Positions 1 to 64,000 of a stretch of DNA of 64,000 nucleotides are shown in pieces. How positions within the stretch are numbered: the stretch's first letter is position 1; each line of letters begins with the position of its first letter. A model generated the notes under the pieces. The model saw nothing but the letters and a program-made list of their open reading frames with translations. It was not told the DNA's origin and did no database searches. The translations under genes were made by a program, and so were the position numbers. Origin of the DNA: a virus. The DNA lies in UHGV virus genome UHGV-0076294; one strand, written 5' to 3'.

Positions 1-89
1 CAACAGTTTCTTTGAGGGGGGAGGTTGCGTTAAACCCGGCTGACGCTACGCCACCCGAGACGGTGTCTCGCGCTAAGAAGAAAAAATAA
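1..89 (+). CDS. 3' end of an upstream gene (partial, product unknown)
   Basis: Frame open from window edge to TAA 87-89 (...ETVSRAKKKK*), immediately followed by a strong terminator hairpin. Confidence 0.3.
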   Translation, partial: TVSLRGEVALNPADATPPETVSRAKKKK

Positions 90-91
90 TT

Positions 92-127
92 AGAGGGTGG
101 GGTAATCCCCACCCTCTTTTCTTTTTT
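92..127 (+). terminator. Rho-independent terminator
   Basis: Perfect stem AGAGGGTGGGG/CCCCACCCTCT, TAAT loop, then T-run. Confidence 0.8.
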
Positions 128-151
128 GTGTAAAAGAGGAGTTAAACGAAA

Positions 152-742
152 ATGGCTGAACGTTGGTCTAAAGAAGGTATCATTGAATCCAAAACCGATT
201 TGGAAGGTGGGTACGTAAACGACCCTGACGACAAAGGTGGAGAAACCTGTCACGGTGTAACTTTAGCTACTGCACGCGAATACGGCTACACAGGGAAAAT
301 GAAAGACCTCACCCGTGCACAAGCGTTTGATATTTACGATCGCGGTTGGTGGAAGAAGCTCAAACTCGATGAGATTTTCGCTATCTCACCGTTACTCGCA
401 GACCGGATGTTTGATTTTGGTATTAACGCAGGGCGTGCTAACTGTGTGAAATCGTTACAACGTATTCTCAACGTTTTAAATAACGAAGGGAAACTTTACG
501 CAGATATTGACACCGACGGCGGTATGGGTCCTAAGACACTGGGTGCGTTGAACGCGTACCTGAAATATCGTAAAGATGAAGGATTGAGCATTTTAATCTT
601 TGCGTTAATCTCGCACCAAGTAACTTACTACACGGAAATCTCCGAAAAACGTAAGAGAAACGAGAAATACACCTACGGATGGTACGGCCGCGTCTTCAGA
701 GAAATGGCAGATTATACGGTAAAAGCGGGGTTAGTAAAATGA
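152..742 (+). CDS. Endolysin: GH108-type lysozyme domain plus PG_binding_3-like C-domain
   Basis: EGGYVNDPDDKGGETCHGVT motif typical of glycoside hydrolase family 108. C-half DTDGGMGPKTLGAL peptidoglycan-binding pattern. GAGGAG RBS. Confidence 0.85.
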   Translation: MAERWSKEGIIESKTDLEGGYVNDPDDKGGETCHGVTLATAREYGYTGKMKDLTRAQAFDIYDRGWWKKLKLDEIFAISPLLADRMFDFGINAGRANCVKSLQRILNVLNNEGKLYADIDTDGGMGPKTLGALNAYLKYRKDEGLSILIFALISHQVTYYTEISEKRKRNEKYTYGWYGRVFREMADYTVKAGLVK

Positions 743-843
743 ACTGGTTTGCTAAACTCTTAGCGTTATTGTGGAAAGCGTTAACGTCTGGTCGAAAACG
801 TAAAGACGAAAAGCGTGGACAAGAGTTCTTCTGGTTTTTGTAA
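739..843 (+). CDS. 34-aa amphipathic/basic peptide (possible lysis accessory)
   Basis: ATG overlaps endolysin stop (ATGA). MNWFAKLLALLWKALTSGRKRKDEKRGQEFFWFL. Below the ORF-track size cut-off; read by hand. Confidence 0.3.
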   Translation: MNWFAKLLALLWKALTSGRKRKDEKRGQEFFWFL

Positions 844-858
844 GGAAAGGTGTGGGTA

Positions 859-1524
859 ATGGAAAAGCTTCAATATAAACGTTTAGACAATAAGTGGTTT
901 GTATTAACGGAGGATTACCATTATCCGTTTACGTTACGTGAGATTTATCACGACCACGTACACTTAGACCGTGCGGTTTATTTAACGGGCGTATTGCCTG
1001 ACACGCAACTGTGGTTAACAGCACCGAAAGGGTTCGTTACCGATTTAGCGTCAATTCCTGAACACCTCCAGGGAATTTTCCATCCTGACGGGCCTTGGGC
1101 ACCCGCAGCCTGTATTCACGACTTGTTATACCAAAAATGCAGTACGGAACGTAGCTACCCTATGACTCCTGGCGGTAACGTTTCGCGTATTATCGATAAA
1201 GAGTTCTCTGACTTAACATTCCTGCGTATTATGCAGTCGTTAGAAATCTCACCGTATATCTGCCAAACGTTTTATAAAGCCGTGGCGGGGTTCGGTTGGG
1301 ATGCTTACGTAGACCCTAACGCGAAACCGTCTTATACCACTAACGATTACCGTACGTTAGATTACAATCGAAACTATTTGTTCGTTCGTGAGTTTAGGGA
1401 GCCTGCTATTCCTGACCACGAACGTGTTGATATCACCACAGGTTGTCCCGTTAATGTCAAATACCTGAACATCAAACGGGCTTTTCTGTCTGGGAGGGAA
1501 GATGTTTCATCCAAATCCGAGTAA
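859..1524 (+). CDS. DUF1353-family protein
   Basis: GFVTDLASIP ... IHDLLY signature of DUF1353. Start moved to ATG 859 (AGGAAAGG about 8 nt upstream) instead of GTG 850. Confidence 0.7.
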   Translation: MEKLQYKRLDNKWFVLTEDYHYPFTLREIYHDHVHLDRAVYLTGVLPDTQLWLTAPKGFVTDLASIPEHLQGIFHPDGPWAPAACIHDLLYQKCSTERSYPMTPGGNVSRIIDKEFSDLTFLRIMQSLEISPYICQTFYKAVAGFGWDAYVDPNAKPSYTTNDYRTLDYNRNYLFVREFREPAIPDHERVDITTGCPVNVKYLNIKRAFLSGREDVSSKSE

Positions 1525-2017
1525 CTTTAAACTCAAAGAGTTAGTACCACAATCGTACATCGCCAAATACGGTGATTCTGCAATTCGGTTTATGAACCCG
1601 TTGTTAATGATCTCCCTACAACAGATTCGTAACCGTTTCGGCAGAATGGTGATTAACTCGTCTGCTGCGCAACAGCGTGGCCTAAGAACCTTAGACTTTT
1701 TCATCAACCAAGAAAAGCCTAAGGGCGGTAACTATAAACAACGTGCGTTACAACTCTACTCTGATTCAGGGAGTCAACACAAGTTCGGTAACGCAATTGA
1801 CGCGACACTGTTAGACTCAACGGTAAAACAAGTCCACGACTATATCGCCGCTAATCCTGACGAATTTCCATTCATTCACTTTATCGAATGCGACATCAGT
1901 TGGTTGCATATCGACGTTCGTAACCAACCGAATATCACGTTCTGGTCACCGAATCGCGGTACTGTGAAAGTCGTGAAACAAAGCCCTATCGATTGGAGCG
2001 CCTTAGTTAAAATCTAA
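1502..2017 (+). CDS. Peptidase M15-like cell-wall metallopeptidase
   Basis: SQHKFGNAIDA (HxxGxAxD) and later WLHIDVR histidine as in M15/VanY-like peptidases. GGGAGGGAAG RBS. Overlaps upstream gene by 23 nt. Confidence 0.6.
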   Translation: MFHPNPSNFKLKELVPQSYIAKYGDSAIRFMNPLLMISLQQIRNRFGRMVINSSAAQQRGLRTLDFFINQEKPKGGNYKQRALQLYSDSGSQHKFGNAIDATLLDSTVKQVHDYIAANPDEFPFIHFIECDISWLHIDVRNQPNITFWSPNRGTVKVVKQSPIDWSALVKI

Positions 2018-2108
2018 GCGCATAATCCTTAACTTAGGGTGATTGTACCTTATTTTGTATAAACCGTCTTAGAACGCGCTAGAACGCGTTCTACGGACAA
2101 AATAAACC

Positions 2109-2140
2109 TACCCTCCTGCTTAGCAGGAGGGTATTTATTA
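2109..2140. terminator. Bidirectional terminator between convergent genes
   Basis: CCCTCCTGC/GCAGGAGGG stem flanked by A-rich and T-rich runs. Confidence 0.7.
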
Positions 2141-2617
2141 TTCTACCGGGTGCAGCATAGTGCCGGTATCCGGAATGCTACCTTCGTGACATCTGAAGAA
2201 CGTTACGCCTTTCCCTTCACCCGTTTTGTAGTTGATGGTAGAATACGCAAACGTTGGGGTTTTCGACAGTAACCCGTTTACACGGTAATAGCGCTCACCG
2301 GTAACGACGTTTAAGTTACCGTCAACTTTTCCTAACAAATCTTTATAAAGTTGCGGAGATTCGATTTTACCTTCGTTCCATGAAGCGACCCAATTCGCCC
2401 CTGTATCCATGACTAACACCGAAAGGGGCATCAGTTTTAGGCTAGACGGTACCGGTTTAAAATCAACGAATTCTTGGGAAGCGCCTGTACAGGTGTAAAT
2501 GACCATATCATGTTGGTCAACAGGTACGGTAGAGAACTGACCTTCTGCGTTCGGCTGAATAGCACAACTTGCCAATGTCATTACAAAAGCAACGACCACG
2601 AGAATGCGTTTTAGCAT
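2138..2617 (-). CDS. Lipoprotein of unknown function
   Basis: Signal peptide with lipobox LASC (MLKRILVVVAFVMTLASCAIQ). Confidence 0.75.
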   Translation of the reverse strand: MLKRILVVVAFVMTLASCAIQPNAEGQFSTVPVDQHDMVIYTCTGASQEFVDFKPVPSSLKLMPLSVLVMDTGANWVASWNEGKIESPQLYKDLLGKVDGNLNVVTGERYYRVNGLLSKTPTFAYSTINYKTGEGKGVTFFRCHEGSIPDTGTMLHPVE

Positions 2618-2683
2618 AATCTCACCCTTATTAAAATTAAGAAAAAATATTTTTTCAGGTTAGCGCCTACTGCCAACCGTCAT

Positions 2684-2700
2684 ATCTATATTTTACGAAA
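2684..2700 (+). promoter_or_regulatory. Candidate phage promoter motif (ATCTATATTTTACGAAA)
   Basis: Related to the AGATAT(AT)TTAC element found upstream of other + strand gene blocks. Lies in an AT-rich divergent intergenic region. Confidence 0.25.
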
Positions 2701-2757
2701 TGTCTAAAATAACATTCTTATGCAATCCACCCCTACCACTTACGAGGTAAAAAAAAG

Positions 2758-3285
2758 ATGGCTAAAGCCTTCAATCAACAGCTCATCGAAGCTGTAATTG
2801 CTAAAAACTCAGGAACCGCTTCTAATCTGACGGTTGGTGATGTCGATTTTGGTGCTGTTGCTGAGTTCAGCGGAGACGCTGGCCGCAACACTAAAATTAC
2901 ACTGACCGCCAAGGCAGAAAGCCAGAACTTCAAAGGCGAGAAAGAATTCCACTACACTCGTCTGGTCTCGCAAAGCCTCATTACGCTGACGGAAGTTACA
3001 GCAGAAACTACTGAAGTCGAAGATTCTGTTATCATCGCAAAACTCAACGAAGATATAGTCGCTAAAGGCTATACTGACGACGAGTTCAAAGCCGAAGAAT
3101 TGACCATTCAGAAAACTGATGCAGGTGAAGGTAATTTCAATTACACCGTTAGTGTAAACGAAGGTCATATCAAATTCTTAGCTGGACAAATCGCTGTTTA
3201 TAGCTATAAAAAGCCAGCGCCTGAAAAAGTAGCTCTGAGCGGTCTGGAAGGTGAGCTCGACGCCTTCACAGCTCCAGTAGCCTAA
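2758..3285 (+). CDS. Hypothetical protein, paralog pair member 1
   Basis: Paralogous to 3337..3870 (NTKITLTA..NFKG..HYTRL and C-terminal GELDAFTA). GAGG RBS. Confidence 0.75.
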   Translation: MAKAFNQQLIEAVIAKNSGTASNLTVGDVDFGAVAEFSGDAGRNTKITLTAKAESQNFKGEKEFHYTRLVSQSLITLTEVTAETTEVEDSVIIAKLNEDIVAKGYTDDEFKAEELTIQKTDAGEGNFNYTVSVNEGHIKFLAGQIAVYSYKKPAPEKVALSGLEGELDAFTAPVA

Positions 3286-3336
3286 TGCTTTTAACAACCA
3301 AACTAAGGCGGTAAATCCGCCTTATTAGGAGAAAAA

Positions 3337-3870
3337 ATGGATAGTCAAGCTACTAACCAAATGCAGCTAGTCGAGTTATATAACGCTGCCAACACTGGTT
3401 TGCCGCACAAATTGGTGTCGTCTGAAGTAAAATTTGGTCTGCCCTCTGCAAACGACGACGGTGAAAAAAATACCAAAGTTACAATGACCGCTTTACCCGG
3501 CTCAGAAAATTTCCGTGGTCAGATTGAACTTAAGTACGACCGATTAAACCCCTCCATAATTTCTGATTCTCTGGGAGTGGTCAAACTCGAGGGGGAGATA
3601 GAAAAATGGCGGGAAGATAACTATGTTCGCGCCTATCTGCAACATTATATTAACCAAGTAAAACCCAAAGACACAATAGCCACAGGCGATATTGTTTATA
3701 GTTACGAAGAAGTAAAAGAACAGGATAAACTTGTCGCACTACGAGTTACCTGCACTGTCGCTGAAAGAAACCATAAATATCTGCAAGGCGTAATGCTTGT
3801 CTTTGAAGTTAGTCCAGAAAAGATCGATCTTTCCACCACCAACGGTGAGTTGGACGGTTTTACTGCTTAA
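3337..3870 (+). CDS. Hypothetical protein, paralog pair member 2
   Basis: NTKVTMTA..NFRG..KYDRL and C-terminal GELDGFTA shared with 2758..3285. AGGAG RBS. Confidence 0.75.
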   Translation: MDSQATNQMQLVELYNAANTGLPHKLVSSEVKFGLPSANDDGEKNTKVTMTALPGSENFRGQIELKYDRLNPSIISDSLGVVKLEGEIEKWREDNYVRAYLQHYINQVKPKDTIATGDIVYSYEEVKEQDKLVALRVTCTVAERNHKYLQGVMLVFEVSPEKIDLSTTNGELDGFTA

Positions 3871-3908
3871 TCGCTAAGTCAACTATTATAACAAAAAAAT
3901 AATAAGTT

Positions 3909-3943
3909 TACCTACCTCCTTTACGGAGGTAGGTACTTTTTTT
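3909..3943. terminator. Bidirectional rho-independent terminator
   Basis: TACCTACCTCC/GGAGGTAGGTA stem followed by T7. Sits between convergent genes. Confidence 0.8.
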
Positions 3944-4616
3944 ATTTTATCCCCATTTCTAAAGCGTACGCTCGGATGGTATCATAATCACGCTGCTCGG
4001 CTAAAAGTCGAAGCTCTTTTTTCTGCTCGGTTTTCTGATTATGCAATTTCTGATCGCGTTTCACAATCGTTGCCATCAGTTCCTTACACTGCTCCAATGT
4101 GAACGGTTCCACTCGAGCGTTTGATGTGTCCAACCAGTAATCCGGTGCGGTTTCTGATTGGATATACTGACTTAACATCTGTCTTGACGTTGAGTCTGTT
4201 TGGAAATAACGTCCGTTTAATTCAATAGGCGCATAACGTTGCTCCTCATAAAGACGCTCCATCTCTATCATGATTTTCTGAACATCCTGATAGATATACC
4301 GCACCGTAGAACGAACGTTATTTCGTATTTCTTCTAAATCAATCTCAAGAACATCAGAGATAAATTCTTTCGCTTTCTGTAGCGTAAAATTAGCCTCAAT
4401 CTCTGACATATCATAACTGCGCATCTGTTCGATTGCGGCCTTATCTTCCAACCCTTCGATTAATTTGTAATGTAGAAGCGCACAAAAACCTGCACGGCCA
4501 CGATCCTCATTGCCAATTCGTTCCATGTAATTACCGTGCCGATCGATTGGAAGCCCTCGTGAGAAATAACGTTGGCGTATTTCCTCTTTCGTTAAGCTTT
4601 CGTCAATAACAGACAT
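3942..4616 (-). CDS. DUF4376-like domain protein (fibre-operon accessory)
   Basis: C-half IELNGRYFQTDSTSRQMLSQYI...WLDTSNARVEPFTLEQCKEL fits my memory of the DUF4376 pattern seen next to phage fibre genes. AAAGGAG RBS. Last gene of the operon. Confidence 0.45.
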   Translation of the reverse strand: MSVIDESLTKEEIRQRYFSRGLPIDRHGNYMERIGNEDRGRAGFCALLHYKLIEGLEDKAAIEQMRSYDMSEIEANFTLQKAKEFISDVLEIDLEEIRNNVRSTVRYIYQDVQKIMIEMERLYEEQRYAPIELNGRYFQTDSTSRQMLSQYIQSETAPDYWLDTSNARVEPFTLEQCKELMATIVKRDQKLHNQKTEQKKELRLLAEQRDYDTIRAYALEMGIK

Positions 4617-5164
4617 TCATCATCTCCTTTAACTAAACCCAGTTCAATTAACAATTCAAAATCGATTTGGCGAAATTTGTTATCAAAACCAGAATCCCAA
4701 TCGATATGTAACCCTTGTCGTTCTTCATCGGTAAGTTCAGGATAAATTAAACCAAGGAACGCTTCACGTTCTTCGTAAAATCCATCGATAGTAGAATCTG
4801 GATTTCGTGTTGCATAGATCGTAATGCCCGGAAAGGATAATCCTAATGCTGTTATAGATTCGACGCTCGGTTCTTGCAAGGCCCTGCGTAAAAGCACGAT
4901 TTTATGTCGTGGAAATTCTAGTACACGTTGTTCAAATCCAGGATTCCGTTTCTCAATTTCTGTAACTGAAAGATCGGTGAGTTCTGTGCAATACATTGGG
5001 ATAACTACGGTTACTCCGTGACGAATTAATAGTCGTTTAACATCGTCAGTGAAGTCTTCACCGTTAATTTGCACATAACAACCAAACAGTTTTGTGCTCT
5101 CTAAAAACTTTTCCAAAAAACGGAATTTACGCTTCGTAATATTGTGGATCAGAATTGGTTTCAT
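4592..5164 (-). CDS. Hypothetical protein
   Basis: 190-aa ORF overlapping both neighbours (translational coupling). No recognisable motif. Confidence 0.6.
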   Translation of the reverse strand: MKPILIHNITKRKFRFLEKFLESTKLFGCYVQINGEDFTDDVKRLLIRHGVTVVIPMYCTELTDLSVTEIEKRNPGFEQRVLEFPRHKIVLLRRALQEPSVESITALGLSFPGITIYATRNPDSTIDGFYEEREAFLGLIYPELTDEERQGLHIDWDSGFDNKFRQIDFELLIELGLVKGDDECLLLTKA

Positions 5165-6449
5165 CTTTGGCTTCTCTCAATTGTTTTTCTTTCTGGGCAC
5201 GTTCACGTACGCAACGAGGGCAATAACACATGCTATTATCGTGAAAATCTTTCACTGACGTCGTGCCCATTTTCTGTTTCCAATATTCCGCAACCATCAA
5301 TTTTGCAGTTGTCCAGCCGCATTGACGGCGTTCGGCGTGATAAGCTTTGCGATCTTCTAGCGTCCCTTCTCCATTCTCGTAAGATGCAGCCGCACAACTA
5401 CCACAAGCGTGCTTCATTGGACAACCTAAACAGGTTTCAGGATAGTTGGTATATTGCGTCTGAATCTCTTCCAGCAATTTCCCGTCATCTAAGCTAACGA
5501 ATTCCCGGCCAACTAATTCAAATACGGCAGAACGTGATGTTACGGTTGACATGAAACGGTTACAACCGAAGATCTTACGATCGAATCCTAAGCAGGTCAT
5601 GTGTGTTAACGTACCGCAGAACGGACGTAAACGTTCTGGATTCAAACGTACAGTATCGTTATACAATAATTGGTCGCGCCAGTTTGGTTCCCAGATAGTA
5701 TCAAAATCTAACCCGTCTGGAATGATGTGCGACAAGGTGTTACGTGGGTTGGTGTGTAAGCCCTTCTCAACCCAATAATCAACCACATCCATCATCTGCA
5801 ATGCGATTGAAGTAGCCATGCTCCGTGGCATAATGTCTTCGAAGGTTACGTTGCCGGAAATAGTTCCACCGCCAGTAATATCAATTAATGATTTCATTCC
5901 AGCAGCATAGAACGGTAACGTTTCCAACGTAAAGGTCGCTTTTACACCAAGTTCTGCAATACCGACTTCTTTTAAGTAATTATAGCCCCGCACAGCGGCC
6001 TCGTAAGATCCTTCACGAGTTGTTGTAAAAATCCGGTACTTATCGTGCGATTCGGGCAATCCATCAATAGACACCCCAATAGAAAGCCTGTCTTTCCAAC
6101 GTTCAATAATTTCTCTATTCAAAGGTCTATCTAACAATGTTCCGTTAGTAGAAATGCTAAACATAAACGGCCGATTATGTTTTTCGCATAACTCTTCTGC
6201 GGTTTCAAATGCCGCCATTAATAACTTAGGCTGCATAAACGGCTCGCCGCCGATAATGTCGATAACGACCTCGATGTTTGTCAGGTCTTTATCCCTTTCG
6301 AAACAGGCATGTAAAAAATCAACGATATCTGCCGCTTTGTTATTCCGAGGATACTTACGTTCGTAACAATACTCACAGTCTAGGTTACACGATAAATTTG
6401 TAACGATCTGATAAGTCAGTTGTTTAGGATAACTATTTTCTTGACTCAT
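5127..6449 (-). CDS. Radical SAM enzyme with SPASM-like C-terminal auxiliary-cluster domain
   Basis: CNLDCEYC (CX3CX2C) at about residue 21, GGEPFM, C-terminal CLGCPMKHACGSC (CX2CX5CX2C) plus further Cys. 440 aa, similar in size to AnSME/SCIFF maturases. GAGGGG RBS. Confidence 0.85.
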   Translation of the reverse strand: MSQENSYPKQLTYQIVTNLSCNLDCEYCYERKYPRNNKAADIVDFLHACFERDKDLTNIEVVIDIIGGEPFMQPKLLMAAFETAEELCEKHNRPFMFSISTNGTLLDRPLNREIIERWKDRLSIGVSIDGLPESHDKYRIFTTTREGSYEAAVRGYNYLKEVGIAELGVKATFTLETLPFYAAGMKSLIDITGGGTISGNVTFEDIMPRSMATSIALQMMDVVDYWVEKGLHTNPRNTLSHIIPDGLDFDTIWEPNWRDQLLYNDTVRLNPERLRPFCGTLTHMTCLGFDRKIFGCNRFMSTVTSRSAVFELVGREFVSLDDGKLLEEIQTQYTNYPETCLGCPMKHACGSCAAASYENGEGTLEDRKAYHAERRQCGWTTAKLMVAEYWKQKMGTTSVKDFHDNSMCYCPRCVRERAQKEKQLREAKDETNSDPQYYEA

Positions 6450-7356
6450 TTTCCGCCCCTCTATTACGTTCTGCCATCACTACACGACGAATGTACTCGT
6501 AAGCTTCTACACCTATTGAGGAGGCTAGTTGGTTACACCCTGCTTTCGTAGCTATTGGTACATTTTTAAGTTGGTTTTCTTCCCCGTCCGCGTCTATCCT
6601 GAGACTTTCGCTACAGGCGTTACAAGCATGATCGAAGAATCTGTTTACAATAAAGCCGCAGTCTCTAGAATTTAGAACATTCAGTCTTTCTATATTCTCC
6701 TGAATTCTAAAATACCCGTAAATAAAGTTCATAACGTGATCGGGAGATAACGGTTTTGGCATGTTTTTGTCTAGTAATAAGGACATAGAACGAAAACCGT
6801 AATGGTAGATAGCAGTATATAATTGAATGATATCTTCATGCCATCTTTTATTGGATAAATTCTCCCTCGTAACAACAGCCCAAGTGTTAACATTATTCAA
6901 GCTGTAAATTACTTCTAACGCCTCATGGCAATTATCATCAATAAAGCGCTTAAAAGGCCGTTCAGAAAGATTAAACCCATCGATGCTAACATATATAGCA
7001 TCGAATTGTTTTAACAACGGTAGATGCGATTTACGCATTTTTAAACCGTTCGTGAACATTTGGTGTTTGAGTTCAGGACGGATCGTTTTTAATTCGTCAA
7101 CAAACGCCTCAATCTTTCGAGTTGCCAGTAGCGGTTCACCGCCAGTCCACTGAATTTCAGTAATGGTTGGGTTAGACGACAACGCTTTCAAAATTCGTTC
7201 ACGTTGAAACTCTCGCGGAGAATCTTCACGATGCATGTAATAGGCTCCGCCGCAGAAGCTACAGTCCAGATTACATTTGGATGTAGCAACTACGGACAAT
7301 ACGGTGGGTTTATTGTATAAACGATTCGATAACCTTGGCTCTACGTCGGTTGTCAT
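6433..7356 (-). CDS. Radical SAM enzyme (small paralog 2)
   Basis: SKCNLDCSFCGGAYY, GGEPLL, C-terminal CNACS...GC cysteines. Start set to ATG 7356 by length alignment with paralog 9406..10320 (ORF track gives 7371). Confidence 0.85.
   Translation of the reverse strand: MTTDVEPRLSNRLYNKPTVLSVVATSKCNLDCSFCGGAYYMHREDSPREFQRERILKALSSNPTITEIQWTGGEPLLATRKIEAFVDELKTIRPELKHQMFTNGLKMRKSHLPLLKQFDAIYVSIDGFNLSERPFKRFIDDNCHEALEVIYSLNNVNTWAVVTRENLSNKRWHEDIIQLYTAIYHYGFRSMSLLLDKNMPKPLSPDHVMNFIYGYFRIQENIERLNVLNSRDCGFIVNRFFDHACNACSESLRIDADGEENQLKNVPIATKAGCNQLASSIGVEAYEYIRRVVMAERNRGAENESRK
6679..6773. repeat. 95-nt block 100% identical to 9643..9737
   Basis: Checked base by base. Lies inside the rSAM paralogs at constant offset 2964. 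Confidence 0.95.
7010..7047. repeat. 38-nt block identical to 9974..10011
   Basis: tttaacaacggtagatgcgatttacgcatttttaaacc in both copies, offset 2964. Confidence 0.95.
7231..7281. repeat. 51-nt block identical to 10195..10245
   Basis: atgcatgtaataggctccgccgcagaagctacagtccagattacatttgga in both copies (encodes the CX3CX2C region), offset 2964. Confidence 0.95.
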
Positions 7357-7377
7357 TGCAGGTGACTCCATCTATTT

Positions 7378-8265
7378 TTAAATATAGCCAATGGATAACA
7401 AAGGATCGTCGTAAGCGTTAACTCCGGGTTTTAATACAAATGGTGAATTGTAAGCCTCGATAATGCGATTAAGGTCCTTATAACGCACGTTTAAACGTTC
7501 TAAATCCGCCAACGTTACGTTACGTTCCAATACCGCCGACACTGCTGCTTTTTCTTCATCAGTTAACGTGACTTTCGTCATTAAGAAACTAACAAGTTTT
7601 GCTAAATCTGCTTCCGATGACGGGTGTTCACCAATACGTGTTTGAATTAAATGTTGCATCCACGGCTTACGAATACGTTTTGTGATTTCATGTTCATCTG
7701 TAAGGGCAACCCACACAGAGCGTTCGCGATCCCACACAAATTTATAACTGTACGCCATCAGATCGGCTAAGCAGTTGATGCCAAGCTCCTCGTAACCTTC
7801 TATTTCAATGTACGGTTCGGTATCAACATAGTTTTTTGTTTCTACAGGAACCAGTGCATAAAAGTACGGGAATGAACCGAGATAGTCTGGAGACCACCAA
7901 CGACGTGCTACAGGCTTCGCATTCAACTCTTTAAATGGCGTAAAGAACAATTCCAAATCTACAGAATTATTCAGAATACCGTCACTAAAGAAATATTTAC
8001 CGTCAACCAATTTACCGCGTAAATCTGAATCACCGGTAAACACCACTACGCTTTCTGCTGACAGATCGCGTATTTTAAAAGTGTTTTCTACTGAATAGTT
8101 ATTGCGATCGGTAAAAAAACGACCGCGCACTTTGGGCCATTCGCCAGGTAACTGAGTTAACAAACGAACTTTATCTTCCAAATGAGCGCGTATTGAATCG
8201 GGGGAAGAAATATGAAGTGGGTGGTTGAAAATTGTTTTATAGGCTAAATGCAAATCGTTTTTCAT
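7378..8265 (-). CDS. Hypothetical protein
   Basis: 295-aa ORF between the Cys-rich genes and rSAM 2. TGGAG RBS. No recognisable motif. Confidence 0.7.
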   Translation of the reverse strand: MKNDLHLAYKTIFNHPLHISSPDSIRAHLEDKVRLLTQLPGEWPKVRGRFFTDRNNYSVENTFKIRDLSAESVVVFTGDSDLRGKLVDGKYFFSDGILNNSVDLELFFTPFKELNAKPVARRWWSPDYLGSFPYFYALVPVETKNYVDTEPYIEIEGYEELGINCLADLMAYSYKFVWDRERSVWVALTDEHEITKRIRKPWMQHLIQTRIGEHPSSEADLAKLVSFLMTKVTLTDEEKAAVSAVLERNVTLADLERLNVRYKDLNRIIEAYNSPFVLKPGVNAYDDPLLSIGYI

Positions 8266-8277
8266 TGATTACTCCAA

Positions 8278-8568
8278 TTATTTTACGGTCAATCTGACGT
8301 TCAAGGTATAGAACCCGCCACGCCATTGCCTGCCGGTAACTTCAAATTCCGCAGTAAAGCCGTTTGATTTACTCGGTTGCTGCGTAATCGCCATGGTTCC
8401 GCCGGAATTACTTAATACTTCTAACGAGATAGAAACAGAAGATGCATTACCGATAGAGTCTATCTTAAAACTAGCCGCGTCTGTAAAATTGACACTGATA
8501 CCGTTACCCATCGCAACTTGTGGATAGGCGTAAGACTTGCCAGACAGTAACGATTTAAAGATCCTCAT
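8278..8568 (-). CDS. Beta-rich domain ORF, probably the -1 frame continuation of 8739..8945
   Basis: No SD before ATG 8568. Its frame is open upstream to 8757, across the G10 run. Confidence 0.6.
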   Translation of the reverse strand: MRIFKSLLSGKSYAYPQVAMGNGISVNFTDAASFKIDSIGNASSVSISLEVLSNSGGTMAITQQPSKSNGFTAEFEVTGRQWRGGFYTLNVRLTVK

Positions 8569-8945
8569 CGGTTTTTCTTTACCGGTTAATGTTGCGCATT
8601 GAATAAAGACGGTCCCAGTAGAGAAATTGATACGGACAACATCTTTAGCGTGTAGCTTAGACTCAACATAAACAACGGCTTTGTTATCGTAGGCGGGTCT
8701 TGATGGGGTTGGTGTGGAACCGCCGCCGGAGGGCTTACTTACCCCCCCCCCGCTCCCTTACTACAGCTACCGCTGCACGACCAACTACAACCACCGTTAC
8801 AATTATAATGACTTAAAGGTAACCCAGCTAGATTGTTGGTTGAAGAAACCGTCCCTTGGTTTGCAATATAGTTGTTTGCATTAGCGGTGGTGATATATCC
8901 CTCCGCTGTTACTAACCTGTCGCGTATGTTTTTAAGACTTATCAT
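8278..8945 (-). CDS. Candidate fusion product (fibre-like N-terminus, mini CX3C segment, G/P/T linker, beta-rich domain) via -1 frameshift
   Basis: Hand translation: frames differ by exactly -1 and overlap only across GCG GGG GGG GGG TAA. No stop in the linking segment. Confidence 0.5.
8739..8945 (-). CDS. Cys-rich fibre-like protein 3 (short form, 4 Cys)
   Basis: MISLKNIRDRL... N-terminus and NCNGGCSWSCSGSCS junction homologous to the two longer Cys-rich proteins. Confidence 0.7.
   Translation of the reverse strand: MISLKNIRDRLVTAEGYITTANANNYIANQGTVSSTNNLAGLPLSHYNCNGGCSWSCSGSCSKGAGGG
8742..8751 (-). repeat. G10 homopolymer (C10 on + strand), a slippery or phase-variable tract
   Basis: Ten consecutive C at 8742..8751, directly abutting the TAA of the 68-aa ORF. 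Confidence 0.95.
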
Positions 8946-8948
8946 TTC

Positions 8949-9347
8949 TTATCTTCCAGTACACGATTGCTGACATCCGCCTCGACATGAACCCGAACAT
9001 GTTCCGGTGCAACTACTTGAACAACCACCCGAGCAGTTACCTGTGCACCCTCCTGAGCAGGTACTGCTACAACCTGTACAACCTGTACTACATCCTGAAA
9101 CACAGTTCGCTGAACAGGAAGAACCGCAGCCACCGGAGGCGTTGCCGGTGCAGCCGCCCGAACAACTTGAGCATGTCCAGCTACAGCTACCTCCGCAGTC
9201 ATAGTGAGTTCTCGGCTGTCCTCCAAACAGATCGCTATTATTAGTGGCTTTACCACGAATATAGTTCTGCACCGCACCAGTGTTTTTTAATGCAGTAGAG
9301 TCTATGTTATCCAGCCGGGCCTTTAAAGAAGATAAACCAATCGCCAT
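8949..9347 (-). CDS. CX3C-repeat Cys/Gly/Ser/Thr-rich protein 2
   Basis: 132 aa with 20 Cys in the last ~82 residues, mostly CX3C. Conserved N-region and DCGGSCSWTCS junction. Confidence 0.85.
   Translation of the reverse strand: MAIGLSSLKARLDNIDSTALKNTGAVQNYIRGKATNNSDLFGGQPRTHYDCGGSCSWTCSSCSGGCTGNASGGCGSSCSANCVSGCSTGCTGCSSTCSGGCTGNCSGGCSSSCTGTCSGSCRGGCQQSCTGR
9167..9200. repeat. 34-nt block identical to 10555..10588
   Basis: ttgagcatgtccagctacagctacctccgcagtc encodes DCGGSCSWTCS on the minus strand in both Cys-rich genes. Confidence 0.95.
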
Positions 9348-9405
9348 TTTAATACCTACTGGTTTAGTGCCCCCTAGGACACATTATAATTCATTTTCTG
9401 TAAAA

Positions 9406-10320
9406 TTATCGTAGTTTTTCTGAGACTCTATTCTTAGCCCCTACCACACGACGTATATAGTCGTAAGCATCTAATCCAACCTTTCTGGCCAAGTCACTAC
9501 AACCATGCTGCGTTACGATTTCAACGTTCTTTACTTGGTTCTGGGCACCGTCAGACTCAATGCGAAAACAACGACTACACGTATTACAGGGTTCATCAAA
9601 TAACGCATTTAGCGTAAACGCACATTCACTTCGATTGGACGAATTCAGTCTTTCTATATTCTCCTGAATTCTAAAATACCCGTAAATAAAGTTCATAACG
9701 TGATCGGGAGATAACGGTTTTGGCATGTTTTTGTCTAAAACCAGCGACATCTCACAAAAACCATAATGGTAAATGTGGTTATGTAACGCAATTATATCTT
9801 CGTACCAACGTTTATCCCCAATACGCTCGCGTGTCAAGACCGCCCAAGTACGAATATTTTTCAATTCGTAAATTGTCTCCAAAACCTCGTATTGTTTTTC
9901 TTCGATAATCCTCATGAACGGACGCTCTGATTCTTTGAATCCATCCATGCTAAAAAAGATACTATCAAAACCCTTTAACAACGGTAGATGCGATTTACGC
10001 ATTTTTAAACCATTGGTATACAGGTAATGTTCGCAACGAGGATACTTCTCCCTTATCTCTTCTATAAGGGTATCAATTTTACGCGAGGCAAGTAATGGTT
10101 CGCCCCCTGACCATTGGATATTTGTGATAGTCGGGTTATTTTCCAGCGCCTCGATAATACTTTCCTTTTGTACTTCTGTGGTTGTATCCTCTCTATGCAT
10201 GTAATAGGCTCCGCCGCAGAAGCTACAGTCCAGATTACATTTGGACGTTGTAATCACGTTTAACGTTCTCGGATTACTGTAGAGCTTATCGGATACCGTC
10301 GGTCTAGTAAGTTCTTCCAT
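9406..10320 (-). CDS. Radical SAM enzyme (small paralog 1)
   Basis: SKCNLDCSFCGGAYY, GGEPLL, C-terminal CNTCSRC...GC. Paralog of 6433..7356. Confidence 0.85.
   Translation of the reverse strand: MEELTRPTVSDKLYSNPRTLNVITTSKCNLDCSFCGGAYYMHREDTTTEVQKESIIEALENNPTITNIQWSGGEPLLASRKIDTLIEEIREKYPRCEHYLYTNGLKMRKSHLPLLKGFDSIFFSMDGFKESERPFMRIIEEKQYEVLETIYELKNIRTWAVLTRERIGDKRWYEDIIALHNHIYHYGFCEMSLVLDKNMPKPLSPDHVMNFIYGYFRIQENIERLNSSNRSECAFTLNALFDEPCNTCSRCFRIESDGAQNQVKNVEIVTQHGCSDLARKVGLDAYDYIRRVVGAKNRVSEKLR
9643..9737. repeat. 95-nt block identical to 6679..6773
   Basis: See 6679..6773. Confidence 0.95.
9974..10011. repeat. 38-nt block identical to 7010..7047
   Basis: See 7010..7047. Confidence 0.95.
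10195..10245. repeat. 51-nt block identical to 7231..7281
   Basis: See 7231..7281. Confidence 0.95.
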
Positions 10321-10339
10321 TCGAACTGATCCTTATTTT

Positions 10340-10732
10340 TTATGGGTTAGAACAACCACCTGCACAAGAACCACTACACCCCGAGGAACAACGTCCAGCA
10401 CATCCCCCAGTACAAGTCCCACTACATCCTGAACAACCACCCGAACATGTTCCGGTGCAACCACTGCATTGATTACCACACGCAGAGGAACAGCTTCCTA
10501 CGCACACCGATGTACATGTACCTGAACAACTCGTACAACCATGCGTACAACCGTTTGAGCATGTCCAGCTACAGCTACCTCCGCAGTCTAATCGACCGGG
10601 TGTCCAACCTGAAAATGAATCAGCAGCATTATGTGCTTTCGACGCAACTTGCGGATCAACACGTGGCCCAGTTGCTATTCGGTTCTCTACGTTGGTGATT
10701 CGGTCACGTACGTTTTTAACACTGATCGCCAT
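10340..10732 (-). CDS. CX3C-repeat Cys/Gly/Ser/Thr-rich protein 1
   Basis: 21 Cys in the last ~82 residues. MAISVKNVRDRI N-terminus. Start set to ATG 10732 (AAGGA 6 nt upstream) rather than GTG 10735. Confidence 0.85.
   Translation of the reverse strand: MAISVKNVRDRITNVENRIATGPRVDPQVASKAHNAADSFSGWTPGRLDCGGSCSWTCSNGCTHGCTSCSGTCTSVCVGSCSSACGNQCSGCTGTCSGGCSGCSGTCTGGCAGRCSSGCSGSCAGGCSNP
10555..10588. repeat. 34-nt block identical to 9167..9200
   Basis: See 9167..9200. Confidence 0.95.
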
Positions 10733-10743
10733 CACATATCCTT

Positions 10744-10789
10744 AAAATAAAAAAGAATGGAGGACTACGTCCATAAACATAGTTCCTCC
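10744..10789 (-). terminator. Candidate terminator/attenuator between fibre gene 4 and the Cys-rich/rSAM cluster
   Basis: Minus strand: 9-bp stem with one bulge (GGAGGAACTA.../...TAGTCCTCC) followed by TTCTTTTTTATTTT. Confidence 0.5.
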
Positions 10790-10799
10790 TGTAATTAAA

Positions 10800-11999
10800 T
10801 TATTTCGTACCCGCTTCTGCTTGTACGTCATCACGAGACGTCAGGTTAGCGTTAACGTGCACTGGGGCCTGAACCACGCCACCGTATCTCTTGTGGAGAT
10901 AACCTGTATGTGGGTTATCTGCCGCAATGTGGTTTTGTAGGTTTTGGTTCGCCTGACTGATTGCGTTCGTGTTATTATTAACCTGCTGTTTAAGCGCATC
11001 CAGGTTTTGTTGTAACTGATCGATTTTCTGATCGGTTTCTTGGCCATGTTGCTCTAACGCTTCAACACGCTGAATAACCTGATTCAGTTTTGTATTTAAA
11101 TCGTTGACACTCTTTTGCAGTTGTAACACTAACGAGTTCAGGTTCGCTAACGCTAAAGCCATTTTCTGGTAGTTTTGAGCAACCACGTTAAGTTGGTCGT
11201 TCCACGCTTCCAGAGAGCTGACAACAGCGTCAATACGCTTACCTAAAGCTTCATCTGCTTTCTTCAGTGCATTGATTTCCGTAATCGTTGCGTCGATAGC
11301 AGACTGGACGTCACGAATAAGCGCACGGATTTCAGTTTCTGTTAGTCCATTAACCTGATGGATATCAAGTTGGTGGACGTTACCGGTTGCATTGATGTGC
11401 GCATTTAAAGCGTCCAAGAAGTCGTTTTTCAGACTTTCCAGAATCGCTTTAATGTTCTCTAACTGTACCGCATCGCCAGAACTGATCGCGTCCTTAATGC
11501 CCGCCAATACAGCGATGATATATTCAAAGCCATAAATGTCACCTACGTCTTTATACGTCGGCGCTGACGGGAATGTATCTGGTACGTTACGTAAGTCTTT
11601 AAATGCAACTGTACGGTTATCGAGGTTTAGCTCAGCAATCGCTTGTTCGATAGCCACGATGTTTGCAGACTGTGGGCCACCAACTACCTGCGCAGATACC
11701 GTAATGTCTGTCGGAATCGCTGTGTTAGTGACCACAACCGCCATGACAATCTCGCGGTTTTTAGTCAGCTTTTCATAAGCCGGGTGTGCAAAAATCAACT
11801 CATAATCGGTACCACGTTCGTAGGTTGCATCCGGTCGGTTAGCAACGCGCAAACGAAACGTGTCCGCAAAGAACGGGCCGTCAGGAAAAGCAAAAGCACG
11901 GTTTACTTTACCTGTACCTAACGTAACCTGACGCTCCACAGCGTTAGACGTTAGCGAGCCTGTTAAATCTAAAGGATATTGGTAAACAATGGAGGCCAT
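10800..11999 (-). CDS. Tail fibre protein (short, coiled-coil shaft)
   Basis: N-terminal FPDGPFF...GTDYEL module shared with the three giant fibre genes. Long heptad-like Q/N/L-rich segment. Start set to ATG 11999 (AAGGAGAG RBS). Confidence 0.8.
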   Translation of the reverse strand: MASIVYQYPLDLTGSLTSNAVERQVTLGTGKVNRAFAFPDGPFFADTFRLRVANRPDATYERGTDYELIFAHPAYEKLTKNREIVMAVVVTNTAIPTDITVSAQVVGGPQSANIVAIEQAIAELNLDNRTVAFKDLRNVPDTFPSAPTYKDVGDIYGFEYIIAVLAGIKDAISSGDAVQLENIKAILESLKNDFLDALNAHINATGNVHQLDIHQVNGLTETEIRALIRDVQSAIDATITEINALKKADEALGKRIDAVVSSLEAWNDQLNVVAQNYQKMALALANLNSLVLQLQKSVNDLNTKLNQVIQRVEALEQHGQETDQKIDQLQQNLDALKQQVNNNTNAISQANQNLQNHIAADNPHTGYLHKRYGGVVQAPVHVNANLTSRDDVQAEAGTK

Positions 12000-12039
12000 G
12001 GCCACTCTCCTTTATTCGAGACGTCCTTGTCCCGAGTCA

Positions 12040-15000
12040 TTAAGATGTAAACATAAGATTGAACTGGAGTTTGTCGATATCTCGAGTTTCAGCCGGATTC
12101 AACGCATCGAACGTAGTTGCCACATAAACCGTTAGCGTACCATCATCATACGAAGATTTCACCGGCGGATTAGTTCCAGTCTGACCATCTCTCACAACGA
12201 GTGCAGGCTCGCTGGGAAGATTATCAAACTGCCCTTTAACCGCTTTGTATACCAAACCGGACTGTGCAGATAACTCCGTGTCTGTGTACACACAGAACGG
12301 TGTATCGATGTCAGCTTGTTTGATAGTGGTACCGGATTCGACATCAATCAACTGTACTGCTCCAAACTTCGTGCGATAACTTTCATATTCGTTCTTCGGA
12401 ATAACAAAAGTAACGTGAACACGAACTTCTTCAGCGGGCTTAAAGCCAGTATGTTCTTTTTCCAAATACTGATTGGCTGATAGCGTCACTTTTTGTTCGG
12501 CCATCGAACCACCTGCCTGATTTATTCCGTACCGGGCTTCAACAATACCGGTTGGTGCAGCAAGTCGCAATTTCAGAGTTCGATTCGCCGTTCCTGGATT
12601 ACCTGGCACTTGAACGCGCAAACTCAATGCTAAGTAAGCATACGTTCCGGTAGTCGGTTTCGTATACGCACCTATCCATTTCATGTTCGCAGACGCTGCC
12701 TGCGAGTTCTCAGAAGCAGTAGCTGTCGCAATGTTAGCAGCTACCGCTTTCTGCCAGAATTGGTCGGCGCAGTTCTCATACGCTACTCTGGCCACGCTCT
12801 TATAACCCGAATACGTTTCCTGGATTGGTATCTTAGGACGCGTCGTGATGCCAGACAATGAACCCCATTTCTGGCCGTCAACATACCCTTCGCCCTTCGA
12901 CGCAGACGCCGTAGGTGCTTTAACGGGCTTGTTAATCAGTGTTAATAGAGGACCCGTCTTTCTGTCGAACGCTGCCGCTACATCGTGTTGGTCGATAATT
13001 GCTGCGTGGTCTTCCAGCTCTTTCACACGACCCAAGCGTTTTACTTTGTCGATACTGATATCAGTAATACGGCTGGAATCGGTGGTTACTGTCCCAACGA
13101 ACAGTCTTGTTGAAGTATCGGCTAACTGCTCCAAACCGATGCGGTATTGCGCGGTAGAACCCGACACCTCAGCGTGCACGTAGAACGTCTGGTTAGCGTG
13201 ATTGGACGGGAACTCGCTGCTTAAATCCACAGACCACGTTGGGAGTGTATAGCTGCTACTACCGAAATCTAACTTGACTTCTTCAGTCAGATACAGAATC
13301 CAACCTTCCGCTGTTTCCACACCGGCGATGATAACAGCCTGACCTCCGGTTGAGAAGGTCGTGTCGTTAACAAACTCTGCGGCTGTATACGCGTTACCTG
13401 AGCAGAAAACGCGGTCAGCTTTAGAGAAAATCAACGCCATCTTGTCCCAGTTACCCGCACCCATATAGCACCCAGATTCTGGGTTATGTGCAGGAGCCAT
13501 CTGTCGTAACTGCGACTTACCAGGAACGCGAGACCAACCTGAACCTGGGTCGTAGGTATACTTCGCGGCGTAACCTAGTGCGTTTAAGTCCCCGATATTT
13601 CGGATAGTTAACGTATAAGGTAGCCAGATACCGAAGTTAGTTCCATCCGCAGAAGCGAAAATAGGCTGTCCGACGCGACGGGTCTTATTACCAGCCTCCT
13701 CTCTTAACGACTGATAACTTAAACCGTAATCTTTATCCAGGAACCAATCCACCAACTTAAAGGTAGCTGAGTTGAACCGTAAGTAGCCATTCTCTTTAGA
13801 TGGACTCACCATGAAGTAATAGATATCAAGAATTCGACGTCCGTTACTTAAGGTTTTCATGCACGAAACTTGCAACAAGTCAAACTCGCACACGGTATTG
13901 ATACCCAACATCCAAAGAGCAAACAAGGCATTACCGGTTTGATGTGCAGCACTAATACGCTCGTTTGCGTATCCGTTCGCTTCACCAGAAGGCGCACCGT
14001 CAACGATCATCTGAATCATTTTCTGACGATCGGTTTCTTCTAACGTTAAGCGTTCAGAAGACAACGCAAAGTTACCGTAGATGTTACGATACGGGAACGT
14101 TTCTGCTTTGGTCAAATACCAACCATTTAATTGACCGTGACGTTCTTCAGGGATCATGCACGCCGCCATACAGCTAAGCTGTTCGTAAAGCGTTGCATCG
14201 ACTTCACGACGGTTGTTATTCGGTCCGTAGCCACTGTAACCCGGAACGTCGTAAGGTTTATTCGGATCAACTTCCACTTCGATGGTATAACGGTTACGTG
14301 GGTTTGACAACCACACCTTATTCGAACCACCAATTCCGACAGGATGAGAAAGACCGATGGTATAAATAGAACCACGACCTTTATCCCAGGTAAACGTTCC
14401 TTCGCCTGAGGTATTGTTTGGGTTATCGTAACGCAGATAATCGAAAAGCTCTTTGCCTTGCGTTCCTTTAATAGAAACGTTAGGCATCTGGTCTGCATCG
14501 TTAATCTGCCAACAGGAAAGCATCATTCCCGTACCGTTGGGTTTAGCATACGTCGCGAAACAACGATTGTTTGCTTGACCACCGCCCCACTTACGGCTGG
14601 TTTCTACAGTTGAACCATCCGCGAAAGAGAGTGTAGTAGCATCAGCCTTGATGGGGAAGCGTTCGCGGCCTTCTAACGTAACCTTGCCCGTCGACGTATC
14701 GATTGTAAAACTTGTTGCCCATTGACGAAAGTTAATTTGTGAGCTGTCAGCCGCTGCAAACCACACAGTAGGCATATGGTTCACACGAATCACGCCGTCG
14801 CGCACTGCACAAGCATGGTTACATTCTGGACCGTGAACAAAGTTGCAACCAATTGTCCATTTAGCCCGTGCTTCCGGCGTCAAATACGTAAAGAACTGAC
14901 CCGTTTGTGACTCTTCGGTTTTCTGGCCAATGCGTAGGCAGAGGTTATCTCCAAATTGTCCCATCTCCCCGTTTAGTGTTACGCGTTCAAACTCCAGCGT

Positions 15001-17223
15001 GGTGCTAGTAGACAAATCGTCCTTACGTAGACGCCAAGCTGCTACTGCGTAAGCAGAGTTATTTACCGTAGAGCGGAGAAGATAAACGTAATCCTCAACC
15101 AACACAACATCATCGGCTTCTGGCCACGGATTCCAGGTTTGTTCCACAGTACCGCTGGGGTTGCCGTTACGGTACACGGGCATCGTAACGCGACATACCA
15201 CCGTGTGTTTAGTGTGATCCATCGAACCATTAAACAACACCAAATAACGGTTATTATCAGAACCCAGACAAATAATCGCTTCCTGACCACCGATCAATAT
15301 AGCTTTCAGGGTCACTTCAGGATATTTACTCATCCCGGCAGGGTGATATTTCACTGAGGTCTGCTGCGGATTTACAAACGCGTTTGACGTGTTAATGTCA
15401 GCATAGCCGTAATAAATGGCTTCTGTACCCGGTACGCCGTTAGAACCGTTACGGAGCGAATAAACCTTACCCTGCTGATACCCAACAACCCCTTTTTGAT
15501 AAGACTGGTTTTTGGTATAACCCGAATAGTTACCTAGCGCTGGGATAGGTAAGAAGTTCTTGTTACCGAACTTCGCACCACCTACCGTCCACGCCGGTAA
15601 GATGGTATTCAGTTTATCAGAGACTTTCTTAATCTCTTTTGCGAACAGCCACCCTTGACGCGACGTGACAGCTTTATCGTTAGTAGTGTCAATCGCATCC
15701 CAGAGCTGCAAGATGCCGTCAACCGTTGCACTACCAATTGGAATGTTAACCAAGTCAGCAGTGGTGTGTGTATGCGTCTTCAAACTCTTGTTTTTCAACA
15801 CGTTCGTTAACGCTTTCGTCACCGGCTTAGCACTTGGCGTGGTGTTATCCATCTTATCGATACCGAAATCGGTTTTCGTTAAGGTTAACACCATACTGTC
15901 GCCTACCTTAACAAACCCTTTACCGTTAACGGTATAGTCATCGTCAACGTACAGGTCCAAGCGGTCTTTTAATTCGGTTACGGCTTTCTGGGAGATAGCA
16001 GTACCTAACGCCGCAGACGTGGAGATATTCGTAATCGAGAACAACCCATAAACTGATTCGGTCGCTGTGGGAATATTCGCGTTTAACGTAACCGGGTTAG
16101 TCTGTTTTGCGGTACCGTACGGTTTTACAGTGTCTGACGCTTTGAAATACGCGTTTGCTTCGAGCAACGTTACTGACGTCAGGTACATGTTCACCATTTC
16201 TGGCGTAACCAGATACACGGAGTTATAAACTGGCGCTAATACATCCTGTTCTGACCCCGAGTGAACCCAAAGCGTATTCAGACCCGCACTGAATTCAACC
16301 GCTAAACCCGATTCGTTGTTGTCCTGGTCTGCTTTAATCACCAACGGTTGTGGCGAGGTAATTAACCACTTATCACCACGAATACTGATGATGTGGCCAC
16401 CTGACGTTTTAAACGTTAATTCATTACTGTTCGTGGTACCCCATCGACCGTAAACGGTGCCGAGGGCTTCACCCATTAACTGGTCAACGTCCGATTGCTC
16501 AATACCCGCTGAACCCATCAGCGTAGCCAACTCGTCAATCGTCAACCCAAACGCTTTTGTAGCGTCAACAGCACGTCCTAATACGGGAAGAGCAGCAATG
16601 TCATCAGTGGTATAATGATGCGCGTTAGGGTTACGGTGATGCTGGTATAATTCTTCGTCGAAAACCTTTTTCCCGTTCTCGTAAATCAGGTTAGTGACTT
16701 CACTGAACGCAGCATCTAACTCCGTAGAACGCTTAATGATTTTCTTGCGAATGTCTTCTAACGCCTTAACAACCTCATCCCTCAGAATCGCTTCTTCTAA
16801 GTTAGCAGGCGGGTCGATAGGCTGAATAACCGGCGCATACGCCATTAGTTCAGACCAGTCCACGTTACGTGGGTCTTTCAGGTCAGTACGAACTAAGAAC
16901 TTCCCGATTTCAGATTGCGGTACACGATATTGACGTGCTACCCCTAAAATCTCATATTCGATTTCTGTTGCAGTAAGCAACATAAACCCGCCGTAAATCT
17001 GATCTTGTTCAGCTTCTGCGAGTTCTTTAAAGTAATAGCCTAAATAGTAGTCCAACCCCTCAATCAGAGTACGACGTCCGTTAGGCGCGGTATCGTCGGC
17101 TACTGTGAGTTTTAATCCGATACGATAAAAAGGTCCTTCAGGTGGAATGACCACGTTAAATCGGTTAGGGTACGTTGCTGTGCTTAGCGTACCGTTAAAC
17201 TGCGCCGCGTCTTCTCTCGGCAT
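12040..17223 (-). CDS. Giant tail fibre / host-recognition protein (1727 aa)
   Basis: PPEGPFY...GLDYYL N-module. Fibre-type motifs (FGIDKMDNTTPSAKPVTKAL, KTHTHTTADL, NPNAHHYTTDDIAAL). AGGAG RBS. Confidence 0.8.
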   Translation of the reverse strand: MPREDAAQFNGTLSTATYPNRFNVVIPPEGPFYRIGLKLTVADDTAPNGRRTLIEGLDYYLGYYFKELAEAEQDQIYGGFMLLTATEIEYEILGVARQYRVPQSEIGKFLVRTDLKDPRNVDWSELMAYAPVIQPIDPPANLEEAILRDEVVKALEDIRKKIIKRSTELDAAFSEVTNLIYENGKKVFDEELYQHHRNPNAHHYTTDDIAALPVLGRAVDATKAFGLTIDELATLMGSAGIEQSDVDQLMGEALGTVYGRWGTTNSNELTFKTSGGHIISIRGDKWLITSPQPLVIKADQDNNESGLAVEFSAGLNTLWVHSGSEQDVLAPVYNSVYLVTPEMVNMYLTSVTLLEANAYFKASDTVKPYGTAKQTNPVTLNANIPTATESVYGLFSITNISTSAALGTAISQKAVTELKDRLDLYVDDDYTVNGKGFVKVGDSMVLTLTKTDFGIDKMDNTTPSAKPVTKALTNVLKNKSLKTHTHTTADLVNIPIGSATVDGILQLWDAIDTTNDKAVTSRQGWLFAKEIKKVSDKLNTILPAWTVGGAKFGNKNFLPIPALGNYSGYTKNQSYQKGVVGYQQGKVYSLRNGSNGVPGTEAIYYGYADINTSNAFVNPQQTSVKYHPAGMSKYPEVTLKAILIGGQEAIICLGSDNNRYLVLFNGSMDHTKHTVVCRVTMPVYRNGNPSGTVEQTWNPWPEADDVVLVEDYVYLLRSTVNNSAYAVAAWRLRKDDLSTSTTLEFERVTLNGEMGQFGDNLCLRIGQKTEESQTGQFFTYLTPEARAKWTIGCNFVHGPECNHACAVRDGVIRVNHMPTVWFAAADSSQINFRQWATSFTIDTSTGKVTLEGRERFPIKADATTLSFADGSTVETSRKWGGGQANNRCFATYAKPNGTGMMLSCWQINDADQMPNVSIKGTQGKELFDYLRYDNPNNTSGEGTFTWDKGRGSIYTIGLSHPVGIGGSNKVWLSNPRNRYTIEVEVDPNKPYDVPGYSGYGPNNNRREVDATLYEQLSCMAACMIPEERHGQLNGWYLTKAETFPYRNIYGNFALSSERLTLEETDRQKMIQMIVDGAPSGEANGYANERISAAHQTGNALFALWMLGINTVCEFDLLQVSCMKTLSNGRRILDIYYFMVSPSKENGYLRFNSATFKLVDWFLDKDYGLSYQSLREEAGNKTRRVGQPIFASADGTNFGIWLPYTLTIRNIGDLNALGYAAKYTYDPGSGWSRVPGKSQLRQMAPAHNPESGCYMGAGNWDKMALIFSKADRVFCSGNAYTAAEFVNDTTFSTGGQAVIIAGVETAEGWILYLTEEVKLDFGSSSYTLPTWSVDLSSEFPSNHANQTFYVHAEVSGSTAQYRIGLEQLADTSTRLFVGTVTTDSSRITDISIDKVKRLGRVKELEDHAAIIDQHDVAAAFDRKTGPLLTLINKPVKAPTASASKGEGYVDGQKWGSLSGITTRPKIPIQETYSGYKSVARVAYENCADQFWQKAVAANIATATASENSQAASANMKWIGAYTKPTTGTYAYLALSLRVQVPGNPGTANRTLKLRLAAPTGIVEARYGINQAGGSMAEQKVTLSANQYLEKEHTGFKPAEEVRVHVTFVIPKNEYESYRTKFGAVQLIDVESGTTIKQADIDTPFCVYTDTELSAQSGLVYKAVKGQFDNLPSEPALVVRDGQTGTNPPVKSSYDDGTLTVYVATTFDALNPAETRDIDKLQFNLMFTS

Positions 17224-17256
17224 CGTAAAGACTCCTACTTTTTAAATAAAATGGAT

Positions 17257-17281
17257 ACCCCTCCCCATTACAGGGAGGGGT
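17257..17281 (-). other. Intercistronic GC hairpin
   Basis: CCCCTCCC/GGGAGGGG stem with 7-nt loop between fibre genes. No clear T-run. Confidence 0.4.
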
Positions 17282-17318
17282 TACCTACGGACACACAACT
17301 GCCCGCAGGCAGCCTGTC

Positions 17319-20300
17319 CTAAGTACGATCCCCTAACTGCTTCCCGTTAAGTTCTCGTTTCAGTACAGAAAGTATCCATTTCCACGCTTTACTCGTGATA
17401 TGGTACGGATTCCGTTTCTCCATTAAGAACTGCTTTTCACCGCTACGCAGTTCGAAGCTCTGCGCATTAAGGTAGTCCTGACGATAGATTTTCTCATCAA
17501 AAACTTCCAATGAACAGGTAAAGTTAAGTTCGTACCCTTCAGGATTATTACCTGGTGGTTCTAAGACAATATAAATGTCCTGACCTACGCGTAAATCCCT
17601 TGGAGTGATGGTAATCGCTTTACCTACATCAGCGCTTGTTGACAGTGCAAACTCCGCACTATCGGTGGACGCTAAGTACGGGTCTTTCCCTGCATCGCCT
17701 ATAATTACCTTACCCGGCCAGTTGCACTTCACCGTCCCGGACACCTTTGCAATCCGATATTGTTGTCTCTCAACACCTTGTGCAAAACGGAGAATGAGTT
17801 TGTGACGATAACGACTTGCAGCGGCTTTAGTCGTACTCCACTCATTGTTCCAGGAGGTATGAAGTTCATTTTTCTTGGCCATTAATGCGCCACGAGACAG
17901 CTTACGTGGGAAGAATTGTGCTGGTAATTGCCCATCGTGGGAGGTCGCCACTCCCCCTTGTCCGGTTGGAAGTGCTATTGTTTCCGTAGGACAATAACTT
18001 AACTCGTACTCGTATGTTGCAGGATCGATCAATTTCTGATAGTAATCGCCGTCCTTACTGTTTGCTAACCAACCAACGGAAGAGTCCATATACGATTCAA
18101 ACAGTGAACGTAAATAATGATACTTATCAATATCGATATTACCCGTTTTTGGATCAATCAGCGCATGGTTAATAGTGAGGAGACACTTTTCACTCAAACC
18201 TTTAAACGCTAAACCCACTCCATCGCCGGTAAAGTAGTCTACCAGGTCAAATGGAAACGCCATCTCTATTTGTCGCAAGTCGATAGTCGTTGAACCAAAC
18301 TGCGAAAAAGATAGTGCTAATCGAAGTACACGAGTATTAACGTTATAACGATAACGAATCATCCCACGTGGCGCATGGTTAGCGGAGATCTTATCACCGC
18401 TTGGTCCCCAGCCAATTAAGTCGAGTATTTCGGCATTCGTTACTTCTCCATTAAACAAAACGTCTTTAGTCGTGACTTCAACCGATGTTTCCCTTCCGGC
18501 ATCCATTAACATCGAACCGTTATTCAACTCGAAGTTCTTAAGCCAGACTTCTGAAGTCGAACCGGCACCTACGCCCACCTTACAAGTTTTACTAGTAAGG
18601 TTAATACGCACATAACGACGTCCCGCCGTACCGCCCTGCGAGCTTGCACACAAAATAAGATCAGGTGCCGCAGACAGTGCCTTGGTCCCTCCAATGTCGT
18701 CGACATCGAAAACGAATGAGCCTTCGAACGTTGGTGCGTTATTTTCCTTCGGGTTAAATGGCGTAAACCAACAATAAGGCGTCGCACCCTCGGTTGAGAA
18801 AATCAACTCTAAGTCAGTTTTAACATTTAATCCGTGGGAATAAGAGAAAAGTCCCCGACTTAAGGTACAAAGCGTACCGCCACTTCCGCTACCTAACATT
18901 TTTCGATAAACTAAGGCACGTGGTTCAGCAATAGCGCGATTTAACAACGGCAGTCGTGGGTTATCCGTTAACGTCCAGTCGACAGAGCTGAGTCCGTGTG
19001 CCTTGCGAGTACCAATGTGTTCACTAACCTCGGCACTTTTCCCGAAATCGAACGTGGTTTCAAATCTCACGGTTTTATTCGCGTAGGATGATACACCCGC
19101 AACAATATCAACATAGCCGATATAACCACGCTCAGGATCGACCTCAAATCCTTGAACTGGTTCAGCACGCGAATACAAAGAGCCTGTGAGCATGTTAACG
19201 TACAGATAATGACGAATCCCTACATGCGTTGTAACAAACTCCTGAAGAAGCTCTACGCGCGTTTCAGGGCCACTGAAGTAAACAGGATAGTCACCATCGT
19301 AAACTTCAAATTGTACAGCTGCCGATTTTGCAGTATCGCTACATTCTGCTTTAACAGCAATTGTGTAGTTTTCAACATCTGGAGACGTTCCATAGTTCAT
19401 TAACAATGGCGACTCACCAGTAGCACCCACAACACCATTTACATAAACGGTTATTGTCCCACCGCCAGCGGCATAAACAAACAGCCTTTTCTGATGGGCT
19501 TTGACGCGCGTTTTAGCCAGCACCGATACAACGGACTGATCGCCCATCTGCGTAGCGCTTTTACCTACCGGAACTGACTGAAACCCCATTATTGGAGGAT
19601 CAACAATTCCATCCCAACTAATCCCGGTACCTTTACTAACCTTACCCGTAGGCCAAGTCAGTTCAAGCTGGTTATTCGGTGAGAACCAGTTAAACATTGG
19701 GGTAGTTTGCAGGTCAATCGCACCGGTAACGGTACTGTCGCCTTTCATACCGTTCAGCAAATAGAAACATTTCAAATCCTGAACAGAAATTGCAGTACCC
19801 TGGCTATTGAAACGCCAGTCTGCGCCTTTCACAGCAGCGAAATCCGTTACTGTTCCTTCTTTCGCGTTTGCTATCGCAGCAGCCACCACATCTAAACGGG
19901 CTGAAAGCTCTTTTAAGATGTCCGGTACAACCGCACGGTTCTCAACCAACCCGTTCTGGTTAGATGCATAACGACCAATACCGTAAATCGACTGCGAGGC
20001 TTTATAAATGCCTAACTCTGACCAGTCGTGGTGGTGACCGACATCTGCTAAACCACTAACCGATATATTCAGTTCAGTAGACAACGGTTTGTCGAGGTCT
20101 GCGGTGTTATCCGCTTGCCCTAATCCCAGGTCAGCTTTCGTGATCGTCCTGGAGCCGTCGTTCATTGACTTACCGTTAATCATGGTCGTTTTAGTCACGT
20201 ACCCTGATAAGTCGGTTGAATATGGCGTTAGTGACGCAGGGGTTGCTGCAACCCCAACCGTTTCTGTGCCTTTACCGGTTTTAAGTTTAACGACACCTTT

Positions 20301-21524
20301 TTCAGTGGTTGACGCTTTCGTCGGGTCGATAGCCCCCACGATAGGATCGGCTCGAGAACCTTTACCAGTGAAACTGATCCCATTACGGCCTTCGATATAC
20401 ACTTTGGAGTCATCAGGGTCGCTACCGCCACCAGAACCCGCATCCGGGTCTTGTTGGTATTCCATAAGTGCGGTGGTGGTCAGTAACGGGTTACCGTTTA
20501 GGGTGAGTTTGTTCATCCCTAAAGCATCTCCCGTTGACTCGATGCGTAACGTGTTTTTACCAGCACGCCAGTTAATGTAACGTCCCGCATCAGTGCCTTC
20601 CAGATGCCCTACCGCTAATACCACAGAACCATCGGATTTTAACGTAAAGCCGTCATTTGCAAAAACGATTTCTGACTCGCCGTTTTTTGAACGGAACTGT
20701 GCGCGGTTTCCTGACACCGTACAGTTAAACACACCCTGTACTTCCGAAGAAATCCAGTGGGAGATATACGTGTCGATAACCGACTGTGGCAAACGAAACG
20801 CTTTCAGTTCTTCCGTTAACGCTTTCAATTTTAACCCGTACGCCATAAAGGTGTCAGGTGTTTTCAGGTCAACGGGATGTGCATTAATTTGTGCGCTCGT
20901 GGTTTCGTGCGGGTTCGTCGCGGCGATATGTGCTGGGTAGTTAAACGCCTCGATTTCTTTACCCAACGCAGTCACTAGCGCTTTAACTTCGGCTAATTTA
21001 TCTTTAATTAGCTGGTTAGCGTCATCGGTTTTCAACTCAATATCGTGAATCGCTGACGCTAAGTATTTTTTGTTCAGCAAATCCGCCCAGGACGTTGCCG
21101 CAGGCGTAGCTGGGTATAACGACGGTCTACCGTCTAACAACAGCCAGTCTACACTGACTGGGTTATTCAAATATTTCACCAACTCGTCGAGCATGTCAAC
21201 GAACGGGTCGTAGAACGTACCGCCGAGCATTTGTCCTTCAAAGGTTACAATACCTTTAATGGATGGGTTGATAAGGTGTACCCCACAATACACGTTGGCT
21301 GCTACCGAGTCATCCAGTTCTGTCAGTTGGTATTGCAGTTCGTAGTCCACCCCACGACTTAGTGGGGTGGTTGAACCCGGTTGTCTGACGACCAAATCTT
21401 CAAAGAACGGGCGATGGTCTAAAATCACCACCCGATCGTTGTTGTTTTCTGACCCGATGATACGCTCCTCTAAGAAGTGATTCTCGGTTTTCGTCCCCCG
21501 AGGATCGTAAGGATACGCTTTCAT
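17319..21524 (-). CDS. Giant tail fibre protein (about 1401 aa)
   Basis: DHRPFF...GVDYEL N-module. ADLGLGQADNTADLDKPLS and HHHDWSELG fibre motifs. ATG 21524 preferred over TTG 21527 (AAGGAG RBS overlaps the upstream stop). Confidence 0.8.
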   Translation of the reverse strand: MKAYPYDPRGTKTENHFLEERIIGSENNNDRVVILDHRPFFEDLVVRQPGSTTPLSRGVDYELQYQLTELDDSVAANVYCGVHLINPSIKGIVTFEGQMLGGTFYDPFVDMLDELVKYLNNPVSVDWLLLDGRPSLYPATPAATSWADLLNKKYLASAIHDIELKTDDANQLIKDKLAEVKALVTALGKEIEAFNYPAHIAATNPHETTSAQINAHPVDLKTPDTFMAYGLKLKALTEELKAFRLPQSVIDTYISHWISSEVQGVFNCTVSGNRAQFRSKNGESEIVFANDGFTLKSDGSVVLAVGHLEGTDAGRYINWRAGKNTLRIESTGDALGMNKLTLNGNPLLTTTALMEYQQDPDAGSGGGSDPDDSKVYIEGRNGISFTGKGSRADPIVGAIDPTKASTTEKGVVKLKTGKGTETVGVAATPASLTPYSTDLSGYVTKTTMINGKSMNDGSRTITKADLGLGQADNTADLDKPLSTELNISVSGLADVGHHHDWSELGIYKASQSIYGIGRYASNQNGLVENRAVVPDILKELSARLDVVAAAIANAKEGTVTDFAAVKGADWRFNSQGTAISVQDLKCFYLLNGMKGDSTVTGAIDLQTTPMFNWFSPNNQLELTWPTGKVSKGTGISWDGIVDPPIMGFQSVPVGKSATQMGDQSVVSVLAKTRVKAHQKRLFVYAAGGGTITVYVNGVVGATGESPLLMNYGTSPDVENYTIAVKAECSDTAKSAAVQFEVYDGDYPVYFSGPETRVELLQEFVTTHVGIRHYLYVNMLTGSLYSRAEPVQGFEVDPERGYIGYVDIVAGVSSYANKTVRFETTFDFGKSAEVSEHIGTRKAHGLSSVDWTLTDNPRLPLLNRAIAEPRALVYRKMLGSGSGGTLCTLSRGLFSYSHGLNVKTDLELIFSTEGATPYCWFTPFNPKENNAPTFEGSFVFDVDDIGGTKALSAAPDLILCASSQGGTAGRRYVRINLTSKTCKVGVGAGSTSEVWLKNFELNNGSMLMDAGRETSVEVTTKDVLFNGEVTNAEILDLIGWGPSGDKISANHAPRGMIRYRYNVNTRVLRLALSFSQFGSTTIDLRQIEMAFPFDLVDYFTGDGVGLAFKGLSEKCLLTINHALIDPKTGNIDIDKYHYLRSLFESYMDSSVGWLANSKDGDYYQKLIDPATYEYELSYCPTETIALPTGQGGVATSHDGQLPAQFFPRKLSRGALMAKKNELHTSWNNEWSTTKAAASRYRHKLILRFAQGVERQQYRIAKVSGTVKCNWPGKVIIGDAGKDPYLASTDSAEFALSTSADVGKAITITPRDLRVGQDIYIVLEPPGNNPEGYELNFTCSLEVFDEKIYRQDYLNAQSFELRSGEKQFLMEKRNPYHITSKAWKWILSVLKRELNGKQLGDRT

Positions 21525-21537
21525 CAAAAAAATCTCC

Positions 21538-24500
21538 TTAATCGCGAATGATTACCGCCTGCACTTTATTGCTGGTGTCGATAAACGACATTACGCGCTC
21601 CTTATTAAGATAAGGAGGTATCGGTAACGCAGCATAATCCGCCAGGTTGTTATTAAATTCAGTTGCCACTAACGCATTAAGCGTTTCGGGGTCTGAACTG
21701 GCACCGGCCAATTCCATAACGCGCACACGATTTAATGAGGAATAGTTGCTAATATAGTCCAACAACGTACCATAGACTTTATTCGCAGTTGCACTGTCTC
21801 CCGCAGAACGGACGTCGGCACGGACCTCATCCTCATAAAGTCCCCCTAAACCGTAGTAAATAGGGGTATACGGATCGTTAACGATAGGTTCAATATTGAA
21901 GCCAGTTAAACGGTCGGTTAATGGGATTTTCTGCGTAGTTCCCCCTGCTGCCGTACAGCTTACATATTTGTCCGTCGCAGATAAATGCACCCCGACAGTA
22001 TACGCAGTCCCCGCTAAGGTCAGTCTTGCACTAAACGTTATTGCGTTGGTTGCACTACGGGTGTGGGTAAATGATACTACAGGTTGTAATGAACTCCACG
22101 GTGCAGGTGTAACACGTTTCGTTGGTGTGAAACCTAACACTACTGATTTCCCGCTACCGAAGTTCAAACCGAACCCTGCGTAACAATACTCACCGTTACT
22201 GTCAGTTAAACGATATCCGCGAGTGATAAGTAACGACAACCGCATAAACTCGCCATCGGTGTTTTTCCAACAACCTAAAATGGTTTCTAACACCGTGCCG
22301 GTTTTTGCGTTGCTTTCTGTTTCCCAACTTACCCGCATTCCTGCGTTCTTAAAAGCTGGGAACATGTTGTGGATAAACCCGTGAACGTTATCGCTTACCC
22401 CTTTCGCATCAAACACCCACTTCGACGCAAGCTGATCGTATTTCACACCATCGAGTGCTTTATATCCACCGCCAACCACATAACGCCAATCTGCCTCGCC
22501 ACGCACAACCGCTTGAAGTCCAGAAGCCCAGCAGGGCGCACCTACTGTTAAATTGCTTAACCCCAGCACTGCACGCGGAGCAGAACGCTGAATATGTGCG
22601 TTGTCATTAGCGACGTGGTCTTTCAGCTCACGGAAATCGCCTAACCGTGTCACGTTTCGGAGTTCCACTACGTCAACTTGGGAAAGTTCGTTAACAATAA
22701 GCTTCCCAACACGCGTCATGGTGTCGGTTTCAGCTTGATTGTAACTATCGTGGACGATATACATTGCTCTATTGTCGACGATATCAACAAAGATCCCTGC
22801 GTGGATTAACGTTTGTGGGTTTGTGAAACGTTCGGTAACGTTAACCGTCATTAACGGTACGTCATACGTCTCACCACCAACGAAATACGTTGAAGCGGGG
22901 AGTGTAAGCAGAATGTTATCCTTAACGGTAACGTCAATTAAGTCGTTACCGGACTTACCAAAGCGAATAATGTCAACGCGAGCACCCGAGTCAACGCCAC
23001 CGACGGTATTCTCCAAATCTTCAATCTGGGAAGTCTGCGCCATCACCACACTACCATCGAGTGCTAAAGTGGCATCATCCACTTCCAGACCGAATTTAAT
23101 CAGACCCCGTTTCGTGGTGTCTGCGTTCGCAACACCGAATACGGAAGACGGGTGTTGGTGAACCTTCGGTGAGTATTTGTCCAGCTCGGTCTGCTGTGCA
23201 ACAGAAATCGGTAAGTCAACGTCCGGGGTATTCGCAACGTTACCTAAACCAAAGGTAATTTTGTCGATAGTAACCGAACTGGTAAGCTGCATGTCGTTGA
23301 TGTACGACTTGGCGGCAACTAACTTACCGGTAAACTCTGCGTCCAGTTTTTCAATTAACGCAGGGGTTGCTGCGAGGTTTTCAGCCGTACCGAATTCGTC
23401 CGTTAACTGCCAGCAGGCTAACGTCGTGACGTCGTTGGCAACCGGAAGGATAAACGTTGCGACAAACGGCGACGCTTTAATCCCGCTACCAGTAAGTTCC
23501 ACTGTAGCTGTAGATGCACCGTAGAATAATCCCGTGCCGCCTGCGGTATTACCCGGCAAATACGGCGCTACCGTAGTGGGGTCTAAGAGTTTCTTACCAC
23601 GCCACAATAATCCACGATCATCAGGGTATAGCACAAGCTGGTTATCGCCCGCCTGTAACGTTACCGGGTTGTTACCCACGTTAACGTCAGTAGAACCTTG
23701 ACCGATGAACTTAATGGATTTCGGATCAACGACAAACTGGGCACCTAAACGTGTCTCGTCAACAACATCAGGTGCTTTCTTAATGGTAACCGTGTTACCT
23801 TTGTTTTGCGAACTAATGGTGACAGCATCAGCAACGTTGTTAATCCACGTTTTAAAATGATATTGATTTTCCAACGCTTCTAGCGCAGAATCCATGTTAT
23901 CAAAATTAATTCTGGCACTGTAAGTTTTACCGTTTACCGTAACGACAGCATCGAACACGTTCCCCGTGCGCTTCAACTGGAAACGTAATGAGAAATCGCT
24001 GTTAGGTATTGCCGGATCAGGAGCTTGAGAAATATACCTTACCTGCGGAACTGTACCAACAGTATTAAGGCTTAGCGAAACTTCAATAGAGATAGTATCG
24101 CCCCAGATTCCGGCTTTTATCTCGACAAACTTGCCAGCGTTTGTGCCCGAGTTCTCGTAAAACCGCATAATCGCGGAACCGACCGCCTCATTACCCGACG
24201 CAGTTTTTATACCAGTGGCAATAAAGTCAATATCTTGCAGGTTAGCGGGTACCGCATTAAAAGAAGCACTAAATCCATTCTTCGTTCCTGTGTAACGAAG
24301 CTCGCCGTGATACCTGTGACCACTACTAACATAGCTTTCGCTAAAATAAGGGCTCACGTATTTAGACATCGAAACCGGATCAACTTCTGTCGTGAACGAA
24401 GTAAAACCGGGCAGCGTTCCAATGGTTCCGTCGGCCGTTTTCGTAGTTGACGTGCGCAGTAGTTTCTTTTGCGCAGTCAATGTTTCTTGCGTTGGATACT

Positions 24501-25863
24501 TAGCATTAACATAATCTGTTAACTGCGGCTTCGTTTTTCCGTAAGCTAACGCTGTATCCGTCGCAATACCGTTCAACTCTAACGCACGGATCGGGCCCCA
24601 CGTGTCGCTATGCGGATTGTCCTTACGTGTAACGTGTTCGTGCGCAGGTGCGTTGCGATAGAGCTGTTCTACTAACTGATGGTACTTAACGATTAGCTGA
24701 TAAACGTCGTTACTTACGTCTGCTTCTGGCGCACCAGGTAACGCAAGGAATTGAGCGTAATCGTTTTCAGCCGCCCACCAGTTTAAGTTAACGTTGGTTT
24801 TGTATTTCAGCCACTTCGCAACATCCGTTTTGGTGTAACCTGCTGAGAATTCGTCTGGCGGTGTGTCAACGTTAAAGGTGTAGTCCATAGACTGTTTGTT
24901 GGTCTTCACCTCGATAACGTATACACCGTTACCCGGTTGACGAACAACGCTAAACGTTAACTCGCCTTTTAATTCATCGTCGGTCAAACCGTTGATTAAC
25001 GTATAATCATAATCAGTTGAACCGCTGCCTAACGCAACCGTCAGTCGTAGGCCGATTTTACGTTGTTTTAATTGGAGACGAAGGATACTTGCGCCACCGT
25101 TCGCGTAGCACAACATCCAATCGATTTGTTCGTTCGGATTAATACTCCCCATGTTCGGAAAAATAGCCGGGATACGGTATTTCATCGACAGGGAATATTC
25201 ATTTAACGTGGTGGTTTTGTACGTAACGGAGAAACGACGTTTAGCGGTATTGTAAGTATACCCACCTTTGTTGTCGTACGTTGCGTACTGTTCAGACGTG
25301 ATAACCGTACCATTAGCGCGATGCTCGATATCTAACGTGTTACGCGCAATCGGGTCTACCCGATTCACCACGTTACCTAACGAATCACCTAAGCCTGCAA
25401 TGGCTTGCATTAATTCCAGTTCACCTTTCCAGTTTTCCCAGTCGAACTGAATGTCGACCGGTGGAAAGTAAACATCGCCGATAACGGTATCCCATTGACA
25501 CGCAGACGGGTATTTATCTTTATTGAGTTCGCGTTCTGCGGTAATCTGTTCTTGGGTCGCTTCACCGCAACCTACGGCGTGGTAATCTACCGTGAAATTC
25601 GATTTGTATTTGTCGTTAACAATCCAAATCATCCCGTGCACGAGGTAGGCTGTGCGCAACATACCGGTCTCGTACGGGTGTGTAATAACGTAATCGTCGC
25701 CTAAGGTCAGTATTTTGCCGCCGCTCTTGACCACCAGGGATGTGGTGAAAAAAGGGGCGTGGGCAGGTACCAACATTCGGTACTTCGTACCAATGACGGC
25801 GACCGCTTCACCGGTTATTTTATTCCCCGGTTCTTTGAAGTGTGGGTCTAGGACGACAGCCAT
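21538..25863 (-). CDS. Giant tail fibre protein (1441 aa), first gene of the operon
   Basis: AHAPFF...GDDYVI N-module. FGLGNVANTPDVDLPISVAQQTELDKYSPKVHQH fibre motif. AGGAG RBS. Confidence 0.8.
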   Translation of the reverse strand: MAVVLDPHFKEPGNKITGEAVAVIGTKYRMLVPAHAPFFTTSLVVKSGGKILTLGDDYVITHPYETGMLRTAYLVHGMIWIVNDKYKSNFTVDYHAVGCGEATQEQITAERELNKDKYPSACQWDTVIGDVYFPPVDIQFDWENWKGELELMQAIAGLGDSLGNVVNRVDPIARNTLDIEHRANGTVITSEQYATYDNKGGYTYNTAKRRFSVTYKTTTLNEYSLSMKYRIPAIFPNMGSINPNEQIDWMLCYANGGASILRLQLKQRKIGLRLTVALGSGSTDYDYTLINGLTDDELKGELTFSVVRQPGNGVYVIEVKTNKQSMDYTFNVDTPPDEFSAGYTKTDVAKWLKYKTNVNLNWWAAENDYAQFLALPGAPEADVSNDVYQLIVKYHQLVEQLYRNAPAHEHVTRKDNPHSDTWGPIRALELNGIATDTALAYGKTKPQLTDYVNAKYPTQETLTAQKKLLRTSTTKTADGTIGTLPGFTSFTTEVDPVSMSKYVSPYFSESYVSSGHRYHGELRYTGTKNGFSASFNAVPANLQDIDFIATGIKTASGNEAVGSAIMRFYENSGTNAGKFVEIKAGIWGDTISIEVSLSLNTVGTVPQVRYISQAPDPAIPNSDFSLRFQLKRTGNVFDAVVTVNGKTYSARINFDNMDSALEALENQYHFKTWINNVADAVTISSQNKGNTVTIKKAPDVVDETRLGAQFVVDPKSIKFIGQGSTDVNVGNNPVTLQAGDNQLVLYPDDRGLLWRGKKLLDPTTVAPYLPGNTAGGTGLFYGASTATVELTGSGIKASPFVATFILPVANDVTTLACWQLTDEFGTAENLAATPALIEKLDAEFTGKLVAAKSYINDMQLTSSVTIDKITFGLGNVANTPDVDLPISVAQQTELDKYSPKVHQHPSSVFGVANADTTKRGLIKFGLEVDDATLALDGSVVMAQTSQIEDLENTVGGVDSGARVDIIRFGKSGNDLIDVTVKDNILLTLPASTYFVGGETYDVPLMTVNVTERFTNPQTLIHAGIFVDIVDNRAMYIVHDSYNQAETDTMTRVGKLIVNELSQVDVVELRNVTRLGDFRELKDHVANDNAHIQRSAPRAVLGLSNLTVGAPCWASGLQAVVRGEADWRYVVGGGYKALDGVKYDQLASKWVFDAKGVSDNVHGFIHNMFPAFKNAGMRVSWETESNAKTGTVLETILGCWKNTDGEFMRLSLLITRGYRLTDSNGEYCYAGFGLNFGSGKSVVLGFTPTKRVTPAPWSSLQPVVSFTHTRSATNAITFSARLTLAGTAYTVGVHLSATDKYVSCTAAGGTTQKIPLTDRLTGFNIEPIVNDPYTPIYYGLGGLYEDEVRADVRSAGDSATANKVYGTLLDYISNYSSLNRVRVMELAGASSDPETLNALVATEFNNNLADYAALPIPPYLNKERVMSFIDTSNKVQAVIIRD

Positions 25864-25930
25864 TATCTACTCCTATAGTCCGTGGGCGTCGAGTTCATAC
25901 TATGACTTGAATCTATTGAGGAAAAGAGCT

Positions 25931-27193
25931 GTGACTACTGCTTATCAAGTACGGCCTGACAGCGCTTTTGGCTTCTCTCGAGAGACCCGTACCTGGGGAG
26001 CCATCGACGTCACGCAACCCTTAGAAACCTTGTGTTCTGATTACCATATTTTCGAAGTCGGTCTGAGTGCGCTTGGTAAAGACTATACGTTAATTAGCCA
26101 ATATCACCTCGCTGACTTACAAAACCGTACCGATACGTTACAAGACTGGCTGAATGAAAAAGCCGGTGTGGTTATCTCTGCGTTGAAAGACGGTTTACCG
26201 ACGTTAGAGTTTGATTGGGCACACTACCAATCGATTAATGCTGATGTTCCAGTAGAAACCTACCTGTGTCCTCACGGTTATCACTACAGTCAAGATTTCA
26301 GTATAGACGATGCTGACGACGTTGTGATTGTTTGCGAAGATAAATGGAGAGACAAATACCGTAACGGGGTGTTGTACAACATCAACGGACAATGGGTACC
26401 ACATCAGTCGGATACTGTTGGTGTACGTTTACCGGGTGCGGGTAAGATAGTACGTCGTGCAGGGACACCGGATATCGGGTGCATGGTCTTTAGTAAATTG
26501 GGGAATGTTAAAACGTACCCCATTGCTAATTTGACCTTAAACAAACTCGACACCACCCGTGACTATTATTCCACGTTAATGATTTCTTTACCGGAATCTA
26601 TTACGGGTAAAACCGTGGGGTTTGTTATCGGGGGTCTGATACACTGGTTACCGGTTACTGGGTACTTCTCCGACAAAGCCATTATGGTCTCGTTACCGAA
26701 CTTTGACGTTGCGCGTACTGTGCTAGAAACCCGACGTTATTACGACTGGGATAGCATCGGCGTTGGCGATCTGTCATCCCCGACCAGCGTACAGCGTATC
26801 CGCAACCCAGAAACGTTAAAGGCGCTTTTAACCCACGAGTCGTCGTTTATCTTTACGGTGGATAATCCGTATCTGGAAGAAGAAGTTGTGGGGGTTTCTC
26901 ACAACGCTATCTGGGGACGTTTATACCTTAAAGATCCTAATGATCCTGATGGGGAAAAACAACTGGGCTATCTGTTAAACCGCTTCGGTAAAACCGTTGC
27001 TTATTGGCCGACGTGGGAAGAAGGGGAATGGGTATTTAACACCACGGAATTCGACAGTCAAAACTACGTGTTCCGTGAAGCCCGCTGGTATAACCAGAAG
27101 AAAATTAACGATGCACAGGCAATCGTAGGGCCTTTCGGTCCCTGGGAAAAAGTCTATTTGGAAATGCATCGTTTCCGTGCAAGAAAAAAATAA
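25931..27193 (+). CDS. Hypothetical protein (divergent from the fibre operon)
   Basis: Start set to GTG 25931 (GAGGAAAAG RBS). The track start 25715 would overlap the fibre gene 5' end. Confidence 0.6.
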   Translation: MTTAYQVRPDSAFGFSRETRTWGAIDVTQPLETLCSDYHIFEVGLSALGKDYTLISQYHLADLQNRTDTLQDWLNEKAGVVISALKDGLPTLEFDWAHYQSINADVPVETYLCPHGYHYSQDFSIDDADDVVIVCEDKWRDKYRNGVLYNINGQWVPHQSDTVGVRLPGAGKIVRRAGTPDIGCMVFSKLGNVKTYPIANLTLNKLDTTRDYYSTLMISLPESITGKTVGFVIGGLIHWLPVTGYFSDKAIMVSLPNFDVARTVLETRRYYDWDSIGVGDLSSPTSVQRIRNPETLKALLTHESSFIFTVDNPYLEEEVVGVSHNAIWGRLYLKDPNDPDGEKQLGYLLNRFGKTVAYWPTWEEGEWVFNTTEFDSQNYVFREARWYNQKKINDAQAIVGPFGPWEKVYLEMHRFRARKK

Positions 27194-27198
27194 GTAAC

Positions 27199-27240
27199 CT
27201 CCTACCCTCTAAGAGGGTAGGAGTAGCACGTTTTTTTTTT
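27199..27240. terminator. Bidirectional terminator
   Basis: CTCCTACCCTCT/AGAGGGTAGGAG stem. T10 downstream on + strand and a T-run on the minus strand. Confidence 0.7.
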
Positions 27241-27243
27241 CAC

Positions 27244-27453
27244 TTAGTCTTTTTTGTAGACGATCGCGTTACCGTGCAGTTTGTTGTTACCGGAAATACC
27301 GATAACTTTAAACGCTTCACCGCCGATCTTTTCAGCTTCGACAGCCAGCTTAGCAGTAACGTCGTCTACGGTGTCACCGAAAGCGCTTACGTTACCGATT
27401 TTCTTGAACTCTTCAGGAATGTGTTCAGCAGAAGAGAATTCTTTAATAGCCAT
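27244..27453 (-). CDS. DUF1471 (YhcN/BhsA/McbA family) domain protein without signal peptide
   Basis: KIGNVSAFGDTVDDVTAKLAVEAEKIGGEAFKVIGISGNNKLHGNAIVYKK matches the enterobacterial DUF1471 pattern (..NNKL.GTA.IYK). No N-terminal leader. GGAGAG RBS. Confidence 0.75.
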   Translation of the reverse strand: MAIKEFSSAEHIPEEFKKIGNVSAFGDTVDDVTAKLAVEAEKIGGEAFKVIGISGNNKLHGNAIVYKKD

Positions 27454-27514
27454 AGCTACTCTCCAGTTAAAGAAAGGAAGGACTGTATCGTGTTACAACC
27501 AAAGCATAAGATAG

Positions 27515-27534
27515 CTCCTCCCGGAAGGGAGGAG
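27515..27534 (-). terminator. Candidate terminator after the spike gene
   Basis: CTCCTCCC/GGGAGGAG stem, GGAA loop. Only a modest T-rich tail. Confidence 0.4.
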
Positions 27535-27653
27535 TAGAGTGCGCGAAAAAAAGTGGCCTGCTTAACTAAACGATGAGGTTTAAGAAAAGTGTTGATAAGA
27601 AGCTTACCAACGTCAGGTCACAATATATAATACCAACGTAAGAAAAAGGGGAA

Positions 27654-28619
27654 TTATTGTGGTGGTGAAGTTGGGCCATGCTTGCCTTGGTGAATGTGTA
27701 CACTGAAGGTAATACCGGAAATCACCGCATCCTTAACTGTAAAGACACCCACACCTTCACCCGTACCACCGTATTTGAAGTTCTTAGCAACTTCCAAATT
27801 ACCGGTGAACATCGCTTCATTACCTTCTTGCTTAAAGTTCGGCGTTTTATACGTTGTGGAACCGGAGGCTTCGGTTAGCCATGTTTCTGTTTTAAAGGTA
27901 ACCGATTTCGACGCTTCAGTATTCCGAACTTCGCATTTCTCATTAATCGTTTTCGTTTCCAGGTTAATCGAACGTTTTGCGTAAATGAACGCATCTTCTT
28001 TGTTGATGTTCACTTTCGAAAGCATCGCGTTCTCAAAACCTAAATCGTCTTCCACCGAGTTAATGTAATACTTATTCCCTTTATGGTCAACGCACTGCCA
28101 CGATCCGTTAGCGTTATCGAATTGGAATAACCACGCCGCTTTCTCCCCGTTCACCATACTTGTTCTTAGCGTAACGTGTTTGTCAATCGTTGAGACGTTT
28201 AACACATACGCGTTCGACAAGTCATCCGCCATCTGGTTTTCAGGGTCAGCCGACCACGCGTAAACCGCATCTTCTAATCGCTTAACGTTAGCGAAGTTCA
28301 GATCAATCCAAAAATAAATATCCGTTTTCCCCAAACGTAACAAGATAACGTAATCTTCTCGTTTAACGTCAGGGGAATTAATTCGATTGGAGTTAAACTT
28401 CCACCACTTTGCCGTTATCGTGTTACCCGTCTTAATGGTTAGGTTATCTGTTGCACCAGATGTTTCATGCGTCTTTTCAGTTGCTGAAGAAACAGATTGT
28501 ACCACGGTAGGGTTAGCAAAGTTGGTTTCAATTGGTATCACTTTTACCCGATCTGTACCACGGGGTTTGTCTTCCGCGACGATACCAATTGAGAAAAAAT
28601 CAACGCTGGATTTCTCCAT
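27654..28619 (-). CDS. Baseplate central spike / hub-like protein
   Basis: C-terminal ...SVHIHQGKHGPTSPP resembles the HxH...G.T..P apex of Mu gp45 / P2 gpV-type spikes. Beta-rich repetitive C-half. AAGGAA RBS. Confidence 0.5.
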   Translation of the reverse strand: MEKSSVDFFSIGIVAEDKPRGTDRVKVIPIETNFANPTVVQSVSSATEKTHETSGATDNLTIKTGNTITAKWWKFNSNRINSPDVKREDYVILLRLGKTDIYFWIDLNFANVKRLEDAVYAWSADPENQMADDLSNAYVLNVSTIDKHVTLRTSMVNGEKAAWLFQFDNANGSWQCVDHKGNKYYINSVEDDLGFENAMLSKVNINKEDAFIYAKRSINLETKTINEKCEVRNTEASKSVTFKTETWLTEASGSTTYKTPNFKQEGNEAMFTGNLEVAKNFKYGGTGEGVGVFTVKDAVISGITFSVHIHQGKHGPTSPPQ

Positions 28620-28648
28620 TAGGTCGTTCCTTAGATCGGAAATGTAAT

Positions 28649-28671
28649 CAGATATATTTTACTTAGGTGAG
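28649..28671 (+). promoter_or_regulatory. Candidate phage promoter (CAGATATATTTTACTTAGGTGAG)
   Basis: 22/23 identical to 32954..32976. Followed directly by a hairpin. Confidence 0.4.
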
Positions 28672-28672
28672 T

Positions 28673-28699
28673 AGGGGCTGAAGTGCGAATTCAGCCCCT
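28673..28699 (+). other. Hairpin just downstream of the promoter-like motif
   Basis: AGGGGCTGAA/TTCAGCCCCT 10-bp stem, 7-nt loop. Confidence 0.6.
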
Positions 28700-28748
28700 A
28701 TAGGCACGTTTCTTTTCGAAACGGATACTAACAATAGCGGAGGCTACC

Positions 28749-28826
28749 ATGCTTGCTGAACAGAAAGACGGTATCGAAGAGGTAGTGAGACTCTTCCGTC
28801 ACTATTCACCTTATCTACCACGGTAA
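28749..28826 (+). CDS. Possible 25-codon leader ORF
   Basis: GGAGG 5 nt upstream of ATG. MLAEQKDGIEEVVRLFRHYSPYLPR. Read by hand in the long intergenic region. Confidence 0.2.
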   Translation: MLAEQKDGIEEVVRLFRHYSPYLPR

Positions 28827-28847
28827 TCATAGTATTACTTAAAATTT

Positions 28848-28906
28848 ACAGATTGTCCCTTTATTCTGCTACTCGGGATACCGGTAGGGGGTAGGGGGCA
28901 ATCTGT
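28848..28906 (+). other. Long-range imperfect hairpin
   Basis: ACAGATTGTCCC ... GGGGCAATCTGT (one mismatch) enclosing a tandem GGTAGGG GGTAGGG. Confidence 0.4.
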
Positions 28907-29004
28907 ATACGGATATAAATAGCGGAGGTATACGTAGTATACCGACATACTCTTCCCAGAGGAACGTAGTGACTTCCTTATTCCTTTTTAGGAGAATAAA
29001 CCCC

Positions 29005-29739
29005 ATGAGAGAATTATTAGACGATATCTTTACCAACACCAGTTTAGAACTTTCTTCTACGCTGGTTAACGAATTAATAAAACAATACCAACCTGCTAAG
29101 TTAGTCACTGTCAGGGTAGTTAACCCTAAAGATTATCTAGGCTGCGATATCATAGACGGTACGATCGATGAGTACGCAATTGGTATTTACGCCGACCGGG
29201 TCTTCTTTGTTCTTAATACCGAAACCGGTGTCATGTTAACCTACACGATGAGTAGTGATGCCGAACACGAAGTTGTAGCGGAACATATTCGCCACATTGC
29301 CAGCACGCCTACCTTTTCCGACGTTACGTTTATTGGGGGAAGCACTATGCTGACGTTATTCTCTTACTTCCCACTGTTTAGACATGGGGTAGGGCTAATC
29401 AAGCATGTAGAAAACCTTCCCGCTGATGTAGAATTAACGTTGCTCGGTCGGGACATCAGTCTTTATCCCTTAAAAGATAACGGTAAGTTATACGGTTTAC
29501 GTATCTATGTTTCTTGGTTAAAGGGATACCGTGTTATTGAACTGATTGCATCAGATTTAACAAAACAAATCCCAGAAGTGGAAACGATTTCTAAAGCCAC
29601 CCACCTAGTTGAGATTAACCCAGACGATCCGTTTTTACAGTATCACACAGAAATTGCCCTTCGTGGTATCGCTGCCGTAAAAGGGTGGGGGCGTGCTGAG
29701 CTTACGAAGGACTATCTGCTGTTAATTAAAACCGCGTAA
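29005..29739 (+). CDS. Hypothetical protein, GW..(Q)LLF C-terminal family member (divergent)
   Basis: Start at ATG 29005 (AGGAG RBS). C-terminus KGWGRAELTKDYLLLIKTA resembles the next three genes. Confidence 0.7.
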   Translation: MRELLDDIFTNTSLELSSTLVNELIKQYQPAKLVTVRVVNPKDYLGCDIIDGTIDEYAIGIYADRVFFVLNTETGVMLTYTMSSDAEHEVVAEHIRHIASTPTFSDVTFIGGSTMLTLFSYFPLFRHGVGLIKHVENLPADVELTLLGRDISLYPLKDNGKLYGLRIYVSWLKGYRVIELIASDLTKQIPEVETISKATHLVEINPDDPFLQYHTEIALRGIAAVKGWGRAELTKDYLLLIKTA

Positions 29740-29765
29740 GTAAAAAACCTAAAGGAGAAAATATC

Positions 29766-30323
29766 ATGTCTACTATTGAACTGAAACAACAAGTTATTGG
29801 ATTTGTTAAGCTGGGTGCAGGTAAACACCAACTTGATTATCCTTGCGTTATACAGTCTAACATTATCCCGGTCGATACAATGATTACCGGTCTTCAAGTT
29901 GAAGAATTTGATGGAGATGCTGTGGTTTGGGAACGCCATTTCACACGACTTAATTATCGTAAAGTCGGAGATAGTTTTACCGAAATATTCCGTCATCTGT
30001 TTTCCGGTACCGGATGGAAAGTAACGAGTGCGTTCTACGGTGGGAATGTTATTACGCTTCTAGACACGGGGAATGCACGTTATCTCGTGAACTTTACTTT
30101 CGCAAGACGCTACGCATATTTCCCCAACCCGCTTACGTGTACGTTAAGTAACCCAGGAATGCTACTAACAGATAAAGAAGCAGACGTTCTACTCGCCGAA
30201 CTGCGAAAAGACGGTTGCGACGTTGACGATTGGGAAACATTGATCGCTGTCGCTAAAGCACACGGTTGGTATACCGTACGTAAAATCGGTCGACAGTTGT
30301 TGTTCTTAGCTTATAATGTTTAA
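29766..30323 (+). CDS. Hypothetical protein, GW..QLLF family
   Basis: C-terminus AHGWYTVRKIGRQLLFLAYNV. AAAGGAG RBS. Confidence 0.75.
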   Translation: MSTIELKQQVIGFVKLGAGKHQLDYPCVIQSNIIPVDTMITGLQVEEFDGDAVVWERHFTRLNYRKVGDSFTEIFRHLFSGTGWKVTSAFYGGNVITLLDTGNARYLVNFTFARRYAYFPNPLTCTLSNPGMLLTDKEADVLLAELRKDGCDVDDWETLIAVAKAHGWYTVRKIGRQLLFLAYNV

Positions 30324-30334
30324 AGGATGATATC

Positions 30335-31462
30335 ATGCATATCTACCATAACTCACCGTCACATAAACTTTATCTTGAATTGCTTTTCGAGGATTACAAG
30401 AAAGGTGTACCGAAAATACTACTCAGTATCCCCTGTGCCACACAAACTGATTTGTTCGGTCGCGTTTTTGGTTGTACTGTTAACGCTTTGCCAGAACCAA
30501 TCTGTGCACCTATAGATAATTGTGTTTTCGACGAGCGAATTGAGGGTTTTCAATTCACCTTTTACGTAAACGATTCTTTACCGTACGACAAACTTTACGT
30601 TCGTGAGTTGAAATCAAATCAGCGGTTAATGTACCGCGTCTACCCACCCCACAAAGGATCGTTACTGGAGTATAAAATCAGGCGGCTACCTTACGAGGGT
30701 GTGAAATTACTCGACCAGCAGGATATAGCTTTTCTGGAAGAACTTTGCGGATTCGAAATTGAGAAAATTCACGTAACCCAGGAAATATCCCGAAACGTAC
30801 CTAGTCGTCTCACCCCTAACGGCGGGTTTCCGTACGAGTTCACCGACACAGGGCTAAGGCTCGTAACCGAATTTAACGACGTAATGTATTACGCAGTGTG
30901 TATTGAACGTAAAGTAGTGGAGAAAGAAATGGCAAGTACATTGAAAGAAGAATTAGCTCAATTCATTCGTGACGTCGAAGAGAAAAGCAAGAGCGATCAC
31001 ATTTTCTCACAACGCTATCCTGAACTTATTGACGAAACCACCGATAGTGTCGTCGATGGTATACGCATTTTCCCAAGCAACCTTGCAACTTACCGACTGC
31101 CCAGCCTTAACCAGCTTAAAGTCATGGAAATGCTAAAAGACGTTTTAGCAAAAGCGGGTTGGGAATATCGTTTCGATTGCAATTTCGAAGGGATGGCGTT
31201 ATTCGTTACAAAGAAAAATTATAATTTGACAATCGATCTGCCCAAAAGTCAGTATTACAGTTTCTTCCCGAAAGCGGATGACCGCACTGAAAAAGAACCT
31301 GCGTTGTTACTTGATGCGGCAGAATCCAATACGCTAATGATGCGTCTGCGGATGGTTGACAAAAAGTTAAATACCGGCCATCTAACGACGATCGGTAAAG
31401 ATTACGGTTGGAAATCTGTCGAACCGTACGGCAGTCAGCTGCTGTTTGTTGCTGACCTTTAA
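30335..31462 (+). CDS. Hypothetical protein, GW..QLLF family
   Basis: C-terminus DYGWKSVEPYGSQLLFVADL. Confidence 0.75.
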   Translation: MHIYHNSPSHKLYLELLFEDYKKGVPKILLSIPCATQTDLFGRVFGCTVNALPEPICAPIDNCVFDERIEGFQFTFYVNDSLPYDKLYVRELKSNQRLMYRVYPPHKGSLLEYKIRRLPYEGVKLLDQQDIAFLEELCGFEIEKIHVTQEISRNVPSRLTPNGGFPYEFTDTGLRLVTEFNDVMYYAVCIERKVVEKEMASTLKEELAQFIRDVEEKSKSDHIFSQRYPELIDETTDSVVDGIRIFPSNLATYRLPSLNQLKVMEMLKDVLAKAGWEYRFDCNFEGMALFVTKKNYNLTIDLPKSQYYSFFPKADDRTEKEPALLLDAAESNTLMMRLRMVDKKLNTGHLTTIGKDYGWKSVEPYGSQLLFVADL

Positions 31463-31488
31463 TAAGTGAAACTACACTTTCTCTAACT

Positions 31489-31513
31489 GCCGCGCTTTAG
31501 TCGCGGCTTTTGT
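31489..31513 (+). terminator. Candidate terminator
   Basis: GCCGCG/CGCGGC stem followed by TTTTGTT. Confidence 0.5.
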
Positions 31514-31529
31514 TAAGAAGGAAAAAGAA

Positions 31530-32303
31530 ATGAAAATCCATTTAGACGACCTCTTTAAATCTGAACCGTATATGGTTAAAGGTTCGCTGGCTTCATTGTT
31601 GCTAGACGATAGATTTCATCGAACGCTGCAATTACAATCGGTCGAATCCGCGCCAACAGAAGACGTGGGTCTTTATCAACGTATCACTTATACGCGCGGA
31701 GAATATCGGCGATATAAACCTGATACGCTAACCGTTAAACTCTGGCAAGTGGCCACAGGCAAAGTATTAACTTATCGCGCTGTTGGTCTGTACTACGTTG
31801 AACGTGCCTACGCATGGTTAGAAGAAGTTAAAGAAATGGATTACGGCCGTTTAAGCAAAAGACTGCGCGATAATAACGCCAGTTTACCGCTACGTAATTA
31901 TTTCTCCACAATTGAAAATAGTCGTTGTTTCGTTTCACGCGAATCCATGATATTGCCTGGGGCTGATGTTCAGACGACACTAAAAGATGTGGTTGTGAGG
32001 AAAATCTTTCATGAATCTGAACACGTTGGATTTCGTATCTATTTAACGCACAAGAGGCCATTTACCGTGATTCATCTTGTTACCGTACCCGAAGGCTCGG
32101 CAGTCGTACGTGAACTTCCTGACGCACGTGACCGTAGTCCTAATGAGCCACTTTACTTAATGTCAGGAACAAAATCAGAATCTTTGATGTCCCGTTACAG
32201 CATGGTTGATGTTGTTGATACTGCTATGAAATTAGGTTGGAAAGAAGTACAACAGCACGGCAAACAATTGCTGTTTATCGCAGATGTAAATCTCAATAAC
32301 TAA
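31530..32303 (+). CDS. Hypothetical protein, GW..QLLF family
   Basis: C-terminus KLGWKEVQQHGKQLLFIADVNLNN. Confidence 0.75.
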   Translation: MKIHLDDLFKSEPYMVKGSLASLLLDDRFHRTLQLQSVESAPTEDVGLYQRITYTRGEYRRYKPDTLTVKLWQVATGKVLTYRAVGLYYVERAYAWLEEVKEMDYGRLSKRLRDNNASLPLRNYFSTIENSRCFVSRESMILPGADVQTTLKDVVVRKIFHESEHVGFRIYLTHKRPFTVIHLVTVPEGSAVVRELPDARDRSPNEPLYLMSGTKSESLMSRYSMVDVVDTAMKLGWKEVQQHGKQLLFIADVNLNN

Positions 32304-32315
32304 AGAGGTGGTACC

Positions 32316-32894
32316 GTGTACCGATTAATAGAAATGAGAAAAGACGTTTGGTTGGAAAACCTCGTCGACGGGGAGCTTGAGGGAATAGAGCTTTCCTTAC
32401 CAGAGAGAGCGGACACGGTATTGGCCTTTCTGGTAAAACAGGCAGACCGTGAGCCGGTAGGAATCTTCAGCGTGGACTATAAAGACCCGCGAGGGATTCA
32501 TTTACGGAACATTTGCAGTGGTTTGGAAAACTTACCGGCTAATCCGTTCTTAAACTACGCAAAACGTAAACTCCGACCGGGACAACACCTCTGGGTAACG
32601 TTAGCGCCTGACATTAGAATCATGCGTGACGATTACTCGGCGTTTGTACAGGCAACGAAAGTCAGTCTGTATAACCCGAACGCAGAGCGTACCGATATGC
32701 CGTTTATAATTACCTTAGAAGACGATGGAACGCAAGAAGGTATTGAGGCAATTACGGAATTAGTAAACTCTTATCCGGTTGCCACTATCGAGTTAGAAAA
32801 CCCAAGTCGTTTACAACTGGGTGACCTGCTCGAATGGATTGAACTGAATACAGAATTCTTAATCAATTCTCGTCAGTATCGATTCGACGTTTAA
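32316..32894 (+). CDS. Hypothetical protein
   Basis: GTG start with AAGAGGTGG RBS. Last gene of the block; family membership not supported. Confidence 0.65.
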   Translation: MYRLIEMRKDVWLENLVDGELEGIELSLPERADTVLAFLVKQADREPVGIFSVDYKDPRGIHLRNICSGLENLPANPFLNYAKRKLRPGQHLWVTLAPDIRIMRDDYSAFVQATKVSLYNPNAERTDMPFIITLEDDGTQEGIEAITELVNSYPVATIELENPSRLQLGDLLEWIELNTEFLINSRQYRFDV

Positions 32895-32898
32895 CAAC

Positions 32899-32930
32899 GG
32901 TGGGGTGTAAACCCCACCTTTTATTTTTTG
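32899..32930 (+). terminator. Rho-independent terminator
   Basis: GGTGGGG/CCCCACC stem plus TTTTATTTTTT. Confidence 0.8.
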
Positions 32931-32953
32931 TTCTCTAACATTAAAAATAATCT

Positions 32954-32976
32954 CAGATATATATTACTTAGGTGAG
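32954..32976 (+). promoter_or_regulatory. Candidate phage promoter (CAGATATATATTACTTAGGTGAG)
   Basis: 22/23 identical to 28649..28671. Followed by hairpin AGAGTTAA/TTAACTCT. Precedes the exported-protein block. Confidence 0.4.
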
Positions 32977-33023
32977 AGTTAAGATTAACTCTTTTACTTG
33001 TTAACCCCACGAGGAGAAAAACA

Positions 33024-33485
33024 ATGAAAATCTTCACTTCCTTTTTAATCGGCCTTCTCGCAATCGGATTCAATACTGCACACGCTGCAATCAATAGTTG
33101 GGAACAACTACAGAACCCAGGTCAAGCTGTTTACGAAATCGAAGACACCACCGGAAACGGACTGTCTATCAACTGTGACACTGAAACCGCGAATCGCAAA
33201 TTTTACGGTCGCATGGTTTGGTATTACGGGGAACCTGTAGGTGCAACTAACGCTGAAGACAACACGCTGGATATTGTCGTAAATGGCAAAACTTACAACA
33301 TCCCTACCGTGGATGGTAGTGACAAAGCAGAACTCGCTTGGGTGGCTTTCGTTAATGCTATCGGCAATGCCAAAACTTTCAGTGTGAATATCAACGGAAA
33401 CGAAGCCGCTAACTTTACCGTAGAAGGCGAACGTCTGTCTGAAACTTTCTTCCAGAACTGTGGACACACCCGTCCTAACAAATAA
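33024..33485 (+). CDS. Exported protein (signal peptide)
   Basis: MKIFTSFLIGLLAIGFNTAHA/AI cleavable leader. GAGGAG RBS. Confidence 0.75.
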   Translation: MKIFTSFLIGLLAIGFNTAHAAINSWEQLQNPGQAVYEIEDTTGNGLSINCDTETANRKFYGRMVWYYGEPVGATNAEDNTLDIVVNGKTYNIPTVDGSDKAELAWVAFVNAIGNAKTFSVNINGNEAANFTVEGERLSETFFQNCGHTRPNK

Positions 33486-33512
33486 GTATTAATCTTTTTA
33501 GAGTGCGTGAAA

Positions 33513-33899
33513 ATGAATATCAGAACTATACTTTATACCATCATTATTTTCTGTGCAGTCGGTATTACTGCCACTTATGCTTTCGGTGATTCGGATGTCC
33601 GCTATTACGAACCGGCTCCTGACTCACCGATTATCAACCCGGATGAGTCGCCTACGTTAATGCGCAGTTTCGGTAAACTGCAAGTTTATCGTTTAGTGCG
33701 TGGTGAATCGTGTACCGGATTACTCATTGCTGACACCCGTGCACAAGTCTACCAACGTCTGACGGATATCGCCTGCGAACAACCAAAAGTCATGTCGGTC
33801 AGTATTCATCCGTTAGAGGTCGGTAACTATACTGCTGTGGACTTCTTCCATAATGCAGAACTGATTGGTCGTATTACTTTAAATCGTAGCGCTGAATAA
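33513..33899 (+). CDS. Exported or membrane-anchored small protein
   Basis: Hydrophobic N-terminus ILYTIIIFCAVGITATYA/FG. ATG 33513 preferred to GTG 33507. Confidence 0.65.
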   Translation: MNIRTILYTIIIFCAVGITATYAFGDSDVRYYEPAPDSPIINPDESPTLMRSFGKLQVYRLVRGESCTGLLIADTRAQVYQRLTDIACEQPKVMSVSIHPLEVGNYTAVDFFHNAELIGRITLNRSAE

Positions 33900-33917
33900 T
33901 TTAATGGAGAAATTACA

Positions 33918-34400
33918 ATGAAACGTTTACACACCCTGATGCTCTTCGTGGCTATTCTGTTCACGGGCTTTAACTTTAACGCAGAAGCGGCTAGTGTAAA
34001 ACAAGCACTTAGTTGTAACCCGGAAGCCTGGGCTGAACAACCCGGTGCGTGTCCTGATATCAATACGCTCTATACCGACGACGCTACTTATAAAGCCGCG
34101 ATCGATAAAGCGTTGAAACCGGTCGGACTGGACGGATTATTCGGTAAAGATGGTGTAATGAATGGTCCTGGCGGCGATGTTATTCCCGTGCAAATCAACG
34201 GCAAAATCTGGCTTGAAGCTACTGGTTGTAAAAGCAATGCTTGTGGTTGGGAATACATCACGACGCTTTATAACCCGCAGACCCATGTCGTGGTAGGTTA
34301 CTATTACAACGTCGACCCAGGTTACCTGGTTTGGTTTGGCGATATCGGCGTTAATGAATTCGCCTATCTGGTTAAGAAATACGTAGCTACGGTTAATTAA
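33918..34400 (+). CDS. Exported protein, Ivy-like (inhibitor of vertebrate lysozyme family) candidate
   Basis: Leader ...NFNAEA/AS. TYKAAIDK...VQINGKIWLEATGCKSNACGWEYITTLYN is colinear with E. coli Ivy TTKAAFNQ...VTLGDETYQVMSACKPHDCGSQRIAVMWS, but the loop His is absent. Confidence 0.4.
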   Translation: MKRLHTLMLFVAILFTGFNFNAEAASVKQALSCNPEAWAEQPGACPDINTLYTDDATYKAAIDKALKPVGLDGLFGKDGVMNGPGGDVIPVQINGKIWLEATGCKSNACGWEYITTLYNPQTHVVVGYYYNVDPGYLVWFGDIGVNEFAYLVKKYVATVN

Positions 34401-34415
34401 TTTAAGGAGTCTGTC

Positions 34416-34826
34416 ATGAAAACGTTTATCAAAACTTTACTCGTTGCTGTAACTGTTCTGTTCTCTCTTAACGTAGCAGCAAAAACAGTAAAACTACCGG
34501 CGGGTATCAAATACGTCAACAGTACCGATGAATTCTACTGCACAGAAATCGACGGTCTGTATTGCCAGACAAAGAATTTGTTTGAATACAAAGGTAACAG
34601 ATATGTTTTCGTTGTTGAGCAAGGTGGTGCCTGGTGCTACGACAGCCCTATGTCGGTACTCAACCTGGAAACTTGGAAAGCACAGAAAATTGAATACAAA
34701 GACAACCAATTGTGTTCAGGCGAAAACAAACCGTTCTTCAAAATCAAAAATGGTGTCCCGACTGTAGGTATTATCGACACCTCTGGAGCACCAATCGTTG
34801 TAGCTCAGGACAAACTTAAAATCTAA
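34416..34826 (+). CDS. Exported protein
   Basis: Leader MKTFIKTLLVAVTVLFSLNVAA/KT. Cys pattern resembles the next gene. Confidence 0.75.
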   Translation: MKTFIKTLLVAVTVLFSLNVAAKTVKLPAGIKYVNSTDEFYCTEIDGLYCQTKNLFEYKGNRYVFVVEQGGAWCYDSPMSVLNLETWKAQKIEYKDNQLCSGENKPFFKIKNGVPTVGIIDTSGAPIVVAQDKLKI

Positions 34827-34836
34827 GGAGTAAACC

Positions 34837-35226
34837 ATGCGTCTTATCTGCGCTTTGTTGGCGTTTTTCTCAATCGGAGTTATGGCTTCTACACACATCG
34901 ACGATTTATTACTTACCCCGGCAACGAACACAGACTATCACTACAACCCACCGGGTTTTGAAGTCTGCGAAGGCGATGCAGGCGAATGCCAAGAAGTTGG
35001 CGCAGATGGACGCTATATACTCGTAAAAGCAGACGGAGGAACAACCTGCCCTGCGGGTTATTATTTCGTACTTGACTCTGTAGCAAAAGAGGTACTTCCT
35101 GTAACGACCAAAACGTGTGACCCCACAGTTGTACTAACGCTTGCGAAAAGCAAATCACGTGACCGTCACTTTATTGTCATCGAAGAACGCGGTGAGATGT
35201 TAGGTGCTATCGAATTAGATTACTGA
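34837..35226 (+). CDS. Exported protein
   Basis: Leader MRLICALLAFFSIGVMA/ST. C..(5-6)..C...RY(I/V)(L/F)V...GG..C pattern shared with 34416..34826. Confidence 0.75.
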   Translation: MRLICALLAFFSIGVMASTHIDDLLLTPATNTDYHYNPPGFEVCEGDAGECQEVGADGRYILVKADGGTTCPAGYYFVLDSVAKEVLPVTTKTCDPTVVLTLAKSKSRDRHFIVIEERGEMLGAIELDY

Positions 35227-35237
35227 TGTGTAGTCTT

Positions 35238-35275
35238 GACCCCGGCACGTGCCGATTCGTCCGGGGTCCTTTTTA
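35238..35275 (+). terminator. Rho-independent terminator
   Basis: GACCCCGG/CCGGGGTC stem followed by CTTTTT. Confidence 0.7.
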
Positions 35276-35305
35276 CGACCTGTTTTACCTAAAGGAGAAT
35301 TAAAA

Positions 35306-35782
35306 ATGCGTTTATCTAATGTTTATCAAGCGGCCCAATTCCATCACGAGCTGACGGCTAAGCCTGAATATATTCGCCACAACTTAACGGTGGCTTGGAA
35401 ACTGCTATTGATTGCTGATGCTGCACGACACAACGACCAGGAAACTATTATCAAAACCGTGCGTACTTTACGCCCTATTGACCTGGAAACAATTTGGTCG
35501 TTTGACTTAACTCGAATTTATCATCGTCGCTTTAATGCGGCGGTGGATGCGATACGTCCTTATTTCCACTATTTGCAAGCAACATCAGACTGTGGTCCAT
35601 CCTTAGAGTGGGTCTTGGTACAAAGCGTATGGAGCGATTACATTTATCTCCTATCTTTAGAGACGGGTGAATGCATTATCGCTAACGAGGTATTCTCAAC
35701 CAACGCCGAAATGTATCGTTCCCACGCTACTATCCAGGGTGTCTCACAGCCTATCTTATCACTCACGCACTTAGGGCTGTGA
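35306..35782 (+). CDS. Hypothetical protein
   Basis: Start at ATG 35306 (AAAGGAG RBS). The track start 35249 would run through the terminator. Confidence 0.7.
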   Translation: MRLSNVYQAAQFHHELTAKPEYIRHNLTVAWKLLLIADAARHNDQETIIKTVRTLRPIDLETIWSFDLTRIYHRRFNAAVDAIRPYFHYLQATSDCGPSLEWVLVQSVWSDYIYLLSLETGECIIANEVFSTNAEMYRSHATIQGVSQPILSLTHLGL

Positions 35783-35790
35783 TTAGCCCG

Positions 35791-35819
35791 GCCCCGCTGT
35801 GTACGGGGCTTCTTTTTTG
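35791..35819 (+). terminator. Rho-independent terminator
   Basis: GCCCCG/CGGGGC stem plus TTCTTTTTT. Confidence 0.65.
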
Positions 35820-35836
35820 CCAAAGGAAACTGAAAC

Positions 35837-36445
35837 ATGAACGAAATTACTTTGGTTCGTTTTATCGAAGCGATGCGACTAAACGAAGCTAATCCTCACT
35901 CTCCGTTATTTATCGATTTAATGGAGGAAGAAGTCGAAGGGTTCTTAGCGTACCCGCGTTTGAAAGCGTATTTCGAACGTAAAACACCAACCGCTTACGA
36001 AAAGCTGATGTACGCGTTAGATAACCGTACTACGCTAAATAATACGCCGTTTAAAGCGCTGGAAGCAATAGACCCTACCGGGGGTGCAGGTATCCCACAA
36101 CGTGTTGTGTTCTACTACATCGACAACGGTCGTATTAAGGCCGACGTTGTAAATTGGATCTCTGAAGGGGAAATTCCAGAAACGCGTACTTTTAACCTCT
36201 GCCCGGTAGAAGAAGGTTGGGTCGCAGGAACACATTATTCCTATCCGTATCAAAGCATCAAATCACCTTATCTGTACCCGGTGTATTTGGATGACGTTAC
36301 GCCAGGCAAATGTGTTCCCGTTACCAATCTGATTTGTTTACTGACGATGGAAGTTGTTGCGTCTGACGCAGGCCAGGCTTGGGTTGAGCAATCGAAAAAT
36401 ATCCAAAACTGGCAGGGGATGGGTTACAAACTCTACCAGCCGTAA
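35837..36445 (+). CDS. Hypothetical protein
   Basis: 202-aa ORF, AAAGGAAA RBS. Confidence 0.7.
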   Translation: MNEITLVRFIEAMRLNEANPHSPLFIDLMEEEVEGFLAYPRLKAYFERKTPTAYEKLMYALDNRTTLNNTPFKALEAIDPTGGAGIPQRVVFYYIDNGRIKADVVNWISEGEIPETRTFNLCPVEEGWVAGTHYSYPYQSIKSPYLYPVYLDDVTPGKCVPVTNLICLLTMEVVASDAGQAWVEQSKNIQNWQGMGYKLYQP

Positions 36446-36451
36446 TACCAC

Positions 36452-36500
36452 GAGAGAACCTTCGGGTTCTCTCCCTTCTCTTTTATTTTTTTCTTTTTAC
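36452..36500 (+). terminator. Rho-independent terminator
   Basis: GAGAGAACC-TTCG-GGTTCTCTC followed by a long T-rich tail. Confidence 0.8.
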
Positions 36501-36528
36501 ACCACGCTCCGTGAATATGGAGGTGGAC

Positions 36529-39033
36529 ATGTTAAAAGTTGAACGTATTGTACTTAAAGGGTTTACCGGAATGGGATTACACGAAATCGAAACCTTCGAT
36601 TTTACTATCCATTCCCCAACCACCATTATCCTCGGTGGTAACGGCTGCGGTAAGACCAGCTTACTGTCCGTGTTTCTACCTATCGCACCTTCGAAATCCG
36701 AATTCCGTGACGGGGGTTCTTACACCAACATCTGTTTGGTTAACGACCATCGTTACAAATTTAAGGTTGCACGTAAAGGCAACTCACTGGTTTGCGATAT
36801 CGAGAACCTGACGACGGGCACCAAAATCGTCGAACAAGGTAATGCGAAAGTGTATAACTCTCGTGTAGAAGAAATCACGGGCATTACAAAAGAGATTAAA
36901 GAGTTACTGAACGGAGAAGTGCTTTTAACGGATGCAGGAACGGAACTGCGTCGTAAGTGGTTCTACCGTTTAAGTACGTCAGACTTAACTTACGCGTTAG
37001 GTTTTTATCAACGTTTACGAAAAAACCTGACGATGTTAAACGGCGGTATTGAAATCACCAGCCGCAAGATTGCAGAGTTGCGTACCCGCGTGATTGATAA
37101 CGAGGAAGAACGTCAGCAGTTAGCAACACGGTTAAAAGCATTAGAAGTGGATTTACGTGAAGTCAACAAACAGATTGAACAACTGCCTGGTCTGAATCGC
37201 GACGTTACGGTGGCAACGATTCAATCGCTATTGCTTAAAATCGAAGCACCGATTAATGCTATCTTGGAACACCGTGGCGGATTACCTACGGAAGAACGGG
37301 TAGAGGAAGCACGACGCGTTGAAGCCACTGCCCGTGAAGCGGTGGTCTCTGCTGAAACAGAACTGTCCATGCTAAACAAAGATTTGTCTTTGTTGATGGA
37401 CGAGTCTACCCGCCAAGATTACCTGATGCGGAATCACGAAGGGTTAAAGAACACGGTTGCAAAACTGCGTGAGTTATTAAAGCAGTGGGACACCGAACAT
37501 CTTTTCCCTGAACTGTTTGCGGAGACCGTTAACATCGACCAGCTTAAAGCAGCGACGGATGCGCGTGTCTGGGGACAACGTTTAGGAACAACGCTGGACG
37601 CCATTAAATCGACAGAACGGTTGAACGTACTGGAAGAGAAACTGTTGACCTTAGACCAAAACTCATCTGGGTTGCGTGACCGACTACAACGCGTTGAAAA
37701 CGTATTGCAGAACCTCAACCACGAACGGAATCACTATTTGGAAACCGCCGAGGTTGATTGTCCGCAGTGTCAATTTAAATTCCGTCCGGGCGTGCGTCGT
37801 TCTTTGCCTGAATTGGAAGAAGCCATTCGTGGACAAATGGAGCAACGTAATACGTTACAGACTCAGCTTGATTCCGTATTGCGAGACCGTACGGAATTAG
37901 AGTCGGACGTTAATTACATGCGTCAAGTACGAGAAATCGTTTTAACATACTCGAAAGACCCGGTATTGAGTTTGTTCTTTAAACGTCTCCAGGAGCGGAA
38001 TGTCTTTACGGATAACCGCAGTCAATTCGGCAGTTTGTGTGCAGAGTTCGATCGTGAACTTTATTCCGCAATTGAATACCACGAAACGAAACACCGTTTT
38101 GCTAAAGCGGAAAAAGAGTGGGCAAACGCAGTTGCAGCGGTAGGTAACGTTGACGGTGCACTACAGCAGAAAATTGCCTTCCAGCAGGAGCGTTTGGGTA
38201 AGGCGACAGAAACGCTCTCAGAGCGCCGTAGAGAGCACGCAGTTGCTAATGATACCTTTTGTTATCTAAACGAACTTAAAGCCACTGTAGACAATTTTAA
38301 TGCGGTTTTTGAGCGTTTAGAGAACGATGTTAAGGTAACATTAACCAATACGGTGGTCGAAACGTTATTAAACGCCCGAGAAAACAAGTTGGATGCGTTC
38401 ACCACAGCACGGGAACGGTACCGTCAGATGGAAAACGAGCTCAACCAACTTACTGCGTTAGAAAAGGAGTTATCGGATTTACAGGCACAGCAATTCAATA
38501 ACAAACTGATGATTCAAGCGTTCTCGCCCGAGAAAGGGGTATTACGCAAATACTTCTACAACGCTATCGTGAGAATCACAGAATTAATGACGCGCTATAT
38601 CGAACAAGTCTGGACCTACCCTATGCGGGTCATGCCGTGTGACTTAACCGATGGTGACTTAGACTACACGTTCCCAGTGCAGTTAAAAACCCATCCTGAA
38701 CCGGTACCTGACGTGCGGAAAGGGTCGAAAGCACAGCGAGCCATCTTTAATTTGATGTTTCGTTTAACCGCTTACAAAGCCCTGAAACTTCATCAGTATC
38801 CGCTACTGTTGGATGAACCGTCAGAAGGGATGGATGAGGAACACCGAAATAACCTCGTCGGGTTTATTAAAACCCTGGCGAATTCCGGTGAGTTCTCTCA
38901 GTTACTGGTGGTATCTCACGAAGCAGAAATTCATTCAAAACTTAACGAAGCCGCATACTGTGTTATTGAACCTGAAGGCGTAACACTGCCTGCGGTATAC
39001 AACGAGGGAGTAAAAATTGTCTACGCAAACTGA
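36529..39033 (+). CDS. Rad50/SbcC-like (T4 gp46-like) SMC-type ATPase
   Basis: Walker A GGNGCGKTS, long coiled coils with a central CxxC hook (VDCPQCQF), C-terminal LLLDEPSEGMD Walker B. Start at ATG 36529 (GGAGGTGG RBS). Confidence 0.8.
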   Translation: MLKVERIVLKGFTGMGLHEIETFDFTIHSPTTIILGGNGCGKTSLLSVFLPIAPSKSEFRDGGSYTNICLVNDHRYKFKVARKGNSLVCDIENLTTGTKIVEQGNAKVYNSRVEEITGITKEIKELLNGEVLLTDAGTELRRKWFYRLSTSDLTYALGFYQRLRKNLTMLNGGIEITSRKIAELRTRVIDNEEERQQLATRLKALEVDLREVNKQIEQLPGLNRDVTVATIQSLLLKIEAPINAILEHRGGLPTEERVEEARRVEATAREAVVSAETELSMLNKDLSLLMDESTRQDYLMRNHEGLKNTVAKLRELLKQWDTEHLFPELFAETVNIDQLKAATDARVWGQRLGTTLDAIKSTERLNVLEEKLLTLDQNSSGLRDRLQRVENVLQNLNHERNHYLETAEVDCPQCQFKFRPGVRRSLPELEEAIRGQMEQRNTLQTQLDSVLRDRTELESDVNYMRQVREIVLTYSKDPVLSLFFKRLQERNVFTDNRSQFGSLCAEFDRELYSAIEYHETKHRFAKAEKEWANAVAAVGNVDGALQQKIAFQQERLGKATETLSERRREHAVANDTFCYLNELKATVDNFNAVFERLENDVKVTLTNTVVETLLNARENKLDAFTTARERYRQMENELNQLTALEKELSDLQAQQFNNKLMIQAFSPEKGVLRKYFYNAIVRITELMTRYIEQVWTYPMRVMPCDLTDGDLDYTFPVQLKTHPEPVPDVRKGSKAQRAIFNLMFRLTAYKALKLHQYPLLLDEPSEGMDEEHRNNLVGFIKTLANSGEFSQLLVVSHEAEIHSKLNEAAYCVIEPEGVTLPAVYNEGVKIVYAN

Positions 39034-39217
39034 TTGGTGGCGTCAGTTACTAAGCGTTTTAGGGTTTAGCGTCATGGTGCTGGTTGCCATTCTGTACGTG
39101 CTATTTTGTATAACGGCGATTTTATGGGTGGTCTTAGCGTACGCGATTAGGCTCACCTGGGGTTCAATTTGGCACCAACGCGAATGTGAGTGGCGGTGTG
39201 TTGGAGGGAAGTCATGA
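39017..39217 (+). CDS. Small two-TM membrane protein
   Basis: TTG start with GAGGGAG RBS. Hydrophobic segments LLSVLGFSVMVLVAILYVLF and ITAILWVVLAYAI. Confidence 0.45.
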   Translation: MSTQTDWWRQLLSVLGFSVMVLVAILYVLFCITAILWVVLAYAIRLTWGSIWHQRECEWRCVGGKS

Positions 39218-39324
39218 TTGAGGGTATTCTGTTAACACTTGGGTCGTTGTGGATTATTGGGAAATCCCTCAACTGGCTGATTAATAAGTACGGATGGGCT
39301 TTCAAAGGCTCTACGCACAGTTAA
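39214..39324 (+). CDS. 36-aa membrane peptide
   Basis: ATG overlaps the upstream stop. MIEGILLTLGSLWIIGKSLNWLINKYGWAFKGSTHS. Read by hand. Confidence 0.35.
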   Translation: MIEGILLTLGSLWIIGKSLNWLINKYGWAFKGSTHS

Positions 39325-39374
39325 GTTAGGACCCCCTCCTGGGTAACTGGGAGGGTGTTTTACGAGGGAAAACC

Positions 39375-39503
39375 ATGACTGTTGTCAATACTACCAATGC
39401 TGCAATTGGCGCTTTATACAACGCGGAACTAACATGGGGTGCGGGTTTTATTACCGTACTACTTCTTGCCGCAGCCGCTTTTATCATTGGACGTTGGTTT
39501 TAA
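39375..39503 (+). CDS. 42-aa tail-anchored membrane peptide
   Basis: GAGGGAAAACC-ATG. ...GAGFITVLLLAAAAFIIGRWF. Read by hand. Confidence 0.35.
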   Translation: MTVVNTTNAAIGALYNAELTWGAGFITVLLLAAAAFIIGRWF

Positions 39504-39535
39504 TTTCATCTTTTTGCGTCTGTAAGGTCTGATAA

Positions 39536-39979
39536 ATGGAAATTTATTTGTTGAACGCACTTTCTAAAATCGGTGAAGAACAAGCGAAAGATTTACTCGC
39601 ACTTCATTACCGTTACTTAGATCATCAAGCAACGATGCTGAAAATCAAAACCGCTGTACCGAAATTAAACGTGCGTCAACTGATCGAAGGCAACTGTGTT
39701 GTTCTGATTTATATCGACGATGTTGCGGCGGGTTATTGCAGTTACCGTAATCGCAACGGGGTACTCAAAATTCGTTCGCTATACGTGCTGCCCGATTACC
39801 GTCAGCGTGGGGTAATGAAAGAAATCTTCAAAGCGATAGCCGCTGATGAAGCATTCGGTGAAATTGCAATTGGGATGTACACGAAGTGCAAAGAAGCGAA
39901 AGAGTATTTCATTCGTCGTGGCTACAAAGCAACCTATTCTCACGATAAAGAATGGGTGGATTTCAGTAAAACTTTCTAA
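39536..39979 (+). CDS. GNAT-family N-acetyltransferase
   Basis: Acetyl-CoA motif region RSLYVLPDYRQRGVMKEIFKAI, 147 aa. Confidence 0.7.
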   Translation: MEIYLLNALSKIGEEQAKDLLALHYRYLDHQATMLKIKTAVPKLNVRQLIEGNCVVLIYIDDVAAGYCSYRNRNGVLKIRSLYVLPDYRQRGVMKEIFKAIAADEAFGEIAIGMYTKCKEAKEYFIRRGYKATYSHDKEWVDFSKTF

Positions 39980-40045
39980 AACAATAAAGGCTCTCTTGAC
40001 GTTCCTCACTATGAGTGTGAGAATTTTACGTCGGGAGAGCTACTT

Positions 40046-40282
40046 ATGTTAAACAGTTTCGGTGTAGGTGGAATGGATACAAGCATTTGCTGGAAAGAAT
40101 ACGAACGCGCAAAGGCATTTCTCCAGCATCCCAACGTGGGTAAGATCGGTCAGGTGTGCTTTGGTAAACCTGCACTGACAGCCTGTATTCAAGGTGCGTT
40201 AGGGACGCTGCCACCTGAATCACCTTTCGAGCCTAAGGAGAATCCAGATGTTACCAGGAACCCAAACCCCGTATCTATTTAG
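40046..40282 (+). CDS. Hypothetical protein
   Basis: 78-aa ORF, GGGAGAG RBS. Confidence 0.55.
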   Translation: MLNSFGVGGMDTSICWKEYERAKAFLQHPNVGKIGQVCFGKPALTACIQGALGTLPPESPFEPKENPDVTRNPNPVSI

Positions 40283-40622
40283 TGAACCACTGGATAACAG
40301 CGACATCTTACAAATCTGCTATCAGTGTCACGAAATCGGTGGTAGTGAACTTACGCGGGTTAATAAACTGCTGTGGCTGATTCCAGAAATCGAATTACCG
40401 TTTGTTAAGCCTAGCTTGTGGCGTCGTGGTGCGTGTCGCGAAGCGTATATGCTGTCAAAATTTAACATTAATCTGGAGAAGGTCTGGGAGAAGATGAACG
40501 ACACCCAAACCCGAGAACAGATTACTCACACGCTGGAATTGCACCTTGCCATGAAACGCCTCGGTCTCGAACACGAAGGACTGGAGTCCGTTATCAGTCA
40601 ATGGGTGAAAAGGAATCGTTAA
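40248..40622 (+). CDS. Hypothetical protein
   Basis: 124-aa ORF, AAGGAG RBS. Confidence 0.65.
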   Translation: MLPGTQTPYLFSEPLDNSDILQICYQCHEIGGSELTRVNKLLWLIPEIELPFVKPSLWRRGACREAYMLSKFNINLEKVWEKMNDTQTREQITHTLELHLAMKRLGLEHEGLESVISQWVKRNR

Positions 40623-40695
40623 TGTCTAAAACGTATATAGCGATTTTGGTTGAGTTGGCGATTGGTGGTACGCGGTTTATCCCTGTGCATCAATT

Positions 40696-41220
40696 ATGCT
40701 TACCTCACTCGGTAAGACCGTTATGCTAACGATACTTCCAGAATCGGATATTGACAACGACCTGTTTAACGCCCCTGAGCGCTTCAAGGTCGTTACGATA
40801 AATTGTGTAGGGGCAATGGGTCGGGGTATCGCTTTAGCGTGCAGAGAACGCTATCCTGGTCTTTATCAGGACTACCGAGAACGTTGCTTCGCTAACGAGA
40901 TACGAATAGGGAATGTGTACGTTTATCCCGAGGAAAACTGCATTCTCTTACCAACTAAAACACATTGGAAACTGAAATCCCAGGTTTCTTATGTTATCGC
41001 GGGTATCACCGCGTTGGCAGATGCCGCAGAAAACTTAGAGGGTGGGGTGGCTTTACCGCCGTTAGGGATGGCCACCGGTTGGTTGACAAAAGCTGAACGT
41101 CAACAAATCTTTTTGTTTATCGAAAAGAAACTCGTACCAAGGAGACAACATTACCGTTTCTATTTACCCGAACCGCTTTACCAAGAAGCAAAACCTTTAA
41201 TTCCAAACCTTTTTAAATAG
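40696..41220 (+). CDS. Macrodomain protein, DarG/TARG1-like class
   Basis: VTINCVGAMGRGIALACRERYPGLYQDYRERC...LLPTKTHWKLKS...VALPPLG is colinear with the DarG macrodomain pattern NCVGVMGKGIALQFK..YP...FPTKKHWR..S...PPLG. Start codon uncertain (40696 or 40723). Confidence 0.7.
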   Translation: MLTSLGKTVMLTILPESDIDNDLFNAPERFKVVTINCVGAMGRGIALACRERYPGLYQDYRERCFANEIRIGNVYVYPEENCILLPTKTHWKLKSQVSYVIAGITALADAAENLEGGVALPPLGMATGWLTKAERQQIFLFIEKKLVPRRQHYRFYLPEPLYQEAKPLIPNLFK

Positions 41221-41235
41221 ATATTATCATTAGGG
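41219..41235 (+). promoter_or_regulatory. Candidate phage promoter motif (AGATATTATCATTAGGG)
   Basis: Member of the AGATATTAT family, about 100 nt upstream of the transglycosylase gene. Confidence 0.3.
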
Positions 41236-41320
41236 CACACAACAAAGGAGTACCAGCTGTCCGCGCCGTGATTTCGTTCTACGGAATACGGAAATGTATA
41301 AATCCAACTGGAGAACTAGT

Positions 41321-42007
41321 ATGTTTCGTATCTTCTTTCTTTTACTGGTAACACTTTTCGCGTTTAACGCATACGCATCCAAATCCGCACCCAGTGCCAA
41401 ACACCATCGTGAATTCGAAATGATTCAAGACCGTTTCGAACGGGTAAAACCGTTGATTGTGGAAATCTCTCGAAAGCAGGGTGTTGATCCTAATTTAATG
41501 ACCACGCTAATCTATCGAGAGTCACGGTTTAATCCGAAGGCGTATAATCGAACGTCTAAAGCGCACAGTCTGGTTCAGATGCTACCGAGCACAAAGCGCA
41601 ATTTGCTAAAACTCTACGGTGCCGAAATCGGACTTAGTCGCAATGCGGATTTGTACAATCCTCGTAATGCGGTGCTATTGGCTTCCGTCTACGTTAAACA
41701 TTTAGAAAAGGGGTTAACTAAACGACTCAAACGCAAGCCCACTATTGCAGAAATAGCATTGGCTTATCACTGGGGTGAAAGCGGTGCACACGCCAGGATT
41801 AAAAGCAAGTCTCGGGCAGCACAACGAGAAATGGCGAGCTTTATGAAAGATGCAACGTTCTACAGTGCGAAAATCAACAAGCCTGTAGCATCTCGTCAGC
41901 TTGCGTTTGCGAAGAAACCAGAACGCCAGATTCAGTTAGCAGAAGTTAACCGAATTTGGGATACGATAAACACCAGTTTTCCATTTAAACAAGGAGTCAC
42001 CCTTTGA
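41321..42007 (+). CDS. Exported lytic transglycosylase (SLT domain)
   Basis: YRESRFNPKAYNRTSKAHSLVQMLPST (E-S..F.P.A.....A.GL.Q pattern). Leader MFRIFFLLLVTLFAFNAYA/SK. Start at ATG 41321 (GGAGA RBS). Confidence 0.75.
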   Translation: MFRIFFLLLVTLFAFNAYASKSAPSAKHHREFEMIQDRFERVKPLIVEISRKQGVDPNLMTTLIYRESRFNPKAYNRTSKAHSLVQMLPSTKRNLLKLYGAEIGLSRNADLYNPRNAVLLASVYVKHLEKGLTKRLKRKPTIAEIALAYHWGESGAHARIKSKSRAAQREMASFMKDATFYSAKINKPVASRQLAFAKKPERQIQLAEVNRIWDTINTSFPFKQGVTL

Positions 42008-42513
42008 GCATCGTTGTAACCGATTGGTATAAAGGTATCACTAAGGCTACCCAAATTACTGCCCAGGACGTGTACAGTATCGTTCGTAGCAGTAACGAAG
42101 ACCAGATAAAGTCCGACGAAGACTTTGCAACGCGTCATGAGTTTTACGATGCCCTTAAAACGGCTTTCGGTGACGACGAAGAAGAAGGTTTAGAGTTTGA
42201 CTGGAACGTCAACCTTGCCTTATTGTGGATTTGCGGATTGCGTCCGAGTGTGAGAGACACGGAGCAAGGAAAAGTTCTGTTGTGGCATCACACCGGTAAA
42301 TACAATCCGAACCAGGTCTTTAAAGAAGCGTATATGGAAGCCACTGTAGAGTTACAGAATCTGCTGTTGGGTGAGAACACCTACTGTCAACGCAGCTTCC
42401 TGACGATTCTGGAGAAACTGGCGTCTACACACAAAATCTGGCGTCAGGCAGATGCCCCTGAGCACATCTTCGTTCTGGAATTTGCTGTGATTCCAAACCA
42501 GCCGTTCTTTTAA
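42004..42513 (+). CDS. Hypothetical protein
   Basis: TTG start, AAGGAG RBS 7 nt upstream. Confidence 0.6.
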   Translation: MSIVVTDWYKGITKATQITAQDVYSIVRSSNEDQIKSDEDFATRHEFYDALKTAFGDDEEEGLEFDWNVNLALLWICGLRPSVRDTEQGKVLLWHHTGKYNPNQVFKEAYMEATVELQNLLLGENTYCQRSFLTILEKLASTHKIWRQADAPEHIFVLEFAVIPNQPFF

Positions 42514-42519
42514 TACTTG

Positions 42520-42555
42520 CCCCTAATCCAATCGGATTAGGGGTACTTTTATTTA
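42520..42555 (+). terminator. Rho-independent terminator
   Basis: CCCCTAATCC-AATC-GGATTAGGGG plus T-rich tail. Confidence 0.8.
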
Positions 42556-42576
42556 TTCCCCTAAAGGAGCAAAGGT

Positions 42577-43056
42577 ATGTTGAAGTTTATCTGGCGTTAC
42601 CCAACCCGCTTTTGGTTCGTGGTATTAGAGGTAATCACCGTTTTACTGTTAGTGACGTTCGTAAACGCCTCTACGAAACAAATGGTGATTTTCTGTGTAT
42701 TCGACGCTATACCGTTGTGGGTATTTGCAAAGATTATTAAGTTTTACATGATAAGCTGGGCGAACTACACCTGTCCATTTAAACCCAGAGAAATCATGAA
42801 CTGGTTGATGTATATCGAAGACCGTTTACCCGCTCAGTCTAAAACGTTAGGCTGGCAATCGATGTTGGATATTGCGCTAGAAACAAACGCAAAATTCCCT
42901 GGGTCAAAGAATCCTTATTTGCTGCTGGCTGTTATTGTTGCCCAGCAGAAACGTGCAGGCGAACGTTGGTTACCGAAAGAAGCGAAAGAGTATATTCGTA
43001 AACATCCGAAGGCTTTCTATTCCGTAGGTCAATGGCGTAACCTCCCACTCTTTTAA
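42577..43056 (+). CDS. Membrane protein
   Basis: Two N-terminal hydrophobic helices (FWFVVLEVITVLLLVTF, MVIFCVFDAIPLWVFA). AAAGGAG RBS. Confidence 0.7.
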   Translation: MLKFIWRYPTRFWFVVLEVITVLLLVTFVNASTKQMVIFCVFDAIPLWVFAKIIKFYMISWANYTCPFKPREIMNWLMYIEDRLPAQSKTLGWQSMLDIALETNAKFPGSKNPYLLLAVIVAQQKRAGERWLPKEAKEYIRKHPKAFYSVGQWRNLPLF

Positions 43057-43109
43057 CTTTTTTACAAAACCCTTAGTTGATTTGAATAAACCTAAAGAGG
43101 ACTATTAAA

Positions 43110-44045
43110 ATGACTTTTCCATCTGAAGTAATTTACGAACTGGCTAACACACTACGTCGTCACTATAGCGCCAAGATGATGCAAACCCATGTGGGTGCGA
43201 CCGCTGACTTTTTGCGCGGCCATTTCCTGGGCAATAACCCGCCATCTATTACACAGGAAACGGTTTTCTCTATCGATCGTGCCTCCTTAATTCTTCCAAT
43301 CGACCACGCCATTGCGGTTCAAGAAGGGAATACGTTCAACTTCTCTATGGGAATGCGACGTTCGTCTATCGCCGTTAACTCAAACATGGGAAATAACCCG
43401 TCTTTCGTACAGAACACGCACTCTGCAGAACACGGTAACTGGTTCGTTGTTGTAGAACAAGGCGTGAATCAGTATGACGTTGTTGCAGCTCGCGATGAAT
43501 CTTTCTTTGAGCTGGGACAGATTTCTCGCCGTCGTGAAATTGCGCTTGACCTACGTCAAGGTAATATCGGATTAAGTGGGACCAGTGTCTATTTCATCCT
43601 GAGCAGTTGGGCACATGTAAGTTATGTGCTGAAAAATGCCAGTCCGACGTTCCACGCAACGACGGTAGAATTTCGTGGCCTTGAGATAGAATATCGTGAC
43701 GAAGAAGAAACGGTACCTGGCACAGAGGTCGCCATTTGTGAAAACTACGATGATCTGAAATCTGTGCTTGTTAAGCGTGATGTTTTCGAATCGTTAAACT
43801 TGGATTTCCCCGGCGATGAAAATGAAATATCCGTAGCTGACCTGGTAGAAACATTGTGTCAGAAAGACCAAGCTAACGAAATTAGCGACGAAGAAGCAGA
43901 ACTCTTCCAAGTTCAACAACTCATCAGCAAGGTTATCGGCGGTCAGGAAATTGTTGACACCCTTATGGCTTTACCACCGAAGAAACGTACTCAAAAGTAC
44001 ATTCGTGAACTGGTTCTTGAAAACCTGGGTCAAGCCAAAAAGTAA
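43110..44045 (+). CDS. Hypothetical protein, paralog of 44107..44655
   Basis: Shared N-terminus (M)FPSE..L.LA..(L/I)RR and (G)(T/D)(S/T)VYFI..(S/T)W..V segment. Confidence 0.75.
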   Translation: MTFPSEVIYELANTLRRHYSAKMMQTHVGATADFLRGHFLGNNPPSITQETVFSIDRASLILPIDHAIAVQEGNTFNFSMGMRRSSIAVNSNMGNNPSFVQNTHSAEHGNWFVVVEQGVNQYDVVAARDESFFELGQISRRREIALDLRQGNIGLSGTSVYFILSSWAHVSYVLKNASPTFHATTVEFRGLEIEYRDEEETVPGTEVAICENYDDLKSVLVKRDVFESLNLDFPGDENEISVADLVETLCQKDQANEISDEEAELFQVQQLISKVIGGQEIVDTLMALPPKKRTQKYIRELVLENLGQAKK

Positions 44046-44053
44046 TTTAAATC

Positions 44054-44087
44054 CCCTACTCCCGGAGGAGTAGGGTTAATTCTTTTT
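44054..44087 (+). terminator. Rho-independent terminator (CCCTACTCC stem family)
   Basis: CCCTACTCC-CGGA-GGAGTAGGG plus TTAATTCTTTTT. Confidence 0.8.
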
Positions 44088-44106
44088 CCATCTTAGGAGT
44101 ATTAAA

Positions 44107-44655
44107 ATGTTTCCATCATCTGAATATTTAACCCACCTGGCTTACGGTATTCGTCGAGGTTCTGTTTTCCGTACACGTTTAAAGGACGTAAATTTCCTGG
44201 CTAATTTCTTATTTAACCATTTGGGAGATGGAACTAACGTTTACAAAAAGATCACCACAACACAACTTTATTCCCTTATAGCGGCGTCTGAAATTGTACC
44301 TACAGATATTTGGCGATTCAAGCGTTATAACGGAGATATTACGATCAGTTTTCTTGATCATTCTCCTATTACCGTTGAAATCGTCGAACGCGTTGATATT
44401 AATAGTGAAGTGTCTGGTTGGAAGATTCTGTTTGATTGTGGCAATCGTTATGCGGTACTTGGCTCCTCTGATGAACGTGACTTCCCATTCGACAAACCCT
44501 ACTACTACCTCAGCGAAGATGATTTCCCGGATAAAGAATCCAATATCTTTTTAAACGGGGATACCGTTTACTTCATTTTTCGTACTTGGAACGATGTTGC
44601 TGCTATGATTGCTCAAGGTGTCATCGATTACCGTAAACTAGAAGTCGACATTTAA
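44107..44655 (+). CDS. Hypothetical protein, paralog of 43110..44045
   Basis: See 43110..44045. AGGAG RBS. Confidence 0.75.
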   Translation: MFPSSEYLTHLAYGIRRGSVFRTRLKDVNFLANFLFNHLGDGTNVYKKITTTQLYSLIAASEIVPTDIWRFKRYNGDITISFLDHSPITVEIVERVDINSEVSGWKILFDCGNRYAVLGSSDERDFPFDKPYYYLSEDDFPDKESNIFLNGDTVYFIFRTWNDVAAMIAQGVIDYRKLEVDI

Positions 44656-44664
44656 AATAAAAGC

Positions 44665-44700
44665 TACCCTACTCCTTTTCGGGAGTAGGGTAATTTCTTT
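44665..44700. terminator. Bidirectional terminator (CCCTACTCC stem family)
   Basis: TACCCTACTCC-TTTTCG-GGAGTAGGGTA between convergent genes. Confidence 0.8.
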
Positions 44701-45323
44701 TAGTTAACTAACCCGTTAGCTTTAAGAATCTCTAACATCTGGTTGTTTAACTCTTTTAATTTTTTGTTTTCGTTTGTCAACGAAGTAACTTGTTCTGACA
44801 ACGGAATAGCCTCTCGAATTTTCCTTTTCCGAGCCGCTTCCATTTGCAGGTGTTGCTCCTCCGTCACTTTCCCTTCATACTCCATGGTCGTGATTTCGAC
44901 TTTCGGGTCGATACCCAACGTACGGGTAAGAATATCCGAAACGTCTTTAGTCATCACCGACACATCTACATAATCCGGTACAAACGATAAGTCCACCACC
45001 ATCACATTACGCTGGTACGCGATTCCCGATAAACCGGGGCACGATTCTACGTAAGTGTCGGGGATATAAACGACTTGACCATCGCGTGATTTAAACGTAA
45101 GTATTGACGCGTTAACAGTGGCATCAGCAAGATATTCTTCTCGCTCCAACCCAACGGGCTTGTAATACTCGTTGTAAACATCAATATTCTGACGTACTAA
45201 ATCTGGGAAGGTACGTGATGCCTCCACCGTGAAGATAACCGTTTCGGCTAACGTAAACGGTGTTTTTACCTTAAATAAACCCGTTGTGTTAACGGGAACC
45301 AAAAGAGGTAAACGCGTAGCCAT
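44700..45323 (-). CDS. Hypothetical protein with C-terminal coiled coil
   Basis: 207-aa ORF, GAGGAG RBS, coupled to the upstream gene. Confidence 0.7.
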   Translation of the reverse strand: MATRLPLLVPVNTTGLFKVKTPFTLAETVIFTVEASRTFPDLVRQNIDVYNEYYKPVGLEREEYLADATVNASILTFKSRDGQVVYIPDTYVESCPGLSGIAYQRNVMVVDLSFVPDYVDVSVMTKDVSDILTRTLGIDPKVEITTMEYEGKVTEEQHLQMEAARKRKIREAIPLSEQVTSLTNENKKLKELNNQMLEILKANGLVN

Positions 45324-45326
45324 TCA

Positions 45327-46700
45327 TTACTCCTCGTCGATTTCAGTGTACCATTTCGCTTTACGAGACAGTATGCGATATTCGACGTTATCGTATTCAA
45401 ACACCCAGAAGTAGTTATCGGGATCAGCTTCATCAACGAGTTTCACGACATCCAGACTGGTCTGGTACGGATGGTATTCTTCCGCTGCTATTAGTGCCTG
45501 GAAGAACAATGCTAACCACTCGGTGGTGGATTTTGACATTCGTGCAATGTCTGGGTTCGTTGTTGCAATCAGTGCGTAGTCTGGTAACGTCTCGTGTAAG
45601 GTATTCTTACGAGTGTCGTTCTCAGGGCCACTGATAACCACCATGTTCAGCGATTTATACACGGTAGGTAAATCGGTAACATCCGTTGTCGGTTTGCTTA
45701 CCGTATTACTATTTCTTTCTGCAACAGACTGATCAGACCATTCCCCAAACTTTGTAATGGCTTTGACCCAGAAATCATATGGAAGGATGGGGGAATAGAG
45801 AGCCGCCACGTCTTCCTCATTCGGTATACCACGGATTTTCCACCCCGGAACCATTGTGAATTTCGTAGTGGTAAAGATCTCAGGGAATACCTTCACCCCA
45901 ATCGGAACCGTAAAGCTGGAGTTTGCAAGAATATGTTCACGCAACGCTTGCTTTATTTTCGTTGGGTTTTTTCCTGCACGTCCGTAAATGATAACCGACA
46001 TTGGAACAACCAGTGTTGACTCGTAGTTTTCTTGGTCATGCCAGGTGTAGTAGTTAGTTTGGATGGCAGTATACGGGAACCCTGCCATTAACTCGTTGAT
46101 TTTCTTATGGTGTTCGGTAAGGTTAAACCCTTCCATCGCTTTTTCAACGACTGACTTTGTGGCCAAGAATGTGTCGATTGGCTCAATCGGCATCTGTACT
46201 TCGATTTCAAAACCCGTGTAGTCCTGGTCGAAGTCTTCATCCGAGAACCAAACTATGATTTGGTTATCTACATCAGTGTCATCTTGTACTTGATCTGCTG
46301 TTGCTTCATATTTCCAGCTCACCCAACGTGGGAACCAGTTACTGTTCGTCTGGATCATCGCACCGGACTGAACACCGGAAATGGTTGTTTGGAATTGACC
46401 TAATAATAGGCGCTGGAATTCAAGTTCGTCATTTCTCAGATTCCCCAAGATGGCTTGCTGGTAAATCCATTGAGAAACGGTTAGAATATGATCAGAAAAC
46501 TCGGCTGGAACAACAACCGTCTGTTTTTCTCGTTTAGACGTAAATGTCACCAACTGCACTTGCAGATTGGATTTAGTAAACGTCTGTTTACTCTTCGCGT
46601 ACGAGAGGGTCAGATCAGACAGCTCACCTACCGGAGCGGTGACGCCGTCCTGATTGTCAAACAGAGCCGGTATCTGAATAAAACCTTGTAAGTCTAACAT
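45327..46700 (-). CDS. Hypothetical protein (457 aa)
   Basis: Start set to ATG 46700 (MLDLQGF). The track start 46760 would overlap the divergent gene. Confidence 0.7.
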   Translation of the reverse strand: MLDLQGFIQIPALFDNQDGVTAPVGELSDLTLSYAKSKQTFTKSNLQVQLVTFTSKREKQTVVVPAEFSDHILTVSQWIYQQAILGNLRNDELEFQRLLLGQFQTTISGVQSGAMIQTNSNWFPRWVSWKYEATADQVQDDTDVDNQIIVWFSDEDFDQDYTGFEIEVQMPIEPIDTFLATKSVVEKAMEGFNLTEHHKKINELMAGFPYTAIQTNYYTWHDQENYESTLVVPMSVIIYGRAGKNPTKIKQALREHILANSSFTVPIGVKVFPEIFTTTKFTMVPGWKIRGIPNEEDVAALYSPILPYDFWVKAITKFGEWSDQSVAERNSNTVSKPTTDVTDLPTVYKSLNMVVISGPENDTRKNTLHETLPDYALIATTNPDIARMSKSTTEWLALFFQALIAAEEYHPYQTSLDVVKLVDEADPDNYFWVFEYDNVEYRILSRKAKWYTEIDEE

Positions 46701-46725
46701 AATTAAAAATACTCCGAGGTGAGCA

Positions 46726-47229
46726 ATGGGTTCATTTCTTAAAGTGCTTCCGTTCTTCATTCAGATGTTGATGGAAGCATTTAAACCAGGAGAAGGAGAG
46801 AACGTATCAAGAGCAAACAAGATAATGACTTTAATCATCACGGTCTTGTTATCCTACTCGGCTTTCGTCTCCTATGCGTACGTAGTGCAGTTTCACAAGC
46901 TCGTTACAGTACAATCGCATGATCAATACATGTCGCAATCTTACCAAGAGATGAAGCAAGATCGTGACAAACTGAAAGATGATAATGGTAGATTATACGA
47001 CAAGCTCTTTATTTGCCTCGGCCAGAAACCGCCATATGAAAGCGGGTACAGCTCGGTAAAAGAAGACGTCTCTGCCAAAGATTTAACACCTAAGAAACCA
47101 GAAACTCCTGTTAGCCCAGCTTCAACACCAGAACAACGCAAAGAAGCTTCGGCACGACCTGTTGGTAGTCAAGACGCTAACAGTTTCCGTCAGGAGATCA
47201 TAAAGACGTTATCGTCACCTAAGGAGTAA
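46726..47229 (+). CDS. Membrane-anchored coiled-coil protein
   Basis: TM IMTLIITVLLSYSAFVSYAYVV, then a coiled coil and a Pro-rich tail. GAGGTGA RBS. Confidence 0.7.
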   Translation: MGSFLKVLPFFIQMLMEAFKPGEGENVSRANKIMTLIITVLLSYSAFVSYAYVVQFHKLVTVQSHDQYMSQSYQEMKQDRDKLKDDNGRLYDKLFICLGQKPPYESGYSSVKEDVSAKDLTPKKPETPVSPASTPEQRKEASARPVGSQDANSFRQEIIKTLSSPKE

Positions 47230-47232
47230 CTG

Positions 47233-47688
47233 ATGAAATCGCTGTTATTCATCATGATTTTGTGCGTGGGTTTGGTGAGTAATAGCTATGGAGAACCCGG
47301 TAAACGGTCATCCTATACTGCGTTACAGCCTCCGCCAGCGCCACCTATCATGTTAAATTGGAAAATTGATAAAGACGCGATGCGGGAATATGTTGCGGAT
47401 GTGAATACATACGCTTATTACGTTTATCTCTACACACGAAACTTAAATCAGCAAGCAGTCAAACGCGGGTGGAATCCACCGATGTTAGCACCTATCTGCG
47501 AACGGTTTGAAATTCCTAAATTACATTCCGTTCCAGAAAAGATGCTATTAGACGAGAAAGCGTTAACGCCACAAGAAATCAGTCGGGATTTATCACGTAA
47601 ACTGAATTCGTTGTTGTGGAATTATCGCTCTGACCGGCAAGCTTTATTAGACGCCTACGATCAGTATCTGACAACGTGTTTGAACTGA
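47233..47688 (+). CDS. Exported protein
   Basis: Leader MKSLLFIMILCVGLVSNSYG/EP. AAGGAG RBS. Confidence 0.7.
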   Translation: MKSLLFIMILCVGLVSNSYGEPGKRSSYTALQPPPAPPIMLNWKIDKDAMREYVADVNTYAYYVYLYTRNLNQQAVKRGWNPPMLAPICERFEIPKLHSVPEKMLLDEKALTPQEISRDLSRKLNSLLWNYRSDRQALLDAYDQYLTTCLN

Positions 47689-47693
47689 CAACG

Positions 47694-47733
47694 CCTCCTG
47701 TATCCTTCGGGGTACAGGAGGTATTTTCTTTTT
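47694..47733 (+). terminator. Rho-independent terminator
   Basis: CCTCCTGTA ... TACAGGAGG stem plus TATTTTCTTTTT. Confidence 0.8.
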
Positions 47734-47775
47734 AACGTTTAACCCCCTTCTAATGTATAGAGAAAGGAGCTTAAC

Positions 47776-48510
47776 ATGACATACCCGAAAACGATTCAAC
47801 CCACCTTACCGACGCTGGTAATTGGTGCTGACGCAGAAACCAAATCACTGCGTCCTGATGCGTATTTGTTAACCACAGGCTTAGTTGCCTTTGACGTACC
47901 GACTTTAAAAATGGTAGGGTCGTCGTATATGCGTATTGATCCTAACGACCCTAAAGCAAAAGCTGTGTTCCACGAAGACCCGCAAACCGTGGGGTGGTGG
48001 GAAGGTAAAGGAGAACCTGAATACGCGCCGTCTCGTGAAGCCTACACGGAAGCATGGGGTGGTACAACTCCTATGCCGGAAGCGCTGTGGGCAATGCGGA
48101 AGTGGTTAGACGAAATCACCGGCAAACACAATTTCGTTATTACCATGCGTGGGCCAGATTTCGATTCTCCGATTTTCATGAACGCGTTCGCACAATGTGA
48201 CGTCCCTCCAGGTAAGTTCCGTAAGTTTAGTGCGTTAGACAGCGACCGCACCGCAGAGCGTTTAGCGCTGGCGTTTGGTTTTGAGCCTGACTTGACCGTT
48301 GAGCAAGTTTACTGGACGCGGGGTAAACCGGCATTTGAACACCATGCTTTGTGGGATGCCGCGAAAGAAGCGTACACCACCGCACGTATTTATCACCTTG
48401 CACTGATTACCCGCGAGTATGGGTACGAACGTGCTAAAACCTGTCACGAAGAACTGAAAACCGGTGAGTATATTCCACCACAGATTCGTGATCAGTTAAC
48501 CAGGGATTAA
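47776..48510 (+). CDS. DEDDh-type 3'-5' exonuclease (DnaQ-like fold)
   Basis: Exo I VIGADAET, Exo II GPDFDSPIF, Exo III HHALWDAAKEA (Hx4D). AAAGGAG RBS. Confidence 0.65.
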   Translation: MTYPKTIQPTLPTLVIGADAETKSLRPDAYLLTTGLVAFDVPTLKMVGSSYMRIDPNDPKAKAVFHEDPQTVGWWEGKGEPEYAPSREAYTEAWGGTTPMPEALWAMRKWLDEITGKHNFVITMRGPDFDSPIFMNAFAQCDVPPGKFRKFSALDSDRTAERLALAFGFEPDLTVEQVYWTRGKPAFEHHALWDAAKEAYTTARIYHLALITREYGYERAKTCHEELKTGEYIPPQIRDQLTRD

Positions 48511-48512
48511 GA

Positions 48513-50024
48513 ATGAAGAACGTTGATGTTGCTGTACTTTATACCGACGGTAGCCATTTAACCTCACCGATGGGAACAGGCGGTGGGATTCACGGCTACC
48601 TGTTTAACAAGGAAGAGATTGTTGACGGTGGCGTTTATCGCCACCCTACCATTCCCGAAGGGATTACGACCTCTGGTTATCGTCAGATTAACAAAGAGGA
48701 AAAACTTCCTGCGTTACCAGACTCTGTTGAGTTCGTAGACTGTGTTATTCCGGTACCGAAACACCACCACTCTGATGTTGCAGAGATTGTTGCTTTTTTA
48801 ACCGTTTTCGAAAAAGCACCGTTCGTTGCAAAAAACTACGTTATCTATATCGACGCGTCTTACGTTGTGAATACGTTTAACGATTGGATTGACGGTTGGG
48901 CTAAGCGGGACTGGCGACGGGCTGATGGAACCCCTATCGCGAACCTTGAACTGGTTCAACGGATGTGGGAAATTAAGAAACGTCTGAAGAGAGAAGGGAA
49001 AGGGATTCGTGTTCTTAAAATCAAAGGACACTCTGGTCACTACGGTAACGAACGGGCTGACGGGCTGGCACGAAAGGGATCATCCATCTCTGCGCACGGA
49101 GAAGGTTTAGATTATCAGGCGTACTGGTCAGCAGACGAAATCCCGGAAGAACAGCAGGAAGAAATCGTCAGTGAAGGCGTTAACGTTGCCGCGTTTCCTG
49201 ATATTTGCGTAACTAAGTTCTGTTACCCGATGGTAAATGAGCAACACCCTACGGTTAAAGTAAACGGTGAAAATCTCTATTACATGTTCGGGGGTAACCA
49301 CGCAAAACAGAAGGACGATATTGTCTTCGTCGGAAAATACATCCCTGATGCGCAGTTTTGTGTGATGTTTACACGTGAACCGTGGACGAACGTTTACGAT
49401 TTGGTTAACGCCCACGCTGCTAAAGCCTGGGAGGGCGTACCACGTTTGCGTCAGTTTGACCCTATCGCTGTTGTGTTCAACCTGTTCGTAAAACGTAAGA
49501 AGTTTGCGGAAGCAGCGGCTAACGGTATCCCGGTTGACAAAATGCACTTTAGCGAAGACAAAAACCTGTGGATGTACGAAGACTTGTCTATCAGTCGTAT
49601 TCTGCGTCCCGCGTTATTGTCATACCGCTGCGTAACCATTCGTGATGAACTGGCAGAGTGGCTGCGTGACTGTTTGGAAGGCAAATCGAACGTTGTCTTA
49701 AATGACATTACCGATTTGCTTTATGACGAAAAAGGTAAACCCACCAAAGACTTTTACCGAAACGTGGATAAAGGGTTTGACGTTTCCATTAAAATTCCTA
49801 ACGGGAAGGTTGACGTTAAAACTATTCTGACGCGTGCTATCGACATACCGACACGTACGGAAATCAACCGTATCAAAGAACCAAACGGGAGATTCTACAT
49901 TGCCGTACGACGTCCAGAACGTCAGTATATTGAATATGCGTTAGTGTATATCGGTGAGAAGTATCATGGTCTGTGGTGTGGTTATTATTCAAACAAACGA
50001 ATATTGACCGATAAGGAACTTTGA
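48513..50024 (+). CDS. RNase H domain fused to a ~320-aa unknown C-terminal domain
   Basis: LYTDGS, AEIVAF, IDASYV, GHSGHYGNERADGLARKG: full RNase HI catalytic pattern in the first ~185 aa. Confidence 0.75.
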   Translation: MKNVDVAVLYTDGSHLTSPMGTGGGIHGYLFNKEEIVDGGVYRHPTIPEGITTSGYRQINKEEKLPALPDSVEFVDCVIPVPKHHHSDVAEIVAFLTVFEKAPFVAKNYVIYIDASYVVNTFNDWIDGWAKRDWRRADGTPIANLELVQRMWEIKKRLKREGKGIRVLKIKGHSGHYGNERADGLARKGSSISAHGEGLDYQAYWSADEIPEEQQEEIVSEGVNVAAFPDICVTKFCYPMVNEQHPTVKVNGENLYYMFGGNHAKQKDDIVFVGKYIPDAQFCVMFTREPWTNVYDLVNAHAAKAWEGVPRLRQFDPIAVVFNLFVKRKKFAEAAANGIPVDKMHFSEDKNLWMYEDLSISRILRPALLSYRCVTIRDELAEWLRDCLEGKSNVVLNDITDLLYDEKGKPTKDFYRNVDKGFDVSIKIPNGKVDVKTILTRAIDIPTRTEINRIKEPNGRFYIAVRRPERQYIEYALVYIGEKYHGLWCGYYSNKRILTDKEL

Positions 50025-50692
50025 TGCTGATTGTTTTTAGTCAAGCGTTATCGATGGCACCGAGTTATATCCAGATACGCTTTTCAGCAATTGCGCGTCA
50101 GCAGTGGGGCTTTAAAGCCCCCTATTCTGACGACCACTATACACTCGGTGAAGTAGCACTTGAACTTGCTTTACGTTCATTGTGGGAAATCATTGCATTG
50201 TACAATGCAGGTTGTGATATACCGAAAGATTGTTTCCCACAGCGGGTGATTGCACAAGGCACTACGAACACTTACGGTAATCCGGCATTGGTGGAAGAGT
50301 GCTTAGGCTACGCTAACCAGTCTGGGGAACTGCAACATAACTTTAATCTGGTGATTAACAAAGTCTGGAGTGAGCTGGAAAGCTACCCTGAAAAGATTAT
50401 CTGGTTTGATCGTAACCAATTCGTTAAGGAGGTGGCCAGTAAACGACCCGTACGTTTAGTTGCCTTAAAGCCCACCGACCTTGATTTGAAACAAACCTAT
50501 CCCTTCCCAGAGGAAATTCGACTTTCTCCAGAAACCGTAGGTCACACTATTTTCAAACAAGGTGACGCCTGGATACTTCCTCACGATCTAGACCGTTTCC
50601 TGCTCAACTCCGATCAGATTCACTCCGGCTATGATTCTCTCGTAAAAGAGTTTCACATCGATCCCTATTTCGCTAAAAACTTTCTTAGATAG
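50021..50692 (+). CDS. Hypothetical protein
   Basis: 223-aa ORF, start overlaps the upstream stop (TGATG). Confidence 0.65.
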   Translation: MMLIVFSQALSMAPSYIQIRFSAIARQQWGFKAPYSDDHYTLGEVALELALRSLWEIIALYNAGCDIPKDCFPQRVIAQGTTNTYGNPALVEECLGYANQSGELQHNFNLVINKVWSELESYPEKIIWFDRNQFVKEVASKRPVRLVALKPTDLDLKQTYPFPEEIRLSPETVGHTIFKQGDAWILPHDLDRFLLNSDQIHSGYDSLVKEFHIDPYFAKNFLR

Positions 50693-50707
50693 ATATTATT
50701 CAGGTGT
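50689..50707 (+). promoter_or_regulatory. Candidate phage promoter motif (AGATATTATTCAGGTGTAG)
   Basis: AGATATTAT family member overlapping the upstream stop, 41 nt before the next start. Confidence 0.3.
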
Positions 50708-50729
50708 AGAACCCTCGGAGTTAATCACC

Positions 50730-51467
50730 ATGTTGAAAGTTTATGTCCCTCAATTACAACGTATTAATCCCTCGTTGTTCGAGGGATTCTTTTATAAAAT
50801 TTGGCCACAATACTTCAATGAACACCTGAAAGACTCAAAATGGTCATCTGTCCAAGGAGAATTCTTTTACACCGCACAATCAGCCTGTACAAATGTCTTT
50901 ACCCACCTCATCTCTGAGGTTATTGACGCTGTCAACACCAACCGAAACTTTGACCTTCGTGACGTCATAATAGATCTCTCAGCGATCTTCGATAACTACG
51001 ATTGCGATGACGCAGTATTCGAACATTTCTCCTCTGAAGATGTGTGGGAGGCCGTTTATCAATGGCTAGAATACTACGTGAATTTTCTACTTTCCTCGAA
51101 CATGTTAGAAAATTACAATAAAGCACTCTTTCCCATTTATAACGACTTAATGAACGTTAAACTGACAAAGAATCTCGTTGGTTTTTGGTATTCGACCTAC
51201 GACGCTGAAAGCAGGTTGTGGGAAAAAGAAATGATCGCTTACGGCATCGAGCGCGGCGATTATGATGAATTATATCGATGTTATTGGCCATTCAATCATT
51301 ACGAAAAAGGGTGTCAAGGCGATCCGTATTTGTGGTCTTTTTATTTCTGTAATCAGACTGGTGTTATTTATCTTGAAGACACCGGTGTACGAATCCCTAA
51401 CGGTACTGATGTAACATACTGCCAATTACGTAAAGACCGGGCTGACGCCATTTATCAGGATTATTAA
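50730..51467 (+). CDS. Hypothetical protein
   Basis: 245-aa ORF. Confidence 0.7.
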   Translation: MLKVYVPQLQRINPSLFEGFFYKIWPQYFNEHLKDSKWSSVQGEFFYTAQSACTNVFTHLISEVIDAVNTNRNFDLRDVIIDLSAIFDNYDCDDAVFEHFSSEDVWEAVYQWLEYYVNFLLSSNMLENYNKALFPIYNDLMNVKLTKNLVGFWYSTYDAESRLWEKEMIAYGIERGDYDELYRCYWPFNHYEKGCQGDPYLWSFYFCNQTGVIYLEDTGVRIPNGTDVTYCQLRKDRADAIYQDY

Positions 51468-51468
51468 C

Positions 51469-52011
51469 ATGAAATTACTTATCGATTTTTCTCTGAGTTC
51501 GTCACGCGACAGGCTAAATAAAATACTTACTGAAATGCGAAGTAAAGTGACGTTAGAATTGCACGATGCGATAGCGGTATACGAGAGAAAGCTAACGAAA
51601 GAGAACAACGGGGAGACCGTGGTGATCTTAGACGCTAAAGCGATGGTGGATTTTCTGGTAGACGTTTTAGAAAGACGGATACACGCAGTGATAGAACGAC
51701 CCTACCTGGTTCGTGTGACCGACCCAGACACTACGGTAGATTCGATACTGGAAAAAGCATTCGTTGACGCAGCACACTATTTACAAAATCATTCCCCAGA
51801 CGATTTCGAAACGATTTACGTTGGTGTTATACAGCAACAGAATGCTGAAACCAACATAGTCGATACTGTGTGCTGGAGCGATATTCTTACTAATGAAACC
51901 ATGTCTCGCATTCGAGATATCTTTATTGAAAATTTGGCATTAGTAAAAAGGGTGTGTAGTTCCGAGATTATTTATTTATCATCGAAATACGAAAAACCTA
52001 AAGGGGTATAA
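51469..52011 (+). CDS. Hypothetical protein
   Basis: 180-aa ORF, tightly packed operon. Confidence 0.7.
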   Translation: MKLLIDFSLSSSRDRLNKILTEMRSKVTLELHDAIAVYERKLTKENNGETVVILDAKAMVDFLVDVLERRIHAVIERPYLVRVTDPDTTVDSILEKAFVDAAHYLQNHSPDDFETIYVGVIQQQNAETNIVDTVCWSDILTNETMSRIRDIFIENLALVKRVCSSEIIYLSSKYEKPKGV

Positions 52012-52013
52012 CC

Positions 52014-52538
52014 ATGGATATTTTAATTCAGCTTCGTAAGAAAACAACCATTGCCACGCCGATAGCGTTAGAGGAGAAAATCTCTGGCGCGGTTGCACGC
52101 AAGCTCTGTGGTGCTCACGGCTTTAGCAGTCATCAGGAACAGGTCGTTACTGCCGCCACATTACACAACTTACGGCACACAGTACATTACTGTTTAGCTG
52201 ACAACGTCACCATCACTCTTGATGATGGCGCAGCAGCCGACCAACTGCGTCGTGAAATTGACCACAAGATCGGCGTTTATAAAAGACGTTTTGATCGTGC
52301 CTGTGCACGTTTAACCGATGACAAGGAATTATGGAAACGTTTGAAACTTGAAATTGAGTATGCGGCGCAGCGTTACGGGATTGGCGGTACCGAACCGTTG
52401 CTGTCCGAACAAGAAATCATGTTAGCAATCGAAGTTTACATCACCGTTTGTATCGCCATCCTGAAAGAAACCGACTACGAAATTACAAAAGCGTTGTTAA
52501 ACACCGCAGACAGACTCACCCCAATTTTAGGACAGTAA
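52014..52538 (+). CDS. Hypothetical protein
   Basis: 174-aa ORF, AAGGGG RBS. Confidence 0.7.
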   Translation: MDILIQLRKKTTIATPIALEEKISGAVARKLCGAHGFSSHQEQVVTAATLHNLRHTVHYCLADNVTITLDDGAAADQLRREIDHKIGVYKRRFDRACARLTDDKELWKRLKLEIEYAAQRYGIGGTEPLLSEQEIMLAIEVYITVCIAILKETDYEITKALLNTADRLTPILGQ

Positions 52539-52539
52539 A

Positions 52540-53025
52540 ATGAACTTAAATGCAATTATCAATCTCTCTAATAGCGACATTGTCCACGAGTTTCTGAACC
52601 ACTGCGATCGCACAGAACAGTCTATCCGTAACATGTTAGCTCCGAAAACAGTGGATGCCATTTGGATAGCTTCACAGGCAGCGGGCGTTATCGTTGCAAG
52701 ATATCGCGCGACATTACTAATGAGTCTGGACATTTTCTTCGATCGACCAGGGCCTATTACATGGACTTCTATCGGACGTCGGCTTTATGACATACGTATC
52801 GAAACCCTACGCTCGATAATTAATGGCTGGCACAACGGGTATATGCCTGACGTAATAGTACCCTACACTGTTCCCGAATGGCGACGCTTTTATAGTCAGA
52901 TTTGGAGTAATGAAAGCGTTTATCATGAAATAGTGGCTCTTATCAGTGCTGACCAAAGCCAACTTGCATACCAGCTATGGGAGTGGCTAAAAGCTAATTA
53001 TCCTGATTACGTCAAAATCGACTAA
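52540..53025 (+). CDS. Hypothetical protein
   Basis: 161-aa ORF. Confidence 0.7.
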   Translation: MNLNAIINLSNSDIVHEFLNHCDRTEQSIRNMLAPKTVDAIWIASQAAGVIVARYRATLLMSLDIFFDRPGPITWTSIGRRLYDIRIETLRSIINGWHNGYMPDVIVPYTVPEWRRFYSQIWSNESVYHEIVALISADQSQLAYQLWEWLKANYPDYVKID

Positions 53026-53029
53026 TAGA

Positions 53030-53062
53030 CACCCTAGCTTCGGCTAGGGTTACTTTATTTTT
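53030..53062 (+). terminator. Rho-independent terminator
   Basis: ACCCTAGC-TTCG-GCTAGGGT plus T-rich tail. Confidence 0.8.
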
Positions 53063-53084
53063 AACCATTTTAGGAGAATATACC

Positions 53085-54017
53085 ATGTATTTGTACAAAA
53101 GTAAAAAAGTAAAAGGTATTAAAGACTGCCTTAGACAAATGGGGAGTCAGCATCTAGAAAATGTCATGGAAGAAAATCAAACAAAAGAAAATCCTGTCTC
53201 GAAATGGATAAAAAAGAATCGTAATCATCTAACCAATAGCTTTATACCGTATAATGAAGATTTAGGTCTCAAAGATCCACGTTCCCTTCACGCTCAAACA
53301 TTGGCAATTGGATGGCTATACGGCGGGGCTTCCTTAATATCCGATCGAGCACTTAGAGAACTTGTTTTTGAGACTGAGATGCCCAGTAAATTCCCTGAAG
53401 AATGGTTGGACTTTATACCTACTTGGACTGTGGCAATCGATGTAGGTAAAGAGGATGAGACTTTCTTTCTCGGTTATCGAAAAAATGGGAAGAGAAGGTT
53501 TATTATAATTGCTACAAATACTGATTACGGGTTAACAGAAGGCGTTACCACGATTGCCACTTGTTCGTTAGAGCTTCGTAGTGCAGGAAACGGACTTGTG
53601 GAAATCGACTATGCCGACGGTGTGGAGAACGAACAAGAAAAGATGCTATGGTTATCTCTGGCCAAAGCCGCCACATCGATGATATTTCTGTGTACGCTAA
53701 TCCCACCTAATCTCAAAACGTCTTACAATGACGTTAAGTTCAAAGAAATCAAAAAGAACGGCAGTATTAGCTACGAAGTCAAACCTCGTGAACGTGATGT
53801 TAAAGTGGATATCACACCAGGACAAGTAAAATATCTAAAAGGATTTAACACCGACTTGAAAGCCATGCAGGGTATCAAACACGCTAAAGCTGCGCACATT
53901 CGTCGTGCCCACTGGCGTAGATACTGGGTTGGTCCAAGAAACGGTGAAAGAAAAAGAAAACTTTGCTGGATTCCACCGACATTTGTTCGCGGCTACGTAC
54001 CCCACACGCAAGACTAG
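53085..54017 (+). CDS. Hypothetical protein, AHIRRAHW-motif paralog 1
   Basis: C-terminus AAHIRRAHWRRYWVGPRNGERKRKLCWIPPTFVRGY shared with the next gene. AGGAG RBS. Confidence 0.75.
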   Translation: MYLYKSKKVKGIKDCLRQMGSQHLENVMEENQTKENPVSKWIKKNRNHLTNSFIPYNEDLGLKDPRSLHAQTLAIGWLYGGASLISDRALRELVFETEMPSKFPEEWLDFIPTWTVAIDVGKEDETFFLGYRKNGKRRFIIIATNTDYGLTEGVTTIATCSLELRSAGNGLVEIDYADGVENEQEKMLWLSLAKAATSMIFLCTLIPPNLKTSYNDVKFKEIKKNGSISYEVKPRERDVKVDITPGQVKYLKGFNTDLKAMQGIKHAKAAHIRRAHWRRYWVGPRNGERKRKLCWIPPTFVRGYVPHTQD

Positions 54018-54027
54018 GAGAATTATA

Positions 54028-54912
54028 ATGTTAAGACGCAGAATTTATGGAGACACGCTTCGACGTATTAGTGAAGCTATAGAGACTGCACACAAAGACT
54101 TGTTTGGTCTGAAGGAAGATCGTTTTCTAACGTTTGTCAGGGAACACAAGAGGCAACTTCCTGTAACCTTTCTGCCCGTTAACGACCCAACGTACCGTGT
54201 GTTCGGCACCACCAAACAGGTGCCGTATTCTATTCGCCAATCGTTAGGTTTGGGCTGGCAATACGCAGGTATTGAAATTATCTCTGATAAAGAGTTGATG
54301 GGACTACTTGCAGACACAGAACGTTTAACGGATATTCCGTACGCGTGGATTGAAGCAATTCCTTCATTCACCTTTTCCGTGACTGTAAAGATTAACGAAC
54401 TACCCGCTACGCTCTTTATCGGTCGTCGTAAATTCGAAGGTGAGGAAGTATTGTTCGTTTTACGATGGGTGGAGATAAATCAGCGGCACTGTTGGTCAAC
54501 CAAGATTTATCGGTTCAACAGAAAGGCAGATGACTTTGTTAGTTTAGAGCCTTACTTTGCTAACGAGTCAAAGGACGAGGAACTTCTGGATGAGGTACAT
54601 ATCGGTTTATATCTTTCCTCGCGGGTGAAGAAATCGGAACGCGAGAGACGGGAATACCGTGGTAGAACGACACGTTACGTACCTGATACAGAAATCCTCC
54701 CACGCAGAGAACCTGTCGTCGTTGACGTAAGTCCAGTACAACGCGAAGACTTAGAAAAACAACGCAGGGAAGGCAGGAGAATCTGTTTAACGCCTCATCG
54801 CGCAGCACACATACGCAGGGCTCATTGGAAACGGGTCTGGTGTGGGCCAATGACAGGACCACGCTGGCAGGAGTGGCGATGGATTGCACCCACCTTTATA
54901 TCTGGTTTTTAA
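54028..54912 (+). CDS. Hypothetical protein, AHIRRAHW-motif paralog 2
   Basis: Start at ATG 54028 (AGGAG RBS). C-terminus AAHIRRAHWKRVWCGPMTGPRWQEWRWIAPTFISGF. Internal GLGWQYAG vs AIGWLYGG. Confidence 0.75.
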   Translation: MLRRRIYGDTLRRISEAIETAHKDLFGLKEDRFLTFVREHKRQLPVTFLPVNDPTYRVFGTTKQVPYSIRQSLGLGWQYAGIEIISDKELMGLLADTERLTDIPYAWIEAIPSFTFSVTVKINELPATLFIGRRKFEGEEVLFVLRWVEINQRHCWSTKIYRFNRKADDFVSLEPYFANESKDEELLDEVHIGLYLSSRVKKSERERREYRGRTTRYVPDTEILPRREPVVVDVSPVQREDLEKQRREGRRICLTPHRAAHIRRAHWKRVWCGPMTGPRWQEWRWIAPTFISGF

Positions 54913-54927
54913 TGTGAAAATAAAGAT

Positions 54928-54977
54928 TACCCCTAGACCACAAGGTCTAGGGGTAGCTTTTACTTTTTATTTTTTGT
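54928..54977. terminator. Bidirectional terminator
   Basis: TACCCCTAGACC-ACAA-GGTCTAGGGGTA 12-bp stem plus T-rich tail, between convergent genes. Confidence 0.8.
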
Positions 54978-55722
54978 TTGCCTTCAGCGCTTTCAGGCGT
55001 TCAGCCGTCACGTTCAGACATTCAATCAATTCGTTCACCTGTTTCATGAACAAACCAAACAGTTCAACCCAATCGGATGCAAAGTCTAACATCGCTGTCA
55101 GTTCTTTTGCCACGTTAGGATGAATGTTTTGTTCAGACAGAATCGTTGCAGAGGCTTTAATAGACTCGATGGATTTGTCGATGTTCGTACGAAGTTTCTT
55201 CGTGATTTCAACGTTCAGTGCTTTTGCACGGTTAAACGCAATATCGATCTCCGTAGCACTGTGGTACGTTTTCTCAATCGGACGCTGGTCAATAACGTTG
55301 TTGATGTAAGACTTAGCCAACTGGTTAACCAGGTCTTTCGGATTCACGTTACGTAACGGAATGTTAACGTTTTTATAACGGAAACCGATAGGTAATGACA
55401 GTACGCCCACATCATGTGTAAGGGCGGAAAGTTGCAACTCAACAGGTAAAAGGACACCGTCGTAGATCTTCTGTAATGAACTCCATACCGATTCTAAGCG
55501 GTTAATGTGATCCATTACGTAGGTATTGAAGCCTGGCGGTACAATAACCAACATGCCTGCAAAGTGTAAGAATTTTTCCTGTTGCATCCACTTGGAAACG
55601 TCTGACATGTCGTCGTAAGTGGTTAATGCAATCTCTTGTTGAGGGCCACTGAACCCTTTGGGTAAGATTGCAGACGCTTTAGCGGCAAAGCTAGTTAACG
55701 CTGCAAGTGGATTTACGTTCAT
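54967..55722 (-). CDS. Hypothetical protein
   Basis: 251-aa ORF, GAGG RBS. Lone minus-strand gene. Confidence 0.7.
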   Translation of the reverse strand: MNVNPLAALTSFAAKASAILPKGFSGPQQEIALTTYDDMSDVSKWMQQEKFLHFAGMLVIVPPGFNTYVMDHINRLESVWSSLQKIYDGVLLPVELQLSALTHDVGVLSLPIGFRYKNVNIPLRNVNPKDLVNQLAKSYINNVIDQRPIEKTYHSATEIDIAFNRAKALNVEITKKLRTNIDKSIESIKASATILSEQNIHPNVAKELTAMLDFASDWVELFGLFMKQVNELIECLNVTAERLKALKANKK

Positions 55723-55792
55723 TTAAAACCTCGGATTATAAGTCAGGGTTACATAGTAAAGTCTTTTTACAGTTCATCCTGAACTTATGACC

Positions 55793-55815
55793 GAGATTAT
55801 CTCATAAAGGTAAAG
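55793..55815 (+). promoter_or_regulatory. Weak member of the promoter-like motif family (GAGATTATCTCATAAAGGTAAAG)
   Basis: Partial match only. Confidence 0.15.
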
Positions 55816-55819
55816 CTCG

Positions 55820-56119
55820 ATGAAAATCAAATTACTGACTCGAAACACCACGCCTCGTCTGGAACCGGAAATCTATCTTACCCCGGTGAAAAAAGACAAA
55901 GAAGGTAAGCCTATTCAAGTAGGTAAGATTCTTAGCGTGACCTCTTTACCTAACGGTAAGCGCGTGATGGAATTAGAAATCGACGAGCGCAACAAACGTC
56001 GTTTCGAGTCTATTGAGAACCCCTATCCTGAAAAATCGGAAGAAGTCACCGAGTGGGTAGAGACCTACTTTGAATTCTGGCACAAACGCCGTCTTCTTCT
56101 TCCGACCAAGAATCGTTAA
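55820..56119 (+). CDS. Hypothetical protein
   Basis: 99-aa basic ORF upstream of the recombinase-like gene. Confidence 0.6.
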   Translation: MKIKLLTRNTTPRLEPEIYLTPVKKDKEGKPIQVGKILSVTSLPNGKRVMELEIDERNKRRFESIENPYPEKSEEVTEWVETYFEFWHKRRLLLPTKNR

Positions 56120-56134
56120 TTATTGGAGCGCTAA

Positions 56135-57631
56135 ATGGCAGGCCCAACTAAGCAAGTTATCGGTGAAGTAATTCGTCCTCGTTTTAACGTTTATACCATC
56201 ATGGACCACGCCTTAGGCAACTACGAAAGAGGCGAAGATGGTTTATACTACCTTAACGGTGGTTTTGCCCACATCATGGGTTTCGCGGGTCGTGGTAACA
56301 CCTTCAAATCCACACTGTTGGATTTCTGTATCTTCCAAATCCTACAACGCTATAAAGCAGAGTGGGGTTCGAAATACGATACCGAAGTGTCTGCTGCCCT
56401 CGATCGCTTAGAGACCGGTTATATTTCTGCCATGCACGCCAACGGTATTGACGATGGAACTTCGGTACTGGAACTTATTCACGAAGGTCGTTATAACCTC
56501 GTTGGTTCTGACGTGATGCCAGGGGAACAATATTACAGTGACTATATTCGTGATGAAGTGGAAAAACGCTTCAAGCAGTATATGTCTGGTAAAACGCGTG
56601 TAACGCCGTTCCTCGACCCGGTTCGTCGTAAGCAAAAAGAAATCCTTGACCCGTGGCTGTATTCTATCGACTCCCTGTCGGAGTGGCACTCGTCTTCTCT
56701 GGAAGACAAGCACGCTAAAACGGATATCGGTGATTCCGATCAGAACATCCTCAACGCCCACGACGCCTTACAGAAATCGAACATGATGAGCCGTTGGCCG
56801 TCTGCGTTTGCCCGTGGTGGTTTCTACATGGGCTTTGTTGCACAGATGGCCGATGACTCCGGTAAGGCGATGGCAGGCGGTCGTCAAGGACAGAAAGCAA
56901 ATGCGAAACTGCTGGACGATGCGAACGACGATCTCAAATTCGCAGGGATTCCTCGTCGTCAGTTAAGCTTCCTGACTAACTCGTTTATTGTTGCGACAAA
57001 ATCAGGCGAGCTGAAAAAAGACCAGAGTTATAACGCCCAGACCGGTGTTAACGAAGAACTTTACCCAACCGCACGTTCAAAAGCCATGAACGCGTCGGTT
57101 AACGACCTGAAAGTTATCACCTTTACGCAGTACCGTGCTAAAGGCGGTCACACAGGCGTGAAGTTCCAGATGATCTTCTCGCAAGAGATGGGTCTACTGT
57201 ATCACCTGAGCCTGTGGCACTACCTGAGTGATACCCTGAAAAAATCCGAATTTGGATTTACATCCAGCGGTAGCGGTGGTTCCATTAAAGAACTCCAGAT
57301 TCTGCCTGGTGTTAAATTCCAGCGTACGACGATTCGCGACATGATCGACGATAACCCGAAACTGCGTCGGGCATTAGAAATCACGGCCGCGATTGCGTAC
57401 ATGCAGAACAACTACCATCGTTTAGAGGTTAAATACCACCTCACGATGGAAGAAATCTACAAACTCATTGATGAAAAATGGGATTGGAATGAGATTCTGG
57501 AGAACACCGTAGAATACTGGATGTTTAAAGACCAAGAAACGAAAGGTGGTAAACGTACGTTAACTGCCCGTACGATTCTGGGTATGGCCGTGGACGGCCT
57601 GGAACCGAAGTTCCTCACCAAAAAGAAATAA
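56135..57631 (+). CDS. RecA-superfamily recombinase, UvsX-like
   Basis: GFAGRGNTFKSTLLD vs T4 UvsX ILAGPSKSFKSNFGL. YDTE vs YDSE. LYSIDSLSE vs VFIDSLGN. Later KFQMIFSQEMGLLYHLSL vs KFFIDVKFDGGIDPYSGLL (from memory). Confidence 0.55.
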   Translation: MAGPTKQVIGEVIRPRFNVYTIMDHALGNYERGEDGLYYLNGGFAHIMGFAGRGNTFKSTLLDFCIFQILQRYKAEWGSKYDTEVSAALDRLETGYISAMHANGIDDGTSVLELIHEGRYNLVGSDVMPGEQYYSDYIRDEVEKRFKQYMSGKTRVTPFLDPVRRKQKEILDPWLYSIDSLSEWHSSSLEDKHAKTDIGDSDQNILNAHDALQKSNMMSRWPSAFARGGFYMGFVAQMADDSGKAMAGGRQGQKANAKLLDDANDDLKFAGIPRRQLSFLTNSFIVATKSGELKKDQSYNAQTGVNEELYPTARSKAMNASVNDLKVITFTQYRAKGGHTGVKFQMIFSQEMGLLYHLSLWHYLSDTLKKSEFGFTSSGSGGSIKELQILPGVKFQRTTIRDMIDDNPKLRRALEITAAIAYMQNNYHRLEVKYHLTMEEIYKLIDEKWDWNEILENTVEYWMFKDQETKGGKRTLTARTILGMAVDGLEPKFLTKKK

Positions 57632-57637
57632 AGTCGT

Positions 57638-57662
57638 TAGGGTAGGGTAATCCCCTACCCTA
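57638..57662 (+). other. Intercistronic hairpin
   Basis: TAGGGTAGGG ... CCCTACCCTA stem directly before the next RBS, no T-run. Confidence 0.5.
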
Positions 57663-57676
57663 GCTAAGGAGTCGTT

Positions 57677-57976
57677 ATGCGTTATCAAACGGAGATTGTG
57701 GAGCGCTTAAGCGAAGGTTTAGCCAGCGTCAGTCTGGAAACAGCAGCGGCATTTCGTGAGACTTTCGCTACTTTCTTTCCCGATCGTGAATCTTTTTGTT
57801 TAAAGGTCGGTGAATATTATTCCAAGTTACTCGAACACTACGGTTACCCGCCGGTGAAATTCGACGTACCTGAAAACACCGACGACATCAGTTATTGGAT
57901 TGAAACCCTCGAAGCAGGGACACTTTCCAACTTGCGTAAGGCGGTAGAAAATGAGACTCGATCCAGCGCGGCGTAA
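57677..57976 (+). CDS. Hypothetical protein
   Basis: 99-aa ORF, AAGGAG RBS. Confidence 0.65.
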   Translation: MRYQTEIVERLSEGLASVSLETAAAFRETFATFFPDRESFCLKVGEYYSKLLEHYGYPPVKFDVPENTDDISYWIETLEAGTLSNLRKAVENETRSSAA

Positions 57977-58619
57977 AAAAGCAGAAGCTTACGCCTTACA
58001 AATCTTAAACCTGGTTGACCCCTCTGGGATTAATGCAGAGGCAGCAAAGAAAGCTTTTGCTCGAATGACAGACGAACAGTTTAATCGTCTTCGTGAAGGG
58101 CTACCGATTTACAACCCGGTTGGCAGCAAAGTTAAAATAGACCACATGCGAAACGTTGAGCTATGTCGTGTTTTAGGTTTGAACCTGGAACAGCGGTTGT
58201 GGTTAACTGAGCCGAAAACGGGTGTTTTCCATCGTACCCGCTACCCACATCTGGTATTGCGCTTGCCTGCGCGTCGTCAAACGCAGATGCAAGAAAAGAA
58301 AATGGCAGTAGCGAAGAACGACAAAGTTCGTGATAAACTCTCCGGTCAAGTTGTTGGTCCTTCTAAAGCATCTGGTGTATCTTTCCCAGAAGCGTACATC
58401 ATGTACTCCGATGGTCACGACTGGACACTGAAAGAGTTTCTGTGGGCGCGTGGGGGTAACGAAGCTTTACAACGTGCGTTCTATCAATCGTTACGTCAAA
58501 CCGGTAAGGGACGTATTGACCTGCCGGGAGCAGAACGTACCAGTTCGAAAGCAACACGTACCTGGTCTGCGTATCTGAAAGCGATGCACATTGGTAACAA
58601 CATAGGCCATCCGTCATGA
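57951..58619 (+). CDS. Protein resembling the C-terminal ~190 residues of bacterial RNA polymerase beta (candidate split-RNAP fragment or mimic)
   Basis: Colinear anchors with the E. coli RpoB C-terminus recalled from memory (see finding). No catalytic GNKG-type motif. Confidence 0.4.
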   Translation: MRLDPARRKKAEAYALQILNLVDPSGINAEAAKKAFARMTDEQFNRLREGLPIYNPVGSKVKIDHMRNVELCRVLGLNLEQRLWLTEPKTGVFHRTRYPHLVLRLPARRQTQMQEKKMAVAKNDKVRDKLSGQVVGPSKASGVSFPEAYIMYSDGHDWTLKEFLWARGGNEALQRAFYQSLRQTGKGRIDLPGAERTSSKATRTWSAYLKAMHIGNNIGHPS

Positions 58620-59338
58620 GATTTTCTCGACGTTTTTTGATTGATATCGATGCGTTGTTTGACACCCGAATCGGTTGGGTCAAAGCCATCAAACCTGAAA
58701 GATTGGAAATTATGGATTACGACGTTTATCGTCGTCGTTTTACGGAGGAATGGGCGACTGTCTTGGGGTTTGAGAATTGGAAAGAGGAATATCAGAAACG
58801 TGATAAACGCGCGTTAATGAATGCGGAACCCACCGAACTGTTGTTGACGATGAAGAACGAGTTCGAATGTATGTTACTCGAAATCGAGATGCATTCGCCT
58901 ATCGAAAAACCGACGCTGACAATTAACACCTGGCCGTATACTGATCTTACTGACCAAGAAATGCAAACGTTCTTGCAGATGTTCCGTATCTATTACGATA
59001 TGGTGCAGGTTGAGTTAGTGTCGTGGCCGCATTCGGAACTTACGCCGGGTCGTTTAGCGACAGCTTGGGATTGTTGGATAATGTACGATTGGTTCGCTTG
59101 GATTGAACTCAATGCGAAACATCTGAAAAAGCCTATCCCTAGCTTTACCATTACGCACCCTGCCCTGCTAACGCCGGAACTTACAAAAGAGACGGTAGAG
59201 CAGCTTAAACGCGATGGTGTGAATCCGTTCAAGGAACACATCCGGTTTATGGCAGAGTGGGTCGGTGTCGACCCACGTGATTCTGCGCTATTTAGTCTGG
59301 CTCGTCCGAAGAAGGACGCGCAAACGCCGCAGTCATAA
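58616..59338 (+). CDS. Hypothetical protein
   Basis: 240-aa ORF, ATGA overlap with the upstream gene. Confidence 0.65.
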   Translation: MRFSRRFLIDIDALFDTRIGWVKAIKPERLEIMDYDVYRRRFTEEWATVLGFENWKEEYQKRDKRALMNAEPTELLLTMKNEFECMLLEIEMHSPIEKPTLTINTWPYTDLTDQEMQTFLQMFRIYYDMVQVELVSWPHSELTPGRLATAWDCWIMYDWFAWIELNAKHLKKPIPSFTITHPALLTPELTKETVEQLKRDGVNPFKEHIRFMAEWVGVDPRDSALFSLARPKKDAQTPQS

Positions 59339-59756
59339 TGGACTTCACGTCAATTTGTTCGCCAACCGGAGCCAACTCCCCTTCCGAGATTTCTACGTTA
59401 GGAATGTCTGGAAGGGTGGGTTGGTAACCATTATTTTCATCAAGTTCTTCATCGTGACGTTTTATTTTCACGTTACCGCGTTGCATCAGAATTGTATTCA
59501 GTGCGTTAGCCAAGTCTTGGTTCGCTTCACTGTTTTTCTGGGCAGCGGCAACACGACGTTTAGAAATGATCTGCTTATCTAGGTCGTTTAATAACGTCCC
59601 GATACGATCCACAGTCTTTAAGTCTTTGTGAGCATTAGGATCGTCTAAGATTAGATTGACGATTCTGACACGGGCTTGTTGCGTTTGGCGGAGAAGCGAT
59701 TCTTCGTCGTCTACTTCACCATCTAACGCCTGGTATTTCACTTCTTCTTCAGCCAT
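59292..59756 (-). CDS. Acidic hypothetical protein
   Basis: GAGGTGG RBS. 154 aa. Its 3' end overlaps the convergent gene by 47 nt. Confidence 0.6.
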   Translation of the reverse strand: MAEEEVKYQALDGEVDDEESLLRQTQQARVRIVNLILDDPNAHKDLKTVDRIGTLLNDLDKQIISKRRVAAAQKNSEANQDLANALNTILMQRGNVKIKRHDEELDENNGYQPTLPDIPNVEISEGELAPVGEQIDVKSIMTAAFARPSSDEPD

Positions 59757-59790
59757 TTAAAACCACCTCATTTTCAAAAAGAAGTCAGAC

Positions 59791-59810
59791 AGATATTATT
59801 TACGTGAGAC
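59791..59810 (+). promoter_or_regulatory. Candidate phage promoter motif (AGATATTATTTACGTGAGAC)
   Basis: AGATATTAT...GTGAGA family, 38 nt upstream of the next start. Confidence 0.35.
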
Positions 59811-59828
59811 ATTCTTTCGGAGTGAATT

Positions 59829-60377
59829 ATGTTTACAGGATTAATAACACGTTTTAAGAAACGTCTACAGCAAAAGCGTTTACAGGCTCTCAGAGAGTCT
59901 CTAAGGCAGGAGTTTCATAAGAACATCCATAACCCCTGCGCGAGAACGTTTAGCGGCTTACGGTTGCTTACGTTGCCTATAAACGTAGATACCGAACCCT
60001 ACCACCCCAGCTTACGTGGTAATCTCGAGTTACGTATCGCTAATCTCGATATTCTTTACCAACGTCTTGCTTTTTATATCAACGAATACCAACGCACGAT
60101 TAATGGAACCTCTATCGAGTGGTTATCATTGCCAGAGTCGTTAAGTAAACAAAAAGACTCATCGGAAAACCGCTGGTTAGACACTTATTTTGGGACGTCC
60201 AATCCGGCGGTTGCCTATTATAAGCTAACGCAGTTACTCGAGCTTATCGAACCTTACGAAGATATTTTCTTAAAGCCCAAGACCGATGAAGATCGGGCAT
60301 TGGTAAATCACTGTGCACATTTGTTTCGTGAAATGGAGGTACTCATCGAACACTACCTTTTAAACCGACCTGTTTAA
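59829..60377 (+). CDS. Hypothetical protein
   Basis: 182-aa ORF, GGAG RBS. Confidence 0.7.
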   Translation: MFTGLITRFKKRLQQKRLQALRESLRQEFHKNIHNPCARTFSGLRLLTLPINVDTEPYHPSLRGNLELRIANLDILYQRLAFYINEYQRTINGTSIEWLSLPESLSKQKDSSENRWLDTYFGTSNPAVAYYKLTQLLELIEPYEDIFLKPKTDEDRALVNHCAHLFREMEVLIEHYLLNRPV

Positions 60378-60407
60378 TAATCAGTTAACCCCTTGTAACA
60401 AGGTGAA

Positions 60408-61223
60408 GTGATGGATAACGAAGCAAAAGCAAAACTGCAACGAGACGAAGAAGAACGTGCGGGTAAACCGTTGCAAAAACTTTACTGGGAATATAAAACT
60501 CAGATTGGGTGGGAACCTAAAGATTATAAGCTTGCAGTTGCAAGACACATCCTGTCCCCTGATTTCCGCACACGTTCGAAGGCCGTTCTCGAAGATCGAG
60601 TACAACGCATCTCAACGAAACTTACCTCAGGTAACAACCGTGACTTACCAGTTGACCTCACGTGGCGAGGTTTCACGGAAGGGTTAGTGATTACCGGGGT
60701 GGAATCGTTGAGAATCTGTATAACGACTTACCGTGGACGTTTCCAGACAAAAACCATTTCTGAAGTCACCACACGAGTGCGTGACGATCTTATCCGCTAC
60801 GATTTTGAAGACTGTAACGAGAAACCGACGGCCAGTGCTAGTACGGAACTGAATCGTTTCTTCCGAGATTGTGCGGGGACAGCAAAGACGATGGAGCACC
60901 CCCTTTCGAGACTCCTGTGGACAATCTTTGCGAATATCAAAATGACTTCGGATTGGTGGCATCGACTTTCAACGAACTATGTTAATAATCCAGAGAACTG
61001 TCTTCCTATCGCTTCTAAACGCAATGACATGCGGCACAATATGCAGCACAACATGCGACTGAAAAAGAAGCTGTCTTGGAAATGGTTTATGAGGATACTC
61101 AAGGCGATTGATGTGAAGAAATTCGATATTCTGTTGACGTTAAAACGCAAAAACGACAACAAGATTTACGAAGTCGTTCACACGGTTGACCTCGAGGCTT
61201 ATCAATTTCGGAGTACAGAATGA
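60408..61223 (+). CDS. Hypothetical protein
   Basis: 271-aa ORF, AAGGTGA RBS. Confidence 0.7.
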   Translation: MMDNEAKAKLQRDEEERAGKPLQKLYWEYKTQIGWEPKDYKLAVARHILSPDFRTRSKAVLEDRVQRISTKLTSGNNRDLPVDLTWRGFTEGLVITGVESLRICITTYRGRFQTKTISEVTTRVRDDLIRYDFEDCNEKPTASASTELNRFFRDCAGTAKTMEHPLSRLLWTIFANIKMTSDWWHRLSTNYVNNPENCLPIASKRNDMRHNMQHNMRLKKKLSWKWFMRILKAIDVKKFDILLTLKRKNDNKIYEVVHTVDLEAYQFRSTE

Positions 61224-62494
61224 AACTCGATCAGATAACCGGCCAGATTAACAAAGGTCAATCGGCTATCGACAACTCGGTTAATACCGCGAAGAATGCG
61301 GTTAACCGAGTACAGTCTACGGTAGAGAACGCCGAACGTGGCATTCAGAATACCGTAGATAAAGTCAGCCAGCTTTCCGATCGTGCCGGTGAAACCTTTA
61401 ACAAACTCATCAGCGGTGGAAGTGAACTGACCTCAAAAATCGGTAACCTATTCGGCGGTAGTGACATTGCCAGCGTGGGGGGTACCAAAACAGCAGGCAG
61501 CTCCACCTCCGGTGTTTCCCCAGGACAAAAAGTTCCTGGGTTTGCTTCTAACACTAAAGAGACACTACCTGTTCTCGATCCGCAGAAGCGTGATGTTTCA
61601 GAACCTTTCAAAAAGGTTAATGAGGAAGGGCTTAAAGCACTAGGGTATCTGTCACCCGGTGACTCAGGAAGTTTACTGGGCAAAGGTTGGGACAGCATTT
61701 CGTCGCTGAGTGATTCTCTTCTATCAGGAATTGGTACTGACTTCTCCTCCGTGAAGAAGCGTCTCGAAGGAACGCTGAATATCGCAGGTCAACTGGCTAA
61801 GCTTCCTTCAGAAATCAGTCATGAAGTCAACAACTTTATGTCTGAAGTCAACAGTATGCGTTACCAGATAACCTCGGTTATTGATGACGTACAACACACG
61901 TTTGACAGCTATAAAGACCTTGACGATTTCTTAGCCATCGACAACTTGATTAACAGTTTCAAAGGCAGCGACAGTTTTTCAGCGTTAGACATTAACACGT
62001 CGTCTGCTTTGATCTACGGTCTGTCTACGAAACTTAACAGTTACGGATTGCCTGCAAAAATCGACCCGATGATTCAGGCTATCAGTGACGATCAAGCAAA
62101 AGAGGCGCTTTACGGGGAGCTGATGATTCAAGCTGCTGCTACCGGTAACTTGGACTCAACAGAATATTACCTGAACAAACTTCAGGAAGGTCAGGGCAAA
62201 CAGATTGCGGAAACCGTGATTCAAAACATCATGGCTAACTTGCGTGTGGAAACCGGTACGAGTTTTAGTACGTACGGTACACGAATGTTAGCATTATTTA
62301 AAGCACTTGATGCCAAATGGGATAAAACGAAAAACGTTACTCCTGAAACTACCGAACTGAAACTTTATACTTACGCAGGCGCTAACGCGATACAAGCGCT
62401 GATGACCACCGAAAAACGTAACTACGTTTTAGCGGCAGGTAGTGTAAGTTATCAGTCTACCGATGAAATCGTGGAAGACTACTTTGCAATCTAA
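61220..62494 (+). CDS. Hypothetical protein (Ser/Gly/Asn-rich, helical N-terminus)
   Basis: 424-aa ORF, GGAG RBS, ATGA overlap. Confidence 0.7.
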   Translation: MKLDQITGQINKGQSAIDNSVNTAKNAVNRVQSTVENAERGIQNTVDKVSQLSDRAGETFNKLISGGSELTSKIGNLFGGSDIASVGGTKTAGSSTSGVSPGQKVPGFASNTKETLPVLDPQKRDVSEPFKKVNEEGLKALGYLSPGDSGSLLGKGWDSISSLSDSLLSGIGTDFSSVKKRLEGTLNIAGQLAKLPSEISHEVNNFMSEVNSMRYQITSVIDDVQHTFDSYKDLDDFLAIDNLINSFKGSDSFSALDINTSSALIYGLSTKLNSYGLPAKIDPMIQAISDDQAKEALYGELMIQAAATGNLDSTEYYLNKLQEGQGKQIAETVIQNIMANLRVETGTSFSTYGTRMLALFKALDAKWDKTKNVTPETTELKLYTYAGANAIQALMTTEKRNYVLAAGSVSYQSTDEIVEDYFAI

Positions 62495-62504
62495 GAGGCC
62501 GGAT

Positions 62505-63326
62505 ATGTCCGAACCACAATTACTGCGCTCCGTATTAAAGAAAATCAAAAGTCAAAGTGAAGACATTCAATCACTGGCTTTAACGCTCGGTTATGCGCCG
62601 GGTGACTTACGTTCTAAATCCTACGTGAACGCGTCAAGCATTGTACTCACGCCTGATGAGCTCCTTGCTTATGTCCTATACCTGAGACGGTTAGGCTATG
62701 TTTGTGCTTTACCTGAACAACTCCCGTTTACCGATGGGGTGAACCACATCAACTTTTACTCCAACGGTCGTACTACCGTGGGTAAGATGATCAGTAACTT
62801 CTACGCGAAACCTGACGGGTCAAAATTCGACACGATACACGGTCAGTTCCTGACGTTAGAAGGTTACTATCACTACTTGCGTATCGTTGACTACATGTTA
62901 CACATGGGTTACTCGATTAAAACGATGGGACGTCTGGAGACTGAATTTCCTGATATTCTTCGTTTACGTACGTTAACGGGTGCTGAGTGTATTCAGTTAG
63001 GTCGTCGATTAAAAGCGGCAATTTACGGGAAAACGGATTACCGTCCCGGTGAGTTTAGTAGCTACGCGACTGGCGCATTTAAGAATGCGCTGCTGCGTAA
63101 GTTGCACCTGTTGCAATACGACGGGTCTTGTTTAGGTAATACCCTGTCTTACTGCCATTCGATGAATCTTCCGTTCTTGCATTATTACGTCATGAACGGT
63201 CGGGTGATTACACCACCACATTCTGAATGGCTTCCTAATCTGGTGGTTTCTATTGTTGAAAACATCGACTATAACGACTCGACGTTCGATATTACGGACG
63301 TCAGTGAACGTATGGGATTAATCTAA
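62505..63326 (+). CDS. NADAR (YbiA-like, DUF1768) domain protein
   Basis: INFYSNGRTTVGKMISNF...FLTLEGYYHYLR...GAECIQLGRRLK...FKNALLRKL vs E. coli YbiA INFYSTSDDYGDFSNF...WPTSEHYFQAQK...MVAARMGR...MRKALRAKF. Start at ATG 62505 (AAGAGG RBS). Confidence 0.55.
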   Translation: MSEPQLLRSVLKKIKSQSEDIQSLALTLGYAPGDLRSKSYVNASSIVLTPDELLAYVLYLRRLGYVCALPEQLPFTDGVNHINFYSNGRTTVGKMISNFYAKPDGSKFDTIHGQFLTLEGYYHYLRIVDYMLHMGYSIKTMGRLETEFPDILRLRTLTGAECIQLGRRLKAAIYGKTDYRPGEFSSYATGAFKNALLRKLHLLQYDGSCLGNTLSYCHSMNLPFLHYYVMNGRVITPPHSEWLPNLVVSIVENIDYNDSTFDITDVSERMGLI

Positions 63327-63985
63327 TGGGATTGTTCGATACCCTAGCGCGGCTGGATAAAGCGCAGGAAGAAGAAATCATTCGTGTTGCTGGTGAGTCC
63401 ATTAAACACGAAGTCGAAAAGGAATACTGCGTTTGGGTAAAACCTACGCAAGCGGGATGGGATTGGCTCCACGCACAAGAAGCCAAGATGTTCATGGACA
63501 TTCTCATGCCGATAGAAGGTGGGCGTCGTCGTATCCGTATTAAAGAAGACGGTACGGCACAGCTAACGCTTAAGCGTAAGTTCCAGGACGGAAAGGTTGA
63601 AGAGAATTCGGATATCGGTATTAGTTCCGCACTCTCTTTTTACAAAGACGGTTATTTGGCACACCTGGTGAAACGTATTCACTTAGAGCCGGGTGAATTA
63701 GCCGAGAAAGGGGCTAAGCATTGGGATATTGATATTTTCACTATCACCACCGGACACCCTGCCATTGAAGTTTCAGCTGACTTTAACGATCTCATCACCG
63801 AGATGCGTAGTAGCACCAGCGTTGGTGACTGGGTGAAAGTTGAACTGGAAGTCGAACGTTACGAGATTGCAGATGTGCTGTCTGTAATTCCGTTTGAGTT
63901 TGACGGCCATATTCCGGCTACGCCGAAAGATCCTGAAGACCAAGAATATCTTCGTGATTACTGGGATTCAGTTACCCGTATGTAA
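63326..63985 (+). CDS. CYTH-like (triphosphate tunnel metalloenzyme) domain protein
   Basis: ExExK-type HEVEKEY near the N-terminus, RRRIRIKEDGTAQLTLKRK, WDIDIF, VKVELEVERYE: alternating charged beta-strand pattern of CYTH domains. Confidence 0.45.
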   Translation: MGLFDTLARLDKAQEEEIIRVAGESIKHEVEKEYCVWVKPTQAGWDWLHAQEAKMFMDILMPIEGGRRRIRIKEDGTAQLTLKRKFQDGKVEENSDIGISSALSFYKDGYLAHLVKRIHLEPGELAEKGAKHWDIDIFTITTGHPAIEVSADFNDLITEMRSSTSVGDWVKVELEVERYEIADVLSVIPFEFDGHIPATPKDPEDQEYLRDYWDSVTRM

Positions 63986-63989
63986 CACC

Positions 63990-64000
63990 TACCCTACTCC
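63990..64000 (+). terminator. Left arm of another CCCTACTCC-family terminator (cut by window edge)
   Basis: TACCCTACTCC is identical to the left arm at 44665..44675. Confidence 0.35.

What the first reader, a model, noticed from the sequence alone, without database searches (positions are those of the whole stretch)
8739..10732. Cys-rich proteins combine a tail-fibre-like N-region with an invariant DCGGSCSWTCS junction
Seen: the three proteins start MAISVKNVRDRI / MAIGLSSLKARL / MISLKNIRDRL and share a ~50-aa N-region. It ends ...AHNAADSFSGWTPGRLDC / ...ATNNSDLFGGQPRTHYDC / ...SSTNNLAGLPLSHYNC. This resembles the x-N-A-x-x-L-G-G-x-x-x-S-x-Y segments common in phage fibre shafts more than a typical RiPP leader.

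The core begins with an almost invariant C(G/N)G(S/G)CSW(T/S)CS. In proteins 1 and 2 this junction is encoded by an identical 34-nt block (9167..9200 = 10555..10588). The single Trp is the only aromatic residue in either long core.

Protein 2 stop and protein 3 start are in the same frame, separated only by TAA GAA. Readthrough would chain them, though this has a one in three chance of being coincidence.

Inference: the junction could be the recognition element for the maturases. The N-region could dock the protein onto the fibre or baseplate.
Basis: partly seen in the sequence, partly recalled or inferred. Interest (0 to 1): 0.6.

Follow-up and report, generated by a model that had tools for sequence, protein, structure and literature searches.

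The report
Radical-SAM Cys-repeat proteins in phage fibre operon
Three small proteins with a cysteine at every fourth residue sit in the tail-fibre operon of a giant Salmonella-type phage, beside the radical-SAM enzymes that probably cross-link them; this gene set recurs in other phages and is unannotated in the model phage SPN3US.

Summary
Three minus-strand genes (10340-10732, 8949-9347, 8739-8945) share a ~49-residue N-region, a conserved C-x-G-x-C-S-W junction and a CX3/CX2 repeat core. The 34-nt identical block is exact.

They belong to phrog_6085 (function unknown). They are part of a conserved cassette: three Cys proteins, a 295-aa protein of unknown fold, a small radical-SAM enzyme, a large SPASM radical-SAM enzyme and a 190-aa protein. 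Two of them reach the cut-off of NCBIfam's CXXX-repeat radical-SAM target model. The large enzyme's best hit is the CXXX-repeat maturase model, but below cut-off.

The fibre idea is partly supported. The N-region matches no fibre family, but distant homologues carry the same module behind genuine tail-fibre N-terminal domains. In SPN3US the two upstream neighbours are virion proteins. One unrelated phage carries the cassette away from fibre genes.

The stop/start "readthrough" link is coincidence. The 34-nt block is lineage-specific gene conversion.

New: the short third gene ends in a G10 tract. Behind it an out-of-frame, start-less 159-codon ORF is conserved. It is fused in frame in one relative and replaced by an unrelated domain in another.

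The chemistry and virion association remain untested.

The parts
10340..10732 (-). Cys1: 130-aa CXXX-repeat protein. N-region is residues 1-49, the junction C50-S59 lies at 10556-10585, and the core has 21 Cys.
   Evidence: phrog_6085 E 5.7e-40; TIGR04114 20.2 bits against a cut-off of 20; codon-position test
9406..10320 (-). Extra small radical-SAM enzyme (304 aa, CNLDCSFC cluster motif). It is a 63%-identical paralogue of the 312-aa enzyme and is inserted between Cys1 and Cys2.
   Evidence: Pfam PF04055 and PF13353; BLASTP against the 312-aa enzyme, E 4e-149; among the loci compared it is present only in the window, L013 and L014
8949..9347 (-). Cys2: 132-aa CXXX-repeat protein. The junction lies at 9168-9197 and the core has 20 Cys.
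   Evidence: phrog_6085 E 3.4e-39; TIGR04114 22.3 bits against a cut-off of 20
8739..8945 (-). Cys3: 68-aa short paralogue with the N-region, the junction (8772-8801) and only 4 Cys. It ends ...KGAGGG-TAA.
   Evidence: phrog_6085 E 8.4e-25; the best-conserved of the three paralogues against SPN3US (8 aa differences in 69 codons)
8742..8751 (-). Homopolymeric G10 tract (C10 on the + strand) immediately before the Cys3 stop codon. Its length varies among relatives.
   Evidence: relatives have G9 (L034, L043), G11 in frame (L036), GCA+G11 (L035), or an interrupted tract (L015, L023, L045)
8278..8741 (-). C-terminal extension ORF in the -1 frame relative to Cys3. It is open for 159 codons and includes the mechanically listed '96-aa ORF' (8278-8568). 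The 63 conserved codons upstream of that Met contain no start codon.
   Evidence: conserved with P0075-P0077 at 58-90% identity right up to the G tract; fused in frame in P0003/L036; the AF2 model is all-beta but of low confidence (pLDDT 47)
7378..8265 (-). 295-aa accessory protein (phrog_8030), an obligatory cassette member of unknown fold.
6433..7371 (-). Small radical-SAM enzyme (312 aa). Its C-terminal region contains several conserved Cys residues (possible auxiliary cluster site).
   Evidence: Pfam PF04055; NCBIfam gives only weak, mixed hits; orthologues are present in every cassette examined
5127..6449 (-). Large radical-SAM/SPASM enzyme (440 aa), the probable main maturase.
   Evidence: Best NCBIfam hits are TIGR04115 CXXX-repeat maturase (118 bits, cut-off 350) and PapB (114 bits); 36% and 52% identical orthologues in L032 and L040
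4592..5164 (-). 190-aa protein (phrog_7988). It overlaps the end of the large rSAM gene and is conserved in the cassette.
   Evidence: a homologue is present in L040 (E 3e-11)
3942..4616 (-). 224-aa DUF4376 protein, the last gene of the minus-strand unit. A terminator-like hairpin follows at 3909-3935.
   Evidence: Pfam PF14301; weak hits to the PHROG tail-fibre and tail families 1141 and 2837; terminator scan
10800..17223 (-). Upstream neighbours: a 401-aa coiled-coil virion protein (10800-12005) and a 1727-aa fibre/baseplate-type protein (12040-17223).
   Evidence: phrog_2163 and phrog_7449. The corresponding SPN3US genes are the 412-aa 'virion structural protein' and the 5.2-kb gene. They correspond, by size, to gp167 (44.8 kDa) and gp168 (188 kDa), which were detected in purified virions by mass spectrometry (PMC5694885).

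Best explanation
The three genes encode substrates of the co-encoded radical-SAM enzymes. They are phage members of the 'CXXX-repeat radical-SAM target' kind of system.

Each protein has three parts:
- an N-terminal ~49-residue region with an amphipathic first ~16 residues, followed by a conserved (N/D)-x-x-x-(L/F)-x-G-x5-(Y)-x segment;
- an invariant C-x-G-x-C-S-(W) junction;
- a Gly/Ser/Thr-rich core with Cys every fourth (sometimes third) residue.

Inferred mechanism: the large SPASM enzyme, helped by the small radical-SAM enzyme(s) and by the 295-aa and 190-aa partners, installs multiple intramolecular cross-links. These are most likely thioether links from Cys sulfur to a neighbouring residue's carbon. 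The result would be a stiff, protease-resistant thread.

The N-region is probably not a disposable leader. It more likely stays attached and serves both enzyme recognition and assembly. The proteins probably end up as accessory components of the tail-fibre apparatus.

Cys3 probably acts as a short adaptor. In this lineage its C-terminus can be extended by an exchangeable beta-rich domain, through length changes or slippage at a poly-G tract.

Shown: gene reality, family membership, cassette conservation, fibre-domain fusions, poly-G variability.
Inferred: that the enzymes act on these proteins, the thioether chemistry, retention of the N-region, virion location.
For: 1. Substrate-enzyme link.
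- Cys1 and Cys2 reach the curated cut-off of TIGR04114, as do relatives in other lineages.
- The large enzyme's best NCBIfam hit is TIGR04115, then PapB, in all three lineages tested: 118, 135 and 174 bits.
- The set Cys protein(s) + small rSAM + p295-like + large rSAM travels together in at least three unrelated backgrounds: SPN3US-like jumbo phages, metagenomic contig L032 and the 76-kb phage contig L040.

2. Not a classical leader.
- No protease or exporter domain was found in the cassette.
- Cys3 orthologues keep the N-region and junction with as few as two Cys.
- Cys3 can carry a large C-terminal domain (P0003, P0013).
- P0021, P0028 and P0030 have 90-130 extra N-terminal residues of tail-fibre type.

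3. Fibre context.
- All jumbo-phage loci have the order fibre, 400-aa virion protein, Cys genes, then the enzymes.
- The P0028 contig has a collagen-repeat protein upstream.
- The SPN3US counterparts of the 401-aa and 1727-aa neighbours (gp167 and gp168, assigned by size) are virion proteins.

4. Junction. C, G, C and S are invariant and W nearly so, while synonymous sites vary freely.
Against: - No chemistry is known even for the bacterial CXXX-repeat family (literature searches).
- The large enzyme scores far below the TIGR04115 and PapB cut-offs. The third bacterial partner (TIGR04116) has no detectable counterpart here: the NCBIfam scans of p295 and p190 returned no family at all.
- The cores contain no Asp or Glu, the acceptor residues of PapB-type ranthipeptides.
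- The N-region matches no fibre family or solved structure.
- In L040/L041 the cassette sits next to an Acb2/Tad1-hairpin gene, a GIY-YIG endonuclease and a chaperonin, not next to fibres.
- The published SPN3US virion mass spectrometry lists no product of this interval. However, two of the three genes are unannotated and the third is annotated in the wrong frame, so they were probably not in the protein database searched.
- No oligomer or cross-linked structure could be modelled.
Confidence: 0.5

Rival explanations
1. Classical RiPP pathway. The ~49-residue N-regions are leader peptides that are removed. The cross-linked Cys-rich cores are released as small bioactive products (toxin, metal chelator, anti-defence or signalling peptide) and are not part of the virion.
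For: - The layout of leader-like length plus repeat core plus SPASM maturase is the standard RiPP layout. The nearest enzyme models are RiPP maturases.
- Three precursor paralogues per cluster is common for RiPPs.
- In L040/L041 the cassette lies among accessory and anti-defence-type genes rather than fibre genes.
- No product of this interval is listed in the SPN3US virion proteome.
Against: - No protease, transporter or immunity gene was detected in any version of the cassette.
- Some family members have the module in the middle of a larger protein: fibre N-domains in P0021, P0028 and P0030, and C-terminal domains in P0003 and P0013.
- Cys3 orthologues with only two Cys are strongly conserved.
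- The genes are co-oriented with late structural genes, with no terminator-like hairpin that fits an operon boundary before 3909-3935.
- The mass-spectrometry absence is uninformative because the ORFs were unannotated.
Confidence: 0.25
2. Metal-binding or disulfide-rich proteins (metallothionein-like, or Fe-S/Zn scaffolds). Their cysteines stay free or form disulfides or metal clusters, and the neighbouring radical-SAM enzymes act on something else, for example the fibre proteins or a small molecule.
For: - Very high Cys content (15-16%) with small side chains resembles metal-thiolate proteins.
- The small rSAM enzymes have no informative family match.
- No acceptor residue typical of known thioether RiPPs is present in the core.
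Against: - The Cys proteins co-occur strictly with both rSAM enzymes in three unrelated genomic backgrounds.
- There are curated-threshold hits to the model built for radical-SAM targets.
- The strict CX3 register, with S/T at X1 and G at X2, looks like an enzyme-recognised repeat rather than a metal site.
Confidence: 0.12
3. Cys2 and Cys3 (or all three) are joined into one polypeptide by stop-codon readthrough or recoding.
For: In the window, SPN3US/SEGD1/STsAS, pEa_SNUABM_6, Wellington, Derbicus and Phobos, the Cys2 stop and the Cys3 start are in the same frame.
Against: - They are out of frame in Asesino, ChrisDB, Caitlin, pEa_SNUABM_4 and pEa_SNUABM_11.
- The spacer length varies (3, 15 and 21 nt among the in-frame genomes measured).
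- Stop codons differ between close relatives (TAA in the window, TGA in L013).
- There is no tRNA gene in the window.
- Each gene keeps its own Met and its own conserved N-terminus.
Confidence: 0.03

Closest known systems
CXXX-repeat radical-SAM peptide modification system (NCBIfam TIGR04114 target repeat, TIGR04115 maturase, TIGR04116 partner)
   Same: - Tandem Cys-Xaa-Xaa-Xaa repeats in a small protein encoded next to a SPASM-type radical-SAM enzyme.
- Cys1 and Cys2 reach the TIGR04114 cut-off.
- TIGR04115 is the best hit of the large enzyme.
   Different: - The enzyme scores 118 bits against a cut-off of 350.
- No TIGR04116 counterpart is detectable. Instead there are a second, small rSAM enzyme (two copies here) and the phage-specific p295 and p190 proteins.
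- The targets have a conserved ~49-aa N-region and a CxGxCSW junction that were found only in phage sequences.
- The setting is a phage, mostly a tail-fibre operon.
- The bacterial system is itself defined only bioinformatically; I found no published chemistry.
Ranthipeptide/sactipeptide maturation by SPASM radical-SAM enzymes (PapB-freyrasin, SCIFF/CteB). The chemistry is from my own knowledge of these families.
   Same: - A SPASM enzyme with several Cys donors spaced four residues apart.
- PapB is the second-best model for the large enzyme (114-155 bits).
   Different: - Below the PapB cut-off of 340 bits.
- The cores have no Asp or Glu acceptors.
- About 20 donors per protein rather than 6.
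- No leader protease or exporter.
- Some members are embedded in larger fibre-type proteins.
QhpD/QhpC: a radical-SAM enzyme that installs intra-protein Cys thioether cross-links in a small structural enzyme subunit that also carries a Cys-Trp-derived cofactor (own knowledge).
   Same: The concept of radical-SAM cross-linking of a protein that stays part of a larger assembly rather than becoming a free peptide. The QhpD model (TIGR03906) gives weak hits to the large enzyme (58-91 bits).
   Different: No sequence relationship of the substrates. Whether the conserved Trp next to two Cys is modified here is unknown.
phrog_6085, phrog_8030 and phrog_7988 (PHROGs families of unknown function)
   Same: The Cys proteins, p295 and p190 are clear members.
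   Different: These families carry no functional annotation. Many GenBank records leave the Cys genes unannotated or annotate another frame.
Hypermutable poly-G tracts in receptor-binding protein genes of Campylobacter phages (own knowledge of the literature; not checked here)
   Same: A G9-G11 tract at the junction between a conserved N-terminal part and an exchangeable C-terminal domain. Different tract lengths, and therefore frames, occur in close relatives.
   Different: This is an enterobacterial jumbo phage, and the upstream part is a Cys-repeat protein. Population heterogeneity has not been shown, so assembly error cannot be excluded for any single record.

Membership tests
CXXX-repeat radical-SAM target system (TIGR04114/04115/04116) | The target protein matches the CXXX repeat model TIGR04114 at or above its curated cut-off (20 bits). 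| tested here: met
   Cys2 22.3 bits and Cys1 20.2 bits. Cys3 gives no hit. Relatives L040 Cys-A (23.2), P0030 (20.2) and L037 Cys1 (20.0) also reach it.
CXXX-repeat radical-SAM target system (TIGR04114/04115/04116) | The adjacent maturase matches TIGR04115 at or above its cut-off (350 bits). | tested here: not met
   118 bits in the window, 135 in L040 and 174 in L032. It is the best hit each time, spanning nearly the whole model, but far below the cut-off.
CXXX-repeat radical-SAM target system (TIGR04114/04115/04116) | A third partner protein of family TIGR04116 is present. | tested here: not met
   No NCBIfam hit at E <= 0.01 for p295, the 96-aa ORF, p190 or p224.
Ranthipeptide / sactipeptide RiPPs | A SPASM-domain radical-SAM maturase is encoded beside the precursor. 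| tested here: met
   The 440-aa enzyme aligns over the full length of the SPASM-type models TIGR04115 and PapB, and has a C-terminal CX2CX5CX2C motif.
Ranthipeptide / sactipeptide RiPPs | A Cys donor paired with the acceptor pattern of characterised members (for example C-X3-D/E for PapB). | tested here: not met
   There is no Asp or Glu in either long core. X1 is S, T or G, X2 is mostly G or S, and X3 is mostly G, S, T or N.
Ranthipeptide / sactipeptide RiPPs | A leader peptide removed by a dedicated protease and/or exported. | tested here: not met
   No peptidase or transporter domain in any gene of the unit 3942-12005, nor in the L032 and L040 cassettes. Cleavage itself cannot be tested here.
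Ranthipeptide / sactipeptide RiPPs | Thioether (S-C) cross-links in the mature product. | not testable with these tools
   This needs mass spectrometry or NMR of the modified protein.
Phage tail-fibre proteins | Sequence or profile similarity to a recognised fibre family or solved fibre structure. | tested here: not met
   For the window's proteins there are no hits in Pfam, NCBIfam or PHROG tail families, in the PDB, or among the phage's own fibres. Only the distant homologue P0021 carries a phrog_5073 tail-fibre N-domain.
Phage tail-fibre proteins | Encoded within the tail-fibre/baseplate gene module. | tested here: met
   Directly downstream of the 1727-aa and 401-aa virion-protein homologues in the window and in every SPN3US-like locus examined. 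The L040/L041 lineage is an exception.
Phage tail-fibre proteins | Physically present in the virion. | not testable with these tools
   The published SPN3US virion MS lists gp167 and gp168 but nothing from this interval. The Cys ORFs were unannotated or annotated in the wrong frame, so they were probably not searchable.
phrog_6085 | A significant full-length match to the family profile. | tested here: met
   E 5.7e-40, 3.4e-39 and 8.4e-25.
Programmed ribosomal frameshift site (for the Cys3 extension) | The same shift direction is conserved among relatives, with a downstream stimulatory RNA structure. | tested here: not met
   The window needs a -1 shift, while L034, L043 and L035 need +1, and L036 needs none. 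The downstream fold is no better than shuffles (z 0.38). A hypermutable tract or transcriptional slippage fits better.

The most novel reading that the evidence does not exclude
Cys1, Cys2 and Cys3 are structural virion proteins whose ~20 cysteines are turned by phage-encoded radical-SAM enzymes into a ladder of thioether cross-links. To my knowledge this would be the first radical-SAM-cross-linked structural protein of a virus.

In this reading the three paralogues assemble through their N-regions, possibly as a heterotrimer, onto the fibre apparatus. The Cys3 member carries a swappable distal domain that is switched on and off by a hypermutable poly-G tract.
Probability: 0.25. Interest if true: 0.85.

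Novelty: new variant of a known kind. Interest (0 to 1): 0.62.

Why it matters
Radical-SAM peptide maturases are known for making small secreted natural products. Here a complete maturase set is a conserved part of a phage late/structural operon. Its substrates look like pieces of fibre proteins rather than disposable precursors. If the cross-linking and virion location hold, this links RiPP enzymology to virion architecture and host recognition. It would also give the uncharacterised CXXX-repeat family a tractable model.

The genes are missing or mis-framed in many GenBank records, including the genetic model phage SPN3US. Existing proteomic data were therefore probably never searched for them. 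The hypothesis can be tested cheaply by re-analysing published mass spectra and by using SPN3US amber genetics.

The poly-G-linked exchangeable domain on Cys3 suggests a phase-variable host-range or adsorption element in enterobacterial jumbo phages.

Tried and rejected
- **Readthrough chaining of Cys2 and Cys3.** Rejected by comparison of more than 10 genomes and by the absence of tRNA genes.
- **The 34-nt block as a functional nucleotide element.** Rejected. Synonymous sites of the junction differ freely between genomes and between paralogues in most genomes. Only the window, L013 and L014 show paralogue-identical, genome-specific versions, which indicates gene conversion.
- **N-region homology to known fibres.** No hit in Pfam, NCBIfam, PHROGs or the PDB, or among the window's own ORFs. 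The motif regex is not enriched.
- **Bacterial relatives.** A scan of 185,579 genomes gave only a spurious high-GC hit, L030. IMG/VR and JGI metagenome scans for the fibre-fused variants found nothing.
- **Fold of the Cys3 extension.** The model's confidence is too low to search with (pLDDT 47).
- **Programmed -1 frameshift at the G tract.** Rejected, because relatives need different shift directions and no downstream structure stands out.
- **Literature searches** for CXXX-repeat chemistry, phage radical-SAM/Cys-rich proteins and TIGR04115 returned nothing relevant.
- **Sigma-70 promoter scan.** Uninformative: fewer hits than in shuffles.


Full report
**What is there**

On the minus strand the window carries one long co-oriented gene block. 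A terminator-like hairpin at 3909-3935 follows its last gene. The gene order is as follows:

| Gene | Coordinates | Size |
|---|---|---|
| fibre/baseplate-type protein | 12040-17223 | 1727 aa |
| coiled-coil protein | 10800-12005 | 401 aa |
| Cys1 | 10340-10732 | 130 aa |
| radical-SAM enzyme | 9406-10320 | 304 aa |
| Cys2 | 8949-9347 | 132 aa |
| Cys3 | 8739-8945 | 68 aa |
| listed '96-aa ORF' | 8278-8568 | 96 aa |
| p295 | 7378-8265 | 295 aa |
| radical-SAM enzyme | 6433-7371 | 312 aa |
| radical-SAM/SPASM enzyme | 5127-6449 | 440 aa |
| p190 | 4592-5164 | 190 aa |
| DUF4376 protein | 3942-4616 | 224 aa |

The DNA is about 70% identical to SPN3US-like Salmonella, Escherichia, Proteus and Erwinia jumbo phages. 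The same gene order recurs in every such genome inspected.

**Checking the observation**

- The three N-termini, the N-region ends and the junction read as quoted.
- The 34-nt identity (9167-9200 = 10555-10588) is exact and does not extend on either side.
- The Cys spacing is 4, with a few 3s and one 8.
- Trp is the only F/W/Y residue in either long core.
- The TAA GAA ATG link between Cys2 and Cys3 is present.

The genes are real. Against three orthologues, third-codon-position substitutions outnumber first- and second-position ones 2-4 fold in the Cys frame. All three proteins match phrog_6085 (E 8e-25 to 6e-40).

Many GenBank records miss the genes. In SPN3US, Cys1 and Cys3 are unannotated and Cys2 is replaced by a Val/Ala-rich alternative-frame ORF. 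SEGD1 annotates two such ORFs. Most tblastn hits lie under 'none'.

**The junction and the 34-nt block**

In an alignment of 24 family members from several genera, only C50, G52, C54 and S55 are invariant. W56 and G42 are at least 90% conserved.
- SPN3US-group Cys2 has Phe instead of Trp.
- Wellington- and Derbicus-type Cys3 keep CxGxCSW and then have no further Cys.
- A remote lineage has CGGCSW or CNGCSW, one residue shorter.

Synonymous positions of the junction vary freely between genomes and, in most genomes, between paralogues. The conservation therefore acts on the protein.

Only the window and its two closest relatives (L013, L014) have Cys1 and Cys2 junction codons that are identical or near-identical within each genome but differ between genomes. 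That is the signature of gene conversion. This same lineage alone carries the extra 304-aa radical-SAM gene between Cys1 and Cys2.

**What system it is**

- Cys2 (22.3 bits) and Cys1 (20.2 bits) reach the curated cut-off (20 bits) of NCBIfam TIGR04114, the 'CXXX repeat radical-SAM target' model.
- The 440-aa enzyme's best hits are TIGR04115, 'radical SAM peptide maturase, CXXX-repeat target family' (118 bits, cut-off 350), and the PapB ranthipeptide maturase (114 bits).
- The 304-aa and 312-aa enzymes are 63% identical paralogues with a CX3CX2C cluster motif. They have no informative family match.

The cassette is conserved well beyond the jumbo-phage clade.
- Metagenomic contig L032 has a Cys protein, a 278-aa rSAM, a 234-aa protein (27% identical to p295, E 5e-6) and a 377-aa rSAM (36% identical to the 440-aa enzyme, E 3e-65).
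- The 76-kb phage contig L040 has three Cys proteins (two long, one short), a p295-like protein (E 1e-27), a small rSAM (E 4e-30), a large rSAM (52% identity) and a p190-like protein.
- In both, TIGR04115 is again the top model for the large enzyme (135 and 174 bits).

This repeated co-inheritance is the main argument that the Cys proteins are the enzymes' substrates. I found no paper describing the chemistry of the CXXX family or of these phage genes.

**Is the N-region fibre-like?**

Direct tests are negative.
- There is no Pfam, NCBIfam or PDB match.
- There is no similarity to any other ORF of the window, including its fibre proteins.
- The quoted motif is not enriched in the window's large ORFs: 1 hit against 0.76 expected.

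An exhaustive HMMER search of 1.84 billion representatives with the N-region plus junction found 30 proteins. Most are jumbo-phage orthologues. Three are larger proteins: P0021, P0028 and P0030 (211-258 aa). In these, the same '...N-D-A-x-x-L-G-G-x-x-P-x-H-Y-x-C-x-G-G-C-S-W-T-C' segment and a CXXX core follow a 90-130-residue N-terminal domain.
- P0021 residues 8-67 match phrog_5073 'tail fiber protein' (E 3.6e-5), and residues 98-208 match phrog_6085 (E 2e-19).
- By tblastn, the N-terminal part of P0021 hits a crAss-like phage 'tail protein' and Roseobacter-phage 'collagen-like proteins'.
- The P0028 gene is preceded by a collagen-repeat protein and followed by a radical-SAM gene.

In SPN3US the genes corresponding to the two upstream neighbours are a 412-aa 'virion structural protein' and a 5.2-kb gene. 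By size these are gp167 (44.8 kDa) and gp168 (188 kDa), which were detected in purified virions (PMC5694885). Nothing from the Cys interval is listed there, but those ORFs were probably not in the search database.

L040/L041 is a counter-example. There the cassette is flanked by an Acb2/Tad1-hairpin gene, a GIY-YIG endonuclease and a chaperonin.

The fibre reading is therefore plausible and has independent support, but it is not demonstrated.

**Readthrough**

The in-frame Cys2-stop/Cys3-start arrangement holds in the window, the SPN3US group, pEa_SNUABM_6, Wellington, Derbicus and Phobos. It fails in Asesino, ChrisDB, Caitlin, pEa_SNUABM_4 and pEa_SNUABM_11. Spacer lengths and stop codons differ, and the window encodes no tRNA. 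I treat it as coincidence.

**A different link: Cys3 and a poly-G tract**

Cys3 ends ...AAG GGA GCG GGG GGG GGG TAA, a G10 run at 8742-8751. In the -1 frame the sequence is open from the run for 159 codons to 8278. The listed '96-aa ORF' is only the distal part of this frame. The 63 codons upstream of its Met contain no ATG, GTG or TTG. Those codons are conserved at the protein level with relatives at 58-90% identity, right up to the G run.

| Locus | Tract | State of the extension |
|---|---|---|
| window | G10 | needs a -1 shift |
| L036 | G11 | in frame; gives the 210-aa fusion P0003 (...KGAGGGVNNQQ...) |
| L034 | G9 | needs a +1 shift |
| L035 | GCA + G11 | needs a +1 shift |
| L043 | G9 | needs a +1 shift; entirely different ~160-aa extension, although its p295 is 99% identical to the window's |
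| L015, L023, L045 | interrupted | extension deleted or carrying stops |

P0013 is another in-frame Cys3 with yet another C-terminal domain.

The required shift direction differs between genomes, and no downstream RNA structure stands out (z 0.38). This does not look like a programmed ribosomal frameshift. It looks like a hypermutable homopolymer (or transcriptional slippage) that gates an exchangeable C-terminal domain. That architecture is typical of host-recognition proteins. Assembly error in individual records cannot be excluded.

**Mechanism proposed, and what is inferred**

Shown:
- the genes and their family;
- the seven-gene cassette;
- the invariant junction;
- the fibre-domain and C-terminal-domain fusions;
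- the variable G tract.

Inferred:
- The SPASM enzyme, with the small radical-SAM enzyme(s), p295 and p190, cross-links the CX3 repeats. The links are most likely thioethers, by analogy with the nearest enzyme families.
- The N-region is retained and mediates enzyme recognition and assembly.
- The products join the fibre apparatus.

The repeat has a strict register:

| Repeat position | Residue counts (of 208 CX3 units) |
|---|---|
| X1 | S 120, T 36, G 29 |
| X2 | G 117, S 38 |
| X3 | G 73, S 62, T 43 |

The cores have no Asp or Glu. If thioethers form, the acceptors therefore differ from those of PapB substrates.

**Comparison with the known, and novelty**

The system passes the target-repeat test of the CXXX family. 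It fails the maturase cut-off and lacks a detectable third partner. It also fails several RiPP criteria (acceptor pattern, protease or exporter), and its N-region fails the fibre-family test.

It is best described as a new, phage-borne variant of the CXXX-repeat radical-SAM kind. It has its own accessory proteins, a conserved N-region and junction, and a recurring link to fibre proteins. The proteins are already catalogued as PHROGs of unknown function, so the sequences are not new. The interpretation and the poly-G-gated extension appear to be new.

**Verdict**

The finding is genuine and moderately to highly interesting (0.62). The fibre idea is partly supported. The readthrough idea is wrong. 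The decisive experiments are cheap because SPN3US is a genetic model with published virion mass-spectrometry data.

Noticed in passing
window 8278-8751 (minus strand): A G10 tract sits at the end of Cys3. Behind it is a conserved, start-less, out-of-frame 159-codon ORF. In relatives the tract is G9, G10, G11 or interrupted. The extension is fused in frame in one relative (P0003), replaced by an unrelated domain in a near-identical relative (L043), and decayed where the tract is interrupted. This suggests a phase-variable or slippage-dependent exchangeable C-terminal domain.
   Followed up: yes
window 9406-10320, and 9167-9200 / 10555-10588: An extra copy of the small radical-SAM gene (63% identical to the 6433-7371 copy) lies between Cys1 and Cys2. 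Among the loci compared it occurs only in this lineage (window, L013, L014). The same lineage shows gene conversion of the Cys1 and Cys2 junction codons.
   Followed up: yes
L001 (SEGD1) 10491-11127; L003 (SPN3US) 4692-5721: Reference annotations call Val/Ala-rich alternative-frame ORFs, or nothing, where the Cys-repeat genes lie. In SEGD1, Cys1 appears frameshifted: a 47-aa N-terminal fragment ORF at 11173-11316.
   Followed up: partly
L031 5889-6438 (metagenomic contig carrying P0030): Downstream of the fibre-fused Cys-repeat gene lie three direct and at least one inverted partial copy of its 3' cassette. Each starts at a conserved ~22-nt sequence (CGTGCAGTACCACCTGCACGGG; inverted pair 95% complementary). 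This resembles an invertible or shufflon-like set of alternative C-termini. The contig ends inside the repeat.
   Followed up: partly
window cassette compared with L013, L014, L023, L015 and L043: The cassette is strongly mosaic. Against L013, the fibre, p401, rSAM304 and rSAM440 proteins are 95-98% identical, but p295 is only 69%, rSAM312 75% and p224 73%. L043 has a 99%-identical p295 but a different Cys3 extension. This points to frequent recombination between cassette genes.
   Followed up: partly
L040/L041 6848-7069 and surroundings: In a different phage lineage the complete Cys/rSAM cassette lies next to a gene with an Acb2/Tad1-hairpin domain (anti-CBASS/anti-Thoeris sponge fold), two nucleotidyltransferase-like genes, another radical-SAM gene, a GIY-YIG endonuclease and a Cpn60 chaperonin.
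   Followed up: no
window 2758-3285 and 3337-3870 (+ strand); 152-2017 (+ strand): Two adjacent paralogous DUF7941 proteins (175 and 177 aa) lie just beyond the terminator. Upstream of them is a group of + strand genes that I did not run through any domain search.
   Followed up: no
L035 (GCA_008107045.1, Salmonella enterica serovar Enteritidis assembly, 114-kb contig): A close relative of this phage region is present in a Salmonella enterica genome assembly. This suggests Salmonella as the host, or a carrier state or pseudolysogeny in the sequenced culture.
   Followed up: no

What the first reader, a model, noticed from the sequence alone, without database searches (positions are those of the whole stretch)
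33918..34400. Phage-encoded Ivy-like periplasmic protein with an altered inhibitory loop
Seen: the mature protein aligns colinearly with E. coli Ivy as I recall it. TYKAAIDK vs TTKAAFNQ. IPVQINGKIWLEATGCKSNACGWEYITTLYN vs QTVTLGDETYQVMSACKPHDCGSQRIAVMWS. It keeps the disulfide-bracketed five-residue loop C-K-x-x-x-C-G but replaces P-H-D with S-N-A.

Established: the Ivy loop histidine plugs the lysozyme active site.

Inference: the protein may have a different target specificity. The target could be another muramidase or transglycosylase, possibly the phage's own GH108 or SLT enzymes or those of competitors. Or it may have a non-inhibitory role.
Basis: partly seen in the sequence, partly recalled or inferred. 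Interest (0 to 1): 0.5.

Follow-up and report, generated by a model that had tools for sequence, protein, structure and literature searches.

The report
Jumbo-phage Ivy-fold periplasmic protein
A giant phage of enterobacteria carries an exported protein with the fold of the bacterial lysozyme inhibitor Ivy, whose key loop histidine is replaced by asparagine; the same gene is traded with genomic islands found in about 44% of complete E. coli genomes, and it probably blocks a cell-wall-cutting enzyme that has not been identified.

Summary
ORF 33918..34400 (+) encodes a 160-aa protein with a signal peptide. It is a divergent member of the Ivy superfamily.

Direct family hits are below threshold: Pfam 14 bits against a cut-off of 21, NCBIfam E 0.0034. 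Three other lines agree:
- A profile of the protein's own relatives hits E. coli Ivy at 47.9 bits.
- 26 of 31 distant relatives match Pfam Ivy.

The disulfide-framed loop C104-K-S-N-A-C109 aligns with Ivy's C-K-P-H-D-C. The His-to-Asn change is not unique to this gene. In 21 alleles of this clade the tip residue is N, H, D or Q, while more distant relatives mostly keep His.

The window is a SPN3US/phiEaH2-like jumbo phage. The gene lies in a cassette of small exported proteins. A second, related phage has it in the same slot, but SPN3US does not.

An allele 97.5% identical lies in E. coli CP4-type islands, so the phage's own lysins are unlikely to be its specific target.

The most likely role is a periplasmic loop-insertion inhibitor of a muramidase or lytic transglycosylase. 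The target and any activity are untested. I rate it a new variant of a known kind, of moderate interest.

The parts
33918..34400 (+). Ivy-superfamily ORF, 160 aa (mature about 136 aa, calculated pI 4.6, 4 Cys)
33906..33909 (+). GGAG ribosome-binding site, 8 nt upstream of the ATG
   Evidence: Read directly from the sequence.
33918..33989 (+). Predicted Sec signal peptide (residues 1-24, cleavage after A-E-A)
   Evidence: Read by eye: MKR, then a hydrophobic core, then AEA|A, with no lipobox. The model has pLDDT below 50 for residues 1-22. Inference only; no signal-peptide predictor was available.
34014..34052 (+). Codons from C33 to C45: a second conserved cysteine pair that E. coli Ivy lacks, probably an extra disulfide
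   Evidence: C33 and C45 are invariant in A1 and at least 90% conserved in A2. Mature E. coli Ivy has only 2 Cys. The disulfide itself is inferred.
34227..34244 (+). Loop C104-K-S-N-A-C109, the counterpart of Ivy's C-K-P-H-D-C inhibitory hairpin
   Evidence: Aligned to CKPHDC by BLASTP, hmmsearch and hhalign. C104, K105, C109, G110 and W111 are invariant; the tip residue 107 is N11/H8/D1/Q1 in 21 alleles.
34416..34826 (+). Exported 136-aa 4-Cys protein (phrog_8968), adjacent to the Ivy-like gene in the J2-type E. coli island (L002) and in 16 listed hits
   Evidence: PHROG hit at 2.4e-37. The pair is matched together in E. coli genomes. It is 33-36% identical to proteins of SPN3US-like and phiEaH2-like phages. 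The AlphaFold model is poor (pLDDT 53.5).
34837..35226 (+). Exported 129-aa paralog (phrog_5248); the same PHROG family is hit by the C-terminal domain fused to Ivy-like domains in Salmonella
   Evidence: P0089 E 5e-5, P0050 E 3e-4. hhalign gives only weak support.
33507..33899 (+). Exported 128-130-aa paralog (phrog_9424); a frameshifted remnant lies upstream of the Ivy-like gene in a second type of E. coli island
33024..33485 (+). Exported 153-aa homolog of E. coli K-12 YkfB/YfjT (CP4-6 and CP4-57 island proteins); first gene of the cassette
   Evidence: tblastn at 26-28% identity, E 6e-13 and 8e-12. The L008 counterparts carry the precomputed Pfam family PF27224 YfjT.
32899..32918 (+). Terminator-like hairpin with a T-run upstream of the cassette
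   Evidence: Consensus scan, 8-bp stem with 6 GC pairs. This is a pattern match only.
35790..35810 (+). Terminator-like hairpin with a T-run downstream of the cassette, after ORF 35306-35782
   Evidence: Consensus scan. This is a pattern match only.
152..742 (+).
   Evidence: Pfam E 2.6e-23 and 1.5e-16; phrog_315 endolysin.
41294..42007 (+).
   Evidence: Pfam SLT E 3.3e-14; phrog_4067 transglycosylase.

Best explanation
The gene encodes a Sec-exported periplasmic protein of the Ivy superfamily. It belongs to a divergent branch with four cysteines and a longer N-terminal region.

Shown:
- It has the Ivy fold.
- Its disulfide-clamped hairpin C104-K-S-N-A-C109 aligns with Ivy's C-K-P-H-D-C loop.
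- It sits in a tightly packed cassette of small exported proteins in a SPN3US/phiEaH2-like jumbo phage.
- The gene moves between such phages and CP4-type genomic islands of E. coli.

Inferred: like Ivy, it binds a peptidoglycan glycan-strand-cleaving enzyme (a muramidase or lytic transglycosylase) and pushes the hairpin into the catalytic cleft. Asn107, or His, Asp or Gln in other alleles, would contact the catalytic carboxylate(s).

Nearly the same allele serves both a phage and chromosomal islands, and no lysin gene is annotated within 12 kb of it in the one such island examined. The target is therefore most likely common to both settings: an enzyme arriving from outside (a wall-piercing enzyme on a superinfecting phage's virion, a secreted muramidase toxin, or host lysozyme) or a host lytic transglycosylase. 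It is less likely to be the phage's own lysins. On this reading the biological effect is envelope protection or superinfection exclusion, analogous to T4 Spackle but using an Ivy-type loop.
For: Fold:
- Foldseek against the PDB: the top 8 hits are all Ivy (4ps6, 1uuz, 1gpq, 1xs0), probability 1.0, target-normalised TM-score 0.57-0.70, then a jump to E about 1.

Sequence:
- Pairwise BLASTP, E 6e-5.
- 10 of 14 close homologs give weak Pfam Ivy hits.
- A profile of the clade recruits 59 relatives. Of 31 aligned, 26 match Pfam Ivy, the best at 7.6e-12.
- Those relatives are named 'Ivy family c-type lysozyme inhibitor' by NCBI.

Loop: the frame C-K...C-G-W is invariant and the tip is variable.

Selection for an intact gene:
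- It is intact in a second phage at 65% amino-acid identity.
- It is intact in two island types whose flanking phage-derived genes differ or are decayed.

Shared allele: 97.5% amino-acid and 94-98% nucleotide identity to E. coli J2 chromosomal DNA, with homology ending at the edges of the gene pair.

Mechanism precedent:
- Ivy-type inhibitors insert a loop into the active site, and T4 Spackle is a periplasmic phage inhibitor of a tail lysozyme (PMC7677548).
- Ivy proteins also inhibit lytic transglycosylases in vitro (PMC10139938, PMC10746161).
Against: - No binding or inhibition was tested, and no target was identified.
- The histidine that canonical Ivy uses is absent in this allele.
- Purified P. 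aeruginosa IvyP2 is reported not to inhibit lysozyme in vitro (PMC5526577), and E. coli Ivy is only a weak inhibitor of lytic transglycosylases (PMC10139938). Having the Ivy fold therefore does not guarantee potent inhibition.
- Direct Pfam and NCBIfam hits are below their curated cut-offs.
- Only one of five AlphaFold models was confident (78.5 against about 45).
- There is no hit in PADLOC defence models.
- Expression timing is unknown.
Confidence: 0.55

Rival explanations
1. It regulates the phage's own lysis. The protein would hold the phage's GH108 lysin (152..742) or SLT transglycosylase (41294..42007) in check in the periplasm, either to time lysis or to limit damage from its own virion enzyme at high multiplicity of infection.
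For: Both enzymes are encoded in the same window. Ivy proteins can inhibit lytic transglycosylases in vitro. In the one other phage found with an Ivy homolog, PHB10, the gene lies about 1 kb downstream of the endolysin gene.
Against: A 97.5%-identical allele sits in E. coli chromosomal islands, and no GH108 or SLT gene is annotated within 12 kb of it in the J2 island examined. SPN3US has the syntenic cassette but no Ivy-like gene, so the gene is not a core part of lysis in this phage group. The Ivy-like gene is about 7 kb from the SLT gene and about 33 kb from the GH108 gene, with no obvious operon link.
Confidence: 0.12
2. It controls host lytic transglycosylases, the housekeeping role proposed for Ivy. 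This would keep the sacculus intact during the long infection cycle of a jumbo phage, or under envelope stress in island-bearing cells.
For: Ivyp1 and Ivyp2 inhibit MltB, and Ivy partially inhibits MltA and MltB in vitro (PMC10139938, PMC10746161). The target would be present in both the phage and the island setting.
Against: E. coli Ivy is only a weak inhibitor of lytic transglycosylases and has no in vivo effect on their overexpression. A conserved host target does not readily explain the N/H/D/Q polymorphism at the loop tip or the above-average divergence of this gene between related phages (64.7% against 75-90% for neighbouring genes).
Confidence: 0.18
3. It has the Ivy fold but a non-inhibitory role, for example as a periplasmic chaperone or binding protein. 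Loss of the histidine would then mark loss of the inhibitor function.
For: His is replaced by Asn. Purified IvyP2 is reported inactive on lysozyme. E. coli K-12 Ivy is annotated as a 'periplasmic chaperone' as well as an inhibitor. The adjacent 4-Cys exported proteins have no known function.
Against: The disulfide frame of the hairpin (C-K...C-G-W) is invariant across 21 alleles, and the two cysteines are at least 90% conserved in the wider family. That is hard to explain if the loop had no function. His-bearing and Asn-bearing alleles coexist in one close clade. Asn, Asp and Gln can all hydrogen-bond to carboxylates.
Confidence: 0.15

Closest known systems
Ivy, inhibitor of vertebrate lysozyme (E. 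coli Ivy/YkfE; P. aeruginosa Ivyp1 PA3902; Pfam PF08816; PDB 1gpq, 1xs0, 1uuz, 4ps6)
   Different: - Only 14-21% identity, with curated models scoring below their cut-offs.
- The tip His is replaced by Asn.
- It has a second conserved cysteine pair and a longer N-terminal region.
- It is carried by a jumbo phage and by genomic islands rather than being a core chromosomal gene.
- Activity is untested.
NCBI-annotated 'Ivy family c-type lysozyme inhibitor' proteins of Salmonella CP4-like islands (P0050, 314 aa), Janthinobacterium and Chromobacteriaceae
   Same: These are the nearest recognisable relatives (24-35% identity). They share both cysteine pairs. The Salmonella copy sits in the same island slot, directly upstream of DUF932-antirestriction-RadC-CbeA-CbtA, and also has Asn at the tip (CEANNC).
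   Different: Most of them keep His (C-E-x-H-N-C). The Salmonella proteins carry an extra C-terminal domain, which in the phage may correspond to a separate neighbouring gene (weak support).
T4 Spackle (gp61.3)
   Same: It is a phage-encoded, signal-peptide-bearing periplasmic protein that inhibits a peptidoglycan hydrolase (the gp5 tail lysozyme) and causes superinfection exclusion (PMC7677548). It is the closest functional precedent for a phage-borne periplasmic anti-muramidase.
   Different: It is unrelated in fold: a helical bundle that acts by allosteric and partial cleft blockage rather than by inserting a loop. The role of the protein studied here is only inferred.
Hypothetical protein QBJ00744.1 of Escherichia phage PHB10 (MK524177.1)
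   Same: It is the only other Ivy homolog found in 50,697 phage records.
   Different: It is of the canonical Ivy type: 38% identical to E. coli Ivy, loop CKPHSC with His, 2 Cys. It lies between the endolysin and terminase genes of a 57-kb phage. tblastn with the window protein does not detect it.

Membership tests
Ivy superfamily (Pfam PF08816 / NCBIfam PRK09993) | Scores above the curated family model threshold | tested here: not met
   Pfam: 14 bits against a cut-off of 21, E 0.059. NCBIfam equivalog: 17.2 bits against a cut-off of 180. The equivalog cut-off defines E. coli-type orthologs, so failing it shows only that this is not an ortholog of ivy.
Ivy superfamily (Pfam PF08816 / NCBIfam PRK09993) | Homology to Ivy demonstrable by profile methods | tested here: met
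Ivy superfamily (Pfam PF08816 / NCBIfam PRK09993) | Ivy fold (central antiparallel sheet flanked by helices) | tested here: met
Ivy superfamily (Pfam PF08816 / NCBIfam PRK09993) | Export to the periplasm | tested here: inconclusive
   A signal-peptide-like N-terminus with an AEA|A site was read by eye. No predictor was run and there is no experiment.
Canonical Ivy inhibitors (CKPHDC type) | Disulfide-bracketed protruding loop at the conserved position | tested here: met
   C104 and C109 align with the Ivy cysteines and are invariant. The disulfide bond and the protrusion of the loop are inferred, because model coordinates could not be inspected.
Canonical Ivy inhibitors (CKPHDC type) | Histidine at the loop tip (C-K-P-H-D-C) | tested here: not met
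   The window protein has C-K-S-N-A-C. Alleles of the clade show N11/H8/D1/Q1.
Canonical Ivy inhibitors (CKPHDC type) | Inhibits c-type lysozyme and/or lytic transglycosylase | not testable with these tools
   This needs purified protein and enzyme assays.
Phage superinfection-exclusion periplasmic inhibitors (T4 Spackle-like, functional class) | Blocks the virion-associated peptidoglycan hydrolase of incoming phage and reduces plating | not testable with these tools
   Only an analogy from the literature. The fold is unrelated to Spackle.

The most novel reading that the evidence does not exclude
The Ivy-like gene, possibly together with the adjacent 4-Cys exported proteins, is a mobile periplasmic 'anti-muramidase' module. 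It would be shared between jumbo phages and the CP4-type islands found in about 44% of complete E. coli genomes. It would protect its carrier by neutralising the cell-wall-piercing enzymes of incoming phages or secreted muramidase toxins. On this reading, the N/H/D/Q polymorphism at the loop tip and the repeated allele swapping are the trace of an arms race with those enzymes.
Probability: 0.2. Interest if true: 0.75.

Novelty: new variant of a known kind. Interest (0 to 1): 0.45.

Why it matters
Ivy is a well-known fold whose natural role is still debated: defence against host lysozyme, or control of the cell's own lytic transglycosylases.

This work shows that a divergent branch is cargo of mobile elements. 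It occurs in a jumbo phage lineage and in CP4-type islands, where the sampled copies are labelled 'hypothetical protein'. Matches to the region occur in 2374 of 5426 complete E. coli genomes. That gives a function hypothesis for a very common E. coli gene of unknown function.

If the protein blocks incoming phage enzymes, it would be a second, structurally independent solution to the job done by T4 Spackle. It would also be a new item for phage-defence and superinfection-exclusion catalogues. The natural His/Asn/Asp/Gln series at the loop tip is a ready-made set of variants for testing how Ivy-type loops set target specificity.

Tried and rejected
- **Single-sequence and clade-profile searches against PDB sequences.** These found no Ivy. 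The best hit was a spurious beta-mannanase at E 0.011-0.015. Fold comparison was needed.
- **Phage matches for the region.** Megablast of the region and tblastn of the protein against 50,697 phage records found nothing. Foldseek against BFVD viral structures gave nothing at E <= 0.001.
- **Structure of the partner protein (34416..34826).** The AlphaFold model had pLDDT 53.5 and was too poor for a fold search. A profile of the 4-Cys paralogs against the PDB gave no hit. Pfam, NCBIfam and PADLOC gave nothing for the cassette proteins.
- **Homology between the C-terminal domain of the Salmonella fusions and the cassette paralogs.** PHROG hits at E 5e-5 and 3e-4 and a colinear cysteine pattern support it. 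hhalign gives only 5% probability. I keep it as suggestive, not established.
- **A possible phage promoter motif, TATATTAC, upstream of the cassette.** There is one copy in the window against 2.6 expected by chance. Dropped.
- **K-12 islands CP4-57 and CP4-6.** They contain YfjT/YkfB homologs of ORF 33024 but no Ivy-like gene.
- **Primary Ivy papers.** Abergel et al. 2007 and Clarke et al. 2010 are not held in the library. What I say about His60 comes from my own knowledge and from secondary citations.

Full report
**1. The observation**

ORF 33918..34400 (+) is real and encodes 160 aa. A GGAG ribosome-binding site lies 8 nt upstream. The N-terminus, MKRLHTLMLFVAILFTGFNFNAEA|AS, has the form of a Sec signal peptide with no lipobox. 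I read this by eye; no predictor was run.

The mature protein is about 136 aa, acidic (calculated pI 4.6), and has four cysteines. Mature E. coli Ivy has two.

I fetched the E. coli K-12 ivy gene and compared the proteins directly:
- BLASTP aligns residues 85-133 with Ivy 63-114 and places CKSNACG on CKPHDCG (21% identity, pairwise E 6e-5).
- hhalign and hmmsearch extend the colinear alignment back to TYKAAIDK/TTKAAFNQ.

The only correction is that four residues lie between the cysteines, not five.

**2. Is it an Ivy?**

Curated models do not call it:
- Pfam PF08816 gives 14 bits against a gathering score of 21 (E 0.059).
- NCBIfam PRK09993 gives 17 bits, E 0.0034.
- Sequence searches of the PDB miss Ivy altogether.

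Three independent lines settle the question.

(a) Transitive profile homology.
- A profile of 14 close homologs (A1), searched against 1.84 billion representative proteins, found 59 relatives.
- Of 31 that I aligned, 26 match Pfam Ivy, the best at 7.6e-12.
- NCBI names several of them 'Ivy family c-type lysozyme inhibitor'.
- A profile of that joint alignment hits E. coli Ivy at 47.9 bits over 82 positions, including the loop (E 5e-17 for a single comparison).

(b) Weak but repeated direct hits. Ten of the 14 close homologs hit Pfam Ivy in the same register.

(c) Fold.
- An AlphaFold2 model (pLDDT 78.5, pTM 0.74) has a helix-helix-five strands-helix layout.
- Foldseek against the PDB returns Ivy structures as all eight top hits (4ps6, 1uuz, 1gpq, 1xs0; probability 1.0; target-normalised TM-score 0.57-0.70). 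The next hit is at E about 1.

Caveats: only one of the five models was confident, and I could not inspect coordinates. The disulfides and the protrusion of the loop are therefore inferred from conservation and alignment.

**3. The loop in its family context**

The His-to-Asn difference is real relative to canonical Ivy, but it is not a fixed feature of this protein's lineage.
- Distant relatives mostly read C-E/Q/K-x-H-N-C-G, keeping His.
- Within the close clade of phage and enterobacterial island copies, 21 distinct full-length alleles have an invariant frame: C104, K105, C109, G110 and W111.
- The tip residue in those alleles is N (11), H (8), D (1) or Q (1).
- Entropy at the tip is 1.44 bits, against a mean of 0.60 for the mature protein. 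The strand leading into the loop (residues 96-103) is also more variable than average.
- The Salmonella relative P0050 also has Asn (CEANNC).

This pattern fits tuning of a binding interface. It is not a formal test of selection, because the alleles are a non-random sample of cluster representatives.

A second cysteine pair, C33/C45, is invariant in the close clade and at least 90% conserved in the wider set. E. coli Ivy lacks it, which defines a four-cysteine branch of the superfamily.

**4. What the window is, and where the gene sits**

The window carries:
- large virion structural proteins;
- a radical-SAM protein;
- a GH108 lysin with a PG_binding_3 domain;
- an SLT transglycosylase;
- RNase H, UvsX-like and SbcC-like genes.

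A virion protein is 77-83% identical to those of Erwinia phage phiEaH2 and Salmonella phage SPN3US. It is therefore a jumbo phage of that group, and 'phage-encoded' is right.

Its closest public records (96.6-96.9% identity over the region) are filed as about 222-kb plasmids of E. coli 98232 and Enterobacter ludwigii.

The gene lies in a tight, co-directional run of small exported proteins, with intergenic gaps of 10-21 nt:

| Coordinates | Protein |
|---|---|
| 33024-33485 | YkfB/YfjT homolog |
| 33507-33899 | phrog_9424 |
| 33918-34400 | Ivy-like |
| 34416-34826 | phrog_8968 |
| 34837-35226 | phrog_5248 |

- Terminator-like hairpins bracket the run at 32899 and 35790. These are pattern matches only.
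- The three PHROG proteins are distant four-cysteine paralogs.
- SPN3US is syntenic (gp081-gp087 and the SMC gene). In the slot of the Ivy-like gene it has another paralog, gp085, and it has no YfjT-like gene.
- A second, more distant phage has the Ivy-like gene in the same slot (loop CKANAC). This is a 64-kb metagenome contig, L008, whose neighbouring genes are 75-90% identical at the amino-acid level. The gene is therefore maintained in a sub-lineage and is not a one-off insertion.

**5. Exchange with E. coli islands**

The 2.3-kb query around the gene matches 2374 of 5426 complete E. coli genomes, almost always on the chromosome. Three island arrangements were examined.

*E. coli J2.* The pair of Ivy-like gene plus the 136-aa gene lies in a tRNA-Ser-linked CP4-type island. 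It sits between dynamin/RdcB/patatin genes and DUF932-antirestriction-RadC-DUF987-CbeA-CbtA.
- Identity to the window is 94-98% nucleotide and 97.5% amino acid across the Ivy-like gene.
- It is only 73-84% nucleotide and 75.7% amino acid across the partner.
- Homology stops at the edges of the pair.
- The Ivy-like proteins of the two related phages are only 64.7% identical, less than any neighbouring gene.

*The P0012 type* (CKAHAC). This protein is on record in at least 864 contigs.
- Homology to the phage covers a frameshifted remnant of the upstream phrog_9424 gene plus an intact Ivy-like gene. There is no partner.
- The Ivy-like gene is thus the common, intact element, while the flanking phage-type genes differ or decay.
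- The 65-residue N-terminal extension annotated on some E. coli copies is the 5' part of a resident 180-aa island gene, fused in frame at the junction. This suggests insertion of phage-type DNA into the island.

*Salmonella.* The relative sits in the same island slot.
- It carries a C-terminal domain that hits phrog_5248 (E 5e-5 and 3e-4), with the cysteines in register.
- hhalign support is weak.
- I treat a functional link between the Ivy-like domain and the four-cysteine domain as suggestive only.

**6. Mechanism**

From the literature:
- P. aeruginosa Ivy proteins inhibit MltB in vitro, and E. coli Ivy partially inhibits MltA and MltB (PMC10139938, PMC10746161).
- T4 Spackle is a periplasmic phage protein that blocks the gp5 tail lysozyme and excludes superinfecting phage.

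From my own knowledge (Abergel et al. 2007, which I could not read here): His60 of the CKPHDC loop hydrogen-bonds to the catalytic residues of hen lysozyme.

Inference: the phage protein binds a muramidase or lytic transglycosylase through the C104-C109 hairpin. Asn107 would be able to hydrogen-bond to a catalytic carboxylate.

A near-identical allele works in chromosomal islands, and no lysin gene is annotated within 12 kb of it in the J2 island examined. I therefore rank the possible targets in this order:
1. an enzyme common to both settings and arriving from outside (incoming phage or toxin enzymes, or host lysozyme);
2. host lytic transglycosylases;
3. a non-inhibitory role;
4. the phage's own GH108 or SLT enzymes.

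Cautions:
- Purified IvyP2 is reported inactive on lysozyme (PMC5526577).
- E. coli Ivy is a weak inhibitor of lytic transglycosylases.
- No defence-model hit exists.

**7. Novelty**

Ivy and its fold are known, and distant relatives of this branch are already labelled Ivy by NCBI. The following appear not to be described.
- This clade belongs to the Ivy superfamily. The public names I sampled for it are 'hypothetical protein', and a few are mislabelled as DNA polymerase III subunit.
- It resides in a jumbo phage.
- It has been exchanged recently with CP4-type islands.
- Its loop tip is polymorphic.

Phage-borne Ivy is very rare but not unique. tblastn with E. coli Ivy finds one phage among 50,697 records, Escherichia phage PHB10. 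That protein is of the canonical type (CKPHSC), lies about 1 kb downstream of the endolysin gene, and is annotated as hypothetical. phrog_13619 is essentially canonical Ivy. My literature searches found no paper on a phage-encoded Ivy.

Verdict: a new variant of a known kind, of moderate interest. The function claim is testable with simple assays.

Noticed in passing
whole window; NZ_CP173450.1 and NZ_CP134650.1: The window is a SPN3US/phiEaH2-like jumbo phage. Its nearest public records (96.6-96.9% identity over 2.3 kb) are deposited as about 222-kb 'plasmids' of a urinary E. coli isolate (annotated circular) and of an Enterobacter ludwigii isolate from a gull. This suggests a carrier or pseudolysogenic state, or phage DNA co-assembled with the host.
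   Followed up: partly
window 33024-33485 (+); L008 6598-7551: This is an exported homolog of the E. coli K-12 island proteins YkfB (CP4-6) and YfjT (CP4-57), 26-28% identical. The related phage contig L008 has two tandem copies and SPN3US has none. It is another gene family shared between these phages and CP4-type islands.
   Followed up: partly
window 33507-33899, 34416-34826, 34837-35226; SPN3US gp083-gp086 (L006 3099-4808): A family of small exported four-cysteine paralogs (phrog_9424, 8968, 5248, 17072) forms a conserved cassette in SPN3US-like phages. There is no Pfam, PDB, NCBIfam or PADLOC match, and AlphaFold gave a poor model (pLDDT 53.5).
   Followed up: partly
L007 8001-8945 (Salmonella enterica, P0050); P0051, P0089: These 282-316-aa proteins fuse an Ivy-like domain to a C-terminal four-cysteine domain that hits phrog_5248 (E 5e-5 to 3e-4). 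This may be a Rosetta-stone link to the phage's neighbouring gene, but hhalign support is weak.
   Followed up: partly
L002 11818-12495; L012 6098-6640: The 223-227-aa E. coli versions of the protein owe their 65-residue N-terminal extension to an in-frame fusion with the 5' end of a resident 180-aa exported island gene. In the plasmid record, PGAP flags the phage copy as a pseudogene 'missing N-terminus', probably because of this longer form.
   Followed up: partly
L012 6687-6979: A frameshifted remnant of the phage's phrog_9424 gene (81% amino-acid identity over the C-terminal half) lies directly upstream of the intact Ivy-like gene in a common type of E. coli island.
   Followed up: partly
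L011 3450-3863 (Escherichia phage PHB10, MK524177.1): This 137-aa canonical-type Ivy homolog (38% identical to E. coli Ivy, loop CKPHSC) lies between the endolysin and terminase genes and is annotated as hypothetical. It was the only hit in 50,697 phage records.
   Followed up: partly
window 27244-27453 (-): A small gene is annotated in the matching plasmid record as a DUF1471 domain protein, and as YdgH/BhsA-like in L008. This family is a host-type periplasmic stress protein, so this is another bacterial-type envelope gene in the phage.
   Followed up: no
window 5127-6449 (-): A radical-SAM protein (phrog_1802, Pfam PF04055) lies among the structural genes of the jumbo phage.
   Followed up: no
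P0012 cluster names: Some UniRef and NCBI entries for the E. coli Ivy-like protein are named 'DNA polymerase III subunit gamma/tau'. This looks like an annotation error.
   Followed up: no

What the first reader, a model, noticed from the sequence alone, without database searches (positions are those of the whole stretch)
40696..41220. DarG/TARG1-class macrodomain: candidate eraser of defence-associated DNA ADP-ribosylation
Seen: NCVGAMGRGIALACRERYPGLYQDYRERC ... LLPTKTHWKLKS ... VALPPLG is colinear with the DarG antitoxin macrodomain pattern (NCVGVMGKGIALQFK..YP ... FPTKKHWR..S ... PPLG).

Established: DarT toxins ADP-ribosylate thymidine in ssDNA and provide anti-phage defence. The DarG macrodomain removes the modification.

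Inference: the phage carries its own DarG-like hydrolase to neutralise DarT-type defence or other ADP-ribosylating systems. A GNAT acetyltransferase and two unknown ORFs sit just upstream, so 39.5-41.2 kb may be a counter-defence islet.
Basis: partly seen in the sequence, partly recalled or inferred. Interest (0 to 1): 0.55.

Follow-up and report, generated by a model that had tools for sequence, protein, structure and literature searches.

The report
Jumbo-phage AdfM anti-DarT2 macrodomain

Summary
The ORF at 40696..41220 (+) is real and is a DarG/TARG1-class macrodomain. Its best solved relatives by sequence and by predicted fold are the DarG macrodomains of M. tuberculosis and T. aquaticus. 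MacroD/YmdB-type enzymes are not among the top matches. The catalytic Asn and Lys are intact. It lacks DarG's C-terminal DarT-binding half, and no DarT gene is in the window, so it is an orphan "antitoxin".

The window comes from an undeposited ~225 kb jumbo phage, collinear gene-for-gene with Erwinia phage Asesino and Salmonella phage SPN3US. The ORF is 62% identical to Asesino gp217 and 34% to PhiKZ gp104. Both were published in 2026 as AdfM. PhiKZ AdfM removes DarT2-made ADP-ribose from ssDNA, is imported into the phage nucleus and protects against DarTG2.

The "counter-defence islet" add-on is not supported. The upstream GNAT and small ORFs are linked to the macrodomain only within this clade.

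Caveats:
- No activity has been measured for any member of this clade.
- This allele alone carries Asn→Thr at an ADP-ribose-contacting loop residue.
- The true start is probably M10 (40723).

Verdict: new member of a known kind, low interest.

The parts
40723..41220 (+). AdfM-type orphan DarG2-like macrodomain CDS, probable true extent (165 aa, start M10, stop TAG 41218-41220)
   Evidence: Homologues are 161-168 aa and align from this Met. The upstream sequence contains GGTAAGA, similar to the TAAGG(A) motifs upstream of neighbouring genes. AF2 model: pLDDT 94.6, pTM 0.90. Foldseek top hits are DarG macrodomains.
40696..40722 (+). Possible 9-codon N-terminal extension (MLTSLGKTV) if the upstream in-frame ATG is used; probably not translated
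   Evidence: This is the longest ORF. It was called as 174 aa in several public assemblies. It is absent from 89%- and 77%-identical relatives and from Asesino and SPN3US. No SD-like sequence lies upstream.
40801..40833 (+). Loop 1, NCVGAMGRGIA. The first codon (40801-40803, AAT) encodes the catalytic/substrate-positioning Asn, equivalent to Taq DarG N22 and PhiKZ AdfM N23
   Evidence: Alignment to DarG and PhiKZ. Asn is present in 35 of 36 family members; V, G, A, M, G, G and A are invariant. The N22A and N23A mutants lose activity (PMC5179494, PMC13309987).
40951..40968 (+). PTKTHW motif. Lys at 40957-40959 is equivalent to catalytic Taq DarG K80, PhiKZ K78 and TARG1 K84. Trp is equivalent to Taq W83, proposed to stack on the thymine
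   Evidence: T78 and K79 are invariant in 36 of 36 sequences. Site table. K80A inactivates Taq DarG (PMC5179494).
41056..41085 (+). Loop 2 (phosphate-binding), PPLGMATGWL. It contains a private Asn→Thr change (ACC, 41074-41076) at the position of Taq DarG N120, an ADP-ribose hydrogen-bonding residue
   Evidence: 34 of 36 family members have Asn there, as do all 13 other members read from the 90% cluster. Asesino and Kodama have His. N120 is listed among the ADPr contacts in PMC5179494. Codon read.
39536..39979 (+). Context only: GNAT acetyltransferase upstream, not shown to belong to the AdfM function
   Evidence: Pfam Acetyltransf_1 at 6.6e-8; phrog_3810. Orthologues at 39-40% identity sit in the same position in SPN3US, Stratton and Asesino. 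It is not linked to AdfM in other clades.
40046..40622 (+). Context only: two overlapping small ORFs of unknown function (78 aa, 40046..40282; 124 aa, 40248..40622) between the GNAT and AdfM
   Evidence: phrog_28329 and phrog_11720. Orthologues at 40-49% identity occur in the relatives, but with extra genes interleaved. The GNAT-to-AdfM spacer is 743 nt here against 1434-1862 nt.

Best explanation
The gene encodes an AdfM (anti-DarT factor, macrodomain). This is a stand-alone DarG2-type macrodomain ADP-ribosylglycohydrolase carried by a nucleus-forming jumbo phage of the Erskinevirus/Seoulvirus group that infects enterobacteria.

Proposed mechanism:
1. When a host DarTG2 system is triggered, DarT2 ADP-ribosylates the second thymine of TNTC motifs in single-stranded phage DNA.
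2. The phage enzyme binds the ADP-ribose between loop 1 (NCVGAMGRGIA) and loop 2 (PPLGMATGWL).
3. The catalytic Lys of PTKTHW, positioned with the loop-1 Asn, cleaves the thymine-ribose bond and restores unmodified DNA.
4. Genome replication and packaging can then proceed.

Unlike DarG, it has no DarT-binding domain, so it acts only enzymatically. By analogy with Asesino and PhiKZ AdfM it is probably imported into the phage nucleus.

Shown here: family, fold, catalytic residues, orphan architecture, orthology and synteny.

Inferred from published work on homologues: substrate, DarTG2 counter-defence and nuclear localisation.
For: Sequence: best PDB relatives are the DarG macrodomains, 5m3i at 1.8e-19 and 5m31 at 4.3e-17. 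NCBIfam DarG scores 7e-30 / 104 bits over the macro half only. PADLOC DarG scores 3.9e-30.

Fold: the AF2 model has pLDDT 94.6. Foldseek ranks 5m3e, 5m31 and 5m3i first (E 2e-13 to 5e-12, TMt 0.81-0.83), then Thermosipho DarTG, then TARG1.

Residues: of 15 Taq DarG ADPr-contact or mutagenised positions, 9 are identical, including N22, T79, K80, H82 and W83. Four carry changes that are conservative or also seen in Mtb DarG or active PhiKZ AdfM (N8D, K29R, V31I, G119A) (contacts from PMC5179494).

Orthology: 62% identity over 164 aa without gaps to Asesino gp217, YP_009290835.1. 34% identity, E=3e-25, to PhiKZ gp104. Both are named AdfM in PMC13309987. That paper shows for PhiKZ in-vitro removal of T-ADPr, rescue of DarT2 toxicity and 3-6 log loss of plating of ΔadfM phage on DarTG2 hosts. 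It shows nuclear localisation for Asesino, PhiKZ and PhiPA3 AdfM.

Genome context: the window is collinear with Asesino, Stratton and SPN3US from the SMC gene to about 48 kb. It carries a chimallivirus-type vRNAP beta-subunit homologue and a UvsX-like gene. Asesino is an experimentally nucleus-forming chimallivirus (PMC11724907).

Orphan status: there is no DarT2-like sequence (best E=1.8) and no second macrodomain in the window.

Target availability: TNTC motifs are abundant and not depleted, 2281 against 2136±42 expected, so the genome is a full DarT2 target.
Against: No member of the Erskinevirus/Seoulvirus clade has had its enzymatic activity or anti-DarTG2 phenotype measured. Only localisation was shown for Asesino.

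This particular allele has Thr instead of the near-universal Asn at the Taq N120 ADPr-contact position. All close relatives read have Asn. This could weaken binding.

The clade also has Trp where DarG and PhiKZ have the second Gly of loop 2, and Ala at the Q34 position.

Chimallin and PicA are not within the 64 kb window, so nucleus formation and import are inferred from relatives.

The identity of a DarTG2 system in the natural host is unknown.
Confidence: 0.8

Rival explanations
1. It is a generic housekeeping macrodomain: an ADP-ribose-1''-phosphate phosphatase or MacroD/YmdB-type O-acetyl-ADP-ribose deacetylase. Many GenBank and PHROG annotations imply this ('phosphatase', 'Appr-1-p processing protein'). 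Under this reading it acts on small-molecule NAD metabolites rather than on DNA.
For: phrog_335 is labelled 'phosphatase'. Orthologues are annotated 'putative Appr-1-p processing protein' or 'phosphatase'. There are weak PDB sequence hits to Poa1p, an ADP-ribose 1''-phosphate phosphatase, at E 0.05-0.13. A GNAT acetyltransferase lies 743 nt upstream.
Against: The DarG-specific models score about 85 bits higher than the generic Pfam Macro model, which is below its threshold. The fold search ranks DarG first, then TARG1. Poa1p appears only at rank 21 and beyond, and no MacroD/YmdB entry is named in the 50 rows listed. The catalytic Lys specific to the TARG1/DarG class is invariant. The annotations are legacy domain labels, not experiments. 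The homologue PhiKZ gp104 acts on ADP-ribosylated DNA (PMC13309987).
Confidence: 0.04
2. It is an active ADP-ribosylhydrolase whose relevant substrate in this clade is not DarT2-modified thymine. Candidates are ADP-ribosylated protein (as for TARG1 and SCO6735), ADP-ribosylated RNA from another defence toxin, or modifications written by a phage-encoded ADP-ribosyltransferase.
For: The ALC1-like class includes enzymes with dual DNA and protein activity: TARG1 and SCO6735 (PMC9411070). The clade has its own loop-2 signature, Gly-Trp instead of Gly-Gly, invariant in 36 of 36 sequences. It also has a 20-30 residue C-terminal extension relative to PhiKZ. No activity data exist for this clade.
Against: The nearest relatives by every measure are DarG2 macrodomains, which PMC13309987 describes as acting exclusively on DNA. 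The Trp proposed to stack on thymine (Taq W83) is retained. The Asesino orthologue localises to the DNA-containing phage nucleus. No ART-like or DarT-like gene was detected in the window, although only DarT2 was searched for explicitly.
Confidence: 0.1
3. This particular allele is attenuated or inactive. The private Asn→Thr substitution at an ADP-ribose-contacting loop-2 residue would make it a weakened variant. This would be analogous to the naturally occurring active and inactive alleles of the anti-DarT factors AdfA (RB69/T4) and AdfB (ICP1).
For: The position equals Taq DarG N120, listed among the ADPr hydrogen-bonding residues. The neighbouring G119E mutation markedly reduces activity (PMC5179494). 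Asn is present in 34 of 36 family members and in all 13 other members read from the 90% cluster. Single-residue on/off alleles are documented for AdfB, G62/D62 (PMC11481870).
Against: Thr keeps a hydrogen-bonding side chain. Asesino and Kodama carry His at this position, and TARG1 is not conserved there, so the site tolerates change. The paper does not say whether N120 contacts ADPr through its side chain or its backbone. The ORF is otherwise intact, and the allele occurs on 4 independently assembled contigs.
Confidence: 0.06
4. It is the antitoxin of a complete DarTG toxin-antitoxin module carried by the phage itself.
For: The top profile hit is the NCBIfam 'antitoxin_DarG' equivalog.
Against: The score of 104 bits is far below the equivalog cut-off of 250, and only the N-terminal macro half of the profile (7-154 of 338) is matched. 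The protein is 165-174 aa and has no DarT-binding domain. The flanking genes are unknown small ORFs and a transglycosylase. No DarT2-like sequence occurs anywhere in the 64 kb window.
Confidence: 0.01

Closest known systems
AdfM of chimalliviruses (PhiKZ gp104, PhiPA3 gp108, Goslar gp83, Asesino gp217; Morgan et al., Cell Rep 2026, PMC13309987)
   Same: Stand-alone macrodomain of about 160 aa, DarG2-like. Same catalytic Asn and Lys. Encoded by a jumbo phage with chimallivirus-type genes. 62% identical and syntenic to Asesino gp217, and 34% identical to PhiKZ gp104. DarG-profile score comparable to the validated enzyme: 104 bits here, 117 for Asesino, 138 for PhiKZ.
   Different: This lineage is not in the deposited phage collection and is annotated only as 'hypothetical protein' in public assemblies. 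Loop 2 reads G-W instead of G-G, as in the whole Erskinevirus/Seoulvirus clade, and this allele has N→T at the Taq-N120 position. The genomic location differs from PhiKZ and RAY, where it lies next to other genes; in RAY it sits between UvsX and DprA/vRNAP. Activity is untested in this clade.
DarG2 antitoxin macrodomain (T. aquaticus 5M31/5M3E, M. tuberculosis 5M3I; Jankevicius et al. 2016, PMC5179494)
   Same: Closest solved structures by sequence (31% identity, E to 1.8e-19) and by fold (TM about 0.8). Same catalytic Lys in PTK(K/T)HW, the same Asn in loop 1 and the same PPLG loop 2.
   Different: No C-terminal DarT-binding domain and no adjacent DarT. Encoded by a virus to defeat the toxin rather than by the cell to restrain it. 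Q34→A and N120→T at ADPr contacts.
T4 Tk.4, also named AdfM (HIDEN-SEQ preprint, 10.1101/2025.11.20.689424)
   Same: Orphan phage macrodomain required for growth on DarTG2-expressing E. coli. Same proposed mechanism.
   Different: Only marginal sequence similarity to the window protein: BLASTP E=0.001 over 43 residues. It scores 30 bits on the DarG profile against 104 here. It is a separate, more diverged lineage in a non-nucleus-forming phage.
AdfN (T4 gene 30.3), orphan DarG1-like NADAR (Johannesman et al. 2025, PMC11825919)
   Same: Same strategy: a phage carries the enzymatic half of the antitoxin and erases DNA ADP-ribosylation.
   Different: Unrelated fold (NADAR). Acts on guanine-ADPr from DarT1, not thymine-ADPr from DarT2.
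AdfA (RB69/T4) and AdfB (ICP1 gp145)
   Same: Phage anti-DarT factors.
   Different: Direct stoichiometric inhibitors of DarT, not hydrolases. No macrodomain.
Human TARG1 / Streptomyces SCO6735 (ALC1-like macrodomain class)
   Same: Same macrodomain subclass. TARG1 shares the catalytic Lys and can reverse DarT-made T-ADPr.
   Different: 17-20% identity. TARG1 and SCO6735 also act on proteins. TARG1's Asp125 partner is Gly here. SCO6735 uses Gln instead of Lys.

Membership tests
AdfM (phage orphan DarG2-like macrodomain, chimallivirus lineage) | Significant homology, and orthology, to a published AdfM | tested here: met
   62% identity over 164 aa, E=2e-76, to Asesino gp217 (YP_009290835.1) at the syntenic position. 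34% identity, E=3e-25, to PhiKZ gp104.
AdfM (phage orphan DarG2-like macrodomain, chimallivirus lineage) | Stand-alone macrodomain of about 150-170 aa, with no DarT-binding domain and no DarT partner | tested here: met
   165-174 aa. The DarG profile is matched only at 7-154 of 338. No DarT2-like sequence in the window.
AdfM (phage orphan DarG2-like macrodomain, chimallivirus lineage) | Catalytic Asn (PhiKZ N23) and Lys (PhiKZ K78) present | tested here: met
   N27 (40801-40803) and K79 (40957-40959) align to them. The alignment reproduces the paper's PhiKZ numbering.
AdfM (phage orphan DarG2-like macrodomain, chimallivirus lineage) | Encoded by a chimallivirus (nucleus-forming jumbo phage) | tested here: inconclusive
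   Collinear with Asesino, a proven nucleus former (PMC11724907), and with SPN3US. The window has a vRNAP beta-subunit homologue (RAY gp154, E=3e-32) and a UvsX-like gene. Chimallin and PicA themselves are not in the 64 kb window.
AdfM (phage orphan DarG2-like macrodomain, chimallivirus lineage) | Hydrolyses thymine-linked ADP-ribose from DarT2-modified ssDNA | not testable with these tools
   Shown only for PhiKZ gp104 (PMC13309987). This allele carries N→T at an ADPr contact.
AdfM (phage orphan DarG2-like macrodomain, chimallivirus lineage) | Protects the phage from DarTG2; PicA-dependent import into the phage nucleus | not testable with these tools
   Genetics were done for PhiKZ and PhiPA3. 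Localisation was shown for Asesino, PhiKZ and PhiPA3.
DarG2-type / ALC1-like (TARG1-DarG) macrodomain class | Macrodomain fold closest to DarG/TARG1 rather than MacroD, PARG or viral Mac1 types | tested here: met
   Foldseek ranks 1-4 are DarG structures (E 2e-13 to 3e-9) and ranks 6-12 are TARG1. Viral nsP3 and Poa1p rank lower, and no MacroD/YmdB entry is named in the 50 rows listed.
DarG2-type / ALC1-like (TARG1-DarG) macrodomain class | Catalytic Lys equivalent to TARG1 K84 / DarG K80 | tested here: met
   K79 is invariant in 36 of 36 homologues and aligned to K80.
DarG antitoxin of a DarTG type II TA system (NCBIfam NF048014 equivalog) | Full-length two-domain protein reaching the equivalog cut-off | tested here: not met
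   104.4 bits against a cut-off of 250. The C-terminal half of the profile is unmatched.
DarG antitoxin of a DarTG type II TA system (NCBIfam NF048014 equivalog) | Adjacent DarT (DUF4433) toxin gene | tested here: not met
   The neighbours are small unknown ORFs and an SLT transglycosylase. tblastn of P. aeruginosa DarT2 against the window gives a best E of 1.8. Single-sequence test, so limited sensitivity.
MacroD/YmdB-type deacetylase or Appr-1''-p phosphatase | Best match to the generic Macro/MacroD models and folds | tested here: not met
   Pfam Macro at 19.3 bits is below its gathering score of 22. Poa1p appears only at rank 21 and beyond, and no MacroD/YmdB entry is named in the 50 rows listed.
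Multi-gene counter-defence islet (GNAT + orf78 + orf124 + macrodomain) | Co-occurrence of the genes with the macrodomain across independent genomic contexts, or homology of the neighbours to known anti-defence proteins | tested here: not met
   The neighbours have homologues only in Asesino, Stratton and SPN3US, as part of a longer collinear block. They are absent within ±3.5 kb of the macrodomain in PhiKZ, RAY, Kodama and SU10. Kodama's adjacent GNAT is unrelated. PhiKZ gp103 and RAY gp151 are not GNATs by Pfam. No PADLOC or NCBIfam functional hit.

The most novel reading that the evidence does not exclude
The Erskinevirus/Seoulvirus-clade macrodomain has never been assayed. It carries an invariant loop-2 Gly-Trp instead of Gly-Gly and a clade-specific C-terminal extension. 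It might have a substrate range different from PhiKZ AdfM. Alternatively, the private Asn→Thr allele in this window might be a naturally attenuated or specificity-shifted variant, like the on/off alleles of AdfA and AdfB. That would point to an ongoing arms race with a particular enterobacterial DarT variant.
Probability: 0.12. Interest if true: 0.35.

Novelty: new member of a known kind. Interest (0 to 1): 0.15.

Why it matters
Practically, it allows a confident functional name (AdfM, anti-DarTG2 DNA ADP-ribosylglycohydrolase) for a gene that public records label 'hypothetical protein' or, misleadingly, 'phosphatase / Appr-1-p processing protein'. This lineage of ~225 kb jumbo phages turns up in E. 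coli, Salmonella and Shigella assemblies.

It extends the published AdfM family to an undeposited enterobacterial chimallivirus lineage. It also flags one naturally occurring active-site-loop variant that could be used to probe the role of the conserved loop-2 Asn.

It opens no new question. The concept of orphan antitoxin-like erasers of DNA ADP-ribosylation in phages is already demonstrated experimentally: AdfN in 2025, T4 AdfM in 2025 and chimallivirus AdfM in 2026.

Tried and rejected
- Megablast of 39000-43100 against deposited phages found nothing. A 24.5 kb query found at most about 76% identity, and only in structural genes. No deposited close relative could therefore be used, and I relied on protein-level orthologues.
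- I tested whether the GNAT and macrodomain form a conserved pair. Kodama has a GNAT overlapping its macrodomain gene, but it is unrelated to the window's GNAT. The genes in the equivalent upstream position in PhiKZ (gp103) and RAY (gp151) are not GNATs by Pfam. Rejected.
- I looked for a phage-borne DarT with one P. aeruginosa DarT2 sequence and found none. Sensitivity is limited, and only 64 kb of the ~225 kb genome was covered.
- I looked for TNTC (DarT2 motif) avoidance and found none. The motif is slightly over-represented.
- The homologue search for the 124-aa neighbour returned only 5 close relatives. That is too shallow for a useful structure prediction, so I did not pursue its function.
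- The sigma-70 promoter and terminator scan around the gene gave fewer sites than the shuffles and is not applicable to chimallivirus RNAPs.
- I checked three papers on chimallivirus and nucleus-forming phages (PMC10299810, PMC11724907, PMC12625630) for an explicit mention of SPN3US or Seoulvirus and found none in the main texts. Chimallivirus status of the window therefore rests on Asesino synteny and marker genes.
- The 42-aa ORF 40601..40729 overlapping the start has no homologue in the relatives. I treated it as non-coding.
Full report
**1. Observation**

The ORF is present at exactly the stated coordinates: 40696..41220, + strand, 174 aa, ATG start. It contains the quoted motifs:
- NCVGAMGRGIA at 40801-40833
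- PTKTHW at 40951-40968
- PPLGMATGWL at 41056-41085

The similarity to DarG is not a pattern-matching accident.
- phmmer against all PDB sequences puts the M. tuberculosis DarG macrodomain (5m3i, E=1.8e-19) and the T. aquaticus one (5m31/5m3e, E=4.3e-17) first. The Thermosipho DarTG fusion comes next (7omu, 1.9e-10). Nothing else is significant.
- The NCBIfam DarG equivalog model gives E=7e-30 and the PADLOC DarG model 3.9e-30.
- The generic Pfam Macro model reaches only 19.3 bits, below its gathering score.

Homologues are 161-168 aa and align from residue 10/11. Only the second in-frame ATG (40723) has an SD-like TAAG upstream, like neighbouring genes. The real protein is therefore probably 165 aa, 40723..41220. 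Residue numbers below use that start.

**2. What the protein is**

An AlphaFold2 model built on 36 homologues is confident: pLDDT 94.6, pTM 0.90. Foldseek against the PDB gives this order:
- Ranks 1-3: the three DarG macrodomain entries (E 2.4e-13 to 4.5e-12, target TM 0.81-0.83, 31% identity)
- Rank 4: Thermosipho DarTG
- Rank 5: TTHA0132
- Ranks 6-12: human TARG1
- Lower: alphavirus and coronavirus macrodomains and Poa1p. No MacroD/YmdB entry is named in the 50 rows listed.

Jankevicius et al. 2016 (PMC5179494) list the ADP-ribose-contacting residues of Taq DarG. They also report the mutants that impair it: K80A inactive, and N22A, K29E and G119E strongly reduced. I mapped these 15 positions.
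- Identical in the window protein (9): L9, T20, N22, T79, K80, H82, W83, G117, G121.
- Changes that are conservative or also found in Mtb DarG or in the experimentally active PhiKZ enzyme (4): N8D, K29R, V31I, G119A.
- Different (2): Q34A, which is also not conserved in PhiKZ, and N120T.

The same alignment reproduces the published PhiKZ active-site numbering (N23, K78), which validates it. T78 and K79 are invariant, and N27 is present in 35 of 36 family members.

The protein is not a DarG antitoxin in the strict sense. Only profile positions 7-154 of 338 are matched, and the score of 104 bits is far below the equivalog cut-off of 250. There is no C-terminal DarT-binding domain. The flanking genes are small unknown ORFs and an SLT transglycosylase. 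A P. aeruginosa DarT2 query finds nothing in the 64 kb window, best E=1.8. There is no second macrodomain in the window.

**3. What genome it sits in**

No deposited phage is close at the DNA level. There is no megablast hit for the local 4 kb. Identity to Asesino and phiEaH2 is at most about 76%, and only in structural genes.

At the protein level the whole region is collinear, gene for gene, with three phages:
- Erwinia phage Asesino (Erskinevirus)
- Erwinia phage Stratton (Erskinevirus)
- Salmonella phage SPN3US (Seoulvirus)

The collinear block runs from the 840-aa SMC/SbcC-like gene (36511..39033) to about 48 kb. Other genes fit a phiKZ-related jumbo phage:
- Three giant paralogous virion structural proteins
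- An RNase H-like gene
- A UvsX-like recombinase
- A homologue of RAY's 'vRNAP beta subunit 2' (57951..58619, E=3e-32)

Asesino has been shown experimentally to form a phage nucleus (PMC11724907).

The exact 174-aa protein occurs on four assembled contigs. Its 90% cluster has 328 member sequences, including ~222-226 kb contigs labelled E. coli or Salmonella. Every named member I read is called 'hypothetical protein'. A Shigella-labelled 199 kb contig carries the neighbouring 124-aa gene. The host is therefore most likely an enterobacterium, and the genome is about 225 kb.

**4. What is known**

Morgan et al., Cell Rep 2026 (PMC13309987) identified PhiKZ gp104 as 'AdfM' (anti-DarT factor macro) and found homologues in about half of chimalliviruses.

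For PhiKZ AdfM they showed that:
- it removes ADP-ribose from a DarT2-modified TNTC oligonucleotide, and N23A is impaired
- it rescues DarT2 toxicity in E. coli
- deletion mutants of PhiKZ and PhiPA3 lose 3-6 logs of titre on hosts expressing DarTG2
- phage DNA becomes ADP-ribosylated without it
- the main block is at genome packaging
- the protein is imported into the phage nucleus by PicA

They explicitly list Asesino gp217 (YP_009290835.1) as an AdfM and show that it localises to the Asesino nucleus.

My hit H30 is that very protein. The window protein is 62% identical to it over 164 residues without a gap (E=2e-76), at the syntenic position. It is 34% identical to PhiKZ gp104 (E=3e-25).

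Independently, a 2025 preprint (10.1101/2025.11.20.689424) named T4 Tk.4 'AdfM' after showing it is required on DarTG2 hosts. That protein is only marginally similar to ours (E=0.001) and scores 30 bits on the DarG profile. On the same profile the window protein scores 104, Asesino 117 and PhiKZ 138. The window protein therefore belongs to the chimallivirus lineage.

Other anti-DarT factors work differently:
- AdfA and AdfB bind DarT directly (PMC11481870).
- AdfN is a NADAR enzyme specific for DarT1's guanine adducts (PMC11825919).

**5. Mechanism (most likely)**

DarT2 ADP-ribosylates the second T of TNTC in single-stranded phage DNA. The phage genome offers plenty of such sites and shows no avoidance: 2281 observed against 2136±42 expected.

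The macrodomain clamps the ADP-ribose between loops 1 and 2. The PTK Lys, positioned with the loop-1 Asn, cleaves the base-ribose bond. The Trp of PTKTHW probably stacks on the thymine, as proposed for Taq W83.

Without a DarT-binding domain, neutralisation is purely catalytic. By analogy with Asesino, the enzyme probably works inside the phage nucleus.

Shown here: class, fold, residues, orphan architecture and orthology. Inferred from homologues: substrate, phenotype and localisation. Confidence is about 0.8.

**6. Caveats and rivals**

(a) No enzyme of the Erskinevirus/Seoulvirus clade has been assayed.

(b) The clade has an invariant Gly-Trp where DarG and PhiKZ have Gly-Gly in loop 2.

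(c) This allele alone has Thr (ACC, 41074-41076) at the Taq-N120 contact position.
- 34 of 36 family members have Asn, as do all 13 other cluster members read.
- Asesino and Kodama have His there, so the site is not immutable.
- An attenuated allele cannot be excluded. Single-residue on/off alleles are known for AdfB.

(d) The legacy 'phosphatase / Appr-1-p processing' label is not supported by the profile or fold ranking.

(e) A complete phage-borne DarTG module is effectively excluded for the window.

**7. The 'counter-defence islet'**

The GNAT (39536..39979), orf78 (40046..40282) and orf124 (40248..40622) have orthologues in the same order in Asesino, Stratton and SPN3US. There they are part of a much longer collinear block.

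They do not accompany the macrodomain in other contexts:
- In PhiKZ, gp103 and gp105 are unrelated to them.
- In RAY, the macrodomain gene lies between UvsX and DprA/vRNAP.
- In Kodama, an unrelated GNAT overlaps the macrodomain gene.
- In the podovirus SU10, none of them is present.

None of the neighbours matches a known family of defined function beyond 'GNAT'.

The GNAT-to-AdfM spacer does vary in gene content: 743 nt here against 1434-1862 nt in relatives. That is typical of accessory regions but is not evidence of function. I regard the islet idea as unsupported rather than refuted.

**8. Verdict**

The function has since been demonstrated for direct homologues, and the family has a name. 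This is a new, unannotated member of a known kind, in an undeposited enterobacterial jumbo-phage lineage. Interest is low (0.15). The only mildly unusual feature is the private loop-2 Asn→Thr substitution.

Noticed in passing
window 41074-41076: A private Asn→Thr (ACC) substitution in loop 2 of the macrodomain, at the position of Taq DarG N120, an ADP-ribose contact. All 13 other members read from the 90% cluster and 34 of 36 family homologues have Asn. The exact allele is on 4 public contigs.
   Followed up: yes
window 39980-40722, versus L001 4561-5994, L002 4157-6018 and L003 4258-5994: The stretch between the GNAT and AdfM varies in gene content among relatives: 743 nt here against 1434-1862 nt. 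SPN3US and Asesino each have two extra small genes that the window lacks, so this is a local hot spot of gene flux inside an otherwise collinear block.
   Followed up: partly
window 42577-43056 (+): A 159-aa ORF with two hydrophobic, TM-like stretches (phrog_20030, E=1.4e-9). It has no homologue at this position in Asesino, Stratton or SPN3US, which carry a different short gene there.
   Followed up: no
window 40601-40729 (+): A 42-aa ORF that overlaps the end of orf124 and the start of the macrodomain ORF. It has no homologue in the relatives and is probably not a gene. SPN3US and Stratton do annotate a different small gene overlapping their macrodomain start.
   Followed up: partly
window 12040-25863 (-): Three consecutive giant ORFs (1727, 1402 and 1441 aa) that are mutually paralogous virion structural proteins, with cross-hits among phrog_7449, 8078, 7557 and 2163. 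A fourth, shorter paralogue lies at 10800-12005.
   Followed up: no
window 5127-6449 (-): A 440-aa radical SAM domain protein (phrog_1802, E=8e-115) in a jumbo-phage genome. Function unknown.
   Followed up: no
window 36511-39033 (+): An 840-aa SMC/SbcC-like ATPase (phrog_77, 'SbcC-like subunit of palindrome specific endonuclease', E=5e-91), conserved at 57-69% identity in SPN3US, Stratton and Asesino. The small ORF at 39017-39217 overlaps its 3' end, as in the relatives.
   Followed up: no
window 56135-58619, versus L006 (RAY) 1577-5505: In Erwinia phage RAY the macrodomain gene sits between the UvsX-like gene and DprA/vRNAP-beta. In the window UvsX is followed directly by the vRNAP-beta homologue, after a 320-nt gap, and the macrodomain is about 15 kb upstream. 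AdfM therefore occupies different loci in different chimallivirus clades.
   Followed up: partly
whole window: The DarT2 target motif TNTC, counted on both strands, is not depleted and is slightly enriched: 2281 observed against 2136±42 under a first-order Markov model.
   Followed up: yes
public data: clusters of P0001 and P0059: This phage lineage is absent from the deposited-phage collection. It appears as ~199-226 kb contigs in assemblies labelled E. coli, Salmonella enterica and Shigella flexneri and in metagenomes. The clusters have 328 and 378 member sequences, and the named members listed are all 'hypothetical protein'.
   Followed up: partly
phage collection: H66-H71, H74, H81, H85, H89, H94: DarG-like orphan macrodomains also occur outside chimalliviruses: E. 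coli Kuravirus SU10-like podoviruses (which score 144 bits on the DarG profile, higher than PhiKZ), T4-like Morganella and Proteus phages, a Pseudanabaena cyanophage, and Streptomyces and Rhodococcus phages. These would act without a phage nucleus. I did not check whether any has been tested.
   Followed up: no
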